Shown here piece after piece: positions 1-64,000 of a DNA stretch of 64,000 nucleotides; the first letter of the stretch is position 1; the number at the start of each line of letters is the position of its first letter. Below the pieces are notes generated by a model. The model saw only the letters and a list, made by a program, of their open reading frames with translations, had not been told where the DNA came from and searched no databases. The stretch covers positions 4,216,001 through 4,280,000 of the forward strand of contig CATNEN010000030.1 of the NCBI GenBank assembly GCA_950097015.1. The letters are read 5' to 3'. This stretch comes from Macrostomum hystrix. Lineage: Eukaryota; Animalia; Platyhelminthes. Both the position numbers and the translations under genes were made by a program.

Positions 1-545
1 AGACAGACAGGCTGAATGGCAGAGCTGACAGACAGACAGACAGACAGGCTGAATGGCAGAGCTGACAGACAGACAGACAGACAGGCTGAATGGCAGAGCT
101 GACAGACAGACAGGCAGGCTGAATGGCAGAGCTGACAGACAGACAGGCAGGCTGAATGGCAGAGCTGACAGACAGACAGGCAGGCTGAATGGCAGAGCTG
201 ACAGACAGACAGACAGACAGGCTGAATGGCAGAGCTGACAGACAGACAGGCAGGCTGAATGGCAGAGCTGACAGACAGACAGGCAGGCTGAATGGCAGAG
301 CTGACAGACAGACAGGCAGGCTGAATGGCAGAGCTGACAGACAGACAGGCAGGCTGAATGGCAGAGCTGACAGACAGACAGGCAGGCTGAATGGCAGAGC
401 TGACAGACAGGCAGGCAGGCTGAATGGCAGAGCTGACAGACAGACAGGCAGGCTGAATGGCAGAGCTGACAGACAGGCAGGCTGAATGGCAGAGCTGACA
501 GACAGACAGGCAGGCTGAATGGCAGAGCTGACAGAGAGACAGGCA
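1..545. repeat. Minisatellite, ~33-41 bp unit (GACA)n-GGCAGGCTGAATGGCAGAGCT, runs off the window start
   Basis: Direct tandem repetition; explains ORFs 53..238 and 189..485. Confidence 0.95.
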
Positions 546-548
546 CTC

Positions 549-616
549 CAAATTGTTACAGTAGTGTCAGGAATCGAACTCCCGATCTTCAAGTCGTGAG
601 TCCGCCTCTCTAACTC
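549..616 (-). mobile_element. tRNA-derived SINE family 1, 5' head fragment
   Basis: Reverse complement (GGACTCACGACTTGAAGATCGGGAGTTCGATTCC...AACAATTTG) matches the heads of the copies at 40459 and 55972; B-box GTTCGATTCC. Confidence 0.7.
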
Positions 617-1274
617 AAATCTGTGACGGACAGACAGGCTTACAGAAATCTAGGAAAAGTAAGATTGCCAAAGCATTTGAATTGTTCAAGCTACAAAATA
701 GCCAAATCCATCACTCTGAAGATTCATATTCTGTAATTATATTCCTGAAATTTGTTTACCAATCGCACAAGTCGCTAAGTATAGAATACTCAGATATGCA
801 ATTCAATAGTTTTCGGTGCTTATCAGCGACTTTGATTTGTAAATCCGTCGCAATCGCTGCCCCATCAAAGGATTTTGAGATTCGCGAATTCAATGCCCAT
901 TATGACAATCGGCAGAAGGCAAATTGCAGCTTTGCCAGAACTGACGGCAACCTTGAGTGTGTACTGCGCTTTTAGACAACAGTTAGACATCTGCCTACTT
1001 GCGTCCTGTCACCGAAGGTCTGACGGGGGATTTTCAAAGATTAAAAACTGGGCGGAGTCGTCGGACAGCAAGGTGGGTGGACAGCTCTCCCCTGGGCCGG
1101 AGAGGTTCTCAACAATTCCGAGATTTTTATCTGGGCTGGAAATTTTCGGCCTTGGAACGACCTAGTGGCCGACTTGGCGAGCGGACTCACAAATCAGTGA
1201 CACGGACTGTTCTGTCTCTAAATGACTGGCAGCGGTTCCTCTCTCGGGGGGTCAATGACTCCCTCTTTCTCTAG

Positions 1275-1860
1275 TGGTCACTCTGGAGGTCAGGGACCCC
1301 AGTCACTCTGGAGGTCAGGGACCCCTGTCACTCTGGAGGTCAATGACCTCAGTCACTCTAGAGGTCAGTGACCCCAGTCACTCTAGAGGTCAATGACCTC
1401 AGTCACTCTAGAGGTCAGTGACCCCAGTCACTCTAGAGGTCAATGACCCCAGTCACTCTAGAGGTCAGTGACCCCTGTCACTCTGGAGGTCAGTGACCCC
1501 AGTCACTCTGGAGGTCAGGGACCCCTGTCACTCTAGAGGTCAGTGACCCCAGTCACTCTGGAGGTCAGGGACCCCAGTCACTCTGGAGTTCAGTGACCCC
1601 AGTCACTCTGGAGTTCAGTGACCCCAGTCACTCTGGAGGTCAGTGACCCCAGTCACTCTGGAGGTCAGTGACCCCAGTCACTCTGGAGGTCAGTGACCCC
1701 AGTCACTCTGGAGGTCAGTGACCCCAGTCACTCTGGAGGTCAGTGACCCCAGTCACTCTGGAGGTCAGGGACCCCTGTCACTGGAGGTCAGTGACCCCAG
1801 TCACTCTGGAGGTCAGTGATCCCAGTCACTCTGGAGTTCAGTGACCCTCTGCTGACCTCT
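1275..1860. repeat. Minisatellite, 25 bp unit GAGGTCAGTGACCCCAGTCACTCTG
   Basis: About 23 tandem copies with a palindromic AGGTCA-N-TGACC core. Confidence 0.95.
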
Positions 1861-2595
1861 GGACAATGCACTGCCACGGCTCGGCAGAATTTCACTAAAA
1901 GCAACTCTTGTCCTGGAGACAGACTCTGGGCATGGAGTCGCAGCGGGGAGGCAGCCAAGTTGATGATTATTAAAGTTCAATTGATGAAGTGTGAATTGCA
2001 GGTCAAATTTAAAATCTATTGAAGACGCTTCATTGAGCTCAACGACTGCTCTAAGTCCTATAATATTCACATTGAATATGGGGACGTCTATCCGGGCGTG
2101 ATAATTGATTTGGGAAGACATTTTTCGCATTGGGATCTTGTCGGCATGGCGCCAATATTGTTGATAGGGATATTTAGGAGGGCATGGGGATGAGAAGTTT
2201 TGAGTTTTGAAAGGCCCAGATACAATACAGACTCCTGTGACTCCTTCTGGACACGGTAGATAATTGCTATCTAACAATTCTCCCATGCGGTATTATAGGG
2301 AACAAAGTGCTCACAGGCAAACGAGTGTGGTTAGTGAGGGAGGGAATATGTTGAATTGCAGCTAGATGAAAATATGCAATTGGTATCTGGGACTTTCTAT
2401 CCGGAATTATCCAACTGACCGACAAATATCAAAGGCCCAGCGCAGCGGGATTTTGCAAAGCTTATGAAGCAGCAAATTTGAAGGCGTCTGTGATTTTACA
2501 GAGCATCGGGTCTGTGAGCCTGAGCAACAGGCCCGAGTGGAGAAATAAGAAAGGAGAATTCAATAAAGGAGCAGCAGTTCTATAGGATGATAAAA

Positions 2596-3301
2596 GCAGA
2601 GTGATAGAAGAAGAGTGGCAGAGTGACAGAAGCAGAGTGACAGAAGCAGAGTGACAGAAGCAGAGTGACAGAAGCAGAGTGACAGAAGCAGAGTGACAGA
2701 AGCAGAGTGACAGAAGCAGAGTGACAGAAGCAGAGTGACAGAAGCAGAGTGACAGAAGCAGAGTGACAGAAGCAGAGTGACAGAAGCAGAGTGACAGAAG
2801 AAGAGTGACAGAAGCAGAGTGACAGAAGCAGAGTGACAGAAGCAGAGTGACAGAAGCAGAGTGACAGAAGCAGAGTGACAGAAGCAGAGTGACAGAAGCA
2901 GAGTGACAGAAGCAGAGTGACAGAAGCAGAGTGACAGAAGCAGAGTGACAGAAGCAGAGTGACAGAAGCAGAGTGACAGAAGCAGAGTGACAGAAGCAGA
3001 GTGACAGAAGCAGAGAAGCAGAGTGACAGAAGAAGAGTGACAGTAGCAGAGTGACAGTAGCAGAGTGACAGTAGCAGAGTGACAGTAGCAGAGTGACAGT
3101 AGCAGAGTGACAGTAGCAGAGTGACAGTAGCAGAGTGACAGTAGCAGAGTGACAGTAGCAGAGTGACAGTAGCAGAGTGACAGTAGCAGAGTGACAGTAG
3201 CAGAGTGACAGTAGCAGAGTGACAGTAGCAGAGTGACAGTAGCAGAGTGACAGTAGCAGAGTGACAGTAGCAGAGTGACAGTAGCAGAGTGACAGTAGCA
3301 G
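2596..3301. repeat. Minisatellite, 14 bp unit GTGACAG(A/T)AGCAGA
   Basis: Direct tandem repetition; A variant left of ~3040, T variant to the right. Confidence 0.95.
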
Positions 3302-3923
3302 AGGGGTCTCTCTCATGTTAAATAGAGTCTGTCGACGGCCAAATGAATGTTAAATTTAAGTTTCAATAGTAAATTGAACTCATTCAACTCAATTAAATCA
3401 ATTGTAAACAAATTTGCTTTATAAAATCTAGCAGCAAATGAACTTGAGGTGGGTATGTAATCAGGCAAACTTAATACAATATCAGTTCTATTGAAATTGT
3501 CTTTCTGCAGCCTCTCTATTTATTCACTCGCAGAACAATTCATTTTAGTTTCGGTCAAATTTTGTGGCTTTTATAAAAGTTTTGTGTGTTGCATTTCTGC
3601 TGCCGTTAAATTAAACAATAGACTGTATTATTAACCAGCAGTTTAAATAATAGAAAACAAAACAAAAGCGCTCATTTAAACAAACCAGGGAGAAAGTGAG
3701 GTGCGATGCAGATTCCAGGAATCATTCATTATACATAAATGCAATGCTAATTAAACAAGGTGTGAATTCAATTAGTTTCAGGTGCAGCTACTAAATAGTA
3801 AGGAAGTGTCAACGCGGACTAGTGCACAATAATATGCGAGTGTATTTGTGTTAATTAAACTGCTTCCTTTTTACCTAAATCTTTATAATGAAGGTTAAAA
3901 TGTATACTGTGTTCTATTTGTTA

Positions 3924-3966
<43 letters not shown>

Positions 3967-3967
3967 T

Positions 3968-4017
<50 letters not shown>

Positions 4018-4018
4018 G

Positions 4019-4049
<31 letters not shown>

Positions 4050-4084
4050 GGATGGATGGATAGATAGATAGATAGATAGATAGA
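3924..4084. repeat. (AGAT)n microsatellite, left flank of the PLE
   Basis: Direct tandem repetition. Confidence 0.95.
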
Positions 4085-4085
4085 C

Positions 4086-5112
4086 GAAGGCCTCTCAGAG
4101 GCAATCCACGCACACAGTACTAGATGTTTTGAAATACCGATTTTTTAATATATAGTACGATGGACCAAATTTTCGGCCAAAGCTGGGCCTTCTTCAGGGT
4201 CTGTATATTTAGATAATTCAAACGAAAAAATATTGTTAAAGCGATCGCTTATATATGTGGGGGGTTAAAAACCGTATTGATTTTAAAGTTGGAATTGTAC
4301 ATAAAAAATTATAAACGAACACGGGCACGTTAAAAATAAAACTGTCAATGCCGCGTGCAGTCAGAGTCCTGTCAAAGGTTAAAGCGAATTAATTGTTATT
4401 TATGGGGGTAGCTTGGATGGACATGTCCTTCTGAATGTCCTTCAGAGAGCGTGAGCGTGTGTACGCTGCCACTGTGCTCAAGTCACTGGCATGGTCAGCG
4501 ATAACCGAACGGATTTCGTGTACAATGCGTCCAGAGTGGTCCGTATAAGGAATGACGATGGGGACGCACGCACTACGGTTAGTGTCAATGGAGTTCAGGC
4601 CAGCTGGGGTCTGAGTTTTCAGGAGATTAGTGAGTCTGAGTTCCATGTCTCTTCTCCTGCGTTGAGTTGCCTCTCTGTGCGTCTCACATTCAGGGCTGAG
4701 GTACCAAAGACCCATGAACCGTAAGTCCAGCAGGCTGTGGTCTGTAGAGCGAAAATGTCTTGAGACCGGGGTATCTTTTGCCAGTCTAATGTCGCTCAGG
4801 TGGGCTTGCAGTCGGACTTTAAGGGCCCCTCCTGTCTCTCCAATGTAGACACAACGGTCATTACAGCTCCTGCATAAGATTGAGTACACAACGTTTCTAG
4901 AGTCGCAACGGACTTTTGTGGCAGATCCTATATACCATGTTGGTAGAGTTGGATCCTGGACAGATCTGTCCAAATTGGCCATGTTGTCTACACACCCGAC
5001 AGGTTTCATTATTGCAGTTGTGGAAGCCAAAATCCCACTGGCGGTCGATGAAGAAACCCAGTTGGATGAGAGCGGAGTATTTGGCGTTCCGAATAGAGCG
5101 GACTAGATCTAT
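4086..5112 (-). mobile_element. Penelope-like retroelement (PLE), 5'-truncated: Cys-rich linker, GIY-YIG endonuclease and 3' pLTR/UTR
   Basis: ORF 4389..5030 has RCDSRNVVYSILCRSC..VYIGETG..LKVRLQAH..PVSRHF...H..L...E..L...LKT..PAGLN, the PLE GIY-YIG signature. The upstream frame gives DLVRS...GFHNCNNETCRVC (PLE linker), joined by a 1-nt frameshift near 4915. No RT domain in the window. Confidence 0.88.
4163..4201 (-). ncRNA. Minimal type I hammerhead ribozyme in the PLE 3' region
   Basis: Minus strand GACC-CUGAAGA-A-GGCC-cagcuuu-GGCC-GAAA-AUUU-GGUC: stem I GACC/GGUC, catalytic boxes CUGANGA and GAAA, stem II GGCC/GGCC, loopless palindromic AAUU stem III. Confidence 0.8.
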
Positions 5113-5126
5113 CCGAATCTATCCGA

Positions 5127-5127
<1 letters not shown>

Positions 5128-5160
<33 letters not shown>

Positions 5161-5178
5161 GGATAGATGGATAGACGG
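5128..5178. repeat. (AGAT)n microsatellite, right flank of the PLE
   Basis: Direct repetition, same orientation as the left tract. Confidence 0.9.
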
Positions 5179-5559
5179 ATTAGTTATTAATTTTATCAAT
5201 CGATATTTTCTCCGTTTATTTCCCTTTGTCTGTCTCTATATTAATGTCCCATTTATCCCCAAGTCTCCATTAGCTGCATCACTCTGCCATAATCTTCCAT
5301 AATCTGTCTCCACCTATCTGTTTGTGTAACATCGCTCAGAATATTGCAAGCATTGGGTGTAGGCACACGCGAATACTAGGCCCTTCGATTCCGTTTCCAA
5401 CCCCTGGGGAATTAGAGGAAGAGAAAACACGGAGACAGGAGGCGGAGAAAATGGCCGACGCAATTCGGCGTGTTTTCGCAGACTATTGGCGGGAATAAAT
5501 GGGGTGGGGGCTCAGCCCACCAACCAACCAGATCCGGCCGCCGTCTCTTCTAGCTGAAT

Positions 5560-5844
5560 TTCTATTGGCTGTGACCTGCCCTACTCGGCCACGGCCTCAT
5601 TAACTGACGGCAGGCTCCTCTCGCCCTCCGCCGCGAGCCCCCCAACCCCAACTCAGCTCCACAAAATCCCCACTTAATCCTCTCCTCGCTTGCTGCAGCT
5701 TCCCAGACAGGAAAGAGAATTTAGTCTGCCTCTTGGAAGATCTACTTTGCCGGGCCAGATTTCGCAGATTTTTAAGCCTCGCACACACAGCCGCTCGGAC
5801 TACTGTGCCTGTATAGTCTGCTATTATCCACTGCCATATTCAAG
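5560..5844 (+). promoter_or_regulatory. Putative promoter and non-coding 5' exon of Otx copy A
   Basis: CpG-rich stretch, CCAAT box (ATTGG ~5565), strong donor CAAG|GTAAGC at 5844/5845, candidate acceptor CTGCTTAG|ATCC at 6960/6961 upstream of ATG 7028. Confidence 0.45.
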
Positions 5845-6700
5845 GTAAGCTAATCCCTTCTGCTGCTGCTGCAGTGGCTTGATCCAGTTTTCTTTAAGAT
5901 GCCAGCTCTCATTTATCCAGCGCCTAATCTCTTCATAATGAGACACAATGGCTTAATCCACATTGTTGATAATCCCCAATCTGTGTAGGATTATTTGGGC
6001 ACATTCAGAAGCTGGGCATGCTGAATGTAATCATTGAAGTTCTCTTGCATACTATGTATTACAAAACATTCCATATAGGCTAACATAACTAAATGGAATC
6101 TAATTTGTTTGTTTCGATGCCTGGCAAAACAGGCCTAAAGACTATTTAGTTAATAATACTGTGTACAGGAGGATTGGTGCTTGAGCATATACTCACAGAT
6201 TTCTATCTGCTTCGGCTGAGGCAGATTTTTTAGAACGATTATCGCCGCCTTAGGATTAACTGGGGGGTCGCAGCTAAGGGAGAACAGGTCAGAAAGGATT
6301 TAAGCGGGCCTATATAAACCTGCCTAAAGACTGAGTCTATATGCTCTAAAAATCTTGGAGCCGTGCAGTAGCTGTAGCAGAATTAAATATTTCAGAAAAT
6401 TCCAACAATTATAACCAAATTAATTTAGTAACTCTGGCTTAGTCGCACAGCAGCAACAAAAATGTGCCGATTGCCAAGTCACGTGAGTTCTTATCCATTT
6501 GAGATAAAAAACGTTGAGGTAAATTGTTAGACAGAATTCACTTACAACATTGATATCTGCAGGGGAAGGTAAAACGGAATTGTAGCAATGGGGAGAATTC
6601 ATCTGGCATGCGGTTGCGTGGCACCTAAGCAAAAAGAGCATGCAGAAACATTTTCGCTTCTTGGGAGAAATTTCCCCCCGACTCTGCTGCCCTCTCGGAT

Positions 6701-6960
6701 CCCATGATCGGCGCAGTTTATGAGATCCCACTCTTTAGATCCCTATCGTGATCCCACTCTTTAGATCCCTATAATACGCTCGTAGTAGGGATCCCACTCT
6801 TTAGATCCCTATCGTGATCCCACTTTTTTTATCCCCATCGTGATCTCACTCTTTAGATCCCTATCGTGATCCCACTTTTTTTATCCCCATCGTGATCCCA
6901 CTCTTTAGATCCCTATCGTGACCGCACTCTTCAGATCGCTATAGTGATCCCACTGCTTAG
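6701..6960. repeat. Minisatellite, ~26 bp unit ATCCCACTCTTTAGATCCCTATCGTG
   Basis: About 9 degenerate copies ending at the candidate Otx A acceptor. Confidence 0.9.
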
Positions 6961-7027
6961 ATCCCGCTCTGATTCCGCTCTCAATCAATGCAGCCAACTG
7001 CAACACACTGCAGGCTCAGGCAGCACA

Positions 7028-9612
7028 ATGGACTCCTGGAACAGCTACCAGCCGCACCAGCACCATCATCACCATCACCATCACATGCATAATCTGCACG
7101 CGGGTGTTCAGTCGCAGTTTGGCTACCCGATGCCGGAGGTTACCACTGCGGGCGTCATCAGCGGCGGCGGCAGCGTCGGCAGCGGCGGCTTGTTCGGCTG
7201 CTCGAGCATTGCGGACAACTCGGAGCTCAACGGCCTTTGCGGCGGCGGCGGATTTTCTAACACCCCGATGACACCGAATTTGACAAACTCGGCAGCGGCT
7301 GCTGCGGCGGCCGCGGCGGCGCAGGCGCATCACGAGATGCTGCACCATCCGGCCCTGACGGCCTATGCCAGTGAGTTCCGCTAGGCTTTACTTCTCTCCT
7401 CTCACTCTACTTCTCTCCTCTCACTCTACTTCTCTCCTCTCACTCTACTTCACTCCTCTCACTCTACTTCTCTCCTCTCACTCTACTTCTCTCCTCTCAC
7501 TCTACTTCTCTCCTCTCACTCTACTTCTCCCTCTCACTCTACTTCACTCCTCTCACTCTACTTCTCTCCTCTCACTCTACTTCTCTCCTCTCACTCTACT
7601 TCTCTCCTCTCACTCTACTTCTCCCTCTCACTCTACTTCACTCCTCTCACTCCCCCTATTACCCTCTAAAATATAGCTGCATTGCTTATAAGCAGGTGAT
7701 AATTTTCTCTGCCCTGCGCACTTCAAATTTACTGTGAAGGTCGTGCAAACTCTCCGCCATTAGGGTGATTACCGCGCTCCATTCCCTGCCCACGTATTCA
7801 CCAAGCCATCAGTGTGATTAATCCCGCGCAATAGCTTAATCAGTGCCGAGACGGCACTCGACCCAATCGCCATCGGCGTCTAAAGTCTTGCGCCCGGCCA
7901 TTCTCCTTTGCCACGAATCGTTTCAATCTCGCAGCCGTTTGAATTCGCCCTCAAGCCACAAGCGAACTTGTTAGAATGATTAACTTTTTTTCTCGCCGGT
8001 GGGATTTCTTCATGAATCAGGTGGGATTTCTCGGACCACCTGAACCGGAGCGCCGACACCGGGAAGGGCGGGGGGCGGGGGCGGGCAGGGGGCGGATTCC
8101 AGGGCGGGGATTAGCCATCAGCGGAGAGTAGGCAATATTTTTGTGCGACCACGCGATCGTTCTCAGAGAGAGCCCGATGCTCACAAAGCATTCTTAGCAC
8201 TTCAAAGTAAAGGGTGGAGGCTGGTAGGGCAGGGAGGGGGAGGGGAGCGCCGCGTGTCGCCGCTCACGCGAGGCCGCTCACTCCGCTAAGCCGTCGGTAA
8301 TCCCGAATTGAAAGTATCGCCGAGCCGTGAAAATTCAAGTGGGGCGAAAAAGCCATCAATGGAGGACGGCCGCTGCTACCTGCCACAGCACCCGGCGGTG
8401 CCCCCCCGCTGCTTGTTGACTAACAGCGGCCACCTGGGACAGCTGCCTGCCCGGCAGACAAAGCAAATGAAAGAGCCACAGAAGCTCTCGAGGGCCCCCT
8501 TGTTTCTTAGAAAAGCCATTAGCTCATTCAGCCGGATTCCTGTTACAAACCAGCGGCATGCCATGAAACAATCCGATGGGGAGGGTGCTAAAGGTGATCG
8601 GGCTGCCGCACACCTTTGAATTCTTGAGACTAATTCCAACCGATCTCGATCTCACCTTCCAGCGCCCGTCCGCAAGCAGCGGCGCGAGCGGACGACCTTC
8701 ACCAGGGCGCAGCTGCAGATCCTGGAGGAGCTGTTCGGCAAGACCAAGTACCCGGACATCTTCATGCGCGAGGAGGTGGCGCTGCGCATCAACCTGCCGG
8801 AGTCGCGGGTGCAGGTCTGGTTCAAGAACCGGCGGGCCAAGCAGCGCCAGCAGCAGAAGCAGAAGGAGGCCGGCGAAAAGGCCAACGCGCACTGCGGCCT
8901 GCCAGCGAACTCCGGACAGTCGATCGGACACGGCGGACATTCTGCGAAGACGGCCGCAGGCTCAGTCGGAGGCGGCGTCGGCGCGACAGCTGCGGGAGGC
9001 GGCGGCGGCTGCGGAAACTCGCTGGCCGCTGCTGCAGCCGCCGCGGCCGCCGCCGGCATCGGGGGCGGAGGAGCCATGGCTGTCGGTGACATGCTCGGCG
9101 GCTGCCACCACGACGGCGGCCTTGCACTCGGCGGAGTCGGCGGCGTCAAATGCGAGGACGTCGACTCGAGCAGCCCGTCACCCGCCAAGACGCTCAGCCT
9201 GCCCGGCTCCGCCGAGGCCTCCAAGCGCAGCCCGGCAGCCCAGGCCAACGGCCACGCCGCCGCCGCTGCCGCCGCCGCTGCCGCCCACTTCCTCACCAGC
9301 GACTCGTCCGGCCACTCGGCCGCCGCCTGGGGACCCTCGGCTGCCGCCGCTGCCGCCACCTCCGGCCGCCTCGGTGGGCCGGCCAGCCCGCCGACCTCCG
9401 CCTACGCCAGCTGCGTTCAGCAGCAGCACCGCAGCGCCGCCGCCGCTGCCGCCGCCGCAGCCGCAGCCGCCGCCTACCACAACCAGACCTACGGGCAGTA
9501 CAGCGCCACCGGCTACCCTCCATACGACTACCTGCGGCCCTCCGGCTACCCGCAGCAGCCCACGGACTATGACTACCAGGCCTGGTCCTCGCGCAAGCTG
9601 CAGCTGCTCTGA
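7028..9612 (+). CDS. Otx: Otx-family homeobox protein, copy A; exons 7028-7370 and 8663-9612 (~430 aa)
   Basis: A phase-1 GT-AG intron (7371-8662) restores [63 protein letters not shown], the Otx K50 homeodomain. The intron sits at the conserved Otx pre-homeodomain position. His- and Ala-rich tracts; AATAAA at 10002. Confidence 0.93.
7388..7650. repeat. Minisatellite, 19 bp pyrimidine unit CTCTACTTCTCTCCTCTCA, in the Otx A intron
   Basis: Direct tandem repetition. Confidence 0.93.
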
Positions 9613-12600
9613 GCTGCTGTACTCAGTGGCATCCTCAAAATGGTCTGTGCTCGCTCACGTAGGCAATTACAGCTTTTATTCTATGATTTTGACACCAGCA
9701 ATCAAATCGTATTATCTTTTGTCTCCTTTCATTTTGCTGATTTTGAAATGCTCTTTTTGTTCTCTTTCTGATTCTGTTGTTTTGTCCACATTGAATTAAC
9801 ATTTTTTCCTAGAACTTTCTCTGCTGCTTTCTTGTGTGTACAAATTGAATGCAAGCTATAATCCGCGAACCCTGCAATTGTTAGTAGAGTCCAAAATGTC
9901 TCATGTACTGAACAGAAGAAAGTTCACCGAATTTTCGTTTTTTTCACGTTTGTTTTGGTTGATCGCCTAGTTGATATTAAATCCAATGGACGATAATTAT
10001 AAATAAAAGTGCATCTCGAAAAGCTTCTTAATCAAGCTCTTAAGCTCGAATATAGAAAAAATACTAAACGTTAAACATGCACTGATTGAGTTTTTACTCA
10101 ACTGATCAACGGATCAGCTGATTTGGGGAGCAATGGGATCTCAGGGGAGGTCACTAGGATCAGCTGATTTGGGGAGCAATGGGATCTCAGGGGAGGTCAC
10201 TAAGGATCAGCTGATTTGGGGAGCAATGGGATCTCAGGGGAGGTCAATGAGGATCAGCTAATTTGGGGAGCAATGGGATCTCAGGGGAGGTCACTGAGGA
10301 TCAGCTGATTTGGGGAGCAATGGGATCTCAGGGGAGGTCACTGAGGATCAGCTGATTTGGGGAGCAATGGGATCTCAGGGGAGGTCAATGAGGATCAGCT
10401 GATTTGGGGAGCAATGGGATCTCAGGGGAGGTCACTGAGGATCAGCTGATTTGGGGAGCAATGGGATCTCAGGGGAGGTCACTGAGGATCAGCTGATTTG
10501 GGGAGCAATGGGATCTCAGGGGAGGTCACTGAGGATCAGCTGATTTGGGAGGTCACTGGGAATCAACTGATTTGGGGAGCAATGGGATCTCAGGGGAGGT
10601 CACTGAGGATCAGCTGATTTGGGAGGTCACTGGGAATCAACTGATTTGGGGAGCAATGGGATCTCAGGGGAGGTCACTGAGGATCAGCTGATTTGGGAGG
10701 TCACTGGGAATCAACTGATTTGGGGAGCAATGGGATCTCAGGGGAGGTCACTGGGAATCAACTGATTTGAGGAGCAATGGGATCTCAGGGGAGGTCACTG
10801 AGGATCAGATGATTTGGGGAGCAATGGGATCTCAGGGGAGGTCACTGAGGATCAGATGATTTGGGGAGCAATGGGATCTCAGGGGAGGTCACTGAGGATC
10901 AACTGATTTAAGGAGCAATGGGATTCCACTGAGAGTTAACTCACGAGAGGTCAGAAGTTAGTCATTTAATGTTCTCAATCGCTGACCATGAGAATTAGCA
11001 AGAGAAGAATTTATGTTTTAACGCGTTTGAGTAGCTAACTGACTTATTATTTATTTTATGTCAAATATAGAAGCCTGGTGCAAAAAGTTAATTAAGTTTT
11101 AAATAGATTTTTCTATATAAAAAAAGAAAAAAAATTGCATTTCTACTGTATACCGTAAAATCCCCTAAACACTAGAGAACTAGAAAACTAAGCAAAACAG
11201 ATTGGGAACAGGGCTACACACGACAGCAAATGGATGAGGCGAGGACAGCTGTAAAATCCTGCCATAGAATCATTAATTCACCAACAATGAGTGTCAGCTC
11301 ACTTAAGTAATAAATATTACTTAGACAACACACAAGCAGCTAAATCTATAGGCACAGTTACCTTTGCGAACTGTACAGTCAAGTGCGTAATCTGCCCCAG
11401 TAAAATCTATATTGCCTGCATGGGGGAAATAGCATTGGGTGAATTGGGAGGGGAGCATGAAAAGGAATTTAGAATCGCACGAATCGCAGTTGGATACAAA
11501 GGGCATTGCTCAGATGCGAGAGATCAGCAAAGTATTCTAATATGCTGACAGTGACGAATGCGCTGCAAATATTGCAATAAAAAGGACTTGTGCTTGCTAT
11601 ACATTACAATAGACAAAACACGAACAGCGAAATCACAAGAGAACAAAGAGTTTAATGTCAGTTAAGAGCAGCTCAGACTGTCTTAGAATTGAGTACAGCA
11701 GCTCAGAGCAGCTGCAGCTTGCGCGAGGACCAGGCCTGGTAGTCATAGTCCGTGGGCTGCTGCGGGTAGCCGGAGGGCCGCAGGTAGTCGTATGGAGGGT
11801 AGCCGGTGGCGCTGTACTGCCCGTAGGTCTGGTTGTGGTAGGCGGCGGCTGCGGCTGCGGCGGCGGCAGCGGCGGCGGCGCTGCGGTGCTGCTGCTGAAC
11901 GCAGCTGGCGTAGGCGGAGGTCGGCGGGCTGGCCGGCCCACCGAGGCGGCCGGAGGCGGCGGCAGCGGCGGCAGCCGAGGGTCCCCAGGCGGCGGCCGAG
12001 TGGCCGGACGAGTCGCTGGTGAGGAAGTGGGCGGCAGCGGCGGCGGCAGCGGCGGCGGCGTGGCCGTTGGCCTGGGCTGCCGGGCTGCGCTTGGAGGCCT
12101 CGGCGGAGCCGGGCAGGCTGAGCGTCTTGGCGGGTGACGGGCTGCTCGAGTCGACGTCCTCGCATTTGACGCCGCCGACTCCGCCGAGTGCAAGGCCGCC
12201 GTCGTGGTGGCAGCCGCCGAGCATGTCACCGACAGCCATGGCTCCTCCGCCCCCGATGCCGGCGGCGGCCGCGGCGGCTGCAGCAGCGGCCAGCGAGTTT
12301 CCGCAGCCGCCGCCGCCTCCCGCAGCTGTCGCGCCGACGCCGCCTCCGACTGAGCCTGCGGCCGTCTTCGCAGAATGTCCGCCGTGTCCGATCGACTGTC
12401 CGGAGTTCGCTGGCAGGCCGCAGTGCGCGTTGGCCTTTTCGCCGGCCTCCTTCTGCTTCTGCTGCTGGCGCTGCTTGGCCCGCCGGTTCTTGAACCAGAC
12501 CTGCACCCGCGACTCCGGCAGGTTGATGCGCAGCGCCACCTCCTCGCGCATGAAGATGTCCGGGTACTTGGTCTTGCCGAACAGCTCCTCCAGGATCTGC

Positions 12601-12685
12601 AGCTGCGCCCTGGTGAAGGTCGTCCGCTCGCGCCGCTGCTTGCGGACGGGCGCTGGAAGGTGAGATCGAGATCGGTTGGAATTAG
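8630..12685. repeat. Long inverted repeat: arms 8630-9625 and 11690-12685 (996 bp each), 2064 bp spacer
   Basis: Arms are reverse complements; the only difference I found is A9358 versus G (minus strand, 11957). Confidence 0.93.
10112..10925. repeat. Minisatellite, ~47 bp unit GGATCAGCTGATTTGGGGAGCAATGGGATCTCAGGGGAGGTCACTGA, between the two Otx 3' ends
   Basis: Direct tandem repetition with shorter sub-unit variants. Confidence 0.93.
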
Positions 12686-12926
12686 AATCGATCTCAAATT
12701 TAACTCAAACCTGTACTCATTTTTCTACTGTACTCAGTCAGGTGTGCTCACTTGAGTAGGCGGAAAGTGCCGGATGGTGCAGCATCTCGTGATGCGCCGG
12801 TGGGGTCGGAATGCCAACACCAAGGCTGCCCATCATGGCGAAGCTCTGCTTGCCCAGCCCGCCGGATGTGCTGGCGTGCGGATTGTAGTTGAACTGCGAG
12901 CTGTGGTGATAGCCGCCCCACTCCAT
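11703..12926 (-). CDS. Otx: Otx-family homeobox protein, copy B; exons 12926-12752 and 12652-11703 (~374 aa)
   Basis: MEWGGYHH...[15 protein letters not shown], then a 99-bp phase-1 GT-AG intron (12751-12653), then the same homeodomain exon as copy A. Confidence 0.92.
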
Positions 12927-13013
12927 GGCTGGTCTGGCGCTTCGGCTCTGAGACAGGCGGGATTTTATCAGTCTGTTTGAGAACTGTTGAGTCTGGATCT
13001 GAGTGCAGCCGGG

Positions 13014-13480
13014 ATGGGAGCGGAACAAGAGGGGGCGGAAAGGAGCGGAACAAGAGGGGGCGGAAAGGAGCGGAACTAGAGGGGCGGAAAGGAGCGGAAC
13101 TAGAGGGGCGGAAAGGAGCGGAACTAGAGGGGCGGAAAGGAGCGGAACTAGAGGGGCGGAAAGGAGCGGAACTAGAGGGGGCGGAAAGGAGCTGTGCTAG
13201 AGAGGCGGAAAGGAGCGGAACTAGAGGGGGCGGAAAGGAGCTGTGCTAGAGAGGCGGAAAGGAGCGGAACTAGAGGGGGCGGAAAGGAGCTGTGCTAGAG
13301 AGGCGGAAAGGAGCGGAACTAGAGGGGGCGGAAGGGAGCGGAACAAGAGGGGCGGAAAGGAGTGGAACTAGAGGGGGCGGAAAGGAGCGGAACAAGAGGG
13401 GCGGAAACGAGCGGAACTAGAGGGGGCGGAAAGTAGCAGAACTAGAGACGCGCGGAAACGAGCGGAACTAGAGGGGCGGG
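13014..13480. repeat. Minisatellite, ~24 bp unit GGAAAGGAGCGGAACTAGAGGGGC, upstream of Otx B
   Basis: Direct tandem repetition. Confidence 0.93.
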
Positions 13481-14363
13481 AGAGGAGGGAGGGAGCGGAT
13501 TGACGAAAAGTAGTCGAAACGGAGTGGCAGTGTTTCGGAACGGGCAGATCGGTGAGGAAGGGTCTAAGCTGTGAGCGAGTGCGTCAATATTTTCCTGCCA
13601 GTATTTCCAGCAGCATTCACTAATCGAGAGAGAAGCAGCTGGTGAAATGCTAGAGCCTACGCATGTCGATGAAAGCAGGGAGGAAAGCAGGGACAGACAC
13701 GGGGGAAACCTGAGAGCATGAAAATGGCTCCGCGGGCTGACACACCACAGGCCGCCGGGGCAAAGATTGGGAATAGGAACTGAAGCGTGCTCGAGGTTAA
13801 TGGGGCTGCCTCAGATTTCTGAGCTACGCGGAGCTGAATGGGCCGAGTTTGTCAGTGAGGGCGCGGGCAACACTAATCCGGGAGACGATGAAGGAGGAGG
13901 TGGGTGGTCAGGTGCGGACCCGCGCTACTATCCACAGCGAATAAGCTGAGTTAGACTGGCTGACTGACTGAGTGCAGGTGAGCCGCGTGTGCGAGAATTC
14001 AACATCCTTGTTGACGCTCCCGGGCCGTTTGGGGTTGGGGGTTCGAGTCGACTTGATGGGGGGCAGACACGCTCTGGGAATGATGGAACCGGAGTGGCAG
14101 GGATTAGCAGGAATGGACGCAGACTCAGGTTGCTTCGATGTAGTTAAAACACAGTGAGAGACTCAGCTAGAGCCGGCTGTCAGTGGGGGGGGGAGGAGGT
14201 GAGTAGTCAGTGCTCAGGAACCGGAGCTGAGCGCGTGGAGGCGAAATGGAGGTGCCCCGGCGGTCCCCTGTTGCCCCACCTGAGCCGCGGAAGCTGAGGC
14301 GGCGGCAACGGCGAATTGTCAGGGGACGGGGGGACGAGCGATAGTGGAGTGGAGCAGACTCAC

Positions 14364-14520
14364 CTTTTCCAGCCCCTTTGAGCAGCTGCTGCTTTGAATG
14401 TGAGTTGGGGCTCTCTGCAGGGGCATTCTCTGTATTCACTCCGGGCCCATTTTCCCCATTTTGTGTCTCCGCAGAATTCCCTTCAGGGTCTGCCATGCGA
14501 ATGGGGGATTAGGGATTAGA
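14364..14520 (-). other. Putative upstream 5' exon of Otx copy B
   Basis: Strong donor AAAG|GTGAGT at 14364/14363 and candidate acceptor CACTCAG|ATCC at 12999/12998, mirroring the 5' exon layout of copy A. Confidence 0.35.
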
Positions 14521-14944
14521 GGACTGAAAACATGTCACTCTGATGGCATGGGAAGCCGCGCGCGTGTGTGTGTGTGTGTTGGGAGATGCGCTCTGAGCCC
14601 TAAGGGACTCTCTCGAGACAAAACAGCTCACGAACAGTTTCTTCTCCGAACCAAACCAACTTGGGCAAGGCGAATGGGAAGAAAGAAAGATAGAGTGTGG
14701 GGGGAAGCGAATAATATTTTCTCCCATTTTGGGAGAAATATGGCCAAATTGTTGTCTTCAGTGAAACTGAGGGGCTAAGACTTTGAGTTTGAGCACGCGA
14801 ATTGTTAAGTAGAATTCGTAGGCCTACTAGCGACAACATATGGCAGCAGATATACCCAGTTTATACTCAACTGCCAAAGCTTTGCTCAGGCAAACTGATA
14901 TTTGTGGGGCGACATTTTCGAGGCCCACCCGGCCGGAGGGGCGG

Positions 14945-15430
14945 ATGGTAGCGGAAAGATGCAAATCCGAGGGCGGATACGAGTGGAAGGGCGGATACGA
15001 GTGGAAGGGCGGATACGAGTGGAAGGGCGGATACGAGTGGAAGGGCGGATAGGAGCCGAAAAACAGATAGAAGCGGAAAGGCGGATAGGGGCGGAAAGGC
15101 GCATAGGAGCGGAACGGTGGATAGGAGCGGAAAGGTGGATAGAAGCGGAAAGGTGGATAGAAGCGGAAAGGTGGATAGAAGCGGAAAGGTGGATAGAAGC
15201 GGAAAGGTGGATAGAAGCGGAAAGGTGGATAGAAGCGGAGCCGAAGAGCGGATAGGAGCGGAAAGGCGGATAGAAGCGGAAAGGGGGAAACGAGCGGAAG
15301 AGCGGATAGAGCGGAAGGGCTAATATGGAGCGGAAGGGCGGATAGGAGCGGAAAGGCAAATAGGAGCGGAAGGGCGGATAGGAGCGGAATGGCGGATACG
15401 AGCGGAAGCCGAAGGGCGGATAGGAGCGGA
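14945..15430. repeat. Minisatellite, 18 bp unit GATAGAAGCGGAAAGGTG and variants
   Basis: Direct tandem repetition; explains the repetitive ORFs at 14827-15492. Confidence 0.93.
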
Positions 15431-16729
15431 AGGTCAAAAAGCAGCGGAAGGGCAGTGTCGGGCCATAGCTGCAATAGTCGCAGGTCACTCACCGTATGCG
15501 GTTGCGGTATGAGTATTAATAACGATAATCAGCTTCTCCGTGTCCTGTGCTGGGATATCCTCAAAGCCGAATGATTGCCTTGCGAAGATAGGGAGGGATA
15601 AAACCGAGGGGCAGGGAATGGGAGAACTTGCCGCGCCTTGTCCCGCTGGGGGGATTAAGAAGGGATTGGGGATGCCGGGGATCGAGGAGTGGGTGGGTGG
15701 AGACAAAGCTGGCTGGATGGAAGTGAAAGCGGCAACTGCGTCAGGAATGGACCAAGGCAAGTGAGCTCAGGCTGTGGAATACTCGACACGGACTGCTCAA
15801 CCTCTAGGAGACGATGCAGGCTAAGTACGGCAAGGAAATTGTTCGCTTGCAGTTGCGGCCCAATGCGACTTGTTCGGCCATTCTGATTGGCTGGCGTTTG
15901 GGCGATGTTCTGCGAATGCGTTCTCGGATTGTCATTGGTCATGGGTTCGAATCCTGGGTTCGGATGAACGTCTAAAAGAAAAGTATGCAAAAGTTTTGTT
16001 GGCTGTTGACTTGAATTGTTTGAATTTCATTATATTTATGCGAATTTCATGGAATTTCATATCCCTGGAATACTTATTACCAGGCACATTTATCCCATTG
16101 TTGCTTATAGGGATTAGCTCTCAGACTCATAAGAATGCAGGAAAAAAATAGCTTAGATTGAAAAGCACGGGTTGCGTGTCCAGACAGCCTTGAGCGCCGA
16201 TTTTTGCTGCTTTTCCACCTGACAACAGGGGCCTTGCGGGAGAAGAAGCCCTGGCTGTATTTTGTCTTGAAAAAATGATCTGATTTTTTTAATTAACTGA
16301 ACAGGTTGTGAAGAATCAAATTAGCAGCATAACGTTTGAGTCCAGGGGCTTCTAGATATAGTGGAAAAAAGAGAATTCTCTGGATCACTTTGACCCGAGA
16401 GTATGACTAATATTATAGCATCAGAAGCAGCCTGTATGGATTACTCGTTACAAAAGTCTATATGCAGGATTTGCTGGGTCTACAGTTGCAAACTTATGGC
16501 ATATCGATTTGGAAGCCTTAGTCTCAGAGTGCACTCTGTGTCTGCTAGACTAAATCCAATTCAAAACCAGCTTTAAGTTTCGAAATTATTATAAAATTTG
16601 TGTAAAATAAAATTCTGGCAACGCAAAACTAATTAGATTTCAGTAAGTTAAGAGCAACTTGTCCTTACAAATCTTCACACGCTCATCTAGAGATCTTCAC
16701 AGGTTTATTTTGAGATTTTCACATGTTCG

Positions 16730-17535
16730 TCTTGAGATCTTCACACGTCTATCTAGAGATATTCACAAGCTCATCTAAAGATCTTTACAAGCTCATCTAG
16801 AGATCTTCACAAGCTCATCTAGAGATCTTCACACGTCTATCTAGAGATATTCACAAGCTCATCTAGAGATCTTTACAAGCTCATCTAGAGATCTTCACAA
16901 GCTCATCTAGAGATCTTCACAAGCTCATCTAGAGATATTCACAAGCTCATCTAGAGATATTCACAAGCTCATCTAGAGATATTCACAAGCTCATCTAGAG
17001 ATATTCACAAGCTCATCTAGAGATCTTCACACGTCTATCTAGAGATATTCACAAGCTCATCTAGAGATCTTCACACGTCTATCTAGAGATATTCACAAGC
17101 TCATCTAGAGATCTTCACAAGCTCATCTAGAGATCTTCACAAGCTCATCTAGAGATCTTCACAAGCTCATCTAGAGATCTTCACAAGCTCATCTAGAGAT
17201 CTTCACAAGCTCATCTAGAGATCTTCACAAGTTTATCTAGAGATCTTCACAAGCTCATCTAGAGATCTTCACAAGCTCATCTAGAGATCTTCACAAGCTC
17301 ATCTAGAGATCTTCACAAGCTCATCTAGAGATCTTCACAAGCTCATCTAGAGATCTTCACAAGCTCATCTAGAGATCTTCACAAGCTCATCTAGAGATCT
17401 TCACAAGCTCATCTAGAGATCTTCACAAGCTCATCTAGAGATCTTCACAAGTTTATCTAGAGATCTTCACAAGTTTATCTAGAGATATTTACTTATTCAT
17501 CTAATGATCTTGCCACGCTTATCTAGAGATTTTCA
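16730..17535. repeat. Minisatellite, 22 bp unit TCACAAGCTCATCTAGAGATCT
   Basis: Direct tandem repetition. Confidence 0.95.
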
Positions 17536-19054
17536 CCTGATATCTGCATATTCACACCCATCAAATCTAGATTATTTTTAGCAGAAAAAAGCTAACAAAG
17601 CAAGGAAGAAAGAAATGTAAAAGCAGCCGATGCCGAGTTCAATTCGAAGGCAAATTTTCGGGATTCTGAGATCGGTGCGGAGGACACGGCAGCGGAAACT
17701 AATTATCGAGAAATCTTTTTCCCCAATCGAGCCGACGAAATGGGGAGAGGCCGACGGCAAGGTGGTGTGAGGATAATCTGTTTGTCGGCTAGTTTTCCCG
17801 CAAAATTTTATTTCCCAATTTATAGGGGTGGCGGGGGTTGCGAAGGCCGCTCTGAAAGACACACAAAAGGATGGAGGGAATTATAAGATGAAATCCAAAG
17901 AAATTCATTTCCCTTTAACTGGCGCGCAGGCAGCCAAAGAGCCTGCCTGCCATTCTCATTTCCGCCCTGGGAAACTTTGGGAAAAGGAGGATGGGGTGGG
18001 CGAACGTTGCCAGCGAGCTGAGCTAATCTCCCAGGGAAGAAACAAAATAGTTTTAACACAGAAAGCGCGAGGAAGACGGAGGGACAGAGTTCACAACGGT
18101 GGGAAATTATTGACTAGGACGCAGATTTCCCCGCTCCACCCAAAAGCAGGCAAGTCCTAATCCCTCAGCTTCTCCGCCCCGACCTCCCCCTCCTCCTGGG
18201 CCGCGGGGTCCGCCCGGTGTGTCGGACTGGGGAAGGAACAGCGGCGGCTGCGGCCGCGGCGGCGTCGGCGGCGGCAGCGGCGGCGGCGGCAGGGGGCTTA
18301 GTGTGGGATTAAATCCCAAAACTGTGATGAGGCAATTTCGCGAATTCTGCGCTCGAGGGGGTGGGGAGGAGAGGAGGACAAGGAGGGCAGCGGCCGCGCC
18401 CATTTTCACAGCCTTTTATCTTTGTTTTGCCCAAAATAGCCGAGGGTTTTCAGTTGCTGCAGGCTTTCTGTGATAGCACCTGTCCGGGCGCGATTTTACA
18501 CCATCTTCGCCAGGCCAGGCAGGGAGGCCGTTTCTTAGAAATAAATAAATCGAAAAGGCTGAGCCTACAGTAGAGTAATAAATAGATTGCAACTTATAGA
18601 TTTGAAGACACAGCTCAAGCGTCAAATGCCTGACTAGAAATCATTGGATCTGGCATAGCTGACAGTTTATGATGGCTATTTGGCGCGATCTGGACCCGCA
18701 CACCTGTGCGGCGCAGACAGCTGCGGACCAGATCGATATCAATTTAAGTAGCAGGGCCGCACTGCTGAATAAGTTCAGGGCCTGCGGGTAAAGGGGCAGA
18801 GCAGGGAATTTCTTCCGATCTCATCAGCTCAGGCTTAACCTTAGATCAGCCTCATAAAATGGCAGCTGGGCTGACAGCCCGGCCCGCTATCGCTCTGAAC
18901 CAGATCGGCTGACAGGGAAATCTAGGAGAAAATCTTCAGCGGTGTGACGGGGCTGTTTGATGGACTGTAAAAAATGCTGCGACAGATTTCACAAACAGCG
19001 GATGGCAACAGAAATTCCAAGTCCATTGTCCTGAGAATAGAAAGAGACACCCAG

Positions 19055-19225
19055 TCAAGATTGTGCCAGATGTACAGCCAGAGACAGCCGCAGTTGATTC
19101 GTAGCAATTCCTATGGCTGTGTACAGTCTGTTCAGTCCACGGACAGGAGGGGACACTGGCTTTCCAGCCCAGCTAATCTCTGGGTTCCCATTTTACAGCT
19201 AGTTGAACTAAAGCAACGGGAGAAT
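19055..19225 (-). mobile_element. SINE family 1 (CORE-like), 3' fragment
   Basis: Reverse complement GTTGCTTTAGTTCAACTAGCTGTAAAATGGG...ATTAGCTGG...GGACTGAACAG matches the copy at 55972-56300. Confidence 0.65.
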
Positions 19226-19254
19226 GTCTTGGGGATAATACTAATAATAATATT

Positions 19255-19575
19255 TTCAGGAGGGCTGCGGGCAATGGCACATCATTCGGTGACAGTCGAC
19301 AGTCGCAGCCAGCGAGGAGGCAATTCTGCTCATTTCGCTGACTCCTGAGCACACACGCACTCAGATAGTGTACGCAGGCATAAACTCACACAGGTGTGTA
19401 CATCTGCCCTGACTTTCTCATCGTCAGGCAGTGTACACTCTCACTGTGCCTTGGAGGTTGGCCATCAAGGGCGTAAATTGCACGACAAGCCCCCAAGCCT
19501 TCTCTCCACGGCAGCGCCCAAATCAATGTTGGTACGAGAGGCAAACGCGTTAACCGCTCTGCCACTCACCTTCCT
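19255..19575 (-). mobile_element. tRNA-derived SINE family 2
   Basis: Reverse complement aligns with 38668-38995 along its length; (ATT)n tail. Confidence 0.8.
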
Positions 19576-20311
19576 AATGTCTTGGGAAAGTGTCTTGTTC
19601 AATGAGACAAATTGAGATACGAACCCCCGACCTCCTGAAGCTTTAACTACTTAGCTAAAAGCTCCGAATTTAGCCAAGCCCGGAGAATGAGAATATCAAA
19701 GCAATGGTTAAAGAAGGCTGAGAAGTGTCTTACTGCAGTTGATAATACGAGTATATAACAGTGTGGAAATATAAAAAGGTGAGAAAATCGAGCAGCAGAC
19801 GACAGCGGGTCTGGCCCTGCAACTCGCAGAATTGATGCGACAAATACGTGCTCGAAGACAGATAAGCAGTTGAAGGGAAGGAGACTATCAGATAGGCATA
19901 ACGGAGAGGCGACTAGCCATAAAACAGATGAGCCGCGGACAAACGGCGGAGTTTAATTAACCGCTCACACGTTTCCTAACTGAGTATAAAATCCATTCAG
20001 CAAACTTTCCTGGCCTCTATGTGCCGGTCTGTCGTTTTCTCGCAGATGTTGTTGTTAGTGCTGGAATGCGATATTATAACTCGCAGTTATAACCAGCGCA
20101 GTGCGTACGGCTCCACCTGGTAACTATTTAATTCTATGATACAATAAGTCTCTCAGCGCAAACAGAAAGTGAGTCCAATTTGCATAATCAGCACACACAT
20201 TTAACTAGCTCTGAGCATGCCAAGAAATAAAATATGATTTACAAAGTTGTCCGTGTATTTTTCCTACTTAATATATTACCTGAAATTGAGACTGGGTAAT
20301 CAAATACAATG

Positions 20312-21470
20312 AGGAAGCGGAGGATTGCCCACTGAAGCACCTGAATAAACGGAGGATTGCCCACTGAAGATTGCTTACTAAAGCACCTGAGGAAGTGGAG
20401 GATTGCTTACTGAACAAGCGGAGGATTGCCCAATGAAGCACCTGAACAAGCGGAGGATTGCCCACTGAAGCACCTGAACAAGCGGAGGATTGCCCACTGA
20501 AGCACTTAAGAGAGTGGATGATTGCTCACTGAAGGGCCTGACGAAGTGGAGGATTGCTTACTAAAGCACCTGAGGAAGCGGAGGATTGCTTACTAAAGCA
20601 CCTGAGGAAGTGGAGTATTGGTTACTGAAGCACATGAGGAAGTGGAGGATTGCTTACTGAAGCACCTGAGGAAGTGGAGGATTGCTTACTGAAGCACCTG
20701 AGGAAGCGGAGGATTGCTTACTGAAGCACCTGAGGAAGCGGAGGATTGCTTACTGAAGCACCTGAGGAAGCGGAGGATTGCTTACTGAAGCACCTGAGGA
20801 AGCGGAGGATTGCTTACTAAAGCACCTGAGGAAGCGGAGTATTGCTTACTAAAGCACCTGAGGAAGCGGAGGATTGATTACTAAAGCACCTGAGGAAGCG
20901 GAGGATTGATTACTAAAGCACCTGAGGAAGCGGAGGATTGATTACTGAAGCGCCTGAGGAAGTGGAGGATTGCTTACTGAAGCACCTGAGGAAGCGGAGG
21001 ATTGCTTACTGAAGCACCTGAGGAAGTGGAGGATTGCTTACTGAAGCACCTGAGGAAGCGGAGGATTTCTTACTGAAGCACCTGAGGAAGCGGAGGATTG
21101 CTTACTGAAGCACCTGAGGAAGCGGAGGATTTCTTACTGAAGCACCTGAGGAAGCGGAGGATTGCTTACTGAAGCACCTGAGGAAGCGGAGGATTGCTTA
21201 CTGAAGCACCTGAGGAAGCGGAGAATTGCTTACTGAAGCACCTGAGGAAGTGGAGGATTGCTTACTGAAGCACCTGAGGAAGCGGAGGATTTCTTACTGA
21301 AGCACCTGAGGAAGTGGAGGATTGCTGATTGAAGCACATGAGGAAGTGGAGGATTGCTTACTGAAGCACCTGAGGAAGTGGAGGATTGCTTACTGAAGCA
21401 CCTGAGGAAGTGGAGGATTGCTTACTGAAGCACCTGAGGAAGCGGAGGATTGCTCACTGAACTACCTGAG
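20312..21470. repeat. Minisatellite, 32 bp unit GAGGATTGCTTACTGAAGCACCTGAGGAAGCG
   Basis: Direct tandem repetition. Confidence 0.95.
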
Positions 21471-22145
21471 GAAGACGACCTAAGTTAGCGACCAACTAAA
21501 TACTGGCATACATGAGGAACCTATACCAGGCATAATTATTTAGCTGAACGGGTAATTAGAAGTGGCCTTCCAGTGCGATCGCGCTTCCCTTGGATCTTTA
21601 CCCGCCCGAGCACAATGGTCCAGCTCAATTGTTTGATTCCACCGAAGGTGCACAAGGCACTGGGGCGTGAATCGACCCGGAGCCTGTTGCGACACCGCAC
21701 CAGTGTGTGCCCGTCCGTGCGATTTACAAATGGACCAAGACTATTAATACTCGCAACAAAGACTATCAATGCATGCAACAAATCTCTGGAAATGAAAACT
21801 CAAACAAAATGACCGATCAAAGCTCAATTTGAACTGTTTGCTCTTGGGAAACAAACACACCCGACTGGGGGTTAAAATGTAGCTGTGCCACTTCCTCATG
21901 TTTAAGATATCCCCGCTAGAACTTTGGGATCATGATCTGAGCAGTGTTCATCGCTCTTCTATAGACTCAAAATTAGTTTCATAATGAGACTGAAGAAATT
22001 CAAAACATGCCGGTAGCCAGTGACACAAACTGTCTGGTATGTCACGTTTGGCGAAACTCGGGGGTAATTGGGAAAAATCTACCTGAGAGATTGTACAATG
22101 AGATCAATTACCGGTCCAAAGTTGCACTCTTCATTGCCTTAAAAA

Positions 22146-24937
22146 ATTACCATTCAGTCCCTACAATTGACACCATTCAGCCCCTACAATTGACACCATT
22201 CAGTCCCTACAATTGACACCATTCAGCCCCTACAATTGGCACCATTCAGCCCCTACATTCGACACCATTCAGTCCCTACAATTGACACCATTCAGCCCCT
22301 ACAATTGACACCATTCAGTCCCTACAATTGACACCATTCAGCCCCTACAATTGACACCATTCAGTCCCTACAATTGACACCATTCAGCCCCTACAATTGA
22401 CACCATTCAGCCCCTACAATTGGCACCATTCAGCCCCTACAATTGACACCATTCAGCCCCTACAATTGACACCATTCAGCCCCTACAATTGACACCATTC
22501 AGTCCCTACAATTGACACCATTCAGCCCCTACAATTGACACCATTCAGTCCTTACAATTGACACCATTCAGCCCCTACAATTGACACCATTCAGTCCTTA
22601 CAATTGACACCATTCAGCCCCTAAAACTGACACCATTCAGTCCTTACAATTGGCACCATTCAGCCCCTACAATTGACACCATTCAGTCCTTACAATTGAC
22701 ACCATTCAGCCCCTAAAACTGACACCATTCAGCCCCTACAATTGACACCATTCAGTCCCTACAACTGACACCATTCAGTCCCTACAACTGACACCATTCA
22801 GTCCCTACAACTGACACCATTCAGTCCCTACAACTGACACCATTCAGCCCCTACAACTGACACCATTCAGTCCCTACAATTGACACCATTCAGCCCCTAC
22901 AATTGACACCATTCAGCCCCTACAATTGGCACCATTCAGCCCCTACAATTGACACCATTCAGCCCCTACAATTGGCACCATTCAGTCCCTACAATTGACA
23001 CCATTCAGCCCCTACAATTGACACCATTCAGTCCTTACAATTGGCACCATTCAGCCCCTACAATTGACACCATTCAGTCCTTACAATTGACACCATTCAG
23101 CCCCTACAACTGACACCATTCAGTCCCTACAACTGACACCATTCAGTCCCTACAACTGACACCATTCAGTCCCTACAATTGACACCATTCAGCCCCTACA
23201 ATTGACACCATTCAGCCCCTACAATTGGCACCATTCAGCCCCTACAATTGACACCATTCAGCCCCTACAATTGACACCATTCAGCCCCTACAATTGACAC
23301 CATTCAGTCCCTACAATTGACACCATTCAGCCCCTACAATTGACACCATTCAGTCCTTACAATTGACACCATTCAGCCCCTACAATTGACACCATTCAGT
23401 CCTTACAATTGACACCATTCAGCCCCTAAAACTGACACCATTCAGTCCTTACAATTGGCACCATTCAGCCCCTACAATTGACACCATTCAGTCCTTACAA
23501 TTGACACCATTCAGCCCCTAAAACTGACACCATTCAGCCCCTACAATTGACACCATTCAGTCCCTACAACTGACACCATTCAGTCCCTACAACTGACACC
23601 ATTCAGTCCCTACAACTGACACCATTCAGTCCCTACAACTGACACCATTCAGCCCCTACAACTGACACCATTCAGTCCCTACAATTGACACCATTCAGCC
23701 CCTACAATTGACACCATTCAGCCCCTACAATTGGCACCATTCAGCCCCTACAATTGACACCATTCAGCCCCTACAATTGGCACCATTCAGTCCCTACAAT
23801 TGACACCATTCAGCCCCTACAATTGACACCATTCAGTCCTTACAATTGGCACCATTCAGCCCCTACAATTGACACCATTCAGTCCTTACAATTGACACCA
23901 TTCAGCCCCTACAACTGACACCATTCAGTCCCTACAACTGACACCATTCAGTCCCTACAACTGACACCATTCAGTCCCTACAATTGACACCATTCAGCCC
24001 CTACAATTGACACCATTCAGCCCCTACAATTGGCACCATTCAGTCCCTACAATTGACACCATTCAGCCCCTACAATTGACACCATTCAGTCCTTACAATT
24101 GACACCATTCAGCCCCTACAATTGACACCATTCAGTCCTTACAATTGACACCATTCAGCCCCTAAAACTGACACCATTCAGTCCTTACAATTGGCACCAT
24201 TCAGCCCCTACAATTGACACCATTCAGCCCCTACAATTGACACCATTCAGCCCCTAAAACTGACACCATTCAGCCCCTACAATTGACACCATTCAGCCCC
24301 TACAATTGACACCATTCAGTCCCTACTACTGACACCATTCAGCCCCTACAATTGGCACCATTCAGTCCCTAAAACTGACACCGTTCAGTCCCTACAACTG
24401 ACACCATTCAGCCCCTACAATTGACACCATTCAGTCCCTACAACTGACACCATTCAGTCCCTACAACTGACACCATTCAGCCCCTACAACTGACACCATT
24501 CAGCCCCTACAATTGGCACCATTCAGTCCTTACAATTGACACCATTCAGCCCCTACAATTGGCACCATTCAGTCCTTACAATTGACACCATTCAGCCCCT
24601 AAAACTGACACCATTCAGCCCCTAAAATTGACACCATTCAGCCCCTACAATTGACACCATTCAGTCCCTACAATTGACACCATTCAGCCCCTAAAATTGA
24701 CACCATTCAGCCCCTAAAATTGACACCATTCAGCCCCTACAATTGACACCATTCAGTCCCTACAATTGACACCATTCAGCCCCTACAATTGACACCATTC
24801 AGCCCCTACAATTGACACCATTCAGTCCCTACAATTGACACCATTCAGCCCCTAAAATTGACACCATTCAGCCCCTACAATTGACACCATTCAGCCCCTA
24901 CAATTGACACCATTCAGCCCCTAAAACTGACACCGTT
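22146..24937. repeat. Satellite array, 23 bp unit CCCTACAATTGACACCATTCAGC, with higher-order structure
   Basis: About 120 copies; the variant pattern recurs at an 805 bp period. Confidence 0.96.
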
Positions 24938-25850
24938 CAATAGTCAAAAAAGACGTTTGTTTCCCTAAAAATCATGACCATTGAAACTCAAGAGGATTGA
25001 TGACGTCACAGAATTAAAAAAGGCCTCAATTTTTAGTCGAACCAACCGATTATAAATCAAAAGTAACATGACTTGATATGGAGTCTCGCATTTTAAAATT
25101 AAAATCAAAATTAAAACAGCAATGCAGGTTTCAGTGTGGCAGTTCAGATTCAGATGCTAAGTCACGATCTGTGAACTGGACAGCTAGTCAAGCAATGGCG
25201 TTCTACACTCTACCCAGGTATGTGGATCTCAATGAAAAGCAGGTGTCACAACCTAAGAGTTTGCTTGGAGGCAGATTATAAGTCGAGAGACACCTGGCAA
25301 ACTAATGTATAGAGTTTCTCAATTTGGCTGCATTATATAGATTGATTGTGCAGGCACTAAGTAGGAATTAATATCTGAATACCAGAGGGCGAAACAATAG
25401 AGTTCGAACCACCGGAAGTCAGTCGGGTGGAAGACGAAAAAAGATTCTATTCGCCGCTTTAAGTGACACCCGACGAAACGGATAAAGAGAAATCAGATAT
25501 CGCTTTTTTGCCTTCTGCCGAAGTCAGACAATGAAGTGGATTGTTTTTTAAAATCCCCGTTCTTGTCTATTATCGTCTAGCTTCTCGTTAACGACTCGAA
25601 ACAGACAGATGTCGTTTGTCTGTCCGCTAGAATTGAAACAAGTTTAACTCTTGTAACCGAGCTCGCAACGAGATCAAGTGAGCTAGCTGCCAAGGTGGAA
25701 AATATGGAGACATTAGATCAAGGAAATGATATCGGACATATCACAGACAGTTGGACAAAACAATTCCAAGCCTGAACATGCGGTATCCATTTTGCGATTC
25801 CGCACGGCAGTTTAATGTCTCTAGAAACTTCCGTCGTCTCCGTAAATGAA

Positions 25851-27310
25851 ACAAGCAGTTTCCATACTTCCATGAAGGAATCTACAAGCAGTTTCCATAC
25901 TTCCATGAAGGAATCTACAAGCAGTTTCCATACTTCCATGAAGGAATCAACAAGCAGTTTCCATACTTCCATGAAGGAATCAACAAGCAGTTTCCATACT
26001 TCCATGAAGGAATCTACAAGCAGTTTCCATACTTCCATGAAGGAATCTACAAGCAGTTTCCATACTTCCATGAAGGAATCTACAAGCAGTTTCCATACTT
26101 CCATGAAGGAATCTACAAGCAGTTTCCATACTTCCATGAAGGAATCAACAAGCAGTTTCCATACTTCCATGAAGGAATCAACAAGCAGTTTCCATACTTC
26201 CATGAAGGAATCTACAAGCAGTTTCCATACTTCCATGAAGGAATCAACAAGCAGTTTCCATACTTCCATGAAGGAATCAACAAGCAGTTTCCATACTTCC
26301 ATGAAGGAATCAACAAGCAGTTTCCATACTTCCATGAAGGAATCAACAAGCAGTTTCCATACTTCCATGAAGGAATCAACAAGCAGTTTCCATACTTCCA
26401 TGAAGGAATCAACAAGCAGTTTCCATACTTCCATGAAGGAATCTACAAGCAGTTTCCATACTTCCATGAAGGAATCAACAAGCAGTTTCCATACTTCCAT
26501 GAAGGAATCAACAAGCAGTTTCCATACTTCCGTGAAGGAATCTACAAGCAGTTTCCATACTTCCGTGAAGGAATCTAGAAGCAGTTTCCATACTTCCGTG
26601 AAGGAATCTACATGCAGTTTCCCCGCATCCGTGAAGAAATCTAGAAGCAGTTTCCATACTTCCATGAAGGAATCTACAAGCAGTATCCGCACTTCCATGA
26701 AGGAATCTACATGCAGTTTCCCCGCATCCGTGAAGAAATCTAGAAGCAGTTTCCATACTTCCATGAAGGAATCTACAAGCAGTATCCGCACTTCCATGAA
26801 GGAATCTACAAGCAGTTTCCATACTTCCATGAAGGAATCTACAAGCAGTATCCGCACTTCCATGAAGGAATCTACAAGCAGTTTCCATACTTCCATGAAG
26901 GAATCTACATGAAGTTTCCCCGCATCCGTGAAGAAATCTAGAAGCAGTTTCCATACTTCCATGAAGGAATCTACAAGCAGTTTCCCCGCATCCGTGAAGA
27001 AATCTAGAAGCAGTTTCCATACTTCCATGAAGGAATCTACAAGCAGTATCCGCACTTCCATGAAGGAATCTACATGCAGTTTCCCCGCATCCGTGAAGAA
27101 ATCTAGAAGCAGTTTCCATACTTCCATGAAGGAATCTACAAGCAGTATCCGCACTTCCATGAAGGAATCTACAAGCAGTTTCCATACTTCCATGAAGGAA
27201 TCTACAAGCAGTATCCGCACTTCCATGAAGGAATCTACAAGCAGTTTCCCCGCATCTGTGAAGAAATCTAGAAGCAGTTTCCATACTTTCGTGAAGGAAT
27301 CTTTAAAACG
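25851..27310. repeat. Minisatellite, 33 bp unit AAGCAGTTTCCATACTTCCATGAAGGAATCTAC
   Basis: Direct tandem repetition; unit length divisible by 3 produces the long repetitive ORFs. Confidence 0.96.
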
Positions 27311-28489
27311 CAGTTTCCACGCAGTGTTTGAAGACAAACAATGTTTTATGTGCTATAATAAACCAATGATCCAAAAGAGCATTTAGAAAAAGCTAGACTA
27401 GAAGAGCGCATTGAAATATTTAAAGACTGCAGTAGAATAATAGTGATTTAGACAACAATCTGGTCCACCAATCAGTGGATTATGGGCGAAATCAACTCAA
27501 TATATTTTGAAACTCCTAAATTGATCCTGAAGTCGTATCTAAGCTTACTCACCAAACTGGCAAGTGCAATGATTGTTCTGCATGCATTCAGCTGGGCTAA
27601 TCAGTTGTCAATCAATGAAAGTCAATGAAATTAATAGAACGATGGGTAAGAAATGACAGCTTAGTCAGGGGCGCAACTGTTTTTGGTTGGTCTATCAAAA
27701 GATCACATTTAATGGCTAGTACGAGTATATACTTATAAATATACGCGGTTTTAATAATTCGGTGTAAACTGGCAGCGAAACAACAGCTTTAATATTTTCA
27801 TTTGAATCTTTTATGAACAAAAAAACAAGAAACGATCCCGACTGCCTACTAACAGTAGCCAGCACAAGAATATGAATTGCAAATGAATACTATTTAAAAA
27901 ACCCAATCATAAGTAGCATCAGAGGGACCAGTAGATCGTTCTAATTCGACCAGAAACGAAAAGAAAAACAAACTTAGACCAAAAAAGACACCAAAAGCAG
28001 AGAGAAGCAAGTATTTACTGTAAATTTACTGTAGATTTATAATTACCTTTAATATAGCGCAGCTGTGTAATGCACACATAATTGACTAAAACTGCGGCAG
28101 GCATAAGTGTCATATTGAGTGTCGCTTCTTAAAAATAAGACAATTATGCAAATATCTTAGAGCACATGCAACTAGAGACCAGATACGGTTAATAGGGTTC
28201 CGAAGTAAATAAAAACAATAGTAAGACCAAAACAACACAGGCGGAAACACGTGCTGACTGAATCATTTAAACAACTAAACACCCATTAATTGGAATCCTT
28301 AGTGTTTTTAAAGGAAAATAAATATGATCATATTTAGTAAATAAGTAACAGCCAAAAAATGAATAATAGCATTTTTCTATGCATGCAAGCCCACTGACCA
28401 GGGGTATAAAACATTAGAAAAGTTCCCGGACTTCAGGTCAGACCAGAGGACGCATTCAGCAACAACAGGCCGACATCAAAGCCTAGCAG

Positions 28490-30663
28490 CTAATTCCAGA
28501 AGTCACCGGCTGCGAAAGCAGACTGCTGCTGTTGCTGCTGCTGTTGCTGCAGCTGGTTTCCGCCGGGATTCGCAGCATTGCCGGAGCCTTTAAAGTTCAG
28601 GCCAGCCATCTGGCTCTGAATCTGCGTTGTTTTTGAGTCGGGTTTGAGTTTGAGTCGACTATTAAATTAGTTTTCTACTTTATTAACAAATCTAAAATAC
28701 GTCAGTCTGTGACACTTTGCGTGCGACTGAAGGCACAATTCTAGTACTGGCTGCTGTCATCGATAATCAGTTCAGGTCAGTTAGTGGGTCATCGATAATC
28801 AGTTCAGGTCAGTTAGTGGGTCATCGATAATCAGTTCAGGTCAGTTAGTGGGGTCATCGATAATCAGTTCAGGTCAGTTAGTGGGGTCATCGATAATCAG
28901 TTCAGGTCAGTTAGTGGGGTCATCGATAATCAGTTCAGGTCAGTTAGTGGGGTCATCGATAATCAGTTCAGGTCAGTTAGTGGGGTCATCGATAATCAGT
29001 TCAGGTCAGATAGTGGGGTCATCGATAATCAGTTCAGGTCAGTTAGTGGGGTCATCGATAATCAGTTCAGGTCAGTTAGTGGGGCCATGAAGCAATCAGT
29101 TGAAAATATTTTCTATTTGCATCCTCCACTATCAAGACAAACAATTCGTCATCTTACGATACATAACACTACAGACAGTTAATGTTAAGAAACGAGTCCT
29201 TTCTTCCTTTCTAATTTCTTTCTCCTAACGCCTATCAGTTGATTAAGTTAGTACTGTTAATTATTGACTGCCTAAAATAAATCGAAAATAATTAGAAACC
29301 AACTTACCTGCTGCAAATATGCTGATTGATTGTTAACATAGCCGGGTGGTTGAAAGCCATAGTACTGCTGCTGCTGCTGCTGCTGCTGATACTGGTCCAC
29401 CTGTTTCTGATAAGACGGCGCAACACCGCCAAACTGAGGCGGTCCGAATTGGCCACCTGTAGAATACAGAGCCCCAGCTGTCTGGCTGTACAGGGCGGCG
29501 AACTGCTGCGGCTGCTGCAGCTGCTGCAGATGCTGATGAGGCTGCTGCGGTGGCATCTGGTGATAACCACTAGGTACAGTCGCAGTTGCCAGGTGAGGCG
29601 TACTAACAGAATATTGCATTCCGCCAAAGTGCTGCTGCTGTTGCTGGTGAAGCGGAGGAGCCAGAAAGTTGCCGCCAGCCGCGCTGACGCCGCCGACGCC
29701 GGAGGAGCTATTGTACAGTGCCATAATAGAGTCCTTCATCGATTTCTTCTCGGCGCCATCGCCGCCATCAGTCAATCCGCCGCCGAATAGGTCGGCAGCC
29801 GGGCCGGCAGTCGCGCTGATGGCGCTGCTTTCGTTGAGAAAAGCCAAATCGTTGGCGTGGGAAGTTGCGGAACCACCGAAGCCACCGGCTCCTCCGCTAG
29901 TGAAGTCGCCAAAGCCGTCATCCGTTAAGCCGCCGAGTAGATCGACCTGAGTTGCCTTCTGCTCGACTATAGCTGTGGCTGCGGCGACGACGGCTGGGGC
30001 GGCAGCGTGCTGCTTTGGCTGCGGCTGCTGCTGCTGAGCTTCAGGCTGACTGGACATAGGCGAAGGCGCAGACTTGGTTGGCGCCGCGGCTGCTGATGCG
30101 GCCGAGCGCCTTCCGCCAGACGGCGCCGGCGCCGGAGCCGCCAATTTTGTCGAGGCGCCATCAGTAGGGCCAGCTGCTGCTGCTGCGCGCCTCTGGGCGG
30201 CGGCGGGTTTCAAAAGATCATACACAGAGGTTGGGTCAGGCTTTGGCAGCACCCAGTCCCTAGCCAAGTAGCGCTTCTCCTCGTATTTGGACTTGATGAA
30301 CTGCTCCAAAGCGGCGTCTGTCTGGGGCCGCCGAAATCCGTCTGGAACATTGGCCTCGTAGGCGGCGCGGGCCACCGAGTTGCCTATGGCGGCAACACCG
30401 GCCACCTGCTCGGCTGTCCAGGAGTCCAAGTTGACGGACTTCACCCGGGAGATGTGCACGCCAAGCTTCCGGTGAATGCCGGCGCAGCGGATGCAAAGGA
30501 AGACGCCGATGTTCCAGGAGGCCCAGCGGGGACTCTTGGCGTCGCAGTCGGCACAGTACTTGTTGTCCTCATCGCGAAGCAGCACAGCCAGGACGTCCTG
30601 GAGTAAGTCCTTCTCACTTTTGCCAGTGGCCGATTTGGCAGTGCGCGGTTGCTGACCAGACAT
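28490..30663 (-). CDS. SMAP1: SMAP-type ArfGAP (stromal membrane-associated protein 1/2-like); exons 30663-29308 and 28621-28490 (~495 aa)
   Basis: [51 protein letters not shown]...[21 protein letters not shown] ArfGAP zinc finger; [12 protein letters not shown] motif; donor CAG|GTAAGT at 29308; last exon [10 protein letters not shown]...DFWN*. Assignment to SMAP1 rather than SMAP2 cannot be resolved. Confidence 0.9.
28757..29085. repeat. Minisatellite, 33 bp unit TCATCGATAATCAGTTCAGGTCAGTTAGTGGGG, in the SMAP intron
   Basis: About 10 tandem copies. Confidence 0.94.
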
Positions 30664-31908
30664 GGGTCTCTGATTGACTTTGCTGGAGAAAATTTGCAAC
30701 TTACTGGACAGGGGACCTCTTTGCAATTGGTGTGGCCCCAGAGCTGTAATATTTTATCATTTAATGAGCTAATAACCATATTTCTTTATTGTATGATATT
30801 CAAAGTTACAAAAATAGATAATACTTTTAGTCGGATTTCTAATACAATTGAATTAAAAAAACTTTTTTTGAGGCAAATAGCTAATTTTTTAAGCAAGTAA
30901 CCAGTCAGGGGGCAAAAAATGGCAGGTAGAGACCAAGGTTTTAGTAGCCGTGGTAAGTGCTCACACTGTAGACTACTTTCAACAAGTGTCTCGCACCTTT
31001 GTGGTGCAGTTGAATATTTAGACTAGGTCTGTGCTTTTTAATCATTTTAACCAATCTTCTTTCACCCTAGTATACAGGTGTCTTAGTTTTTCCAATATAG
31101 GAAGTTTTCTGTTGAACAGAACAAGTAAATTTGTTGAGAACACTTGCAGCCAGGGAACACGGGATTTGAGTCTGCTGACATATTAGCCAACTTTGGTAGT
31201 GACAAAAGCAACTTTGATAATTGATATTGTACTATTTGTGAAGGGATTTTTCTAATTGTTTTTCAACAATTTTCAATAAGCCACTCTTCCTCAATAACAT
31301 TCTTGCTATTAATATTCAAAAATAAATATATATATATATAGACATAAAGTTGCAAGTAGCTATCTTCAGAGAAAAGATAGATTAATTTTTGTGTGACAGA
31401 CTTTCCAATAATCACTTATTCAATAAAAAAGCATAAAGATTTCTATTTTTTGTTTGTCCATATCATCCAACCTTCTGTATCCTAATCCAACCTAAACAAG
31501 CTAAATATGTCACATGTGAAGTTCTTTATTAAAAAAATCAGATATATCAATAGCTGCTGATTTTAAGAACCTTCAATGGTCAATGCAATTTCTTAGCACA
31601 AAGGTAATTTATATTTTCTTTACCTCTTTCAAACCTGACTCCCACTTCTACTATAGGACTAGCAACCATATAAACCATAGTATTTGCCTTCAATGACTTT
31701 ATTTGAATTTTAAATGCCTCTGACTTTCAGGTTTCTTGCTATATGCCTTAGTATTTACCAAGTGACCAGTTAGTTTAAGCTAGTTTTTTAGGTTTGGAAG
31801 AGTTAGAGTTAGGAATAAAGACAGAATCACAGAGTCCTCTCTATTTTGGCCACCCTGAAAACAAATTGGCTAATAGCCTTGCCAAGGCTGGTTTGACAGG
31901 TTTGCTTT

Positions 31909-32350
31909 GGTACCTGGACACTTCGTCATCTTACAACTTCGTCATCCAGATGACGATCTGTCCAATATCTTAGAGGGTGGATGACGAAGAGACTTAGACT
32001 TGAGGACACTTCGTCATCTATAAAACAAAAGTTTTCAAAGTTAGAACAGAACCACCCCTCCCCACCTCCTCACATCGTGTTGGCACCTTTCTTTCAACTC
32101 TTATAATGAAATCAGTTTTGACACCTCTTTTTGGCATTTTAAGATGTGAAGTGTGTTCACACGTCTGCCCCACCACCCCACCCTCACTTTATTGATGATG
32201 AACTTAATTGCTTATTTGTTATTAGTAGATGACGAACTGACCAAACTTTAAAGCATGCCAATTGGCTGGATGACAAAGTGTCCTACCTTCCAAGTGGATG
32301 ACGAAGTTGTAAGATGACGAAGTTGTAAGATGACGAAGTGTCTAGGATCC
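31909..32350. mobile_element. Non-autonomous DNA transposon (MITE), probably MULE/Mutator-like
   Basis: About 40 bp TIRs (GG(TA/AT)CCT(G/A)GACACTTCGTCATCTTACAACTTCGTCATCCA); near-perfect 9-bp TSD GTTTGCTTT (31900-31908) / ATTTGCTTT (32351-32359). Confidence 0.8.
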
Positions 32351-32429
32351 ATTTGCTTTTAGGCCCCCTCCCTACAGTCTCCACCTCTATTGCTATTGTC
32401 ACTCACTTGGATTAACCAGTGGGTGGCAT

Positions 32430-32585
32430 CTAAGCACAAGGACTGGTAGATCAGCAGCTATTGCGGGGCACATCTGAAGGCTGCATACAGCTGTTCAGTC
32501 CATGGACTGGGGGGACGCCACACCTACCTTCAATTATCCCAGCTGTTAACCCAATTCACAGCAGTTAAATGGGTACCAGCATTAG
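32430..32585 (-). mobile_element. SINE family 1 fragment
   Basis: Reverse complement GTGTGGCGTCCCCCCAGTCCATGGACTGAACAGCTGTATGCAGCCTTCAGATGTGCC matches the 3' half of the 55972 copy. Confidence 0.7.
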
Positions 32586-34172
32586 TTTAGTGAAAATGAA
32601 TCTAGTATTCATATATACATCTATATAATATACATCTATATTACAAAAAAATATTTTAAACTTGAAATCAATTCTGACTAACAATATTTTAGACGAGCAC
32701 AGCTGCTGTGGCTAAACTTTGAGTTCAAGCGGATTTAAGTAACTCTTTTGAAGTTAAGTAGGCCTAGTTAGGCCTAACTTCCTAAGCAGTTTTAGAAGTT
32801 CAAGTTATTACATTACATATTAAAAAGTTCTAAGTTCTAATCTAAGTCAAGTAGCTATATTTATAATTACGAAAGTATGAATGAAATTACTGTTAGCTAA
32901 CTCCTAAAAGTCTAAATCTAAGACTAAAATTCACCAATACTCAATAGGACCTATCGATCGATCCTGATCGTAGATTATAGGAAACAGCTTTTAATTTCCG
33001 TGTTTTATCTTTTTATTAAAACAATTATAGGTAAACTTTCATTAAAATTAAACACTGAACTTCTAATAAAACAACTTAGGCAGAAGAAAACTGTTTTTAG
33101 GTTTGAGAAAGCACATTTTCTCTAGCTTAAATGTGTTTACAGAAAGTATCAATGTTAAATTCGTTTTTGAAACATCCTTTATTTTAAATAGACGGTAAAG
33201 TAAAAATCCCGCCTTATGTTAGATCGTAAGCTGACGTTTAATTATTATGCTTGCCATCAGCAAGAAAATGTTAGTTAGTTATCTGAGAAATGTTAGTTAT
33301 TTTAATTATGGGATATTTAAGTTTCCTGGTACCATGTTGCAATGAATAACATCATTAAAAATAGCATAGCACTCCATATTCCATAATACTCATTGTTTTG
33401 ATACGAAGTGTCACTTGTATTGAGCTTTAGATGAATAGGTAGATATGACTTGTAATTATTAAAGTATGATAATAATGATTTGCGAGAAGAAGAACGTTTC
33501 GATTCTGGCTCCAGTTTTGATATTTTTATCTAGAGCCATCGTATCCATCAATGGCCGAAATTTATGTTTTTTACTGTCCCTTTTTGTAGACAAAAGATAA
33601 TCCCTTTCGCACAAAGATTAGCAATATGGTTCATAATATTAGAATGCTTTGCTAAGCACACTTTTAGTATTATATTATTCGTTTACTTGCCTATATTTTT
33701 GTGAATCTAGCGCAGAAATTTGCATTTTCTTAATAGGTATTACCTCTATTCATACGTTTCTAGTTATGTATTCATTTCGATACTGGTCGATGTTGGTCAA
33801 CTTTAAAATGTACAACTTGCATTTTATATTTTTCATTGGATGCGAATGTGAATAGCTAAGTTTAGACCTTTGCATAACTTGTGCAATGGGCTCTCAATCA
33901 TATTAAAAAAATTATTTGAAGTTAACGAGTTACGGAGTTAGTGTTAAAGTCTATTTAAGTAGAAATTTCGTTATAAAAATTTCCTATAATAACATAAGAG
34001 TAAAAATTAAAATTGTTTTTGTTTTAATTCAAGATGTGAAATTCCATCAAATTTGCTAAGTAGTCTAACCATGGTAAGAAATATGCGAAAACAAATACTA
34101 GATATGACATTTTTTATACTGTGACATCGCCTGAAATATTTCCAGCCAACAGAGCCAACATTTAAAGCTAAA

Positions 34173-35284
34173 ATGCCGGGCGACAACAAGGAAAACGGCG
34201 ACCCTTATTACTGCTCTGAGCAGATTCAGATCCCGTCCTCCCTGCCAGACATCCTGAAGCAGTACACCAAGTCGGCGATTCGCACGCAGCCTCCGGATGT
34301 TCTAGCCTGGTCCGCCGCCTATTTCCGCGCCATGGCCAATGGCGAAACGCCACCAGTGAAGGAGCGCCTAGAAATGGCTCAGGCCACGCAGAAGACCGAC
34401 ACGGGCCTCACACCCGGCCTGCTGCGGGTGCTCAACAAGCAGCTGGGTCCCAAGAAACAGGTCGAAGTCAGCGACATCACCGAGAAATGGAAGGCATTGA
34501 ATCTGCCCGAAGAACGACTGCAGGAGCTGTTCCAGGTGAGACTCAGTATCAATCATAATGTCCATCAAGCTAGCTAAATGCTTAATATAATACCCGTACA
34601 TTTACAAAATACAAAAAATTTTATGACGTATGAATGAATCGGCGATCGAAGACCGATAATAAAAAATCATAATATTTTGTATTATTACTAATAAACAGGT
34701 TTGCACACCAGCCCTGTCTTTTTAATAATCACGAAGTATAGCAACTCACTTTGCCTTGGGAGTTCGTCCTTTAACATTCCCCTACGATTCTCTCCGCGGC
34801 TGCGCCCCATTTATAGATGGCCTTTGCCAAGGATTCGAGCTCGGGGATCTTGGCGTGAGAGCCAGTCACGTTAGCCTCTCTACCAGCCAGTCCCCTTGGT
34901 TTAAGATGGGGATACAGAGTTGCATTGGTTTATAGACTGTTTATCATCGTTTTTTTTCAACCCTCAAATTAGATTGGCGACTTCACTGGCAAGGTGGAGT
35001 GGCTGAAATTCTTCGCCGTGGCCTGCGCCTCTCTCTGCAGCGACCTCAGCGGCACAATGAAGCTCATCTGTGAGCAGCTGACAGCCGATCCGGAGGGCGG
35101 CCCGGCCAGGGTCAACTTTGACACCTGGAAGCGCCTGTACGCCTACCTGTACGAATTGAACGCCGAGGCGGATCCGCAGGTGATGGAGGCGGCCCTGGGC
35201 TACCTGGCCTCCGATGTCGAGCGTCAGAAGGGTGTCATTCAGCCTAGGAACTTCCTGCACCAGGACTGCCCGCCGCTGCAGTGA
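34173..35284 (+). CDS. ROPN1L: Ropporin-1-like protein; exons 34173-34535 and 34973-35284 (~224 aa)
   Basis: RIIa-type D/D domain QIQIPSSLPDILKQYTKSAIRTQPPDVLAWSAAYF, ATQKTDTGLTPGLL and LTADPEGGPAR motifs; phase-0 GT-AG intron. Confidence 0.93.
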
Positions 35285-36003
35285 CCAGAGAGTGCTCAGT
35301 CTGATCACTCATCATGACGAACTCCATTCGATGTGTTCTTTGCTCTACATAGCTTGCTTCCCCATAGAGAGGCGAGATTGTCACTGTCAGGCAGTTGAGC
35401 TGCTTTGTCAGTGAAAGCTAAATTATATTGCTACTTAAAAAGGCTTCATCTAAGAGCTGCACGGCTACCCGTGCAGGTATAGACAAATTCAAATGACTGG
35501 CAAAGTAATAATCATCCACCGTAATGATGGGCTGCTTGGCTGTGGTGAGCAGGAATTATCTTGCACCGAATCCGACCAATATCCACTCCCGTATGCTAAA
35601 CACTTGATCTAATACGGGCATATCGTAACGCACGTTTTTGACGCGTGATATTTCCTAACTGATTTTTACCTCTTATTGTTTTATCAAACAGACAGATTCT
35701 ATGCACACTGACAGAGGCCGTAAGAGACCAAAAAATGAAACGCAACGTATCCAACGTGATATATCTGTACACTATTTTGATTTTATCTATTACAGACATA
35801 ATTGATGTGCTGTTTTGTTACTACTCGAACATCCGCTAAACTCCTATGTTTTTTAAGTAGAAGCCCAATATTAAATAGATTTACAGGAAACACCGAATTT
35901 CAAGTCAATGCATGAATTATATTCTAAATTCTTTGTAACATTATCGCTCTTCCGGGCAATAAAGGGCTTAAGTGTATCAAGTGTCTAAGTTATTGTTGCA
36001 TGG

Positions 36004-36725
36004 CTGTCTGAGGTGCTGGTGCAGGGAGATCTCAGGTGCTGGTGCAGTCAGGTCTGAGGTGCTGGTGCAGGGAGATCTCAGGTGCTGGTGCAGTCAGGTC
36101 TGAGGTGCTGGTGCAGGGAGATCTCAGGTGCTGGTGCAGTCAGGTCTGAGGTGCTGGTGCAGGGAGATCTCAGGTGCTGGTGCAGGGAGATCTCAGGTGC
36201 TGGTGCAGTCAGGTCTGAGGTGCTGGTGCAGGGAGATCTCAGGTGCTGGTGCAGTCAGGTCTGAGGTGCTGGTGCAGGGAGATCTCAGGTGCTGGTGCAG
36301 TCAGGTCTGAGGTGCTGGTGCAGGGAGATCTCAGGTGCTGAGTGCAGGGAGGTCTCAGGTGCTGAGTGCAGGGAGGTCTCAGGTGCTGAGTGCAGGGAGG
36401 TCTCACGTGCTGATGCAATGAGGTCTCAGGTGCTGAGTGCAGCGAGGTCTCAGGTGCTGATGCAATGAGGTCTCACGTGCTGATGCAAGGAGGTCTCAGG
36501 TGCTGATGCAATGAGGTCTCAGGTGCTGAGTGCAGCGAGGTCTCAGGTGCTGATGCAATGAGGTCTCACGTGCTGATGCAAGGAGGTCTCAGGTGCTGGT
36601 GCAATGAGGTCTCAGGTGCTGATGCAATGAGGTCTCACGTGCTGATGCAAGGAGGTCTCAGGTGCTGGTGCAGGGAGGTCTCACGTGCTGATGCAATGAG
36701 GTCTCAGCTGCAGGGAGGTCTCAGT
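36004..36725. repeat. Minisatellite, 23/46 bp unit GAGGTGCTGGTGCAGGGAGATCTCAGGTGCTGGTGCAGTCAGGTCT and variants
   Basis: Direct tandem repetition between the convergent ROPN1L and TFIP11 3' ends. Confidence 0.94.
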
Positions 36726-37180
36726 TGCTGGTGTAGTGTAACATTGGTTGCTGATGCGATGGGATTCAATTGGTTTTAGGGAGTCCATGCAGTGGATATT
36801 TTTAAAGTGCAAAAGGCTCCCAAAGCTACAAGTGTAGTAGAACCGGAGGGAAACAAAAAAATGAAGACATCTTGTTGAACTAAATAGACACATCTTTTTG
36901 ACTTGCGAGTATCAAGGAAGCAAGTACCTCGTAGCTACCTCGCACATATGCATATGATGAAGCATACACAACGAATGACATTGTATTTAACAAGCATATC
37001 AAAATAGCGGATTCAATTAAATTTAATTCAAATTAAAGTCAACAAGAAAGAAGGCGGATGCGAGTCGACTATCGCACAGGATTACAAATTAGATAATAAA
37101 TTTACACACAACAGTTTTCAAATGCCATTGCCAGTTGTACGTACTTGGGGTCTGATAAATAATAGTGGAATCCAGTCTAT

Positions 37181-40100
37181 TCAAGGCCGCAATGCCCTAT
37201 TTATGACATCGTCAAGCGAGACGGGATCCCAGCGACCGTCATTCAGCAAGTAGATGACGCCGCGTTCCACGCACACGGGGACGTGACCGAAGTTGAAGAC
37301 CTGCTTGCCCTGATGCCGGCGGCCAGTCGGGGCGAACACCAGGCCGCGGTCCTGGGCCCTGCGCTCCAGAAGGTCCCGAAGGCCGGTCAGGCCGTGGTTA
37401 TAGTTCAGCACGGTGGCCGGCTGGGCAGAAGCGGCTAATCCGCTGCTAGCGGAGGCGGCAGCCGCAGCGGCCGCAGCTCCGGCGGCGACCACAGCGGCCG
37501 GGTCCTGCCCGGAGAAGGCCGAGTCCATTAGGCGGAGGGCCTGGATGGAAAGCGGAATGAACAGTTAGGCATGGCCAAGTCGAAATTCCATTGGCCTACA
37601 TGGCTAATTATCTAAACTCTATAGTGTTGCAGTCACTTGAGTAAGTGATTGAGTAGTTGAGTAGACCCTAGTTAATTCTTGGATAACTAAACAGACTACA
37701 GAAGTGATATTTTGACAATCATTAGTCCATCTAAAAAACCCTGCGATAATCCGTCTAACCACTAAAGTATCCCACGATAATATATTAAGTAATCCTACTA
37801 TAATCCCGTAAGTGATTCTACGATATCCACCAAGTAATCTTACGATAATACATCAAGTATTTCGATGATATTTAATTAACTAATCGTACGATTATCCATA
37901 GAGTAATCCTACCATAATCCATTTATTAATCCAACGATAATCCATCAGCCAACAGAAGCACTACTGTTGCTAACCCATCCATCAGTACCTGTCCAAGCTG
38001 GTGCTGCACTCCGGGCAGGTCCAGACAGGCCGGTGGCAGCTGGTCCCGCCAGCCGGCGTACCAGGCGGTGACCTGGACCATATCAGACCCGGGCGAGGCC
38101 AGCCAGGCAGCCAAAGCCCGATGGAATCCCGGGAAGAAGCCGCGCTCTAGCATGGAGGCAACCTGCTGGGGGCTGAGCAGGTCCCACCAGGCCTTGCACC
38201 AGGCCCACTGGTCCAGCGGCTGGCCAGACGGATCAATAGGCATGCCGGACAGGCAGTCCGTGAGCTTGGGCAGCACATGGCGCTGGAGGAAGGCGGTGAG
38301 CAGCTGGGGGCGGACGGCGCCTCGCCAGGGAGCCAGAACCTCGCGGGCGCTCAGATCGCTCGGATGCCACTGGCCGAAGCATTGGCCAAGCTTTTGTAGC
38401 ACCTGTTGGAGAAGCAGTTCTGAGTTTTCGTGATGCGAATAGGGAAATTACCTAATTAAATTTCTCTGAATCGATATTATTAACCAAGTTAGAAATATAA
38501 ACGTAGAAGAAAGAAAAAACTAAATTCACAAAAAACGGTTATGAAAATTATAATCGACTGATTAAAAAATATAATATTTAAAAAGACAACCCAGTTGGGG
38601 CAGGTGTACAGCCAATTGTCCATGGACACATACCCGAATTTCTACCACATCTAATGCTGGTACCCAGGAGGGTGAGTGGTACAGCGGTTAAAGCGTTTGC
38701 CTCTCGCAATAAGGTTCCTGAGCTGCTCGATTCCGCAGCGAGACCACATTCATTTGGGGCGCAGCCGCAGAGAGAAGTCTTGGGGGCTTGTCGTGCAATT
38801 TATGCCCTTGATGGCCAACCTCCAAGGCACAGTGAGATGTACACTGCCTGACGATGAGAAAGCCGTGGCAGATTTACACACCTGTATCTGTGTGCGTGTG
38901 TGCTCAGGAGTCAGCGAAATAGGCAGAATTGCCTCCTCGCTGGCTGCGGGTCTAGCGTCACCAAATGATGTGCCATTGCCCGCAGCCCTCCTGCACTGAT
39001 GTCCACTTTACAGCTTGATGAACTGAAGCGAAGCGAGTGGAATAAATTGCGATAGCAATCATGCTTAAGGACAGGGTTGAGAATCGAACTCCGGACCACC
39101 TGATTAGGAGTCTGTGAGCGCTAGCTACTAGGCTACAACTACTGTGGATAGTACAATTTTCAAAGAATGCGAATTTGAAACCTGGCGCACCTGTTCGTGC
39201 ATGGAATCCAAAGGCAGCTCAACAGACCAGGGCTGCAGCCACTCGTGCACAGGCTGGGGATCCCTAGTCGGATCCCAGAGTTGCAGCTCGCGCTGAAGCG
39301 CAGGAGCCACAATGGTGCTAAGCAGATCCTCAACGCCGGGCAGGTAACCGCGCAGAGCCTGAACCAGGGCCAGCGCCTCAGCCGGCTGCCTTGGACTCCA
39401 CTGAGCCAGGGCTCGGCGAACCTGCGGCAACAGCGACTCGGTCAGGATGGCGTCGGCCGCTTCGCCGCCCTGGGCCGAGCCAAAAGCGTCGCGCAGCAGC
39501 CTGGCACAGGCGGCGCCGCGGCCGGGCTCCAGCAGCGGCTGCCAGCCGTCCAGGCCGCGCTTAACAGCCGGCGTTACCATGGCAGCGGCCAACGGTCGAT
39601 ACTGGGCCGGAGCCGATGATAGAAACTGCCTGGCCAGGGTGCAGACGTCAGACAGGCTGGCATCATTAGCAACGGCGGTCTCGTAGGTGTCTAACAAGCG
39701 AATGAGGCCGTCTAGTTCGGCTAGCTGAGTGGCCCGCCGGCCGCGTTGAAGTCGCTGAGTTTCGGCTCTGAGGCTGGCCATCTTGTCCCGATCGTCGCGC
39801 ATCTGCCTGTCGGTGCGCACAATTTCAGACTCGGCCGCGTCGGCTAGGCGGGCCAGATTGTGCATCAGGGCCGGACAGTCGAACCTGCGCTGCTGCTGCT
39901 GATCGTTTGGCGCGGCTGAGGACGACGGCTCGTCAAAACCGGTTGAACGGGTCGCCAGGGCCGAATAGCCTTCGTAGACTCGCTGCTGCGGCCCTGTCAT
40001 GTCTATCACCTGGATGCGGTAGAATAGATCAAGGTATTTTAAATCTAGCAGTTTGTTGACATAAAATTGTTACAATTTTGTCTGAAAAATGCTTTTCCTT

Positions 40101-41555
40101 AACAATAGGAAGACCGCGCTATTCTCCTACTGCCACTGCCTACTTTACGATGGCAACCAAACCTAATGACCGATTTTCGAGAAAGTTCACCATCGTTACT
40201 TGATGAAATTTTGTGAGCAGAAAAATTATGCCTATATTGGTGGCTTTTGCCACCAGACACACTGACGAGAATCGTTGAATATCTCGACGATGCCAATGTT
40301 TTGTGATTCTGAAAGTTGTTTCAACGGATAGAGCGGAATATTTTAGCACGTGTTCTGGATTTTCATGGACATTTCTGTGAATATTTCGGGTGCATTTTAA
40401 ATACCCCCTTTGTCTTTCTACTGTTAATAAGAGTTCTAAGATCCGATTTCTAAAGACTTGTAGCCTAGTAGAGCGTCGGACTTGCGACTTGAAGGTCGGG
40501 GGTTCGATTCGCGACTTCACTGGAACAATTTGTGTCCTTTAGCAAGACACTTAACCATGGCTTCAGTTCACCCAGCTGCAAAAATGAGAATCTGTGTGGC
40601 GTCATCCAGACTGAACAGCTGTACGCAACCTTCAGATGCGCCGTTTTCAATCAATCCATTTAAACTTCTGCCCACACGGGTAAAGAACATTTCCGTGACC
40701 AACCTTAACCCTGGCAGCACCAGCCGAGGCGCCATTGTCATCGAATAACGGGACGCCACCCGGCGCTCGCTTGGCTCCGTCTCTGATGATCTCGTCTCGA
40801 CTTTTGATTGCGTATCTGGGCTCCGGCTGCTGTTGCTGCTGGCTGCGCTTGTACCGAGCCGATGCAGCCAGTGTCGCAGCTGCCTCAGTAACCGTCTCCT
40901 CGTTGCCGCGCCTCGGGGCCGGCGCCGCCTCTTCCGGATAGAAGCCGACCGCCTCCTTGCCCTTCCGCTTGGTGGCCTGCACCGGTGTGACAATGCCGGC
41001 CAGATCCTTGCCCAGGCCCTTGCCCTGCTTGTAGCCCATCTGTTCCAGCAGCTTCATGCCGATGCCGCGGGTGTGCCTCTCCCACTGGCCGAAGCCCTGC
41101 TCAGCCTGGGCCTGGTGCTGCTGCCGATGCCGGTCCCCAGAGGAGGCCGGCTTCTGCTGCCTGCGCTCGGCCTGCCGCTTCTCAATCAGCCGGACGCTCA
41201 GCAGCTCCTCGTCGCTCTCGTCGGTGATGTCGCCGCCAATGCCGTCGACGTCGCCATTGTTTTCCCCCTCGGCGTCATCGTCGCCGGCTGATTTAGTCGA
41301 CAACTGGCCGCCCTTGACGCCACCGCTAATGAAATTTATTGGACCAGCGTTGGCAGCCCCACCGCGGCGGCGGCGCCGATTGCCGAAGCCTCGCCGGCTG
41401 CTGCCGTCGCTGGAATCTTCCGAGTCGCTGGCGAACACGCCGGCCCAGGCCTGCTTCTTGGTCTGGCGCTTGCGCTGAGCCAGCGGATCCATCGAGTACT
41501 TCCAGTCTGCTCCAGTCATGTCGAAGCGCTCCATCTCCTCCTCTTCATCGTCCAT
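37181..41555 (-). CDS. TFIP11: Tuftelin-interacting protein 11 (Ntr1/Spp382 ortholog); exons 41555-40704, 40009-39191, 38402-37989, 37540-37181 (~814 aa)
   Basis: TIP_N region ([11 protein letters not shown]), G-patch [37 protein letters not shown]|[11 protein letters not shown] junction, GCFC repeats (WHPSD, W..WYAGW) and C-terminal GKQVFNFG...W.PVSL. All introns are phase-0 GT-AG; the exon 2 donor could alternatively be 39182. Confidence 0.93.
38668..38995 (+). mobile_element. tRNA-derived SINE family 2, in TFIP11 intron 2
   Basis: tRNA-like head (GTGGTACAGCGGTTAAAGCG...TCGATTCC), body shared with 19255 and 51352, 3' hairpin GGCTGCGGG/CCCGCAGCC. Confidence 0.8.
40103..40423. mobile_element. 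TTAA-flanked non-autonomous DNA element, in TFIP11 intron 1
   Basis: TTAA at 40099-40102 and 40424-40427; 12-bp imperfect TIR (10/12) CAATAGGAAGAC / GTCTTTCTACTG; interior shared with 53580-53800. Confidence 0.65.
40459..40653 (+). mobile_element. tRNA-derived CORE-like SINE family 1
   Basis: B-box GGTTCGATTC followed by TGTGTCCTTTAGCAAGACACTTAAC...CTTCAGTTCACCCAGCTG, a CORE-type motif. Confidence 0.8.
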
Positions 41556-42135
41556 GGTTTTAGCTGGTTCCTTTGCTGCTCAGTGCTGCAACGGGTAAGG
41601 GAGCGCGTGGTGCCTTCAGTTGAGAACTCGCAGTCTTAGCAGCTTAGATGCATTCGCTACTGCCTGGAGACACAGTGATGATAATACATTCAGTTGTTCT
41701 ATTATCCCTACATAACTCCGACGATCCTAACATGATCCCGACATTCCCAACACAATTCCTATTATCTCAACATTATTTCGATAAGCCAAACAATTTTCCG
41801 ATTGTTTATCCTGACCATCCCTGCAAAATTTCTTGAGACTTCTTACCTGATTAATCCCTTTATTACCCATCAGATAGATAACTGACTTAGAAGTTAGCGC
41901 TTTCAAATAAAAAAGCAATTACATTCTGTATTTAATAGCTACAATTATTTTTCCATGAAACAAAATGCTAGCAAATATTTTAAGAACATATGATAGCAAA
42001 GAAAACTTACATCGTTGAGTTTTAAAACAAATAAGTCGAAAGATTACGCTACCAATTTTAAGAACACTATTGAGTTTAGCATTGAACATCTGCAAATAGC
42101 ATGAAATATTTCATGAAGAAAATGCAATATTGTTA

Positions 42136-43259
42136 CTACTGACTGTCATCAGTAGTAGTGGCAGCGGCAGTGCCAGAAGATTGGGCATGTTCATCGACAT
42201 TCTCAGGCTGTTCAGCAGTTTCTAGATGCGATCGCTTTTGACCACCGCCGCGCGAGGTGAACATTTTCAGTAGATCTTCGGCCGTCACTTTGCGCAGCCA
42301 ATCGCCAGACGGCAGGCCGCTAGCTGTCGGCAGCCAATCACCGCTTTTTACTGCTGCTGTTGCTGCGGGTGCCGCTGCGGCGGGAGCAGACGGCGACTGC
42401 TCGCCCTGCATCCACACGGCTGTCAGACCGTCCAACAAGCCGCTAGACGCCCGCTGAACCAGCCTAGCCGCGTCCGCATGACGCCGAAATTCCACAATAG
42501 CGACACCACTACGACTATGCTTGGCTTGAATCTGCCGACTCTTAGTTGGCCGATATAATAAAGTAACAACTTCGCCATAGCTTGAGCACAATGACCTTAG
42601 TGAGGCCTCAGTGTGAATGGGCGCATTAGAATCTGAACTGATTACTTCGTCACTGTCACGCCAGATAAGCTTGATAGTAGGCAGGACAGCGTCATTCCCC
42701 TTTGGCTTGCCGGCTGCCTGTCGAATCTCCTGCCTGAGCAGCTCCTGCTCTCTAGCCAGTACTTCGCTCAGCTCGCGCCTGAGCCTCTGCTTCTCCCGCT
42801 CTAATCGGGCCTCGTCCTCCCGGCTTGATCGGCTGGCTGCACTGGCGAACGCGGCTGCCTCAGCCCGTTCCAGCTCCTCTTTGAATCGGCGACGACCTTC
42901 GCCTAGAGCTTTGGCTCTCTCGGCAGCAGCCAGACGGCCGCGCCGGACTTTATCGTAGGCTGCTCGAGCCGCCGCGTCGGTCAGCAGCTGAAGGGCTTCG
43001 GAGAGGCGGCGAAATTTTTCAGCCGCCAACGGATCGTCAGGATTCTTGTCCGGGTGCACTTTTAGGGCCGCTGTTCGGTAGGCTTTGGTTATCTAGGAAT
43101 AAAAACGATGACGACATACATTATTATTGATTAACCTAGTCTGAAATGATAAAAGTTACACTGTGTTTTAATGCCTACCTCTTTATCAGTAGCATCATCT
43201 TGCACATTGAGCAGTTTATACAAGTCTTCATTGTGTAGATGACTTTTTGCCGTCTCCAT
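42136..43259 (-). CDS. DNAJC17: DnaJ homolog subfamily C member 17 (Cwc23 ortholog); exons 43259-43179 and 43092-42136 (~345 aa)
   Basis: METAKSHLHNEDLYKLLNVQDDATDKE|ITKAYRTAALKVHPDKNPDDPLAAEKFRRLSEALQLLTDAAARAAYDK J-domain with HPD, coiled coil, then a degenerate RRM (LRSLCSSYGEV...AIVEF); 86-bp phase-0 intron. Confidence 0.92.
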
Positions 43260-43904
43260 GGCTGTTGCTTTTGTTTATTAAAAAGTGAAGTACAGGCCCG
43301 CCTAATGAAATTGATTGCAAAGCAGAGTGTTTCTCTACGTCCTGTTGAAATACTGAAATGAGAAAGCAGAGTCTGTATAAAAATAAACATATACTAGTGT
43401 AATAGTGGAAAACGCCCCTGGTCGTATTGGTTGTATAGCAAAAGTAAAAAGTTTTTTCAAGGTTAACAATATGCTTGACAGGTCTGTTTCGCATTGGTAT
43501 CATCTAAATTAAGGTAATGTATCTGAGAAAAGCGTCTATTTTTTTGCTGTTAGAAAACACAAAGAAGCTAAGTACCTTGTTACTTTTTTTATAAAAGTAA
43601 GTTATTAACTCAAACTACTATATCTCTTTCAGTTTCTATAGTATGATAGTAAATATATTACAATATGATTATAAACTTCAGACAGAAGGGTCTATTTGTG
43701 CAATTATAACCATACAGGCCATAAATTCTTGAAATTTGTTAAACATCATGTGAATATTTTCTTTATTTGATAGATATGATTATATATACTGACATATGTG
43801 ACAAAAAATATGTATATAAAGATAGACTATTAGGCTTCTGTTTGCTTGCTATATTAATAAATACATTAAATGTTGTATAACTGCACACAGTATATACAAT
43901 GCAT

Positions 43905-44292
43905 TATAATAATAATAATGATACTAGACCCAAGGGCCAGTGCAGGTGTTGTGTGTCAAGCACACTAGCAGGTGGGGACTGCACAACTATTGTACTCTCG
44001 GCTCTCTCGGACACTGGTTGACAGCCGCGTGTCAGCAATGGAATTTATTTTTTCCAAACATATCGGCAGCATCCAAACCCCACAGAATAGCCGCACAGAA
44101 CTGCTTTATTCCACGCCAGCCGGAATTATTATTACCCGACGAAATGTTGGTACTCATTTGCAGCTGAGTAGACTGTGTGCACATCAGGGCAAAGCAGCTT
44201 GCCAAGGGCTGCACGAATAGTTCTAGACTAGGTCGGGAGTCGAACCCAGGACCATCTGATCCAGAGTCCGACACCTTACTGACTGAGATATA
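43905..44292 (-). mobile_element. tRNA-derived CORE-like SINE family 3
   Basis: Minus strand: B-box GGGTTCGACTCCC, CCCTTGGCAAGCTGCTT...CAGTCTACTCAGCTGCAAATGAGTAC core-like block, (ATT)n tail. Confidence 0.7.
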
Positions 44293-46428
44293 TAATGCAT
44301 AGATATTTATTAACTTACATTTATAAATACAAGGGATTCTATCCAAGTTGTTTGAGCATTGGACTCAAAACTTGAGACATTAGGCATTCAGTTCTTGACT
44401 CTATTGGGATTGTTTGTCACTTAAAAGAACAACTGAGTTGCTTTAATTTGGACCAATGGCAATAGTGCTAAAATGGAACCATGGATTTTAAGATACAGTG
44501 CAAGAAACTTGCACCATGTAAATGAGAAAGTGATGATGTAATTAGATGTCTGTTTAATTTTTAGTGAACATAAAGAGTATGATTGATGACTAATGTTATA
44601 ATTACTGATGACAAGAATACAAACAAGAATTCAAAATAAATTATTCAAACAAAAAATGGTTAATACCAATTGACACTCTGGGTTCCTATTCTGTACATTG
44701 TCCTGATTTTCAATCCAACAACAAGGTGGCAAGGGCATAACAACTTTGACAAAAAAACAAGATCAAACCAAAAAACTTCTTGGATCCAAGAATTATTATC
44801 AGTTTTGTTAAATGGACATGGTCAACAGCAAGTAGCAAGGGAATGTTTGTGCTTTATAAAATTATCTCATGCAACATTAGTCAAATTTTTTCCTTTGGAA
44901 TGTTTGCCAAATAAAACTCAAATTCAAACAATTTGTATCGGGTTGACTTTTATTAGCCCAATACTTATTTGTTCAGTTATTTATTTGATACTTGGTTTGA
45001 TTATTTGTGCCATTTGTGCAAACACAGAAATTACTTGACACTATGGATTAGTGCAGAAAAGTTAAAAAAGCACAGGAGTATTTGTATACATAGATTTATA
45101 GATTTATAAATAACTAACCTGCTCACTTTTTGTCGGAGGATTCTGCCATGATATTAGTTTTATATTAGTTATTGCTGATATTATTTGTAATAAATACTGA
45201 TTATTACTGATATTACAGCTATTAATTATATTTATTGTTGTCTGAACTCAAAGTGGAATCCTCAGCCTTGATAAGTGTTTACATTTCAAGGTGGAATTTG
45301 AGGCAACAAATTTGGAGGCACACAAGTTTTTAACATATATAACTATGTTTTATGCTTATTATAAACACCTAATATGTCTCTAATAGTACATATGATTCTT
45401 TTTTACATGTGCATTTCTTTGCATATATGACTTATATGACTTGAAACTACAACTCATAGGTTTCATAAGAAACCTTTCTGAGCAGAGTAGGCTTGCCATT
45501 AATCTATCTAGTAGACAGGGCTAAGCTTGTATTGTTGCCAACACAATTGAACTTAGTTACACTGGCAACAAGTCACTTTTAGCTTTTGGTTTAGCTATTT
45601 TTAGCTTATCGGTCATTATCAGAAAGTTTTCATTGACTGAATTCTGTCAAGTCCAGCTTACTATTGAAAACTTAGTCAAACATCTGCTTTAGAATTAGAA
45701 CCTTTGTTGAACATCTGCATTGGATTTTGAACCATTGTCAAACACCAGCTTTGGTAATGCAAACATCATTGGCTTTATTTTCAAATTGTTCCTAAAATTA
45801 TCAGAAAAGTTTTTTTAATTGATTTGAAAACATTGGGAAATCATTTTATAACAATAGGAACAATGAAACAAAAAAATGATATGATGAGTGTCTAATATTA
45901 TGTCCGAATTCTGCAGGATTGTATGTCTAAATTCAGCAGGGGTAATAATAAGGGAGTTCGGATCCACAATAAATAATGGTGCTGCCAGGCAGGCTCCTAG
46001 CATGGTGTTAATAGACTTGAAGTGTGTTAGTTAATGGTACAAAATTAGTAGAGTGTGTTAGTAGAATGTAGATAATATGCCAATACTTCCCCTCCCACAA
46101 ACCAGCTCATCCCTTTTGGCCATAGACACTTCCAAGGATGTCAACCATTTGCTTTGCTGGCATAAATTTACTTTCATTCACAAAATTATTTTCTTCTCTT
46201 AAAATGGCGCCAATGATGTGGAATGACAAATGGGAGTTGTCTAGGGCCCATAGTAGCCACATAGAGTTGTTTTGGGCACAAAAATTTGGCTGATTTTTAA
46301 TGAGCCCTCACTATAGTTTGGATTTTTGAGACTCTTCTGATTTGCAAATGGCTGGACGGCCCCCAAGACAATTGTGGATTGTGCCACGGAGTGAGGTTCT
46401 GCCGGCACAAGCACTAACAGAACTAAAT

Positions 46429-47622
46429 ATGAATTCAAGGGATCTGATGGCAGCATACATGCGCAACACCCGGCCAACCTGGCCGGGTGAAACAAGGGCC
46501 AAGCAAGGTAAGTCACAAAAAGCAATCAACCAAGTGCAAAAAAATCAACGGGGGGACCAACGGACAAAAAAGGAAGGTGTGAAGAAAAGGAAAAAGGGGA
46601 GAGAAAAAGAGAGCAAATGAGAGCAAACTAAGGCGTAAATAGAGCAATGAAACGAACTAAGTCGCAAATGAGAGCAAATTAAGTCGTAAACAGAGCAAAA
46701 ACTAAGTCGCACAGCCAGCTAAGATTTGGGAGGTTGCGCATGTATGGATGGCAGTGACGGCAAGTACTGACAAGTCCATGTGGTGGCTCGCTTGTGATGG
46801 ACTATTGGCCAACCAATGCACATGCCCATGTGCCGCGCATACACTGATGAATCTGTAGCACCACAATGGAGAGTGATTCATTGATGGCTATGTCTGGGAC
46901 TGTAAAACCTGTCGACACCAGGAGAGCATATGCAAGGGCTCCTTTTTTGAGGCCAGCCATCTGGACCTACAGCAGCTAATCACCCTGTTGCAATGCTGGG
47001 CCAAAAACGAGTCCATGTCAACTGTCAACCGCACCACTTTTGGCTCGCTCAACTTTGTTCGCAACATCTGTTGCCAGTACTTTGTGGATCACCCGATGCA
47101 GCTGGGTGGCCCTGGTCATGTGGTCAAGATCGACAAAAGTCAGTTCTTCCACCACAAGTATCACCAGGGAGCCTACCATGATGGTCACTGGGTGCTTGGA
47201 ATGGTGGAACAAGGCTTGCCCAAGTGTGTCATGGTGGTCGTACCGGACAGGTCCGCTGCTGTACTGCTGCCCATCATCTAGCAGTACGTCCTACCTGGCA
47301 CACTGATCCTGACAGATGGCTGGCAGGCATATAATCAAGTGGCAAATGCTGTTGGTGGTCATGGTGACCTTGGTGTTGTGAATCATAGGCTCCACTTTGT
47401 CATGCACACAAACATGCTACACACAAACACGATTGAAGGGACGTGGGGCAACTTACCGCAACTGCAAAGCAAAATTCTGGGCCATGCATGGCACTAGCAA
47501 TGCCCTCTTTGAATCACATAGATCCATGGATCCAAGAATATCTATGGCGGCACCTTCACCTAGTGCCTGCCAAGGCTTTTGGCAGCATTCTGTACTGGAT
47601 TCATCATTATTACCCAGTTTAG
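46429..47622 (+). pseudogene. Decayed Merlin (IS1016/ISXO2-like) DDE transposase, interrupted by a MITE
   Basis: After removing MITE 46454-46746 and one TSD: MNSRDL...WLACDGLLAN...DGYVWDCKTC..SICKGSFFEASHL...GGPGHVVKIDKSQF..KYH.G...WVLGMVE...LLPII*QYVLPGTLILTDGWQAY...VNH...HTNTIEGTW...YLWR...HYYPV*. Contains in-frame stops and frameshifts. Confidence 0.85.
46454..46746. mobile_element. MITE copy 1 (hAT- or P-like, 8-bp TSD)
   Basis: 14-bp TIR CATACATGCGCAAC; perfect TSD GATGGCAG at 46446-46453 and 46747-46754. Confidence 0.88.
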
Positions 47623-47653
47623 GAATCTGAGACAGTCAGGACTGCATTGTACT

Positions 47654-47933
47654 CATACATGCGCAACCTCCCAAATCTTAGCCGGCTATGCGACTTAGTT
47701 TTTGCTCTCATTTGTGACTTAGTTCGTTTCATTGCTCTATTTACGACTTTGTTTGCTCTCATTTGCTCTCTTTTTCTCTCCCCTTTTTCCTTTTCTTCAC
47801 GCCTTCCTTTTTTGTTGCTTGGTCCCCCCTGTGATTTTTTTGCACTTAGTTGATTGGTTTTTGCAACTTACCTTGCTTGGCCCTCGTTTCACCGGCCAGT
47901 TCGGCCAAGTCAGCCGGGTGTTGTGCATGTATG
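47654..47933. mobile_element. MITE copy 2, same family, inverted relative to copy 1
   Basis: Reverse complement of 46454-46746 apart from a short indel; same TIRs; no recognisable TSD. Confidence 0.85.
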
Positions 47934-48260
47934 TACATAATGTCACAGTTTTCTCGAAAAGCTTTTAGTTTAAGATGTACTTTAAAAGTTAAGACGATAT
48001 TGTTTCAAATTATTATGTTCTTACTAATGGTCATATTCTAAACAAGCAGAAAGCTTGTAGAACTAGTGTTGCACTGTTGCAGTTGCAGTGCAGTGGAATA
48101 CAAAAATTATGCCACGGAATATAGAAGTGATTACAAAAAGTTAATAGAATAACAATTGCGTAAATAAACATTTATATTCTTTGCAGCAAAATTTGTCGGG
48201 TTCACAACAATCTAGTGCACAGACTTTTAATGCGAATTTCGTAATGAGCTGATATCTATG

Positions 48261-48537
48261 ACTTACAAAAGAAATATTTTCAAAAAACACTTAGAATTTT
48301 AGACACTATTTCGGCAATTTAAAAAACTAAGCTGCTTTAAGAAACATACTTTTGTGAAAAGCAATGCTTGGTTTTATATAACACTTAGCTAAAACTTATG
48401 TTCATTTGTTATATTATTTGCAAAAGTTTTCCTTTTTTTAAAATATTATATCTAGAACGAGCTGTATAAAGCGAAAAAATAAAATCAGTGTTGATAAATT
48501 AATTTATCTAATATAGCGGATGAATTCAATCGTAAGT
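48261..48537. promoter_or_regulatory. Putative bidirectional promoter for DNAJC17(-) and XPO7(+)
   Basis: CpG-retaining patch between two CpG-depleted domains, bounded by outward-facing GTAAGT donors at 48266-48261 (-) and 48532-48537 (+). Confidence 0.35.
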
Positions 48538-49762
48538 CTTTTTTTCACTCTGCTAGTTCTTGTCTTGTCTGCCGTTGCTGCTCGACAGGAACGTATCCAG
48601 TTTTTTCTGTATTAAGTCGTTGTCGAGCTTGTTAGACACAAATTGTCACAACTATCAAATTTCTAGTATTGATGTCTTGGATGATTTTGTATTATAAATG
48701 TGATGGTCATGATTTAACACACTGACTAGTTATTAAAATGTGACTAGGGACATTTCAGGTTTAATGTATTTTACTTGTGCTAATTTTCACTGACCCTATT
48801 TTAATTTAGTACAGACTACTAAATTAGGCCCTAGTAATAACTAATCATATATTATCATAGCAGCAATCTCATTGTTTGTGGCATTCAATTATAATACTTT
48901 GAATTGGTGCAAAATATATTCGTGAATAGTTCCTGTGATTGCTGTGAATGCTGTCTACTTTAGCAACAAACCACAGACAAAAATTCAATTTTGCAATAAC
49001 TATACAAGTTACAACTTTTTACAGTTACAGTTAACCTACAACAGATAGTTATTTAAAAACATACTGTCTTCTAGGAGATCTAACCAGTATCTTAAGTTTT
49101 AAGTCAATTGAAAAACTAACTTAATTTTTTATGTTTAAAGTCCAAGAAGCCCTACATCATGACAAAAATGGCATAATGAATGCCAAACAAAAAAATGGAT
49201 CTTTCCTATTGTACTCAGAGAGCTGATTTTTGTAAGCAAGATTGCCAATCCTGAAAATTATCACTAAAATGTACACTAAATTAATTTGTAATAAAGGCCA
49301 TGATCTAGACTATGGAGCAACAACCATTTCAGCAAGAATTGTAATTTCGCTATCAAATAGTTTGTTATTGGCATACATTTATTGTCTACAGGGGTCTGAT
49401 TTCTCAAATAATTCATTGAATTAAGTTCATTTCATTAACATACACTTCAGTACAATAGACATTTTGGTAACAAACAAGACAGTTTGGTAATGAAAACTTT
49501 GGTAAGAGACATTTCAGTAACATAGCTAGGACACTTCAGTAACTTAAAGAATACCAAGTCATTAGTCCTCAACAAAGAAATTGAAACTGTTTATATATAT
49601 ATTTTAGTCAAATCAAAACATTACAAGTGAAACAAAGATCAAGATGGCTCTGCTGACAGTTAATGTGATCGTCATAAAATGTGTTTTTAATGCTAAAAAC
49701 ACTGTGCAATGGTTCAAAATGTCTTGCGCTTCAGACAAGACTGAGACACAGTTTCACTTGCT

Positions 49763-51160
49763 CTAACACGTAATGCGCCTCTGTGAAGGGGAGAGCTGTG
49801 AGCTTGTAGAATCTAAGGTTACCACTTTTGGCTCTCTGGTTAAGCCAATGGTTATACCCTTCTGAACCATTGTTCTTACATGTCCCAAATCAAACTTGAT
49901 AGCCATGTGCTGCCCATACTCCGGAAGGTTGGCAGATGCATGCCAGAAAGAAATTTTGGCGGTTGCTGAATGCACACCAATGCAGATCAGAAAAACTGAA
50001 ATTGCATACCACCCAAAAAGGGTCATTTGGTTGATTTGTTTCAATCAAATTGTTTGAAACAGTTGAAACAATTTTTTTTTACAAAAGGGGCATTCCCTTT
50101 ACCAAAACCCTAGCCCTATATTTCTTGACTCCATTGCATAATTGCAATTCCCACAGAGATCTTTAAAGGTCATTTAAAGCACTTAAAAGGAAGCTTAAGT
50201 ATAACAGTTATTGACTGTCAATAGAAAAAACTCATCAGTTCAGTCAGCCATGGCCTTGCAGTTGCTAATGAATGAATGAAAGCATTTCTTTCATTTGTCA
50301 ACCACTTTGCTGACATGGTACTTGTTCAAGCAAGCAATTGGTGCCCACGGATGCCATGCTTTTGTCCCCAGTGTGGTATAACTAGACTGCTTTGTTGAGG
50401 AACCGCTCACAGGCCTTGCTACCCACAGGAGGCAGCATCTAGGCCAGCTTTGTTCGGAGCTGCAGGGTGTCATTTGTCTGGCCTCCTAGTTGTTGTTTCA
50501 GCCAATTTCAGCCAAGTTCTGCCATAATAAATAAAGTATAGCCAGTGGCAACCAAATTTCCATTCTCAGTGGCTCATATTACCATATTACTCCATTTATT
50601 TTCATTTCTTTAATTCTTGTATTTCTTCTACTATATCTTTATACCAATTAATGTATATTCATAGCCATACTTTTCTTGCCACTGTTAACACACTTTAGAA
50701 TAACAATTGAATTTCAGAAGGAAACATAGTTGGGACATCTTCAATCTGTGATCCTGTAATCTAAAAAATGGAATGTATACTTGTCATTGTTACTAAACCC
50801 CTTAAAGTTAAAAACTCAATGATAGTTTTTTAAGCATCCAACTTGGTACATAATGTCAAGATTTTTAAAGAAGCCTTTTACCTATACCACCATATCTCAA
50901 GGCAAAGTGCATGCTGACTGCCCTGCTTCAGAGAAGACATGCAGGTTGCTATAGAAGGACTGGTAGATGGCAGTCTCATCAATCATGGCAGCAAAGTGAA
51001 CCCCAGATTCCATAGTTCCAGAGATGTGCAGCATCAGATCCACTGGGTGCCATGGAGCTAGCTCCAGACTGACAATCTGGCTGGTGACCTCTGGTTGGCA
51101 GTAAACAACCAATGCTTTGCATAGTGGTTTACTTCTCATGAAATTTCTCAACAAAGTGCC
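49763..51160 (-). pseudogene. Possible highly decayed hAT transposase remnant
   Basis: YCQPEV...HFAAMIDET resembles the first catalytic-Asp motif of hAT transposases (FS..xDETTD); ICIGVHSATAKISF weakly resembles the dimerisation motif. Confidence 0.3.
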
Positions 51161-51351
51161 GGCTGTCCAACAGGTTTAAACAAATGTGCATTCTTGCAAC
51201 CGCTGTATTGGCCATTCGCCTCTACAACCAAGGCAGCACATTTGACTTGCGCATTCCAAACATTGCAGTGCCAGTGTGTTCTTTCCCCTCAAGTGAATTG
51301 TGGGCTGTAGTTGTAGCCATTGGACCAAACTGTCACCAAATTTGTTGCAGG

Positions 51352-51660
51352 CCAGTTAGGTGGGTTCGTGGCATAGCAATTAATGTATTTGCCCCTTGCT
51401 CCACAGTCCCTAAGTTTAATTCCATGGTAAGGCCATATTTATTTGGAGTGCAGCCATGGAAAGAAGGCTTAGGGGCTTGTTGTGCAATGAGAAAGTCAGG
51501 GCAGGTGTACACCTGTGTGAGTTTATGCCTGCGTACAGTATCTGTGTGGGTGCTCAGAAGTTAGCAAAATCAGCAGAATTGCCTCCTTGCTGGCTGCAGG
51601 TCTAGTGTTACTAAATGATTGGCATTGCCTGCAGCCATCCTGCAATTATAATTATTTTTA
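51352..51660 (+). mobile_element. SINE family 2, CpG-decayed copy
   Basis: Aligns with 38668-38995 with an internal deletion; (ATT)-rich tail. Confidence 0.75.
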
Positions 51661-51989
51661 TTAGTATTACATGCCTGTTACAATATTTAACTGTTCCTGC
51701 TAGTTATTATACATTAATTTCTTAATTTCTTGTACGAGCCGTATTTATACCATTCTCCTCCATCTTCACATTAATACAAAACACATACAACTGAATGAAG
51801 GTTTTTTTACATATTAAATCTAAGTCTTACCATTTTATAACAACATTTTTTTGAGTATGTTCTGTGAAAAAAGTTTGTTTTAAATCACACTATATCACAA
51901 TAGTTTACTATAGTAAAGTTCCATAGGTAGAGCTTTTACCAAAATGTTTTATAATTAGTTTCTTGAAAAAAAGTAGTACTGTTTCAGTT

Positions 51990-52106
51990 AGTTTGAGAGT
52001 CAGTGGCAGAGCAGTTAATGTATTTGCCTCATGCACCAAGGTCCCTGAGCTCAATTTGTGGCAATGCCACATTGAATTGGGGTGCAGCTGCAGAGAGAAG
52101 GCTTAG
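51990..52106 (+). mobile_element. SINE family 2, 5' fragment
   Basis: GTGGCAGAGCAGTTAATGTATTTGCCTC...GCAGCTGCAGAGAGAAGGCTT matches the family 2 head. Confidence 0.65.
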
Positions 52107-52572
52107 CACTAATTCAAATTATAATAATTTAATGCCATAAAGTAGGTTACCTTTTAGCCTATAAGGCTTATTGGCATGGTAGACTAGACAGAGAGGCTCC
52201 TACATCTTCTACATTAATTTAGTGGCAGAAGAAAATACATTATATATATTGAGAAGTAGATTGTTGATTGAAATTAAAGTCTTTTTTATCAATATTTGGT
52301 CTAAATTTAGTCTAAACTAGCAAGTTTTGCCCCCCTTCGGGGAGCAGAAATACTTTTAATTCGTCTAGTATATACTTAATAAAATAAATAAATAAAAATA
52401 TAACAAAATATTCTCTCGTTGAAATGTTGAATGCAAATTCTAGATGTACACTTAATATTATTGGTTCTGTCCAATGTATTATCCCTGATTAGGGCGACTA
52501 AGCACTGATTAAATCCCCATAAGCTGGCATTTTATTCAGCCCAAACTGCAGCTTTCAGTCCAGCGCCACAAT

Positions 52573-55500
52573 ATGGAAGTAGAGCAAGTGGAGCTGCTAT
52601 GCAAGCAGCTGTATGAGACGCAGGATGCCAATCTGCGCTCTGATGCTGAAAAAGCCCTAGTAAATCTAACCAATGATCCGCTGTGCTTGTCCAAGTGTCA
52701 GCTACTGCTTGAACGTGCCAGCTCGCCCTATTCCCAGCTAGTGGCTAGCAATAGCCTGACTAAACTGCTGTCAAAGCCGTCTACCAGCCTTTCAGTGGAG
52801 GAGCGCCTTGAGATGCGCAACTATGTACTGCGCTACCTGGCACAGCACTCTGGCAAATTGGTCGCCTACGTGCAGCAGAGCCTAGCCCAGCTATTCTGCC
52901 GCCTAACCCGCCTTGGCTGGTTTGACTCCGACAGCAAGGAAGACTGGCCGTTTCGCAATGTGGTCGAATTGATTACTAATTTCTTGCAGAGGCCCGACTC
53001 GCAGCATGTGCTTATTGGTGTGCAGCTGCTGTCACAGCTAGTGGCCGAGATGAATACATTTGCTGATCAGGTCAGTTATTATGGGGGTTTATAGAGTTTC
53101 CATGGAAACCAAGCTTATTGGGGAAGAAAGAAATGCAGACCAACGCTTGCGAAATGTACAGGGAAACCAGAATTGCAAACCTTAAAATCCTGGTTCCAAC
53201 TGGAATTGCGACAGTTAAATAACTATGTTAGTCAGCCAATACAAAATAATCATGGCTAAATTGATGCTGTTGTCATTGACAACAGCAGTAAAGACTGACA
53301 ATAACTAGAGTAGAATACGGAAGAAATTACATGTAACTTGGTTGAGCCAGTTGTGCCACACTGAAGTGGGGGCCCCAACTGAAATATCGTACACAATTGA
53401 TGCTAGTACCTATTTCTCTGCAATACCGACCGAGTCAGCATCGTCGAGATATTCAGCGATTCGGAGACCCTGGACATCAAACATTGCTCTGTATTAACCT
53501 CCATGGCGAATTCATTTTGGTTCAAAAATGAAAAAGGTAACAATTTAATCAATCCGAAATAGTCAACAATAATAGACGACATGGTAACATGATGAAATTT
53601 TGGGAGCAGAAAAATGATGCATTTATTGGTGATTTTTGCCACCAGGCACCTCGACGAGAATCTTTGAATATCTCGACGATGCCGATGTGATTCTGAAAGT
53701 TGTTTCATCGTATAGAGCGGAAAATTTGAGGCCGTGTTTTGCATTTTCATGGCGATTGCTTGAATATTTTGAGAGATACAGAAAAAAGAAAAATGTGGGT
53801 GTTTAAAATATTCCTGTGATCTTCCCGAATCTCCAACTGTAGGAATCGAGCCGCTCGCTCAGCATGCACCGCAAGATTGCGTCATCATTTCGCGACTCTC
53901 AGCTGTTTGAAATTTTCCGCCTTGGCTGTTCTCTACTGCGTGACGCGGCGGCTAATTTGAAATCGCTGAGCAATTCGGTGGCAGATCCCTCATCCACCGA
54001 ACACAATCTATTGGCGCACACGCTGCGCCTAGTGAAGAATTGTTTGAACTTCGATTTCATTGGCACCGCCGGTGATGAGTCCGCGGACGATTTGAGCACC
54101 GTCCAGATACCCACCTCCTGGCGTCCGGCTTTCTTTGATCAGGACTGCGTGCTGCCCGGCTTGTTCTTCGACTTGTTCGCCGGCCTGCCGTCCACCCTGG
54201 CCCCGCTGTCCCTCGGCTGTCTTGTTCAGGTGGCCTCCATTCGTCGCTCCCTATTCTCTAATGTTGAACGTGCCGCCTTTCTAAATTCTCTGGTGCGCGG
54301 AGTTCGCGACATTCTGCGCAACCCGATGGGACTGAACGATCCGGCCTGCTATCACGAGTTCTGCCGCCTGGTGGCCCGCCTAAAGTCCAATTATCAGCTG
54401 GGGGAACTGGTGCGCATCGAGGCCTACAATGAATTTATTAAACTCATTGCGGACTTCACAGTGCGCAGTTTGCATATGTACAACTTCGGATCTAATAGTG
54501 TGCACTACCTACTGTCTCTATGGCAACGCATGGTCGCCTCTATACCTTATTTGAAGGTTACGGAGCCGCACTTTTTAGAGGCCTATGTGCCAGAGATAGT
54601 CACGGTAAGAATACGCTTATCTTAAAATTAGCCATAAAACCTACTTTTTGTGTCGATCTTTGAGGTCGACATATTAGCTACCTACCTGATCTTTGAGGTT
54701 GACATATTAGATACCTACCTGATCTTTGAGGTTGACATATTAGATACCTACCTGATCTTTGAGGTTGGCATATTAGCTACCTACCTGATCTTTGAGGTTG
54801 ACATATTAGCTACCTACCTGATCTTTGAGGTTGACATATTAGCTACCTACCTGATCTTTGAGGTAGACATATTAGCTACCTACCTGATCTTTGAGGTAGA
54901 CATATTAGCTAACTACCTGATCTTTGAGGTTGACATATTAGCTACCTACCTGATCTTTGAGGTTGACATATTAGCTACCTACCTGATCTTTGAGGTTGAC
55001 ATATTAGCTACCTACCTGATCTTTGAGGTTGACATATTAGCTACCTACCTGATCTTTGAGGTTGACATATTAGCTAACTACCTGATCTTTGAGGTAGACA
55101 TATTAGATACCTACCTGATCTTTGAGGTTGACATATTAGCTACCTACCTGATCTTTGAGGTTGACATATTAGCTACCTACCTGATCTTTACGGTAAACAT
55201 TTGTACTCAGATGATCGTTGCAGTAGGCATTTTGCCCCTGTAAATCTAATACACTCTGACTCACACAAGCCTCCCAATTCCCATATGAAGGCCTACGTAA
55301 CTTCTCGCGTGGACTCGGTACCTCTGGTATTTCGCGAAGGCCTGGAGCAGCCATTGGACGATGTGAATCTAGTCAGCCAGCAGCTGGAACAGCTGGCCAC
55401 TATTGGCCGATGCGAGTATGAGAAAACTGTGCAATTGTTAGTGCAACTATTCGATCAGTCTGCCTCTGCCTATAGCCAGGTGATGCCACTAGGCGGCACA

Positions 55501-58500
55501 GATGTCCTAGTGCAGGAGTGCAAACTGGCCTGGCTTACCTACTTTATGGGCGCCTGCATTGGCGGCAGGATATCGTTTAATTCAACCGATGTTCACGATG
55601 AATTAGACTCTGAACTGTGCTGCCGGGTGCTGCAGCTAATGCGCCTGGCTGATCAGCGACTCCCACACTCTGCGCACAGGCTAGAGCTGGCCTTCCTGTA
55701 CTTTCTGGACCAGTTTCGCAAGATCTACGTTGGCGATTCTGTGCAGAAGGCCTGCAAAGTTTATAGGCGCATGGGCGAAGTGCTGGGCATTGCTGACGAA
55801 AGCGCCATACTGGCCGTCTTTGTTACTAAGGTTAGTTGCACTCAATCTGTGAGAGCTGTACTCTGTGTCTAGTGTCTGCGAGTGCTTTGTAATTATTGTC
55901 ACCCCCGGTGCTATAGACTAGAATTAATTCGATAGTCGAGTAGATAAAATAGTTAATTTAGAACAATAAATGAGGTCGCAGCCTTGTGTTTGGAGGGTCG
56001 GACTCATGACTTAAAGGTCGGGGGTTCCATTCTCGACTCCACTGGAACGATTTGTGTCCTTTAGCAAGACACGTAGCTCTGCATTGCTTCAGTTCACCCA
56101 GCTGTTAAATGGGTACTAGCATTAGCTGGGGTAAGTGAGGGTCGGTGTGGCGTCCGCCCAGTCCATGGACTGAACAGCCGTACGCAGTCTTCAGATGCGC
56201 CGCACAATAGCTTCGGCTGTGCTGTCGGCTGCAAATCTGCCCTTAATGGGGCATGTGTAATAAATTGAAATTATTATTATTATTAACTACTACTACCACT
56301 ACAACTACTATACTGTTGGATATCGAAAGTCTAATTACAAATACTTGATCCCGGTTCTATACCATTTTGTAGCTTAGTATACACCAAAAAAAATATAGTG
56401 ACTATAATATAAAGATTAAAATATGAATATATTAACTATATGGTATACTATAAACTAAAAAAAATACACATATTATATACTAGGCTATTATCTTGTCTTT
56501 GAGTTAAACAAACGCAAGAGAATTAGGAATCAACTTAATGACGCAGTTTTTCTCTAGGACTGAAATTTGAGTTCCCGTCTTCTGTCAGCCGACTACTACT
56601 AGTAGTAGTAGTTGTTGTTGTACCCACACTAGCCGTATCTCAATGCTTATTTGTTCTCGCGCGCAGGTGATTGCCAATCTGAAATTCTGGAGCCACCACG
56701 AAACCATCATTGGTCGGACCCTGGCACTGCTAGGGGACTTAAGCGCCGGCTACTCGGCCGTGCGCAAGCTGGTCCGCCTGGATAGCGTCCAATTTGTGTT
56801 GGCCAATCATTCGGCCGCGCATTTCCCATTCCTCAGCGGCCAGGAGACCCTGCCGGCCAGGTTGAAGTTTCGAACCTCATTCTACGCCGCACTGGGCCGC
56901 CTGCTCATGGTTGACCTAGGCGAGGATGAGGACAGATTCCAGGCCTTTATGCAGCCTTTGACTGACGCATTTGCCAATGTTGCCAACTTGCTCAATTCTA
57001 ATCAGCTGCAGGAGGCTCAAACTGGACTCGTTGGCCTGGCTAGGGACCTGCGAGGTATCGCATACAGCCTGAACACTAAATCAGCCTACATGATGCTGCT
57101 GGACTGGTTCTGTCCGGATTACTCACAGCTAATGGTCAAGGCACTGGAGGTATGCTCACCTGTGCTCACCTCAGTTGGATCAGGCGATTGCGTTTCATGC
57201 ATCGAGTTAATGATTCTCCTCTGGGACAGTTTTGAAGTTTGATTTATTAGTTGATATCAATTGATTTCTGATATCATATATTGACTTAGTAATTTCATAT
57301 TGGTGTTTTCCATTATCGATTGGTTTATGATATCATGGATTGGGGTGGGCTATGCATTGTGCTCACAGGATCTTTGAGGTAGGATAAATCTTTAAGGATT
57401 GATATATGAAATCACATATTAATCTATATGATATCACGGATTGATCTATGAAATCAAGGATTTACTTATATGATATAATGGATTGATCTATATGATATAA
57501 TGGATTGATCTATATGATATAATGGATTAATCTAAATGATATAATGGATTAATCTATATGATATAATGGATTGATCTATATGATATAATGGATTGATCTA
57601 TATGATATAATGGATTGACCTATATGATATAATGGATTGATCTATATGATATCACGGATTGATCTATGAGATCACGGATTGATCTATGAGATCACGGATT
57701 GATCTATATGATATAATGGATTGATCTATATGATATAATGGATTGATCTATATGATATAATGAATTGATCTATATGATATCACGGATTGATCTATGAGAT
57801 CACGGATTGATCTATGATATCACGGATTGATCTATGAGATCACGGATTGATCTATATGATATAATGGATTGATCTATATGATATAATGGATTGATCTATA
57901 TGATATAATGGATTGATCTATATGATATCACGGATTGATCTATGAGATCACGGATTGATCTATGATATCACGGATTGATCTATGAGATCACGGATTGATC
58001 TATATGATATAATGGATTGATCTATATGATATAATGAATTGATCTATATGATATCACGGATTGATCTATGAGATCACGGATTGATCTATGATATCACGGA
58101 TTGATCTATGAGATCACGGATTGATCTATATGATATAATGGATTGATCTATATGATATAATGAGTTGATCTATATGATATCACGGATTGATCTATGAGAT
58201 CACGGATTGATCTATATGATATCACAGATTGATCTATGAGATCACGGATTGATCTATATGATATAATGGATTGATCTATATGATATAATGGATTGATCTA
58301 TATGATATAATGGATTGATCTATATGATATAATGGATTGATCTATATGAGATCACAGATTGATCTATGGTATGCGTATTGGTACTACCATATGTGCATCA
58401 TTGGTCACCGCTGACAATGTGACTGACATTGACAGGTGTGGGGCGCCTCTCCCGAAGTAACCACCCCGATCCTAAAGCTGTACGCCGAGGTGGCCCAGAA

Positions 58501-60057
58501 TCGGTCCAATCGGCTGCAATTCGATGTCGCCAGCCCGGACGGTGTACTGCTATTCCGCGAACTGTCCCGCGTTGTCTGCACCTACGGTGAGGGCCTGCTG
58601 GCTAGGCAGCCGCCTAAGGACCGCTTGTATCATCACAAGCTTAAGGGCATAGCTGTCTGCTTCACTATTTTGAAGGCTAGCCTATCTGGTAACTATGTGA
58701 ATCTGGGCGTGTTCAGCCTGTACCAGGATCCCGCATTGGACTCTGCACTGTCTGTATTTGTGCGCCTATTACTCAGCGTTGAGCAGACTGAACTATTGCA
58801 ATATCCGAAGCTTTCTCAGGCCTATTATCCACTGTTGGACTGCCTGGCCCAGGATCACGTCTATTTCCTAGCTGGCTCAGAGCCGACCGTATTTCTCTAC
58901 ATTCTACAGTCCGTGCACGACGGCTTGACTTCGTCTGACACTCTGGTCTGCTCAGCCTGCTGCGCTGTGCTAGACAGCCTGCTCAGCTTTCTGTTCACCT
59001 GCCTGCAGCGGCGTGGCAGGCTGCGACCCAGGCAGAGGGAGGCATGCGACCGGATGCAGGCGAGTGACGGGCGCCTCGCTTATGTGCTGGACTGTGGGTC
59101 TGGTTTGGGCCTAAGTATAAGTTTGTTGGTATTTTTAGGTAGGCTTGTGGACATTTTTAGGTAGGCTTGTGGAAATTGTTCAGGTAGGCTTGTGGAAATT
59201 GTTCAGGTAGGCTTGTGGAAATTGTTCAGGTAGGCTTGTGGAAATTGTTCAGGTAGGCTTGTGGAAATTGTTCAGGTAGGCTTGTGGAAATTGTTCAGGT
59301 AGTTTATGTTGTGTAATGTTCTGGTTAATGTTGTGAGGTGTAGGGTTCTGGTTAATGTTGTGAGGTGTAGGGTTCTGGTTAATGTTGTGAGGTGTAGGGT
59401 TCTGGTTAATGTTGTGAGGTGTAGGGTTCTGGTTAATGTTGTGAGGTGTAGGGTTCTGGTTAATGTTGTGAGGTGTAGGGTTCTGTTTAATGTTGTGTGT
59501 AGGGTTCTGGTTAATGTTGTGTGTAGGGTTCTGGTTAATGTTGTGTGTAGGGTTCTGGTTAATGTTGTGAGGTGTAGGGTTCTGATAATGTTGTGCGTAG
59601 GGTTCTGATGATGTTGCGTGTAGGGTTCTGATGATGTTGTGCACTCATTGGGGACAGGTTTCTAGTTTCCACATCTCAACAATTGCAGAACAGTGTTCAG
59701 CCCCGACTGCTTGAGCAGCTGCTGGTCACCCTGCTCAACATTGTGGTGTTTGAGGACTGCCGCCACCAGTGGAGCCTGAGCCGGCCGCTGCTACCGCTGA
59801 TACTGCTCAACGAGAAATGCTTCCAGGAGGTGCGGGCCTCGATCATAGGCTCGCAGCAGTGGGGCGGCGGCCAGGCAGGCATGGAGCGCCAGTCGGCCGT
59901 GTCGGCCTGCTTTGACAAGCTCATGGAGGGCGTTGAACGCAACCTGCTGGTGCGCAATCGGGACAAGTTCACGCAGAACCTGTCTTTGTTCAGGCGGGAC
60001 ATTAGCGACGCGCTGAAGGCGGCTCCGTCAGTCGATTTAGGCAATGAGATGTCCTAG
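52573..60057 (+). CDS. XPO7: Exportin-7 / RANBP17; exons 52573-53070, 53843-54604, 55291-55830, 56667-57149, 58436-59059, 59689-60057 (~1091 aa)
   Basis: IBN_N domain ([11 protein letters not shown]...[15 protein letters not shown]), [53 protein letters not shown] and [22 protein letters not shown] motifs. All introns are phase 0; the fifth is modelled as GC-AG. Confidence 0.93.
53405..53830. mobile_element. Dispersed repeat related to the TTAA-flanked element, in XPO7 intron 1
   Basis: 53580-53800 aligns with 40190-40400; internal inverted motif CATCGTCGAGATATTCA (~53438) / TGAATATCTCGACGATG (~53666). Confidence 0.65.
54655..55190. repeat. Minisatellite, 33 bp unit ATCTTTGAGGTTGACATATTAGCTACCTACCTG, XPO7 intron 2
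   Basis: Direct tandem repetition. Confidence 0.95.
55972..56310 (+). mobile_element. tRNA-derived CORE-like SINE family 1, most complete copy, XPO7 intron 3
   Basis: tRNA-like head, TGTGTCCTTTAGCAAGACAC...CTTCAGTTCACCCAGCTGTTAAATGGGTAC core, (TTA)n tail. Confidence 0.82.
57470..58368. repeat. Minisatellite, 20-22 bp unit GGATTGATCTATATGATATAAT and variants, XPO7 intron 4
   Basis: Direct tandem repetition. Confidence 0.95.
59135..59640. repeat. Two abutting minisatellites (23 bp CAGGTAGGCTTGTGGAAATTGTT; 27 bp GTAGGGTTCTGGTTAATGTTGTGAGGT), XPO7 intron 5
   Basis: Direct tandem repetition. Confidence 0.93.
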
Positions 60058-60364
60058 ATTAGTACCTAGCTAGACTTGAATCTACTTAAATAATTTGGCC
60101 TGTTCAGTTTCTTTTTAATTCCCAATCCAATTGATCTGTCTTTTATAACTGTTGCTTGCTTAGTGCGGAATTCTTTGAGAAGCATTTCTCTATTTCAATT
60201 TTATTTTCCTAATTTATTGCTGGAAATTTCTAAATGCTTTCACTCAGTTGGTCAGTGCCGTCTTGTCCAATGTCTAATGGAAGCGACAGATATTTCTTGT
60301 TTGATTAAGTAGGTCATTCATTAGTTCATTGAAATCATTCGTTAGTTGATACCAGTTATGATCT

Positions 60365-60660
60365 TTGATATCATCGATTGGTTCATCCAATCATCGATTG
60401 GTTCATCCAATCATCGATTGGTTCATCCAATCATCGATTGGTTCATACAATCATCGATTGGTTCATCCAATCATCGATTGGTTCATCCAATCATCGATTG
60501 GTTCATCCAATCATCGATTGGTTCATCCAATCATCGATTGGTTCATCCAATCATCGATTGGTTCATCCAATCATCGATTGGTTCATCCAATCATCGATTG
60601 GTTCATCCAATCATCGATTGGTTCATCCAATCATCGATTGGTTCATCCAATCAGCGATGG
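60365..60660. repeat. Minisatellite, 20 bp unit ATCATCGATTGGTTCATCCA, downstream of the XPO7 stop
   Basis: Direct tandem repetition. Confidence 0.95.
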
Positions 60661-61227
60661 GTTTATCTAATTATCGATTGGTTAATTATTGCATCGTTTG
60701 AATAACTTGGTTAAGCTCGCTTTATCGATACATGATCTCATTGGTTTCAGTTCGAATGTCATAATGTTTCATCCATGACGCCATTTAATAAATTATATTT
60801 CTATTGATCAATTAATTAGCTTAGAATTATTTTAGTCGCTATTTTGTAATTGTGAACTGGTTTGATGACGTCATGTTATAAATCCAAAGACAAAATTATT
60901 AAATGTAGTTTAATAAATATTTAGAAAATATAATCCTAGTTAGTTTTTTTAAACCATATCCAATAATTTTTAAGCTAATTTTTCAATTCGAAGAGTAGAA
61001 AAATAGTTTAAGTGAAGTTGTCTTATTGTTATAATTCTCCTTGTTACATTGTGCCAGAGTTTGCCATTCTGTGGCCCATTCTCTCCTAATGCGAGTTGCT
61101 TAGCCTAAATATAATAGTGAGATAAAACATTAACGATTCTCTTGCTTGTTTGTTACCATGCACCAAAGTTCCCGAGTGCTTGCACGCCTGACACATTGTG
61201 AACTTTCACGTGTCCCACTGTCTAGGT

Positions 61228-61694
61228 CAGGGGTGGGCAAACTCCGGCCCGCGGGCCAGATGCGGCCCTCGAAGCTCCCAAATCCGGCCCGTTGCCCCTT
61301 CTGACATCTACAGTGTCCTGTTTCATCTCTCTCGTGTCTAATCTCTCCCGTGTCTCATCGCTCTCGTATCTAATCTCTTCCCTGTCTTATCTCTCCCGTG
61401 TCTAATCTCTCCCGTGTCTAATCTCTCCCGTGTCTAATTTCTCCCGTGTCTAATCTCTCCCGTGTCTAATCTCTCCCGTGTCTAATCTCTCCCGTGTCTA
61501 ATTTCTCCCGTGTCTAATCTCTTCCCTGTCTTATCTCTCCCGTGTCTCATCTCTCTCGTGTCCCATCTTTCCTGTGTCTCATCTCTCCCGTGTCTCATCT
61601 CTCCCCTATCTCATATTTATACAGTCAATGCGGCCCGCTGTCGTCTTTTAGGCTCTCTCTTTGGCCCGCCAGCAAATAAGTTTGCCCACCCCTG
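61228..61694. mobile_element. hAT-Charlie-type MITE with an internal minisatellite
   Basis: 16-bp perfect TIR CAGGGGTGGGCAAACT; perfect 8-bp TSD GTCTAGGT (61220-61227, 61695-61702) fitting the NTCTAGAN preference; subterminal GGCCCG motifs. Confidence 0.92.
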
Positions 61695-64000
61695 GTCTAG
61701 GTGGCACTTTTCTTATCATTCTCCTAAAAATGAATCATATTTTACTTATATCTCCGCGTGTCGTTTGGTTGGACGCCAAAGCCAGTGAGTACAGGCATTA
61801 GTAAATATAAAATACACACTCAGTAATAACTGTGTCCCTTTGCTATCTGTGTCTGTTCTTCTGTGAGTTTAGTGCTATGCTAATATTTATTATTACTGTT
61901 TTATATGTAAGTAAACGTATACACAAGTTAATAATTTAGCAGGAAATATATTGTGCTTGCCCGTGTTTGCGTCTACAGAAATCTATAGGGTCCATATTAT
62001 TGCTGCTATATATTTTTTATACCCAACAATCTGAATTGCAATTCGTTTCTGGGTCGTTGCGTAATTTTATTCAACTCTCAAGGCCTTTTGCTCTTGCTAT
62101 AGATAGGAAATAACTCATATTTAATGAGTAATCCATCGGTTCCTCAACTGAACTAACAAGGCATTCTAGTGTAGTCAATTCAATTTCGAAAAAAACTGTT
62201 TTAACAATAAACAAGACCAGCATAGTCTTAGTTCTGTTTTGGCATTTTCCACATTCCCCCGTATTGCCGTGTTCCCGTTGCCAGTTAAGCGCCTGCTCAG
62301 AAAAACTGTAATCAAACAAACTGTAGTGAACTCTGCATTTAGTTAATCATCACCTGGTCCTCACCTACCTAATCCAACTTTTCCTAGCCCGATTGCTTCT
62401 GCACTGCAAAGCCAGAAGCTCATTAAAACAAATATAAATATACGAGTATATATATACATAATGTTTCACATTCAACGCTGGCATGCGCAAAAAGATACCT
62501 GAATCTTCGATTGCACAAACAGCAATGATGGATGGCTTTCCTTGTTGGCTTCATCTTTTTTTAGAAGCATCCTTCATTAGATTTTTTAAGTTATAAATTA
62601 TTAATTTTAGAGTCTTTTAGTACTCTAAATAATCCCGTTGGTTTCCACGACCTAGTCTCCAGTGATGATTAATGGCGCGTCTCTGAAAGAACAGTCTAGC
62701 TTTTCTGATGAGTCAACCGGAAGAGACTAAAAATTCACTGTTGTGTGGATGCATTGAAGGTGCATTTACATTCGTCGCTAGTACTGAGCCGCTCACGCAA
62801 CACTCGCGAGACAATATTTGAATCAGTATTGATCGTCCCATAATTTATTTTATTAAAATCATTCGATAGTAAATTACTCGTTACTAGTCTAAACTATTGA
62901 TGAATTGGTTTTTTTAATACACAAATTAACAGTAGTACTACAAAGCCATTTTGCCGCCCGTTTTTATACGAATGGAGGATTTTTGGCAGCGCCTGAATGC
63001 TAACAGCGTTGGGTGGTGACTTATTGGTTGGCAGACTAGGCGATGGTGTCCTGTGGTTGAGCTGCGCCTGATACTTAGGCTTGCAGATCAGTGTGAAATT
63101 GGAGAAATTCGCGTCAGGTTGTCCATAGTGGCCTAGTTCCACCGGTGCTGCCCCTTGAAGGTCCAGCAGTCCGTCTAGATAAAGGTAGGTGACCACCGAA
63201 GACTGAGCTGATGCAGACACACTGGGGTGACATGTTGATCAATTCAATTTTGAAGGCCTGGCAAGGCCGCACTGAGGCGCAGTGCTAATTCATGTATACT
63301 TGCGCTTATGGAAATCAGATCTGGACCTTCGGCCAGAACCATTGAATATCTCGACGGTCTCAAGAGCTGGCGACTTAATTATTGTTAGAGCTGGCGACGC
63401 AACAAAAAGTTGGCCCGTGTTTTGAATTTCGTGTGCTTGCGTTGATCCGTTTGGGTGCAAAATGTCTAAGGGGATTTACCTCTCTAACAGTTCTACGGTT
63501 AAGTCAAAGATATCTCAATGGCTAGTACTCGTAATTACTCATAATAATTTCATCATCCTTGATTTACAAAACTGCAAGCAGGTTGAGACGCCCAGACATT
63601 CCCGTTTGAGTTGTGTGCTCAGATCAATACTCGGGGGGAGTCTCAGTACGCACTTGACGCTAAGGTCCAATTCAGTCTGCGAATTGGCCTGTCTGGGTTA
63701 GTCCCACAGTCCCACGTCACCAGACGCGTGTACCGAATGCGGCCTCAAAGAGCTATCGGGTTTTCCCGGCTGCTCTCCCTTATCTGCATATTCGCAGCCG
63801 GGCCAAATTGAATCCCTCTAGTGGCATCATATTATTTGGAATTCTAAATACAGTCCATTCGCCCTCTTGTTCATATTTAATTATGCCCCTGCCGCAGTAC
63901 GGAGTCGCAGAGTACTTTGGACTGCTGAGCAGCTACCATCTCCTGTCTCCCTCCTGTCTCTGCTGTGACCCTTGCTCCATCCAGTTATAGAGCTGCTTGT

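What the first reader, a model, noticed from the sequence alone, without database searches (positions are those of the whole stretch)
7028..12926. Inverted Otx paralog pair: old divergent first exons on a homogenised homeodomain exon
Seen: two convergent Otx genes. Their first coding exons (343 vs 175 nt) cannot be aligned except for short motifs (M[DE]..[19 protein letters not shown]), and their introns differ (1292 vs 99 bp). The 996-bp blocks 8630-9625 and 11690-12685 differ at one base that I could find (A9358/G11957, Thr/Ala), with no indel even in the poly-Ala GCN tracts. Identity starts ~33 nt into the intron and ends 13 nt after the stop, tracking the exon. Inference: an old duplication whose homeodomain/C-terminal exon is kept identical by recent or ongoing gene conversion between inverted arms, while the N-termini and promoters diverge. 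The result would be two transcription factors with one DNA-binding/C-terminal module and alternative N-termini.
Basis: partly seen in the sequence, partly recalled or inferred. Interest (0 to 1): 0.85.

Follow-up and report, generated by a model that had tools for sequence, protein, structure and literature searches.

The report
Flatworm Otx twins share converted exon
Two old, back-to-back copies of the head-patterning gene Otx in a Macrostomum flatworm have different first exons but the same second exon, most likely because they keep overwriting each other by gene conversion; this is known from other homeobox pairs, but I found no report of it for Otx.

Summary
Two convergent two-exon Otx genes carry 996-bp inverted arms (8630-9625, 11690-12685) differing at one base; exon 1 is 343 vs 175 nt.

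It is unlikely to be an assembly artefact: short-read contigs of the likely source run are about 2x deep over the arm and break exactly at both arm ends.

The pair looks old and the identity recent. Outside its end motif, exon 1B is closer to M. lignano Otx than to exon 1A. A wild relative's A-type copy differs from the arm by about 3%. A third Otx with the same homeodomain residues where read is only 89% identical in DNA, so selection cannot explain the identity. The homeobox has GC3 68/68 (58/68 in M. lignano), suggesting repeated GC-biased conversion.

Not shown: expression of gene B, or conversion in a second species. The A-side 3' UTR is in an RNA-like run. Both upstream regions are rich in the Otx site TAATCC.

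The same pattern is published for Capitella Dlx and engrailed/invected. This scan noted similar pairs elsewhere in this genome (e.g. odd-skipped, 71 kb away; unchecked). New member of a known kind; probably M. hystrix (inferred).

The parts
7028..7370 (+). OtxA coding exon 1 (114 codons + 1 nt; poly-His, Gly-rich, poly-Ala, ends in [15 protein letters not shown]; GT donor at 7371)
   Evidence: an independent contig of it in run X1 (loose ends at 12747 and 12798)
7371..8662 (+). OtxA intron, 1292 nt; 19-bp minisatellite 7389-7652; three TAATCC sites; last 33 nt lie in the arm and begin with a CTAAT branch-point-like motif
8630..9625 (+). Left arm of the 996-bp inverted repeat (homogenised tract)
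8663..9612 (+). OtxA exon 2 coding part: K50 homeodomain (about 8680-8850), poly-Ala/Gly region, WGP (WSP-like) motif, Otx tail, TGA stop
9613..10031 (+). A-side 3' UTR; AATAAA at 10002; the end near 10031 is inferred from the length of an X2 contig, assuming colinearity
9626..11689 (.). 2064-nt spacer between the arms: two unrelated 3' UTRs separated by a 47-bp minisatellite (10111-10924)
11050..11702 (-). Putative B-side 3' UTR, AATAAA at 11055-11050; not seen in the RNA-like runs laid
11690..12685 (-). Right arm of the inverted repeat
   Evidence: source-run contigs 163-177 deep vs 60-86 for single-copy contigs
11703..12652 (-). OtxB exon 2 coding part, identical to OtxA exon 2 except Ala for Thr at 11957
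12653..12751 (-). OtxB intron, 99 nt (33 nt in the arm, 66 nt unique)
12752..12926 (-). OtxB coding exon 1 (58 codons + 1 nt; colinear with M. lignano Otx exon 1; ends in [15 protein letters not shown])
7324..7353 (+). 30-nt exact run shared with 12769-12798(-): possible second short conversion tract over the conserved Otx pre-homeodomain motif
   Evidence: (I8)
5177..6258 (.). Seven TAATCC (K50/Otx consensus) sites upstream of OtxA
   Evidence: 7 vs 1.7 expected, p=0.002
13874..18311 (.). Nine TAATCC sites upstream of OtxB
   Evidence: 9 vs 2.0 expected, p=0.0002

Best explanation
An old inverted (tail-to-tail) duplication of Otx in a Macrostomum flatworm. The two exon-2 copies lie 2 kb apart as an inverted repeat and repeatedly serve as repair templates for each other (ectopic, GC-biased gene conversion, inferred). 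Conversion persists only where selection has kept the copies colinear, from the branch-point-like motif to just past the stop codon. Indels and minisatellites in the introns, UTRs and most of exon 1 broke homology, so those parts drifted apart. The result is two K50 homeodomain proteins with one DNA-binding and C-terminal module, different N-termini, promoters and 3' UTRs, and probably mutual or self regulation through TAATCC clusters. Shown: anatomy, two copies in reads, old exon-1 divergence, arm identity younger than the split from a wild relative. Inferred: the conversion mechanism, its recurrence, expression of B, and regulation through TAATCC.
For: One difference in 996 nt, none at about 247 synonymous sites or 46 non-coding sites. 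Source-run contigs are 163-177 deep on the arm vs 60-86 single-copy, and end exactly at 11690 and 12685. Exon 1B without its end motif scores higher against M. lignano exon 1 (z=7.0) than against exon 1A (z=4.4). Wild metagenome X6 has an arm joined to an A-type intron, with 15 substitutions in 495 nt plus a codon insertion; the six listed ones are all synonymous. The chance of at most one difference in 996 nt at 3% is 2e-12. A third Otx in the same genome has 23 differences over 206 nt of homeobox, the 17 listed all silent. Homeobox GC3 is 68/68 vs 58/68 in M. lignano (p=0.0014) and at most 60/68 in the third paralog (p=0.006); G/C-versus-A/T differences favour the arm 13:1 and 9:1. Leftover similarity past the 3' edge p=0.007. 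The same layout is read as conversion for Capitella Dlx (PMC3199776).
Against: No second species with both copies was found. Only one M. lignano Otx type turned up, it matches the third paralog at the C-terminus, and it is alone within 10 kb. X6 gave only an A-type copy at depth 3-5. Exon 1B and the B-side UTR had no coverage in X2 or X7. High GC3 could partly reflect codon selection. The 5' edge similarity is not significant.
Confidence: 0.72

Rival explanations
1. One-off recent event: exon 2 of OtxA was copied once onto an old, separate Otx first exon (single long overwrite, or partial inverted duplication making a chimera). B may be young as a whole gene, weakly expressed or decaying.
For: Gives the same near-identity. 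Exon 1B resembles the M. lignano gene that matches the third paralog. No B copy in X6 and no B transcript in X2 or X7.
Against: A single copy event would not raise homeobox GC3 to 68/68. Both tract ends coincide with functional limits (branch-point-like motif, stop codon). Decayed similarity past the 3' edge, a 30-nt exact run in exon 1, and a three-codon length difference from M. lignano shared by A and B with diverged synonymous sites point to older shared history. B keeps an intact donor, frame and TAATCC-rich upstream region.
Confidence: 0.2
2. Assembly or polishing artefact: the arms really differ, or one is a false duplicate, and polishing made them the same.
For: The probable assembly was made with canu and polished with Arrow and Pilon (PMC10468722), which can homogenise repeats. 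Logan contigs drop small bubbles. Three repeat stretches of the arm were skipped by the reads tool.
Against: Assembly-independent short-read contigs show the arm as single contigs at 1.9-2.9 times single-copy depth, which allows at most about 0.3% divergence, with branch points at both arm ends. A-side junctions occur in two other samples (X2 3' side, X6 5' side) and B-side junctions in X1.
Confidence: 0.04
3. Purifying selection alone keeps exon 2 identical.
For: The homeodomain is 60/60 identical to M. lignano.
Against: Identity covers synonymous sites, poly-Ala tract lengths, intron and UTR bases. The third paralog and M. lignano encode the same homeodomain with 11-12% DNA differences. The rest of exon 2 is only about 36% identical to M. 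lignano.
Confidence: 0.01

Closest known systems
Capitella teleta Dlxa/Dlxb tail-to-tail pair (McDougall et al. 2011, PMC3199776)
   Same: Convergent homeobox paralogs, divergent proteins overall, DNA identity at silent sites running a few bases into the intron, read as proximity-based gene conversion.
   Different: There the tract is about 150 bp of homeobox plus 31 bp. Here it is 996 bp, a whole exon including the fast-evolving low-complexity C-terminus, at 99.9%, with arms only 2 kb apart.
Hexapod engrailed/invected concerted evolution (cited in PMC3199776; the original paper was not available)
   Same: Convergently transcribed homeobox duplicates with conversion of the homeobox.
   Different: Shown across many insect species (own knowledge). 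Here only one lineage has both copies in hand.
Otx/orthodenticle family; M. lignano BOX15_Mlig008535g2 (P0002/P0218)
   Same: K50 homeodomain 60/60 identical, same intron position before the homeobox, same pre-homeodomain motif and same C-terminal tail.
   Different: The M. lignano gene is single within 10 kb, and its C-terminal GYVAYDYL matches a third paralog in this genome, not the A/B pair (GYPPYDYL).
Inverted duplicates under concerted evolution: Drosophila Hsp70, alpha-amylase, trypsin; Y-chromosome palindromes (listed in PMC3199776)
   Same: Arm-to-arm conversion in closely linked inverted copies.
   Different: Those homogenise whole genes. Here the homogenised part is one exon of a developmental regulator, leaving different N-termini.

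Membership tests
Otx/orthodenticle homeobox genes | PRD-class homeodomain with lysine 50 and closest to Otx | tested here: met
   Pfam Homeodomain; K50; 51-55 of 60 identical to named Otx proteins, 60/60 to M. lignano; nearly all named best hits are Otx/Crx/otd
Otx/orthodenticle homeobox genes | WSP motif after the homeodomain | tested here: inconclusive
   Only a diverged AAAWGPS at the expected place
Otx/orthodenticle homeobox genes | C-terminal Otx tail and pre-homeodomain (EM.HP..GY-like) motif | tested here: met
   Tail [13 protein letters not shown] vs DQTSSWKFQVL; [11 protein letters not shown] vs VEMMHPAMGY
Concerted evolution by ectopic gene conversion (Dlx / engrailed type) | Sharp-edged tract of silent-site identity between otherwise old paralogs | tested here: met
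Concerted evolution by ectopic gene conversion (Dlx / engrailed type) | Paralogs closer to each other in the tract than a copy is to its counterpart in another lineage | tested here: met
   A vs B 0.1%; A vs the A-intron-linked arm of wild sample X6 about 3%. One side only: no B copy seen in X6
Concerted evolution by ectopic gene conversion (Dlx / engrailed type) | Both paralogs present in two or more species, tract grouping by species and flanks by paralog | tested here: inconclusive
   No second genome with both copies found
Concerted evolution by ectopic gene conversion (Dlx / engrailed type) | GC enrichment of the converted tract (supporting feature) | tested here: met
   Homeobox GC3 68/68 vs 58/68 and at most 60/68; codon selection not excluded
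Concerted evolution by ectopic gene conversion (Dlx / engrailed type) | Shared polymorphisms between copies in a population | not testable with these tools
   Needs phased long reads from several individuals
Two functional transcription-factor genes | Both first exons transcribed and spliced to exon 2 | tested here: inconclusive
   An RNA-like run (X2) holds part of exon 2 plus the A-side UTR ending about 25 nt after AATAAA; no splice joint, exon 1B or B-side UTR seen

The most novel reading that the evidence does not exclude
The conversion is kept by selection and acts as a 'shared constant exon' device. Two promoters and two N-termini stay locked to one co-evolving homeodomain/C-terminal module, both under TAATCC feedback. 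Crossing-over between the arms could also flip the 2-kb spacer and swap the 3' UTRs. With the odd-skipped, ovo and other pairs noted by the scan, this would make domain-limited conversion a recurring way in which Macrostomum keeps duplicated developmental regulators.
Probability: 0.15. Interest if true: 0.7.

Novelty: new member of a known kind. Interest (0 to 1): 0.45.

Why it matters
It is an unusually clean, whole-exon case of concerted evolution in a core anterior-patterning gene. Practical consequences: trees built on homeodomains will date this duplication as brand new, transcriptome assemblies will collapse it, and exon-2 probes or RNAi will hit both genes. The pair is also a natural test of what the Otx N-terminus and promoter contribute when the DNA-binding domain and C-terminus are held constant, in a small transparent animal.

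Tried and rejected
Searches for A/B counterparts in other Macrostomum species found only one M. lignano gene, in two annotations. JGI metagenome scans gave no Macrostomum Otx. P0226/L002 is an unrelated Otx.

Paper searches found nothing on Macrostomum Otx, on Otx with gene conversion, or on Macrostomum gene conversion. The original engrailed paper was not held.

The two 3' UTRs do not align beyond chance overall (score 41 vs null 34+-5).

An ancestral single gene with alternative first exons, split by a recent inversion, is disfavoured: X6 already has the A intron joined directly to the arm, and the model needs breakpoints at both functional limits.

Selection alone and allelic haplotypes (if M. 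hystrix SR1, F about 0.998, PMC10468722) were rejected.

Full report
Observation. The region holds two convergent two-exon genes. The inverted arms 8630-9625 and 11690-12685 are 996 nt with one difference (A9358 vs G11957, Thr/Ala) and no indel. Exon 1A is 7028-7370 (343 nt) and exon 1B is 12926-12752 (175 nt); both end in phase 1 before a GT donor, with introns of 1292 and 99 nt. Identity begins 33 nt before the acceptor, at a CTAAT branch-point-like motif, and ends 13 nt after the stop. The first exons are homologous (z=10.6; z=4.4 without the end motif) and share an exact 30-nt run over AHHEMLHHP. Five of the next six codons differ.

Identity of the genes. Exon 2 encodes a K50 homeodomain, 51-55/60 identical to named Otx proteins and 60/60 to Macrostomum lignano BOX15_Mlig008535g2. 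It has an Otx-type tail and a diverged WSP motif; the exon-1 end motif matches the general Otx pre-homeodomain motif. The organism is a Macrostomum flatworm. M. hystrix is my inference, from the few long pieces in this scan and the 2023/2020/2022 run sets that fit PMC10468722; the tools hide the name.

Real or artefact. In Logan contigs of the probable source run X1, the unique flanks are 59.6 and 69.4 deep and other single-copy contigs 62-86. The arm contigs are 163-177 deep, read no other letters, and end exactly at the arm limits, as a de Bruijn graph does where two flanks meet one shared sequence. Even against the deepest single-copy control this allows about 0.3% divergence at most. The arm joins the A-side UTR in run X2 and an A-type intron in metagenome X6. 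Contigs drop small bubbles and three repeat stretches were skipped, so a few hidden SNPs remain possible. X1 and X2 both read the B letter at 11957, so A9358 may be an error or a private change.

Old pair, young identity. Without the end motif, exon 1B scores higher against M. lignano exon 1 (z=7.0) than against exon 1A (z=4.4). So the A/B exon-1 split is deep, or 1A evolved fast. X6 holds a wild relative whose arm differs at 15 of 495 nt plus one codon insertion, the six listed substitutions all silent; one of its two contigs runs on into an A-type intron. The A junction therefore predates that split, while the two arms here became the same after it (P=2e-12 for at most one difference at 3%). 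X6 gave no B copy, at depth 3-5.

Not selection. X1 and X2 also reveal a third Otx elsewhere in the genome. Its homeobox differs at 23 of 206 nt (the 17 listed changes all silent), and its C-terminal GYVAYDYL matches the M. lignano gene. An unchanged homeodomain thus tolerates 11-12% DNA change, against zero change at about 247 synonymous and 46 non-coding sites between A and B. Outside the homeodomain, exon 2 is fast-evolving (about 36% identical to M. lignano overall) yet still identical between the arms.

Recurrent or once. The homeobox of the arm ends every codon in G or C (68/68), against 58/68 in M. lignano (p=0.0014), at most 60/68 in the third paralog (p=0.006) and 0.55-0.76 in neighbouring genes. 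G/C-versus-A/T differences favour the arm 13:1 and 9:1. That is what long exposure to GC-biased conversion predicts and a single copy event does not, though codon selection is not excluded. Decayed similarity continues past the 3' edge (p=0.007) but is not significant at the 5' edge (p=0.09). The 30-nt exact run in exon 1 may be a second short tract.

How it likely works. The arms are 2064 nt apart in inverted orientation, so a break in one can be repaired from the other (inference from general recombination knowledge). Homology survives only between the branch site and the stop codon, where selection prevents indels. Elsewhere minisatellites (7389-7652, 10111-10924, 13016-13487) and indels ended the exchange. 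The products would share DNA specificity and C-terminus and differ in N-terminus, promoter and UTR. TAATCC, the K50/Otd consensus (PMC6004077), is the top-ranked of 2080 hexamers in the repeat-masked non-coding DNA of 5100-18900 (20 vs 5.0 expected; not enriched in the rest of the window). Seven sites lie upstream of A, three in intron A and nine upstream of B. The interval was chosen after seeing the sites, so this suggests but does not show feedback on both promoters.

Expression. Run X2 (44 Mb of contigs, RNA-like by size, my inference) has a contig of exon 2 plus 406 nt starting with the A-side UTR, which would end near 10031, about 25 nt after AATAAA. Exon 1B and the B-side UTR have no coverage in X2 or X7, and no splice joint was seen, so B expression is open. 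A crossover between the arms would flip the spacer and swap the UTRs, which short reads cannot detect.

Comparison with known cases. Capitella teleta Dlxa/b are a tail-to-tail homeobox pair with a converted homeobox running 12 nt into the intron, and the same paper cites engrailed/invected, Hsp70, amylase and Y palindromes (PMC3199776). This locus works like those and meets the tests I could run; the cross-species test is inconclusive. It differs in that a whole 1-kb exon, including the low-complexity C-terminus, is homogenised. I found no paper on Otx conversion or on Macrostomum Otx. Earlier scan notes list similar mosaics in this genome (odd-skipped 71 kb away, ovo, HHAT, EPDR, cGLR, EGFR). 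They are unchecked AI notes and are not used as support.

Verdict. A real feature, first reading supported, new member of a known kind. Recurrent conversion 0.72, one-off overwrite 0.20, artefact 0.04, selection alone 0.01. Interest 0.45.

Noticed in passing
run X1 contig 4 and X2 contig 9, laid on window 12448-12653 and 11806-11829: A third Otx paralog elsewhere in this genome: homeobox 89% identical in DNA, C-terminal GYVAYDYL as in M. lignano Mlig008535.
   Followed up: partly
window 5100-18900: TAATCC is the most enriched hexamer around the Otx pair, upstream of both genes; candidate auto- or cross-regulatory enhancers.
   Followed up: partly
run X7 contig 21 at window 11689/11690: A low-depth RNA-like contig of a differently labelled organism is identical to the arm and stops one base past the arm's inner edge; could be a branch to two UTRs, or chance.
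   Followed up: no
L001 about 12370-12500: The M. lignano Otx in GCA_002269645.1 has an apparent frameshift after YHNQTYS, so protein PAA62285.1 has a wrong C-terminus; the UniRef version P0218 has the proper tail but a spurious long N-terminus.
   Followed up: partly
window 46454-47933: A second inverted repeat of about 300-nt arms (84-93% identical) about 1 kb apart, probably a MITE or fold-back element.
   Followed up: no
window 4389-5030 (-): GIY-YIG-like ORF of a Penelope-type element just upstream of OtxA (read from sequence only).
   Followed up: no
window 29272-60057: Neighbouring genes by eye: SMAP/ArfGAP (29272-30726), an RIIa-domain gene (34173-34577), TFIP11 (37900-41555), DNAJC17 (42136-43059), exportin-7 (52573-60057); usable for synteny searches.
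   Followed up: no
whole window: Very dense GC-balanced minisatellites (14-47-bp units), including arrays next to both Otx start codons and between the 3' UTRs.
   Followed up: no

Follow-up and report, generated by a model that had tools for sequence, protein, structure and literature searches.

DNAJC17 and TFIP11 are adjacent same-strand genes in a Macrostomum flatworm and may form a two-gene operon

DNAJC17 and TFIP11 are two intact, expressed genes of the flatworm Macrostomum hystrix, each present as a single copy in the 220-Mb genome. They are minus-strand neighbours in the same orientation, separated by 580 bp from the DNAJC17 stop to the TFIP11 ATG, and the RNA of both carries a non-genomic leader, each at its own acceptor. 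On balance, we favour a model in which the two genes are transcribed together as an ordinary two-gene operon. The pair is probably a further example of an operon type known from Macrostomum.

The window (the whole 64,000-nucleotide stretch of DNA analysed) holds both genes on the minus strand, as the initial annotation had placed them: the DNAJC17 stop TAG lies at 42138-42136, directly followed by a TAA (42135-42133), and the TFIP11 ATG at 41555-41553, confirming the 580-bp gap. No opposite-strand gene lies between them. The pair is isolated, with XPO7 located ~9 kb upstream on the opposite strand (divergent) and an ArfGAP gene 6.5 kb downstream. The features are as follows, in the direction of transcription.

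43353-43358, minus strand: DNAJC17 trans-splice acceptor TTTCAG, with the AG at 43354-43353; fits the motif [T/C]TNCAG (PMC8629364), and the contig match ends at 43353.
43179-43352, minus strand: DNAJC17 exon 1, with 5' UTR 43352-43260, ATG at 43259 and 27 codons of the J domain; RNA joint 43092/43179.
43093-43178, minus strand: DNAJC17 intron, 86 nt, GT..AG; joint present in X4, X5 and X1 contigs, canonical ends confirmed.
42136-43092, minus strand: coding part of DNAJC17 exon 2, with HPD motif, coiled coil and RRM; stop TAG 42138-42136.
42014-42135, minus strand: DNAJC17 3' UTR, minimum extent; contigs reach 42014 (X4 rec21) and 42035 (X5 rec26).
41587-42013, minus strand: spacer outside the RNA contigs, single-copy, 33-36% GC, with ATTAAA at 41936-41931 and AATAAA at 41864-41859.
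41586-41601, minus strand: TFIP11 trans-splice acceptor CCCTTACCCGTTGCAG, with the AG at 41587-41586; its TTGCAG fits [T/C]TNCAG, and the stretch is pyrimidine-rich.
40704-41585, minus strand: TFIP11 exon 1, with a 30-nt 5' UTR, ATG at 41555, TIP_N and G-patch.
40703-40010, minus strand: TFIP11 intron 1; RNA joint 40007/40702 in X4 and X5, GT..AG placement confirmed.
39191-40009, minus strand: TFIP11 exon 2, first half of GCFC, from RNA joint and Pfam.
39190-38403, minus strand: TFIP11 intron 2; joint 38398/39187 in X4, X5 and X1, GT..AG confirmed.
37989-38402, minus strand: TFIP11 exon 3, second half of GCFC, from RNA joint and Pfam.
37181-37540, minus strand: TFIP11 exon 4, C-terminal domain, stop 37183-37181; the acceptor 37541/37540 is placed from sequence and reading frame.

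The gene names proposed by the initial annotation are supported by Pfam domains in both proteins and, for the J protein, by its best database relatives. The two-exon DNAJC17 model encodes 345 aa (frame count on the joined exons), with the start of the J domain supplied by the upstream exon (ATG 43259). Within 42136-43059(-), Pfam reports DnaJ (2.2e-09) and RRM_1 (0.0016), the latter at 18.7 bits and hence slightly below the 20.7 cut-off. The layout of the DNAJC17 family is thus present, with an N-terminal J domain containing HPD, a coiled coil and an RRM. A database search returned top named relatives that are all DNAJC17, at 35-47% identity. In a tree of 111 DNAJC17 relatives, the named members derive from arthropods, fungi and an acoel. 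An apparent sister (P0117, locus L013) proved not to be a close relative. Searches of protein collections with DNAJC17 found no near-identical protein from the RNA runs, and an exact look-up of the 51-aa TFIP11 start in protein collections gave no match.

The four exons of TFIP11 form one open frame of 814 aa (frame count on the joined exons). Pfam places TIP_N (1.2e-14) and G-patch (7e-15) on 40647-41555(-), with GCFC following on the next two exon ORFs (5e-16 and 1.4e-21). TIP_N, G-patch and GCFC hence occur in the order required of the TFIP11 / Ntr1 / STIP family. The stretch used for RNA contig mapping ended short of exon 4. At window position 41523 the X4 and X5 RNA read A where the window has G (plus strand), a synonymous TTC>TTT difference in TFIP11 codon 11 (minus strand) that probably reflects strain or allele.

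TFIP11 introns 2 and 1 contain repeats (window 38744-38995 and 40137-40700) that RNA contigs of X4 and X5 cover thousands-fold. The loose ends of these contigs read like tRNA 5' ends (...GTAGCCTAGTGGT), which suggests that the repeats belong to a tRNA-derived SINE family, abundant and transcribed. Another tRNA-like segment of this kind is present at ~44230-44285, upstream of DNAJC17. Just past the TFIP11 stop, window 36000-36800 holds a tandem array of 60% GC and ~45-nt period, with repetitive ORFs on both strands.

The RNA material consists of contigs from four runs, among which X4 and X5 are public runs with spliced contigs. These two represent RNA, since the introns checked (43178-43093, 40703-40010 and 39190-38403) are all removed in the contigs. 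The initial annotation had predicted a trans-splice acceptor for TFIP11, with the exon beginning at 41585, 30 nt before the ATG. In agreement with this, a non-genomic leader joins at exactly 41586/41585: the genome match of TFIP11 contigs X4 rec20 and X5 rec25 stops at 41586 and is followed in each by 23 non-genomic letters. DNAJC17 behaves alike at 43353/43352: the match of contigs X4 rec21 and X5 rec26 stops at 43353 and is followed by 22 and 6 unmatched letters respectively, again a non-genomic leader. Both acceptors agree with the published trans-splice motif [T/C]TNCAG (PMC8629364). At both, the contig match extends exactly one base past the exon and takes in the final G of the acceptor, as is expected of a spliced leader ending in G (...ATG).

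The spliced leader (SL) of M. lignano is 35 nt long, CGGTCTC...TTGCATG (PMC8629364). This 35-nt sequence has 23 exact copies in the present genome among 149 matches at <=3 mismatches, many of them in arrays ~11.6 kb apart, while a reversed SL control pattern had 0 matches in the same genome. The 23-24 letters retained would correspond to the amount that a k=31 assembly should keep of a leader common to >10,000 mRNAs. Position, the overlapping G, the retained length and the SL genes in the genome together make it very probable that the leader at these acceptors is the 35-nt SL. In that case, the leader letters ...CAATTTATTGCATG would be expected at 41585 and 43352, and soft-clipped sequence at both positions would read ...GAAGACTCAATTTATTGCATG. 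It is conceivable, if most improbable, that no trans-splicing takes place and that the 22-23 extra letters come from a short 5' exon joined in cis or from a chimeric assembly. Such an explanation draws on the fact that the extra letters are known by length and position, not by sequence, with three contig joints unlisted. However, the length recurs (23, 23 and 22) at two genes and in two runs, both match ends fall on consensus acceptors with the one-base overlap that fits an SL ending in G, and SL RNA genes do exist in the genome. Elsewhere in the genomic sequence, G000 C39:12667884-12685526 contains an array of >20 copies of a 35-mer that resembles the SL but has three changes (...GACTCTCTTTTTTGCATG), spaced ~927 bp apart. 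These might be a cluster of variant SL RNA genes or a repeat derived from the SL.

The 580-bp gap is single-copy in the 220-Mb genome, contains no tandem repeat, and its ORFs are short, AT-rich and <=63 aa. An Rfam scan of 41300-43600 gave no match. Up to the acceptor, the spacer measures <=428 nt if counted from the last RNA-covered DNAJC17 base (42014) and 550 nt if counted from the stop. The lack of an obvious promoter island, mentioned in the initial annotation, cannot be judged from composition, since the 33-36% GC of the gap equals that of introns here. The AATAAA reported there is indeed located at 41864-41859 (-), ~150 nt past the last RNA-covered base of DNAJC17. Its weight as a poly(A) signal did not hold up: the motif lies outside the RNA contigs and at chance level, with 0.55 copies expected per shuffled gap, and we therefore rejected it as evidence for the DNAJC17 poly(A) signal. 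The ATTAAA (41936-41931) has as good a claim to be the signal. The 3' ends of the DNAJC17 contigs (X4 rec21, X5 rec26) carry no poly(A) letters.

Trans-splicing and operons have been surveyed in M. lignano, where trans-splicing affects ~30% of genes and operons are taken to include ~15% (PMC8629364). An operon is defined there as immediate same-strand neighbours with a trans-spliced downstream gene and a repeat-adjusted distance <1 kb. In that work, closely spaced trans-spliced neighbours made up a mode of their own in the distances and were taken as operons; the spacers have a mode of ~100 bp, and 75% of operons contain two genes (PMC8629364). Precursors bearing several trans-splice sites have also been assembled from this species (PMC5730564). 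The present pair agrees with every part of the definition given in PMC8629364: both genes are on the same strand, the leader is found on the mRNA of the downstream gene TFIP11, and the unique spacer is <1 kb. The dicistronic unit proposed in the initial annotation is thus supported by the published definition, by the leader on TFIP11 and by adjacency of the genes in M. lignano, but not by a gap-spanning RNA contig, none being present among the four runs.

If the two genes form an operon, transcription would begin in the ~9 kb between DNAJC17 and the divergent XPO7 upstream of it, and continue across the pair. Cleavage and polyadenylation of the DNAJC17 mRNA would take place between about 42014 and 41840, while the TFIP11 mRNA would be capped, and its 5' end formed, when the 35-nt leader is trans-spliced on at 41585. 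Two separate mature mRNAs would result, each headed by the spliced leader.

The main competing explanation is that of two independent genes, with a TFIP11 promoter inside the 430-550-bp spacer and a short outron removed by SL trans-splicing, such that the genes are only closely packed and share no transcript. We regard this as a serious possibility, albeit not the one we prefer. As one SL serves first and downstream genes alike, trans-splicing alone does not mark operon membership in Macrostomum, and ~60% of trans-spliced M. lignano genes lie outside operons (PMC8629364). Distance also speaks against an operon: the spacer extends at least 250-430 nt beyond the poly(A) site, several times the ~100-bp Macrostomum mode, and the 300-bp threshold applied to parasitic flatworms (PMC12582326) might be exceeded. 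A further point for independent genes is that, by eye, the last ~110 nt before the acceptor look more G+C-rich than the rest of the gap. That no contig of the four runs covers 41587-42013 could likewise be taken to favour independent transcription. However, small contig sets do not sample precursors, and the introns are equally uncovered apart from their repeats, hence the lack of spacer contigs is uninformative, not negative, and says little about co-transcription. Against an independent promoter, the pair falls within the published distance limit, with the short-distance mode of that survey taken as operons. Furthermore, the spacers of the two Macrostomum species contain no conserved block and are not alignable (local alignment z 0.8, -0.8), an observation that carries little weight as divergence between the species is too high to inform. 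Taken together, these considerations leave an ordinary two-gene operon as the reading we prefer.

The same gene order is found in M. lignano. On scaffold NIVC01005127.1 (locus L010), XPO7, DNAJC17 and TFIP11 are arranged as here, with XPO7 divergent from DNAJC17 and TFIP11 following on the same strand. The DNAJC17 intron position is identical, a CTTCAG acceptor lies 15 nt before the DNAJC17 ATG, and a TTGCAG acceptor, at about position 11816 of the locus, precedes that of TFIP11. The gap between the two genes is 705 bp, of which 322 bp are a tandem array with a 42-nt period. The M. lignano assembly GCA_002269645.1 contains a J-domain fragment that is 91% identical; beyond the most conserved domains, the proteins of the two Macrostomum species are 59-70% identical. 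Non-coding sequence is saturated between the species while adjacency is kept, and therefore adjacency has outlived non-coding saturation. The NCBI annotation at L010 holds only a 90-aa DNAJC17 fragment. At L010 11852-12260, TFIP11 exon 1 has interruptions of its reading frame near 11920 and 12220, with the protein continuing in another frame; this is likely an assembly indel, or else the decay of one copy, as the chromosomes of this species are duplicated. Neither gene name was found in the supplements of two M. lignano papers (PMC5816591 and PMC5730564).

Conservation of the pair, proposed in the initial annotation as a check, was thus observed in the one other flatworm compared, M. lignano, but not further afield. 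By tblastn, TFIP11 was not found within 10 kb of DNAJC17 in the annelid Capitella, the nematode Anisakis, the acoel Symsagittifera or one compact eukaryote. In Symsagittifera roscoffensis, which also trans-splices, DNAJC17 occurs in an operon-like pair with a different partner: on OY783237.1 (locus L016), an intronless DNAJC17 begins 66 nt after a same-strand methyltransferase-like gene (9285-9935 and 10001-10939).

Set beside the M. lignano SL operons (Wudarski et al. 2017, PMC5730564; Ustyantsev & Berezikov 2021, PMC8629364), the present pair is alike in genus and in the 35-nt SL sequence. Further likenesses are a set of two same-strand neighbours that both appear trans-spliced, [T/C]TNCAG acceptors and a spacer <1 kb. 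Both genes also belong to the conserved housekeeping class that is enriched among the trans-spliced and operon genes of M. lignano. The pair differs in its spacer, which is at least 250-430 nt compared to the ~100-bp mode, and in that we infer the shared precursor here. The operons of C. elegans (Blumenthal & Gleason 2003, as cited in PMC8629364) and of parasitic flatworms (PMC12582326) resemble the proposed arrangement in having a polycistronic pre-mRNA resolved by upstream 3'-end formation and downstream SL trans-splicing. Spacers in C. elegans and parasitic-flatworm operons are ~100-1000 bp, with a mean of 233 bp and a median of 99 bp in S. mansoni (PMC12582326). In Macrostomum, by contrast, the same SL goes onto first and downstream genes, and there is no specialised leader of the SL2 type.

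A functional link between the two products is known from yeast, and the partnership of Cwc23 with Ntr1/Spp382 in spliceosome disassembly, invoked by the initial annotation, is well documented (PMC6044358, PMC12086092). Cwc23 is an intrinsic subunit of the NTR complex and binds the C-terminus of Ntr1; when Cwc23 is depleted, Ntr1 and Ntr2 are lost along with it (PMC6044358). The yeast ILS structure shows a helix of Cwc23 that stabilises the C-terminal domain of Ntr1 (PMC12086092). S. pombe has conserved the interaction, which is not essential there (bioRxiv 10.1101/2024.06.27.600868). By analogy with this literature on yeast and S. pombe, DNAJC17 and TFIP11 may bind one another in the flatworm. 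A complex prediction for the TFIP11 C-terminal domain with residues 1-235 of DNAJC17 exon 2 returned a score of 0.00, which says nothing either way. Compared to the yeast NTR complex (Cwc23, Ntr1/Spp382, Ntr2, Prp43; PMC6044358, PMC12086092), the flatworm proteins have the domain sets of their metazoan counterparts. These consist of a J domain with HPD plus an RRM for DNAJC17, and of TIP_N, G-patch, GCFC and a C-terminal domain for TFIP11. Budding-yeast Cwc23 is not known to carry an RRM, whereas the S. pombe orthologue Cwf23 and the flatworm protein have one. We know of no description of the yeast Cwc23 and Ntr1 genes as adjacent or co-transcribed.

A narrower version of the operon model would have the arrangement kept by selection, as it couples the expression of two NTR-complex partners. 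Co-transcription would then fix the ratio of a chaperone-like stabiliser to its scaffold and be kept across Macrostomum for this reason. We consider this unlikely. In its favour are the loss of Ntr1 and Ntr2 upon Cwc23 depletion, the support that the Cwc23 helix lends to the Ntr1 C-terminal domain, the conservation of the interaction in S. pombe, and the retention of adjacency in two Macrostomum species despite 59-70% protein identity. However, the unrelated divergent XPO7 is conserved alongside, hence this looks like general local synteny and not selection on the pair. Adjacency is absent in Capitella, Anisakis and Symsagittifera, and the interaction itself is dispensable in S. pombe. Neither gene name was found in the portion covered of the operon survey tables for parasitic flatworms (PMC12582326), which is weak evidence. 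Chance must also be considered: in M. lignano, ~10,458 genes lie in operons, and conserved housekeeping genes are over-represented among them (PMC8629364). With several thousand adjacent operon pairs of such composition, several partner-partner pairs would be expected per genome by chance on a rough estimate, and a single one is thus within expectation. The initial annotation called the functional coherence of the pair unusual for animal operons, but we find no support for a functional operon beyond coincidence, given the expected chance pairs and the equally kept XPO7 synteny. Co-expression of two disassembly partners would follow from an operon arrangement, with no sign of being its cause. 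A literature search found no paper linking the two animal genes by position, nor one describing the pair.

If DNAJC17 and TFIP11 do form an operon, they would be one more of several thousand in Macrostomum and would add little alone. A small extra value may lie in the pair as a test case for operon membership versus protein-complex stoichiometry in an animal, since the products are physical partners in yeasts and M. lignano is amenable to transgenesis. Counting interacting pairs across all operons of a Macrostomum genome, and setting the number against shuffled gene order, would answer the general question far better than any single pair. Were selection for co-expression nonetheless to prove true, the locus would represent a rare animal case of bacteria-like operon logic, in an organism that relies heavily on splicing and trans-splicing.
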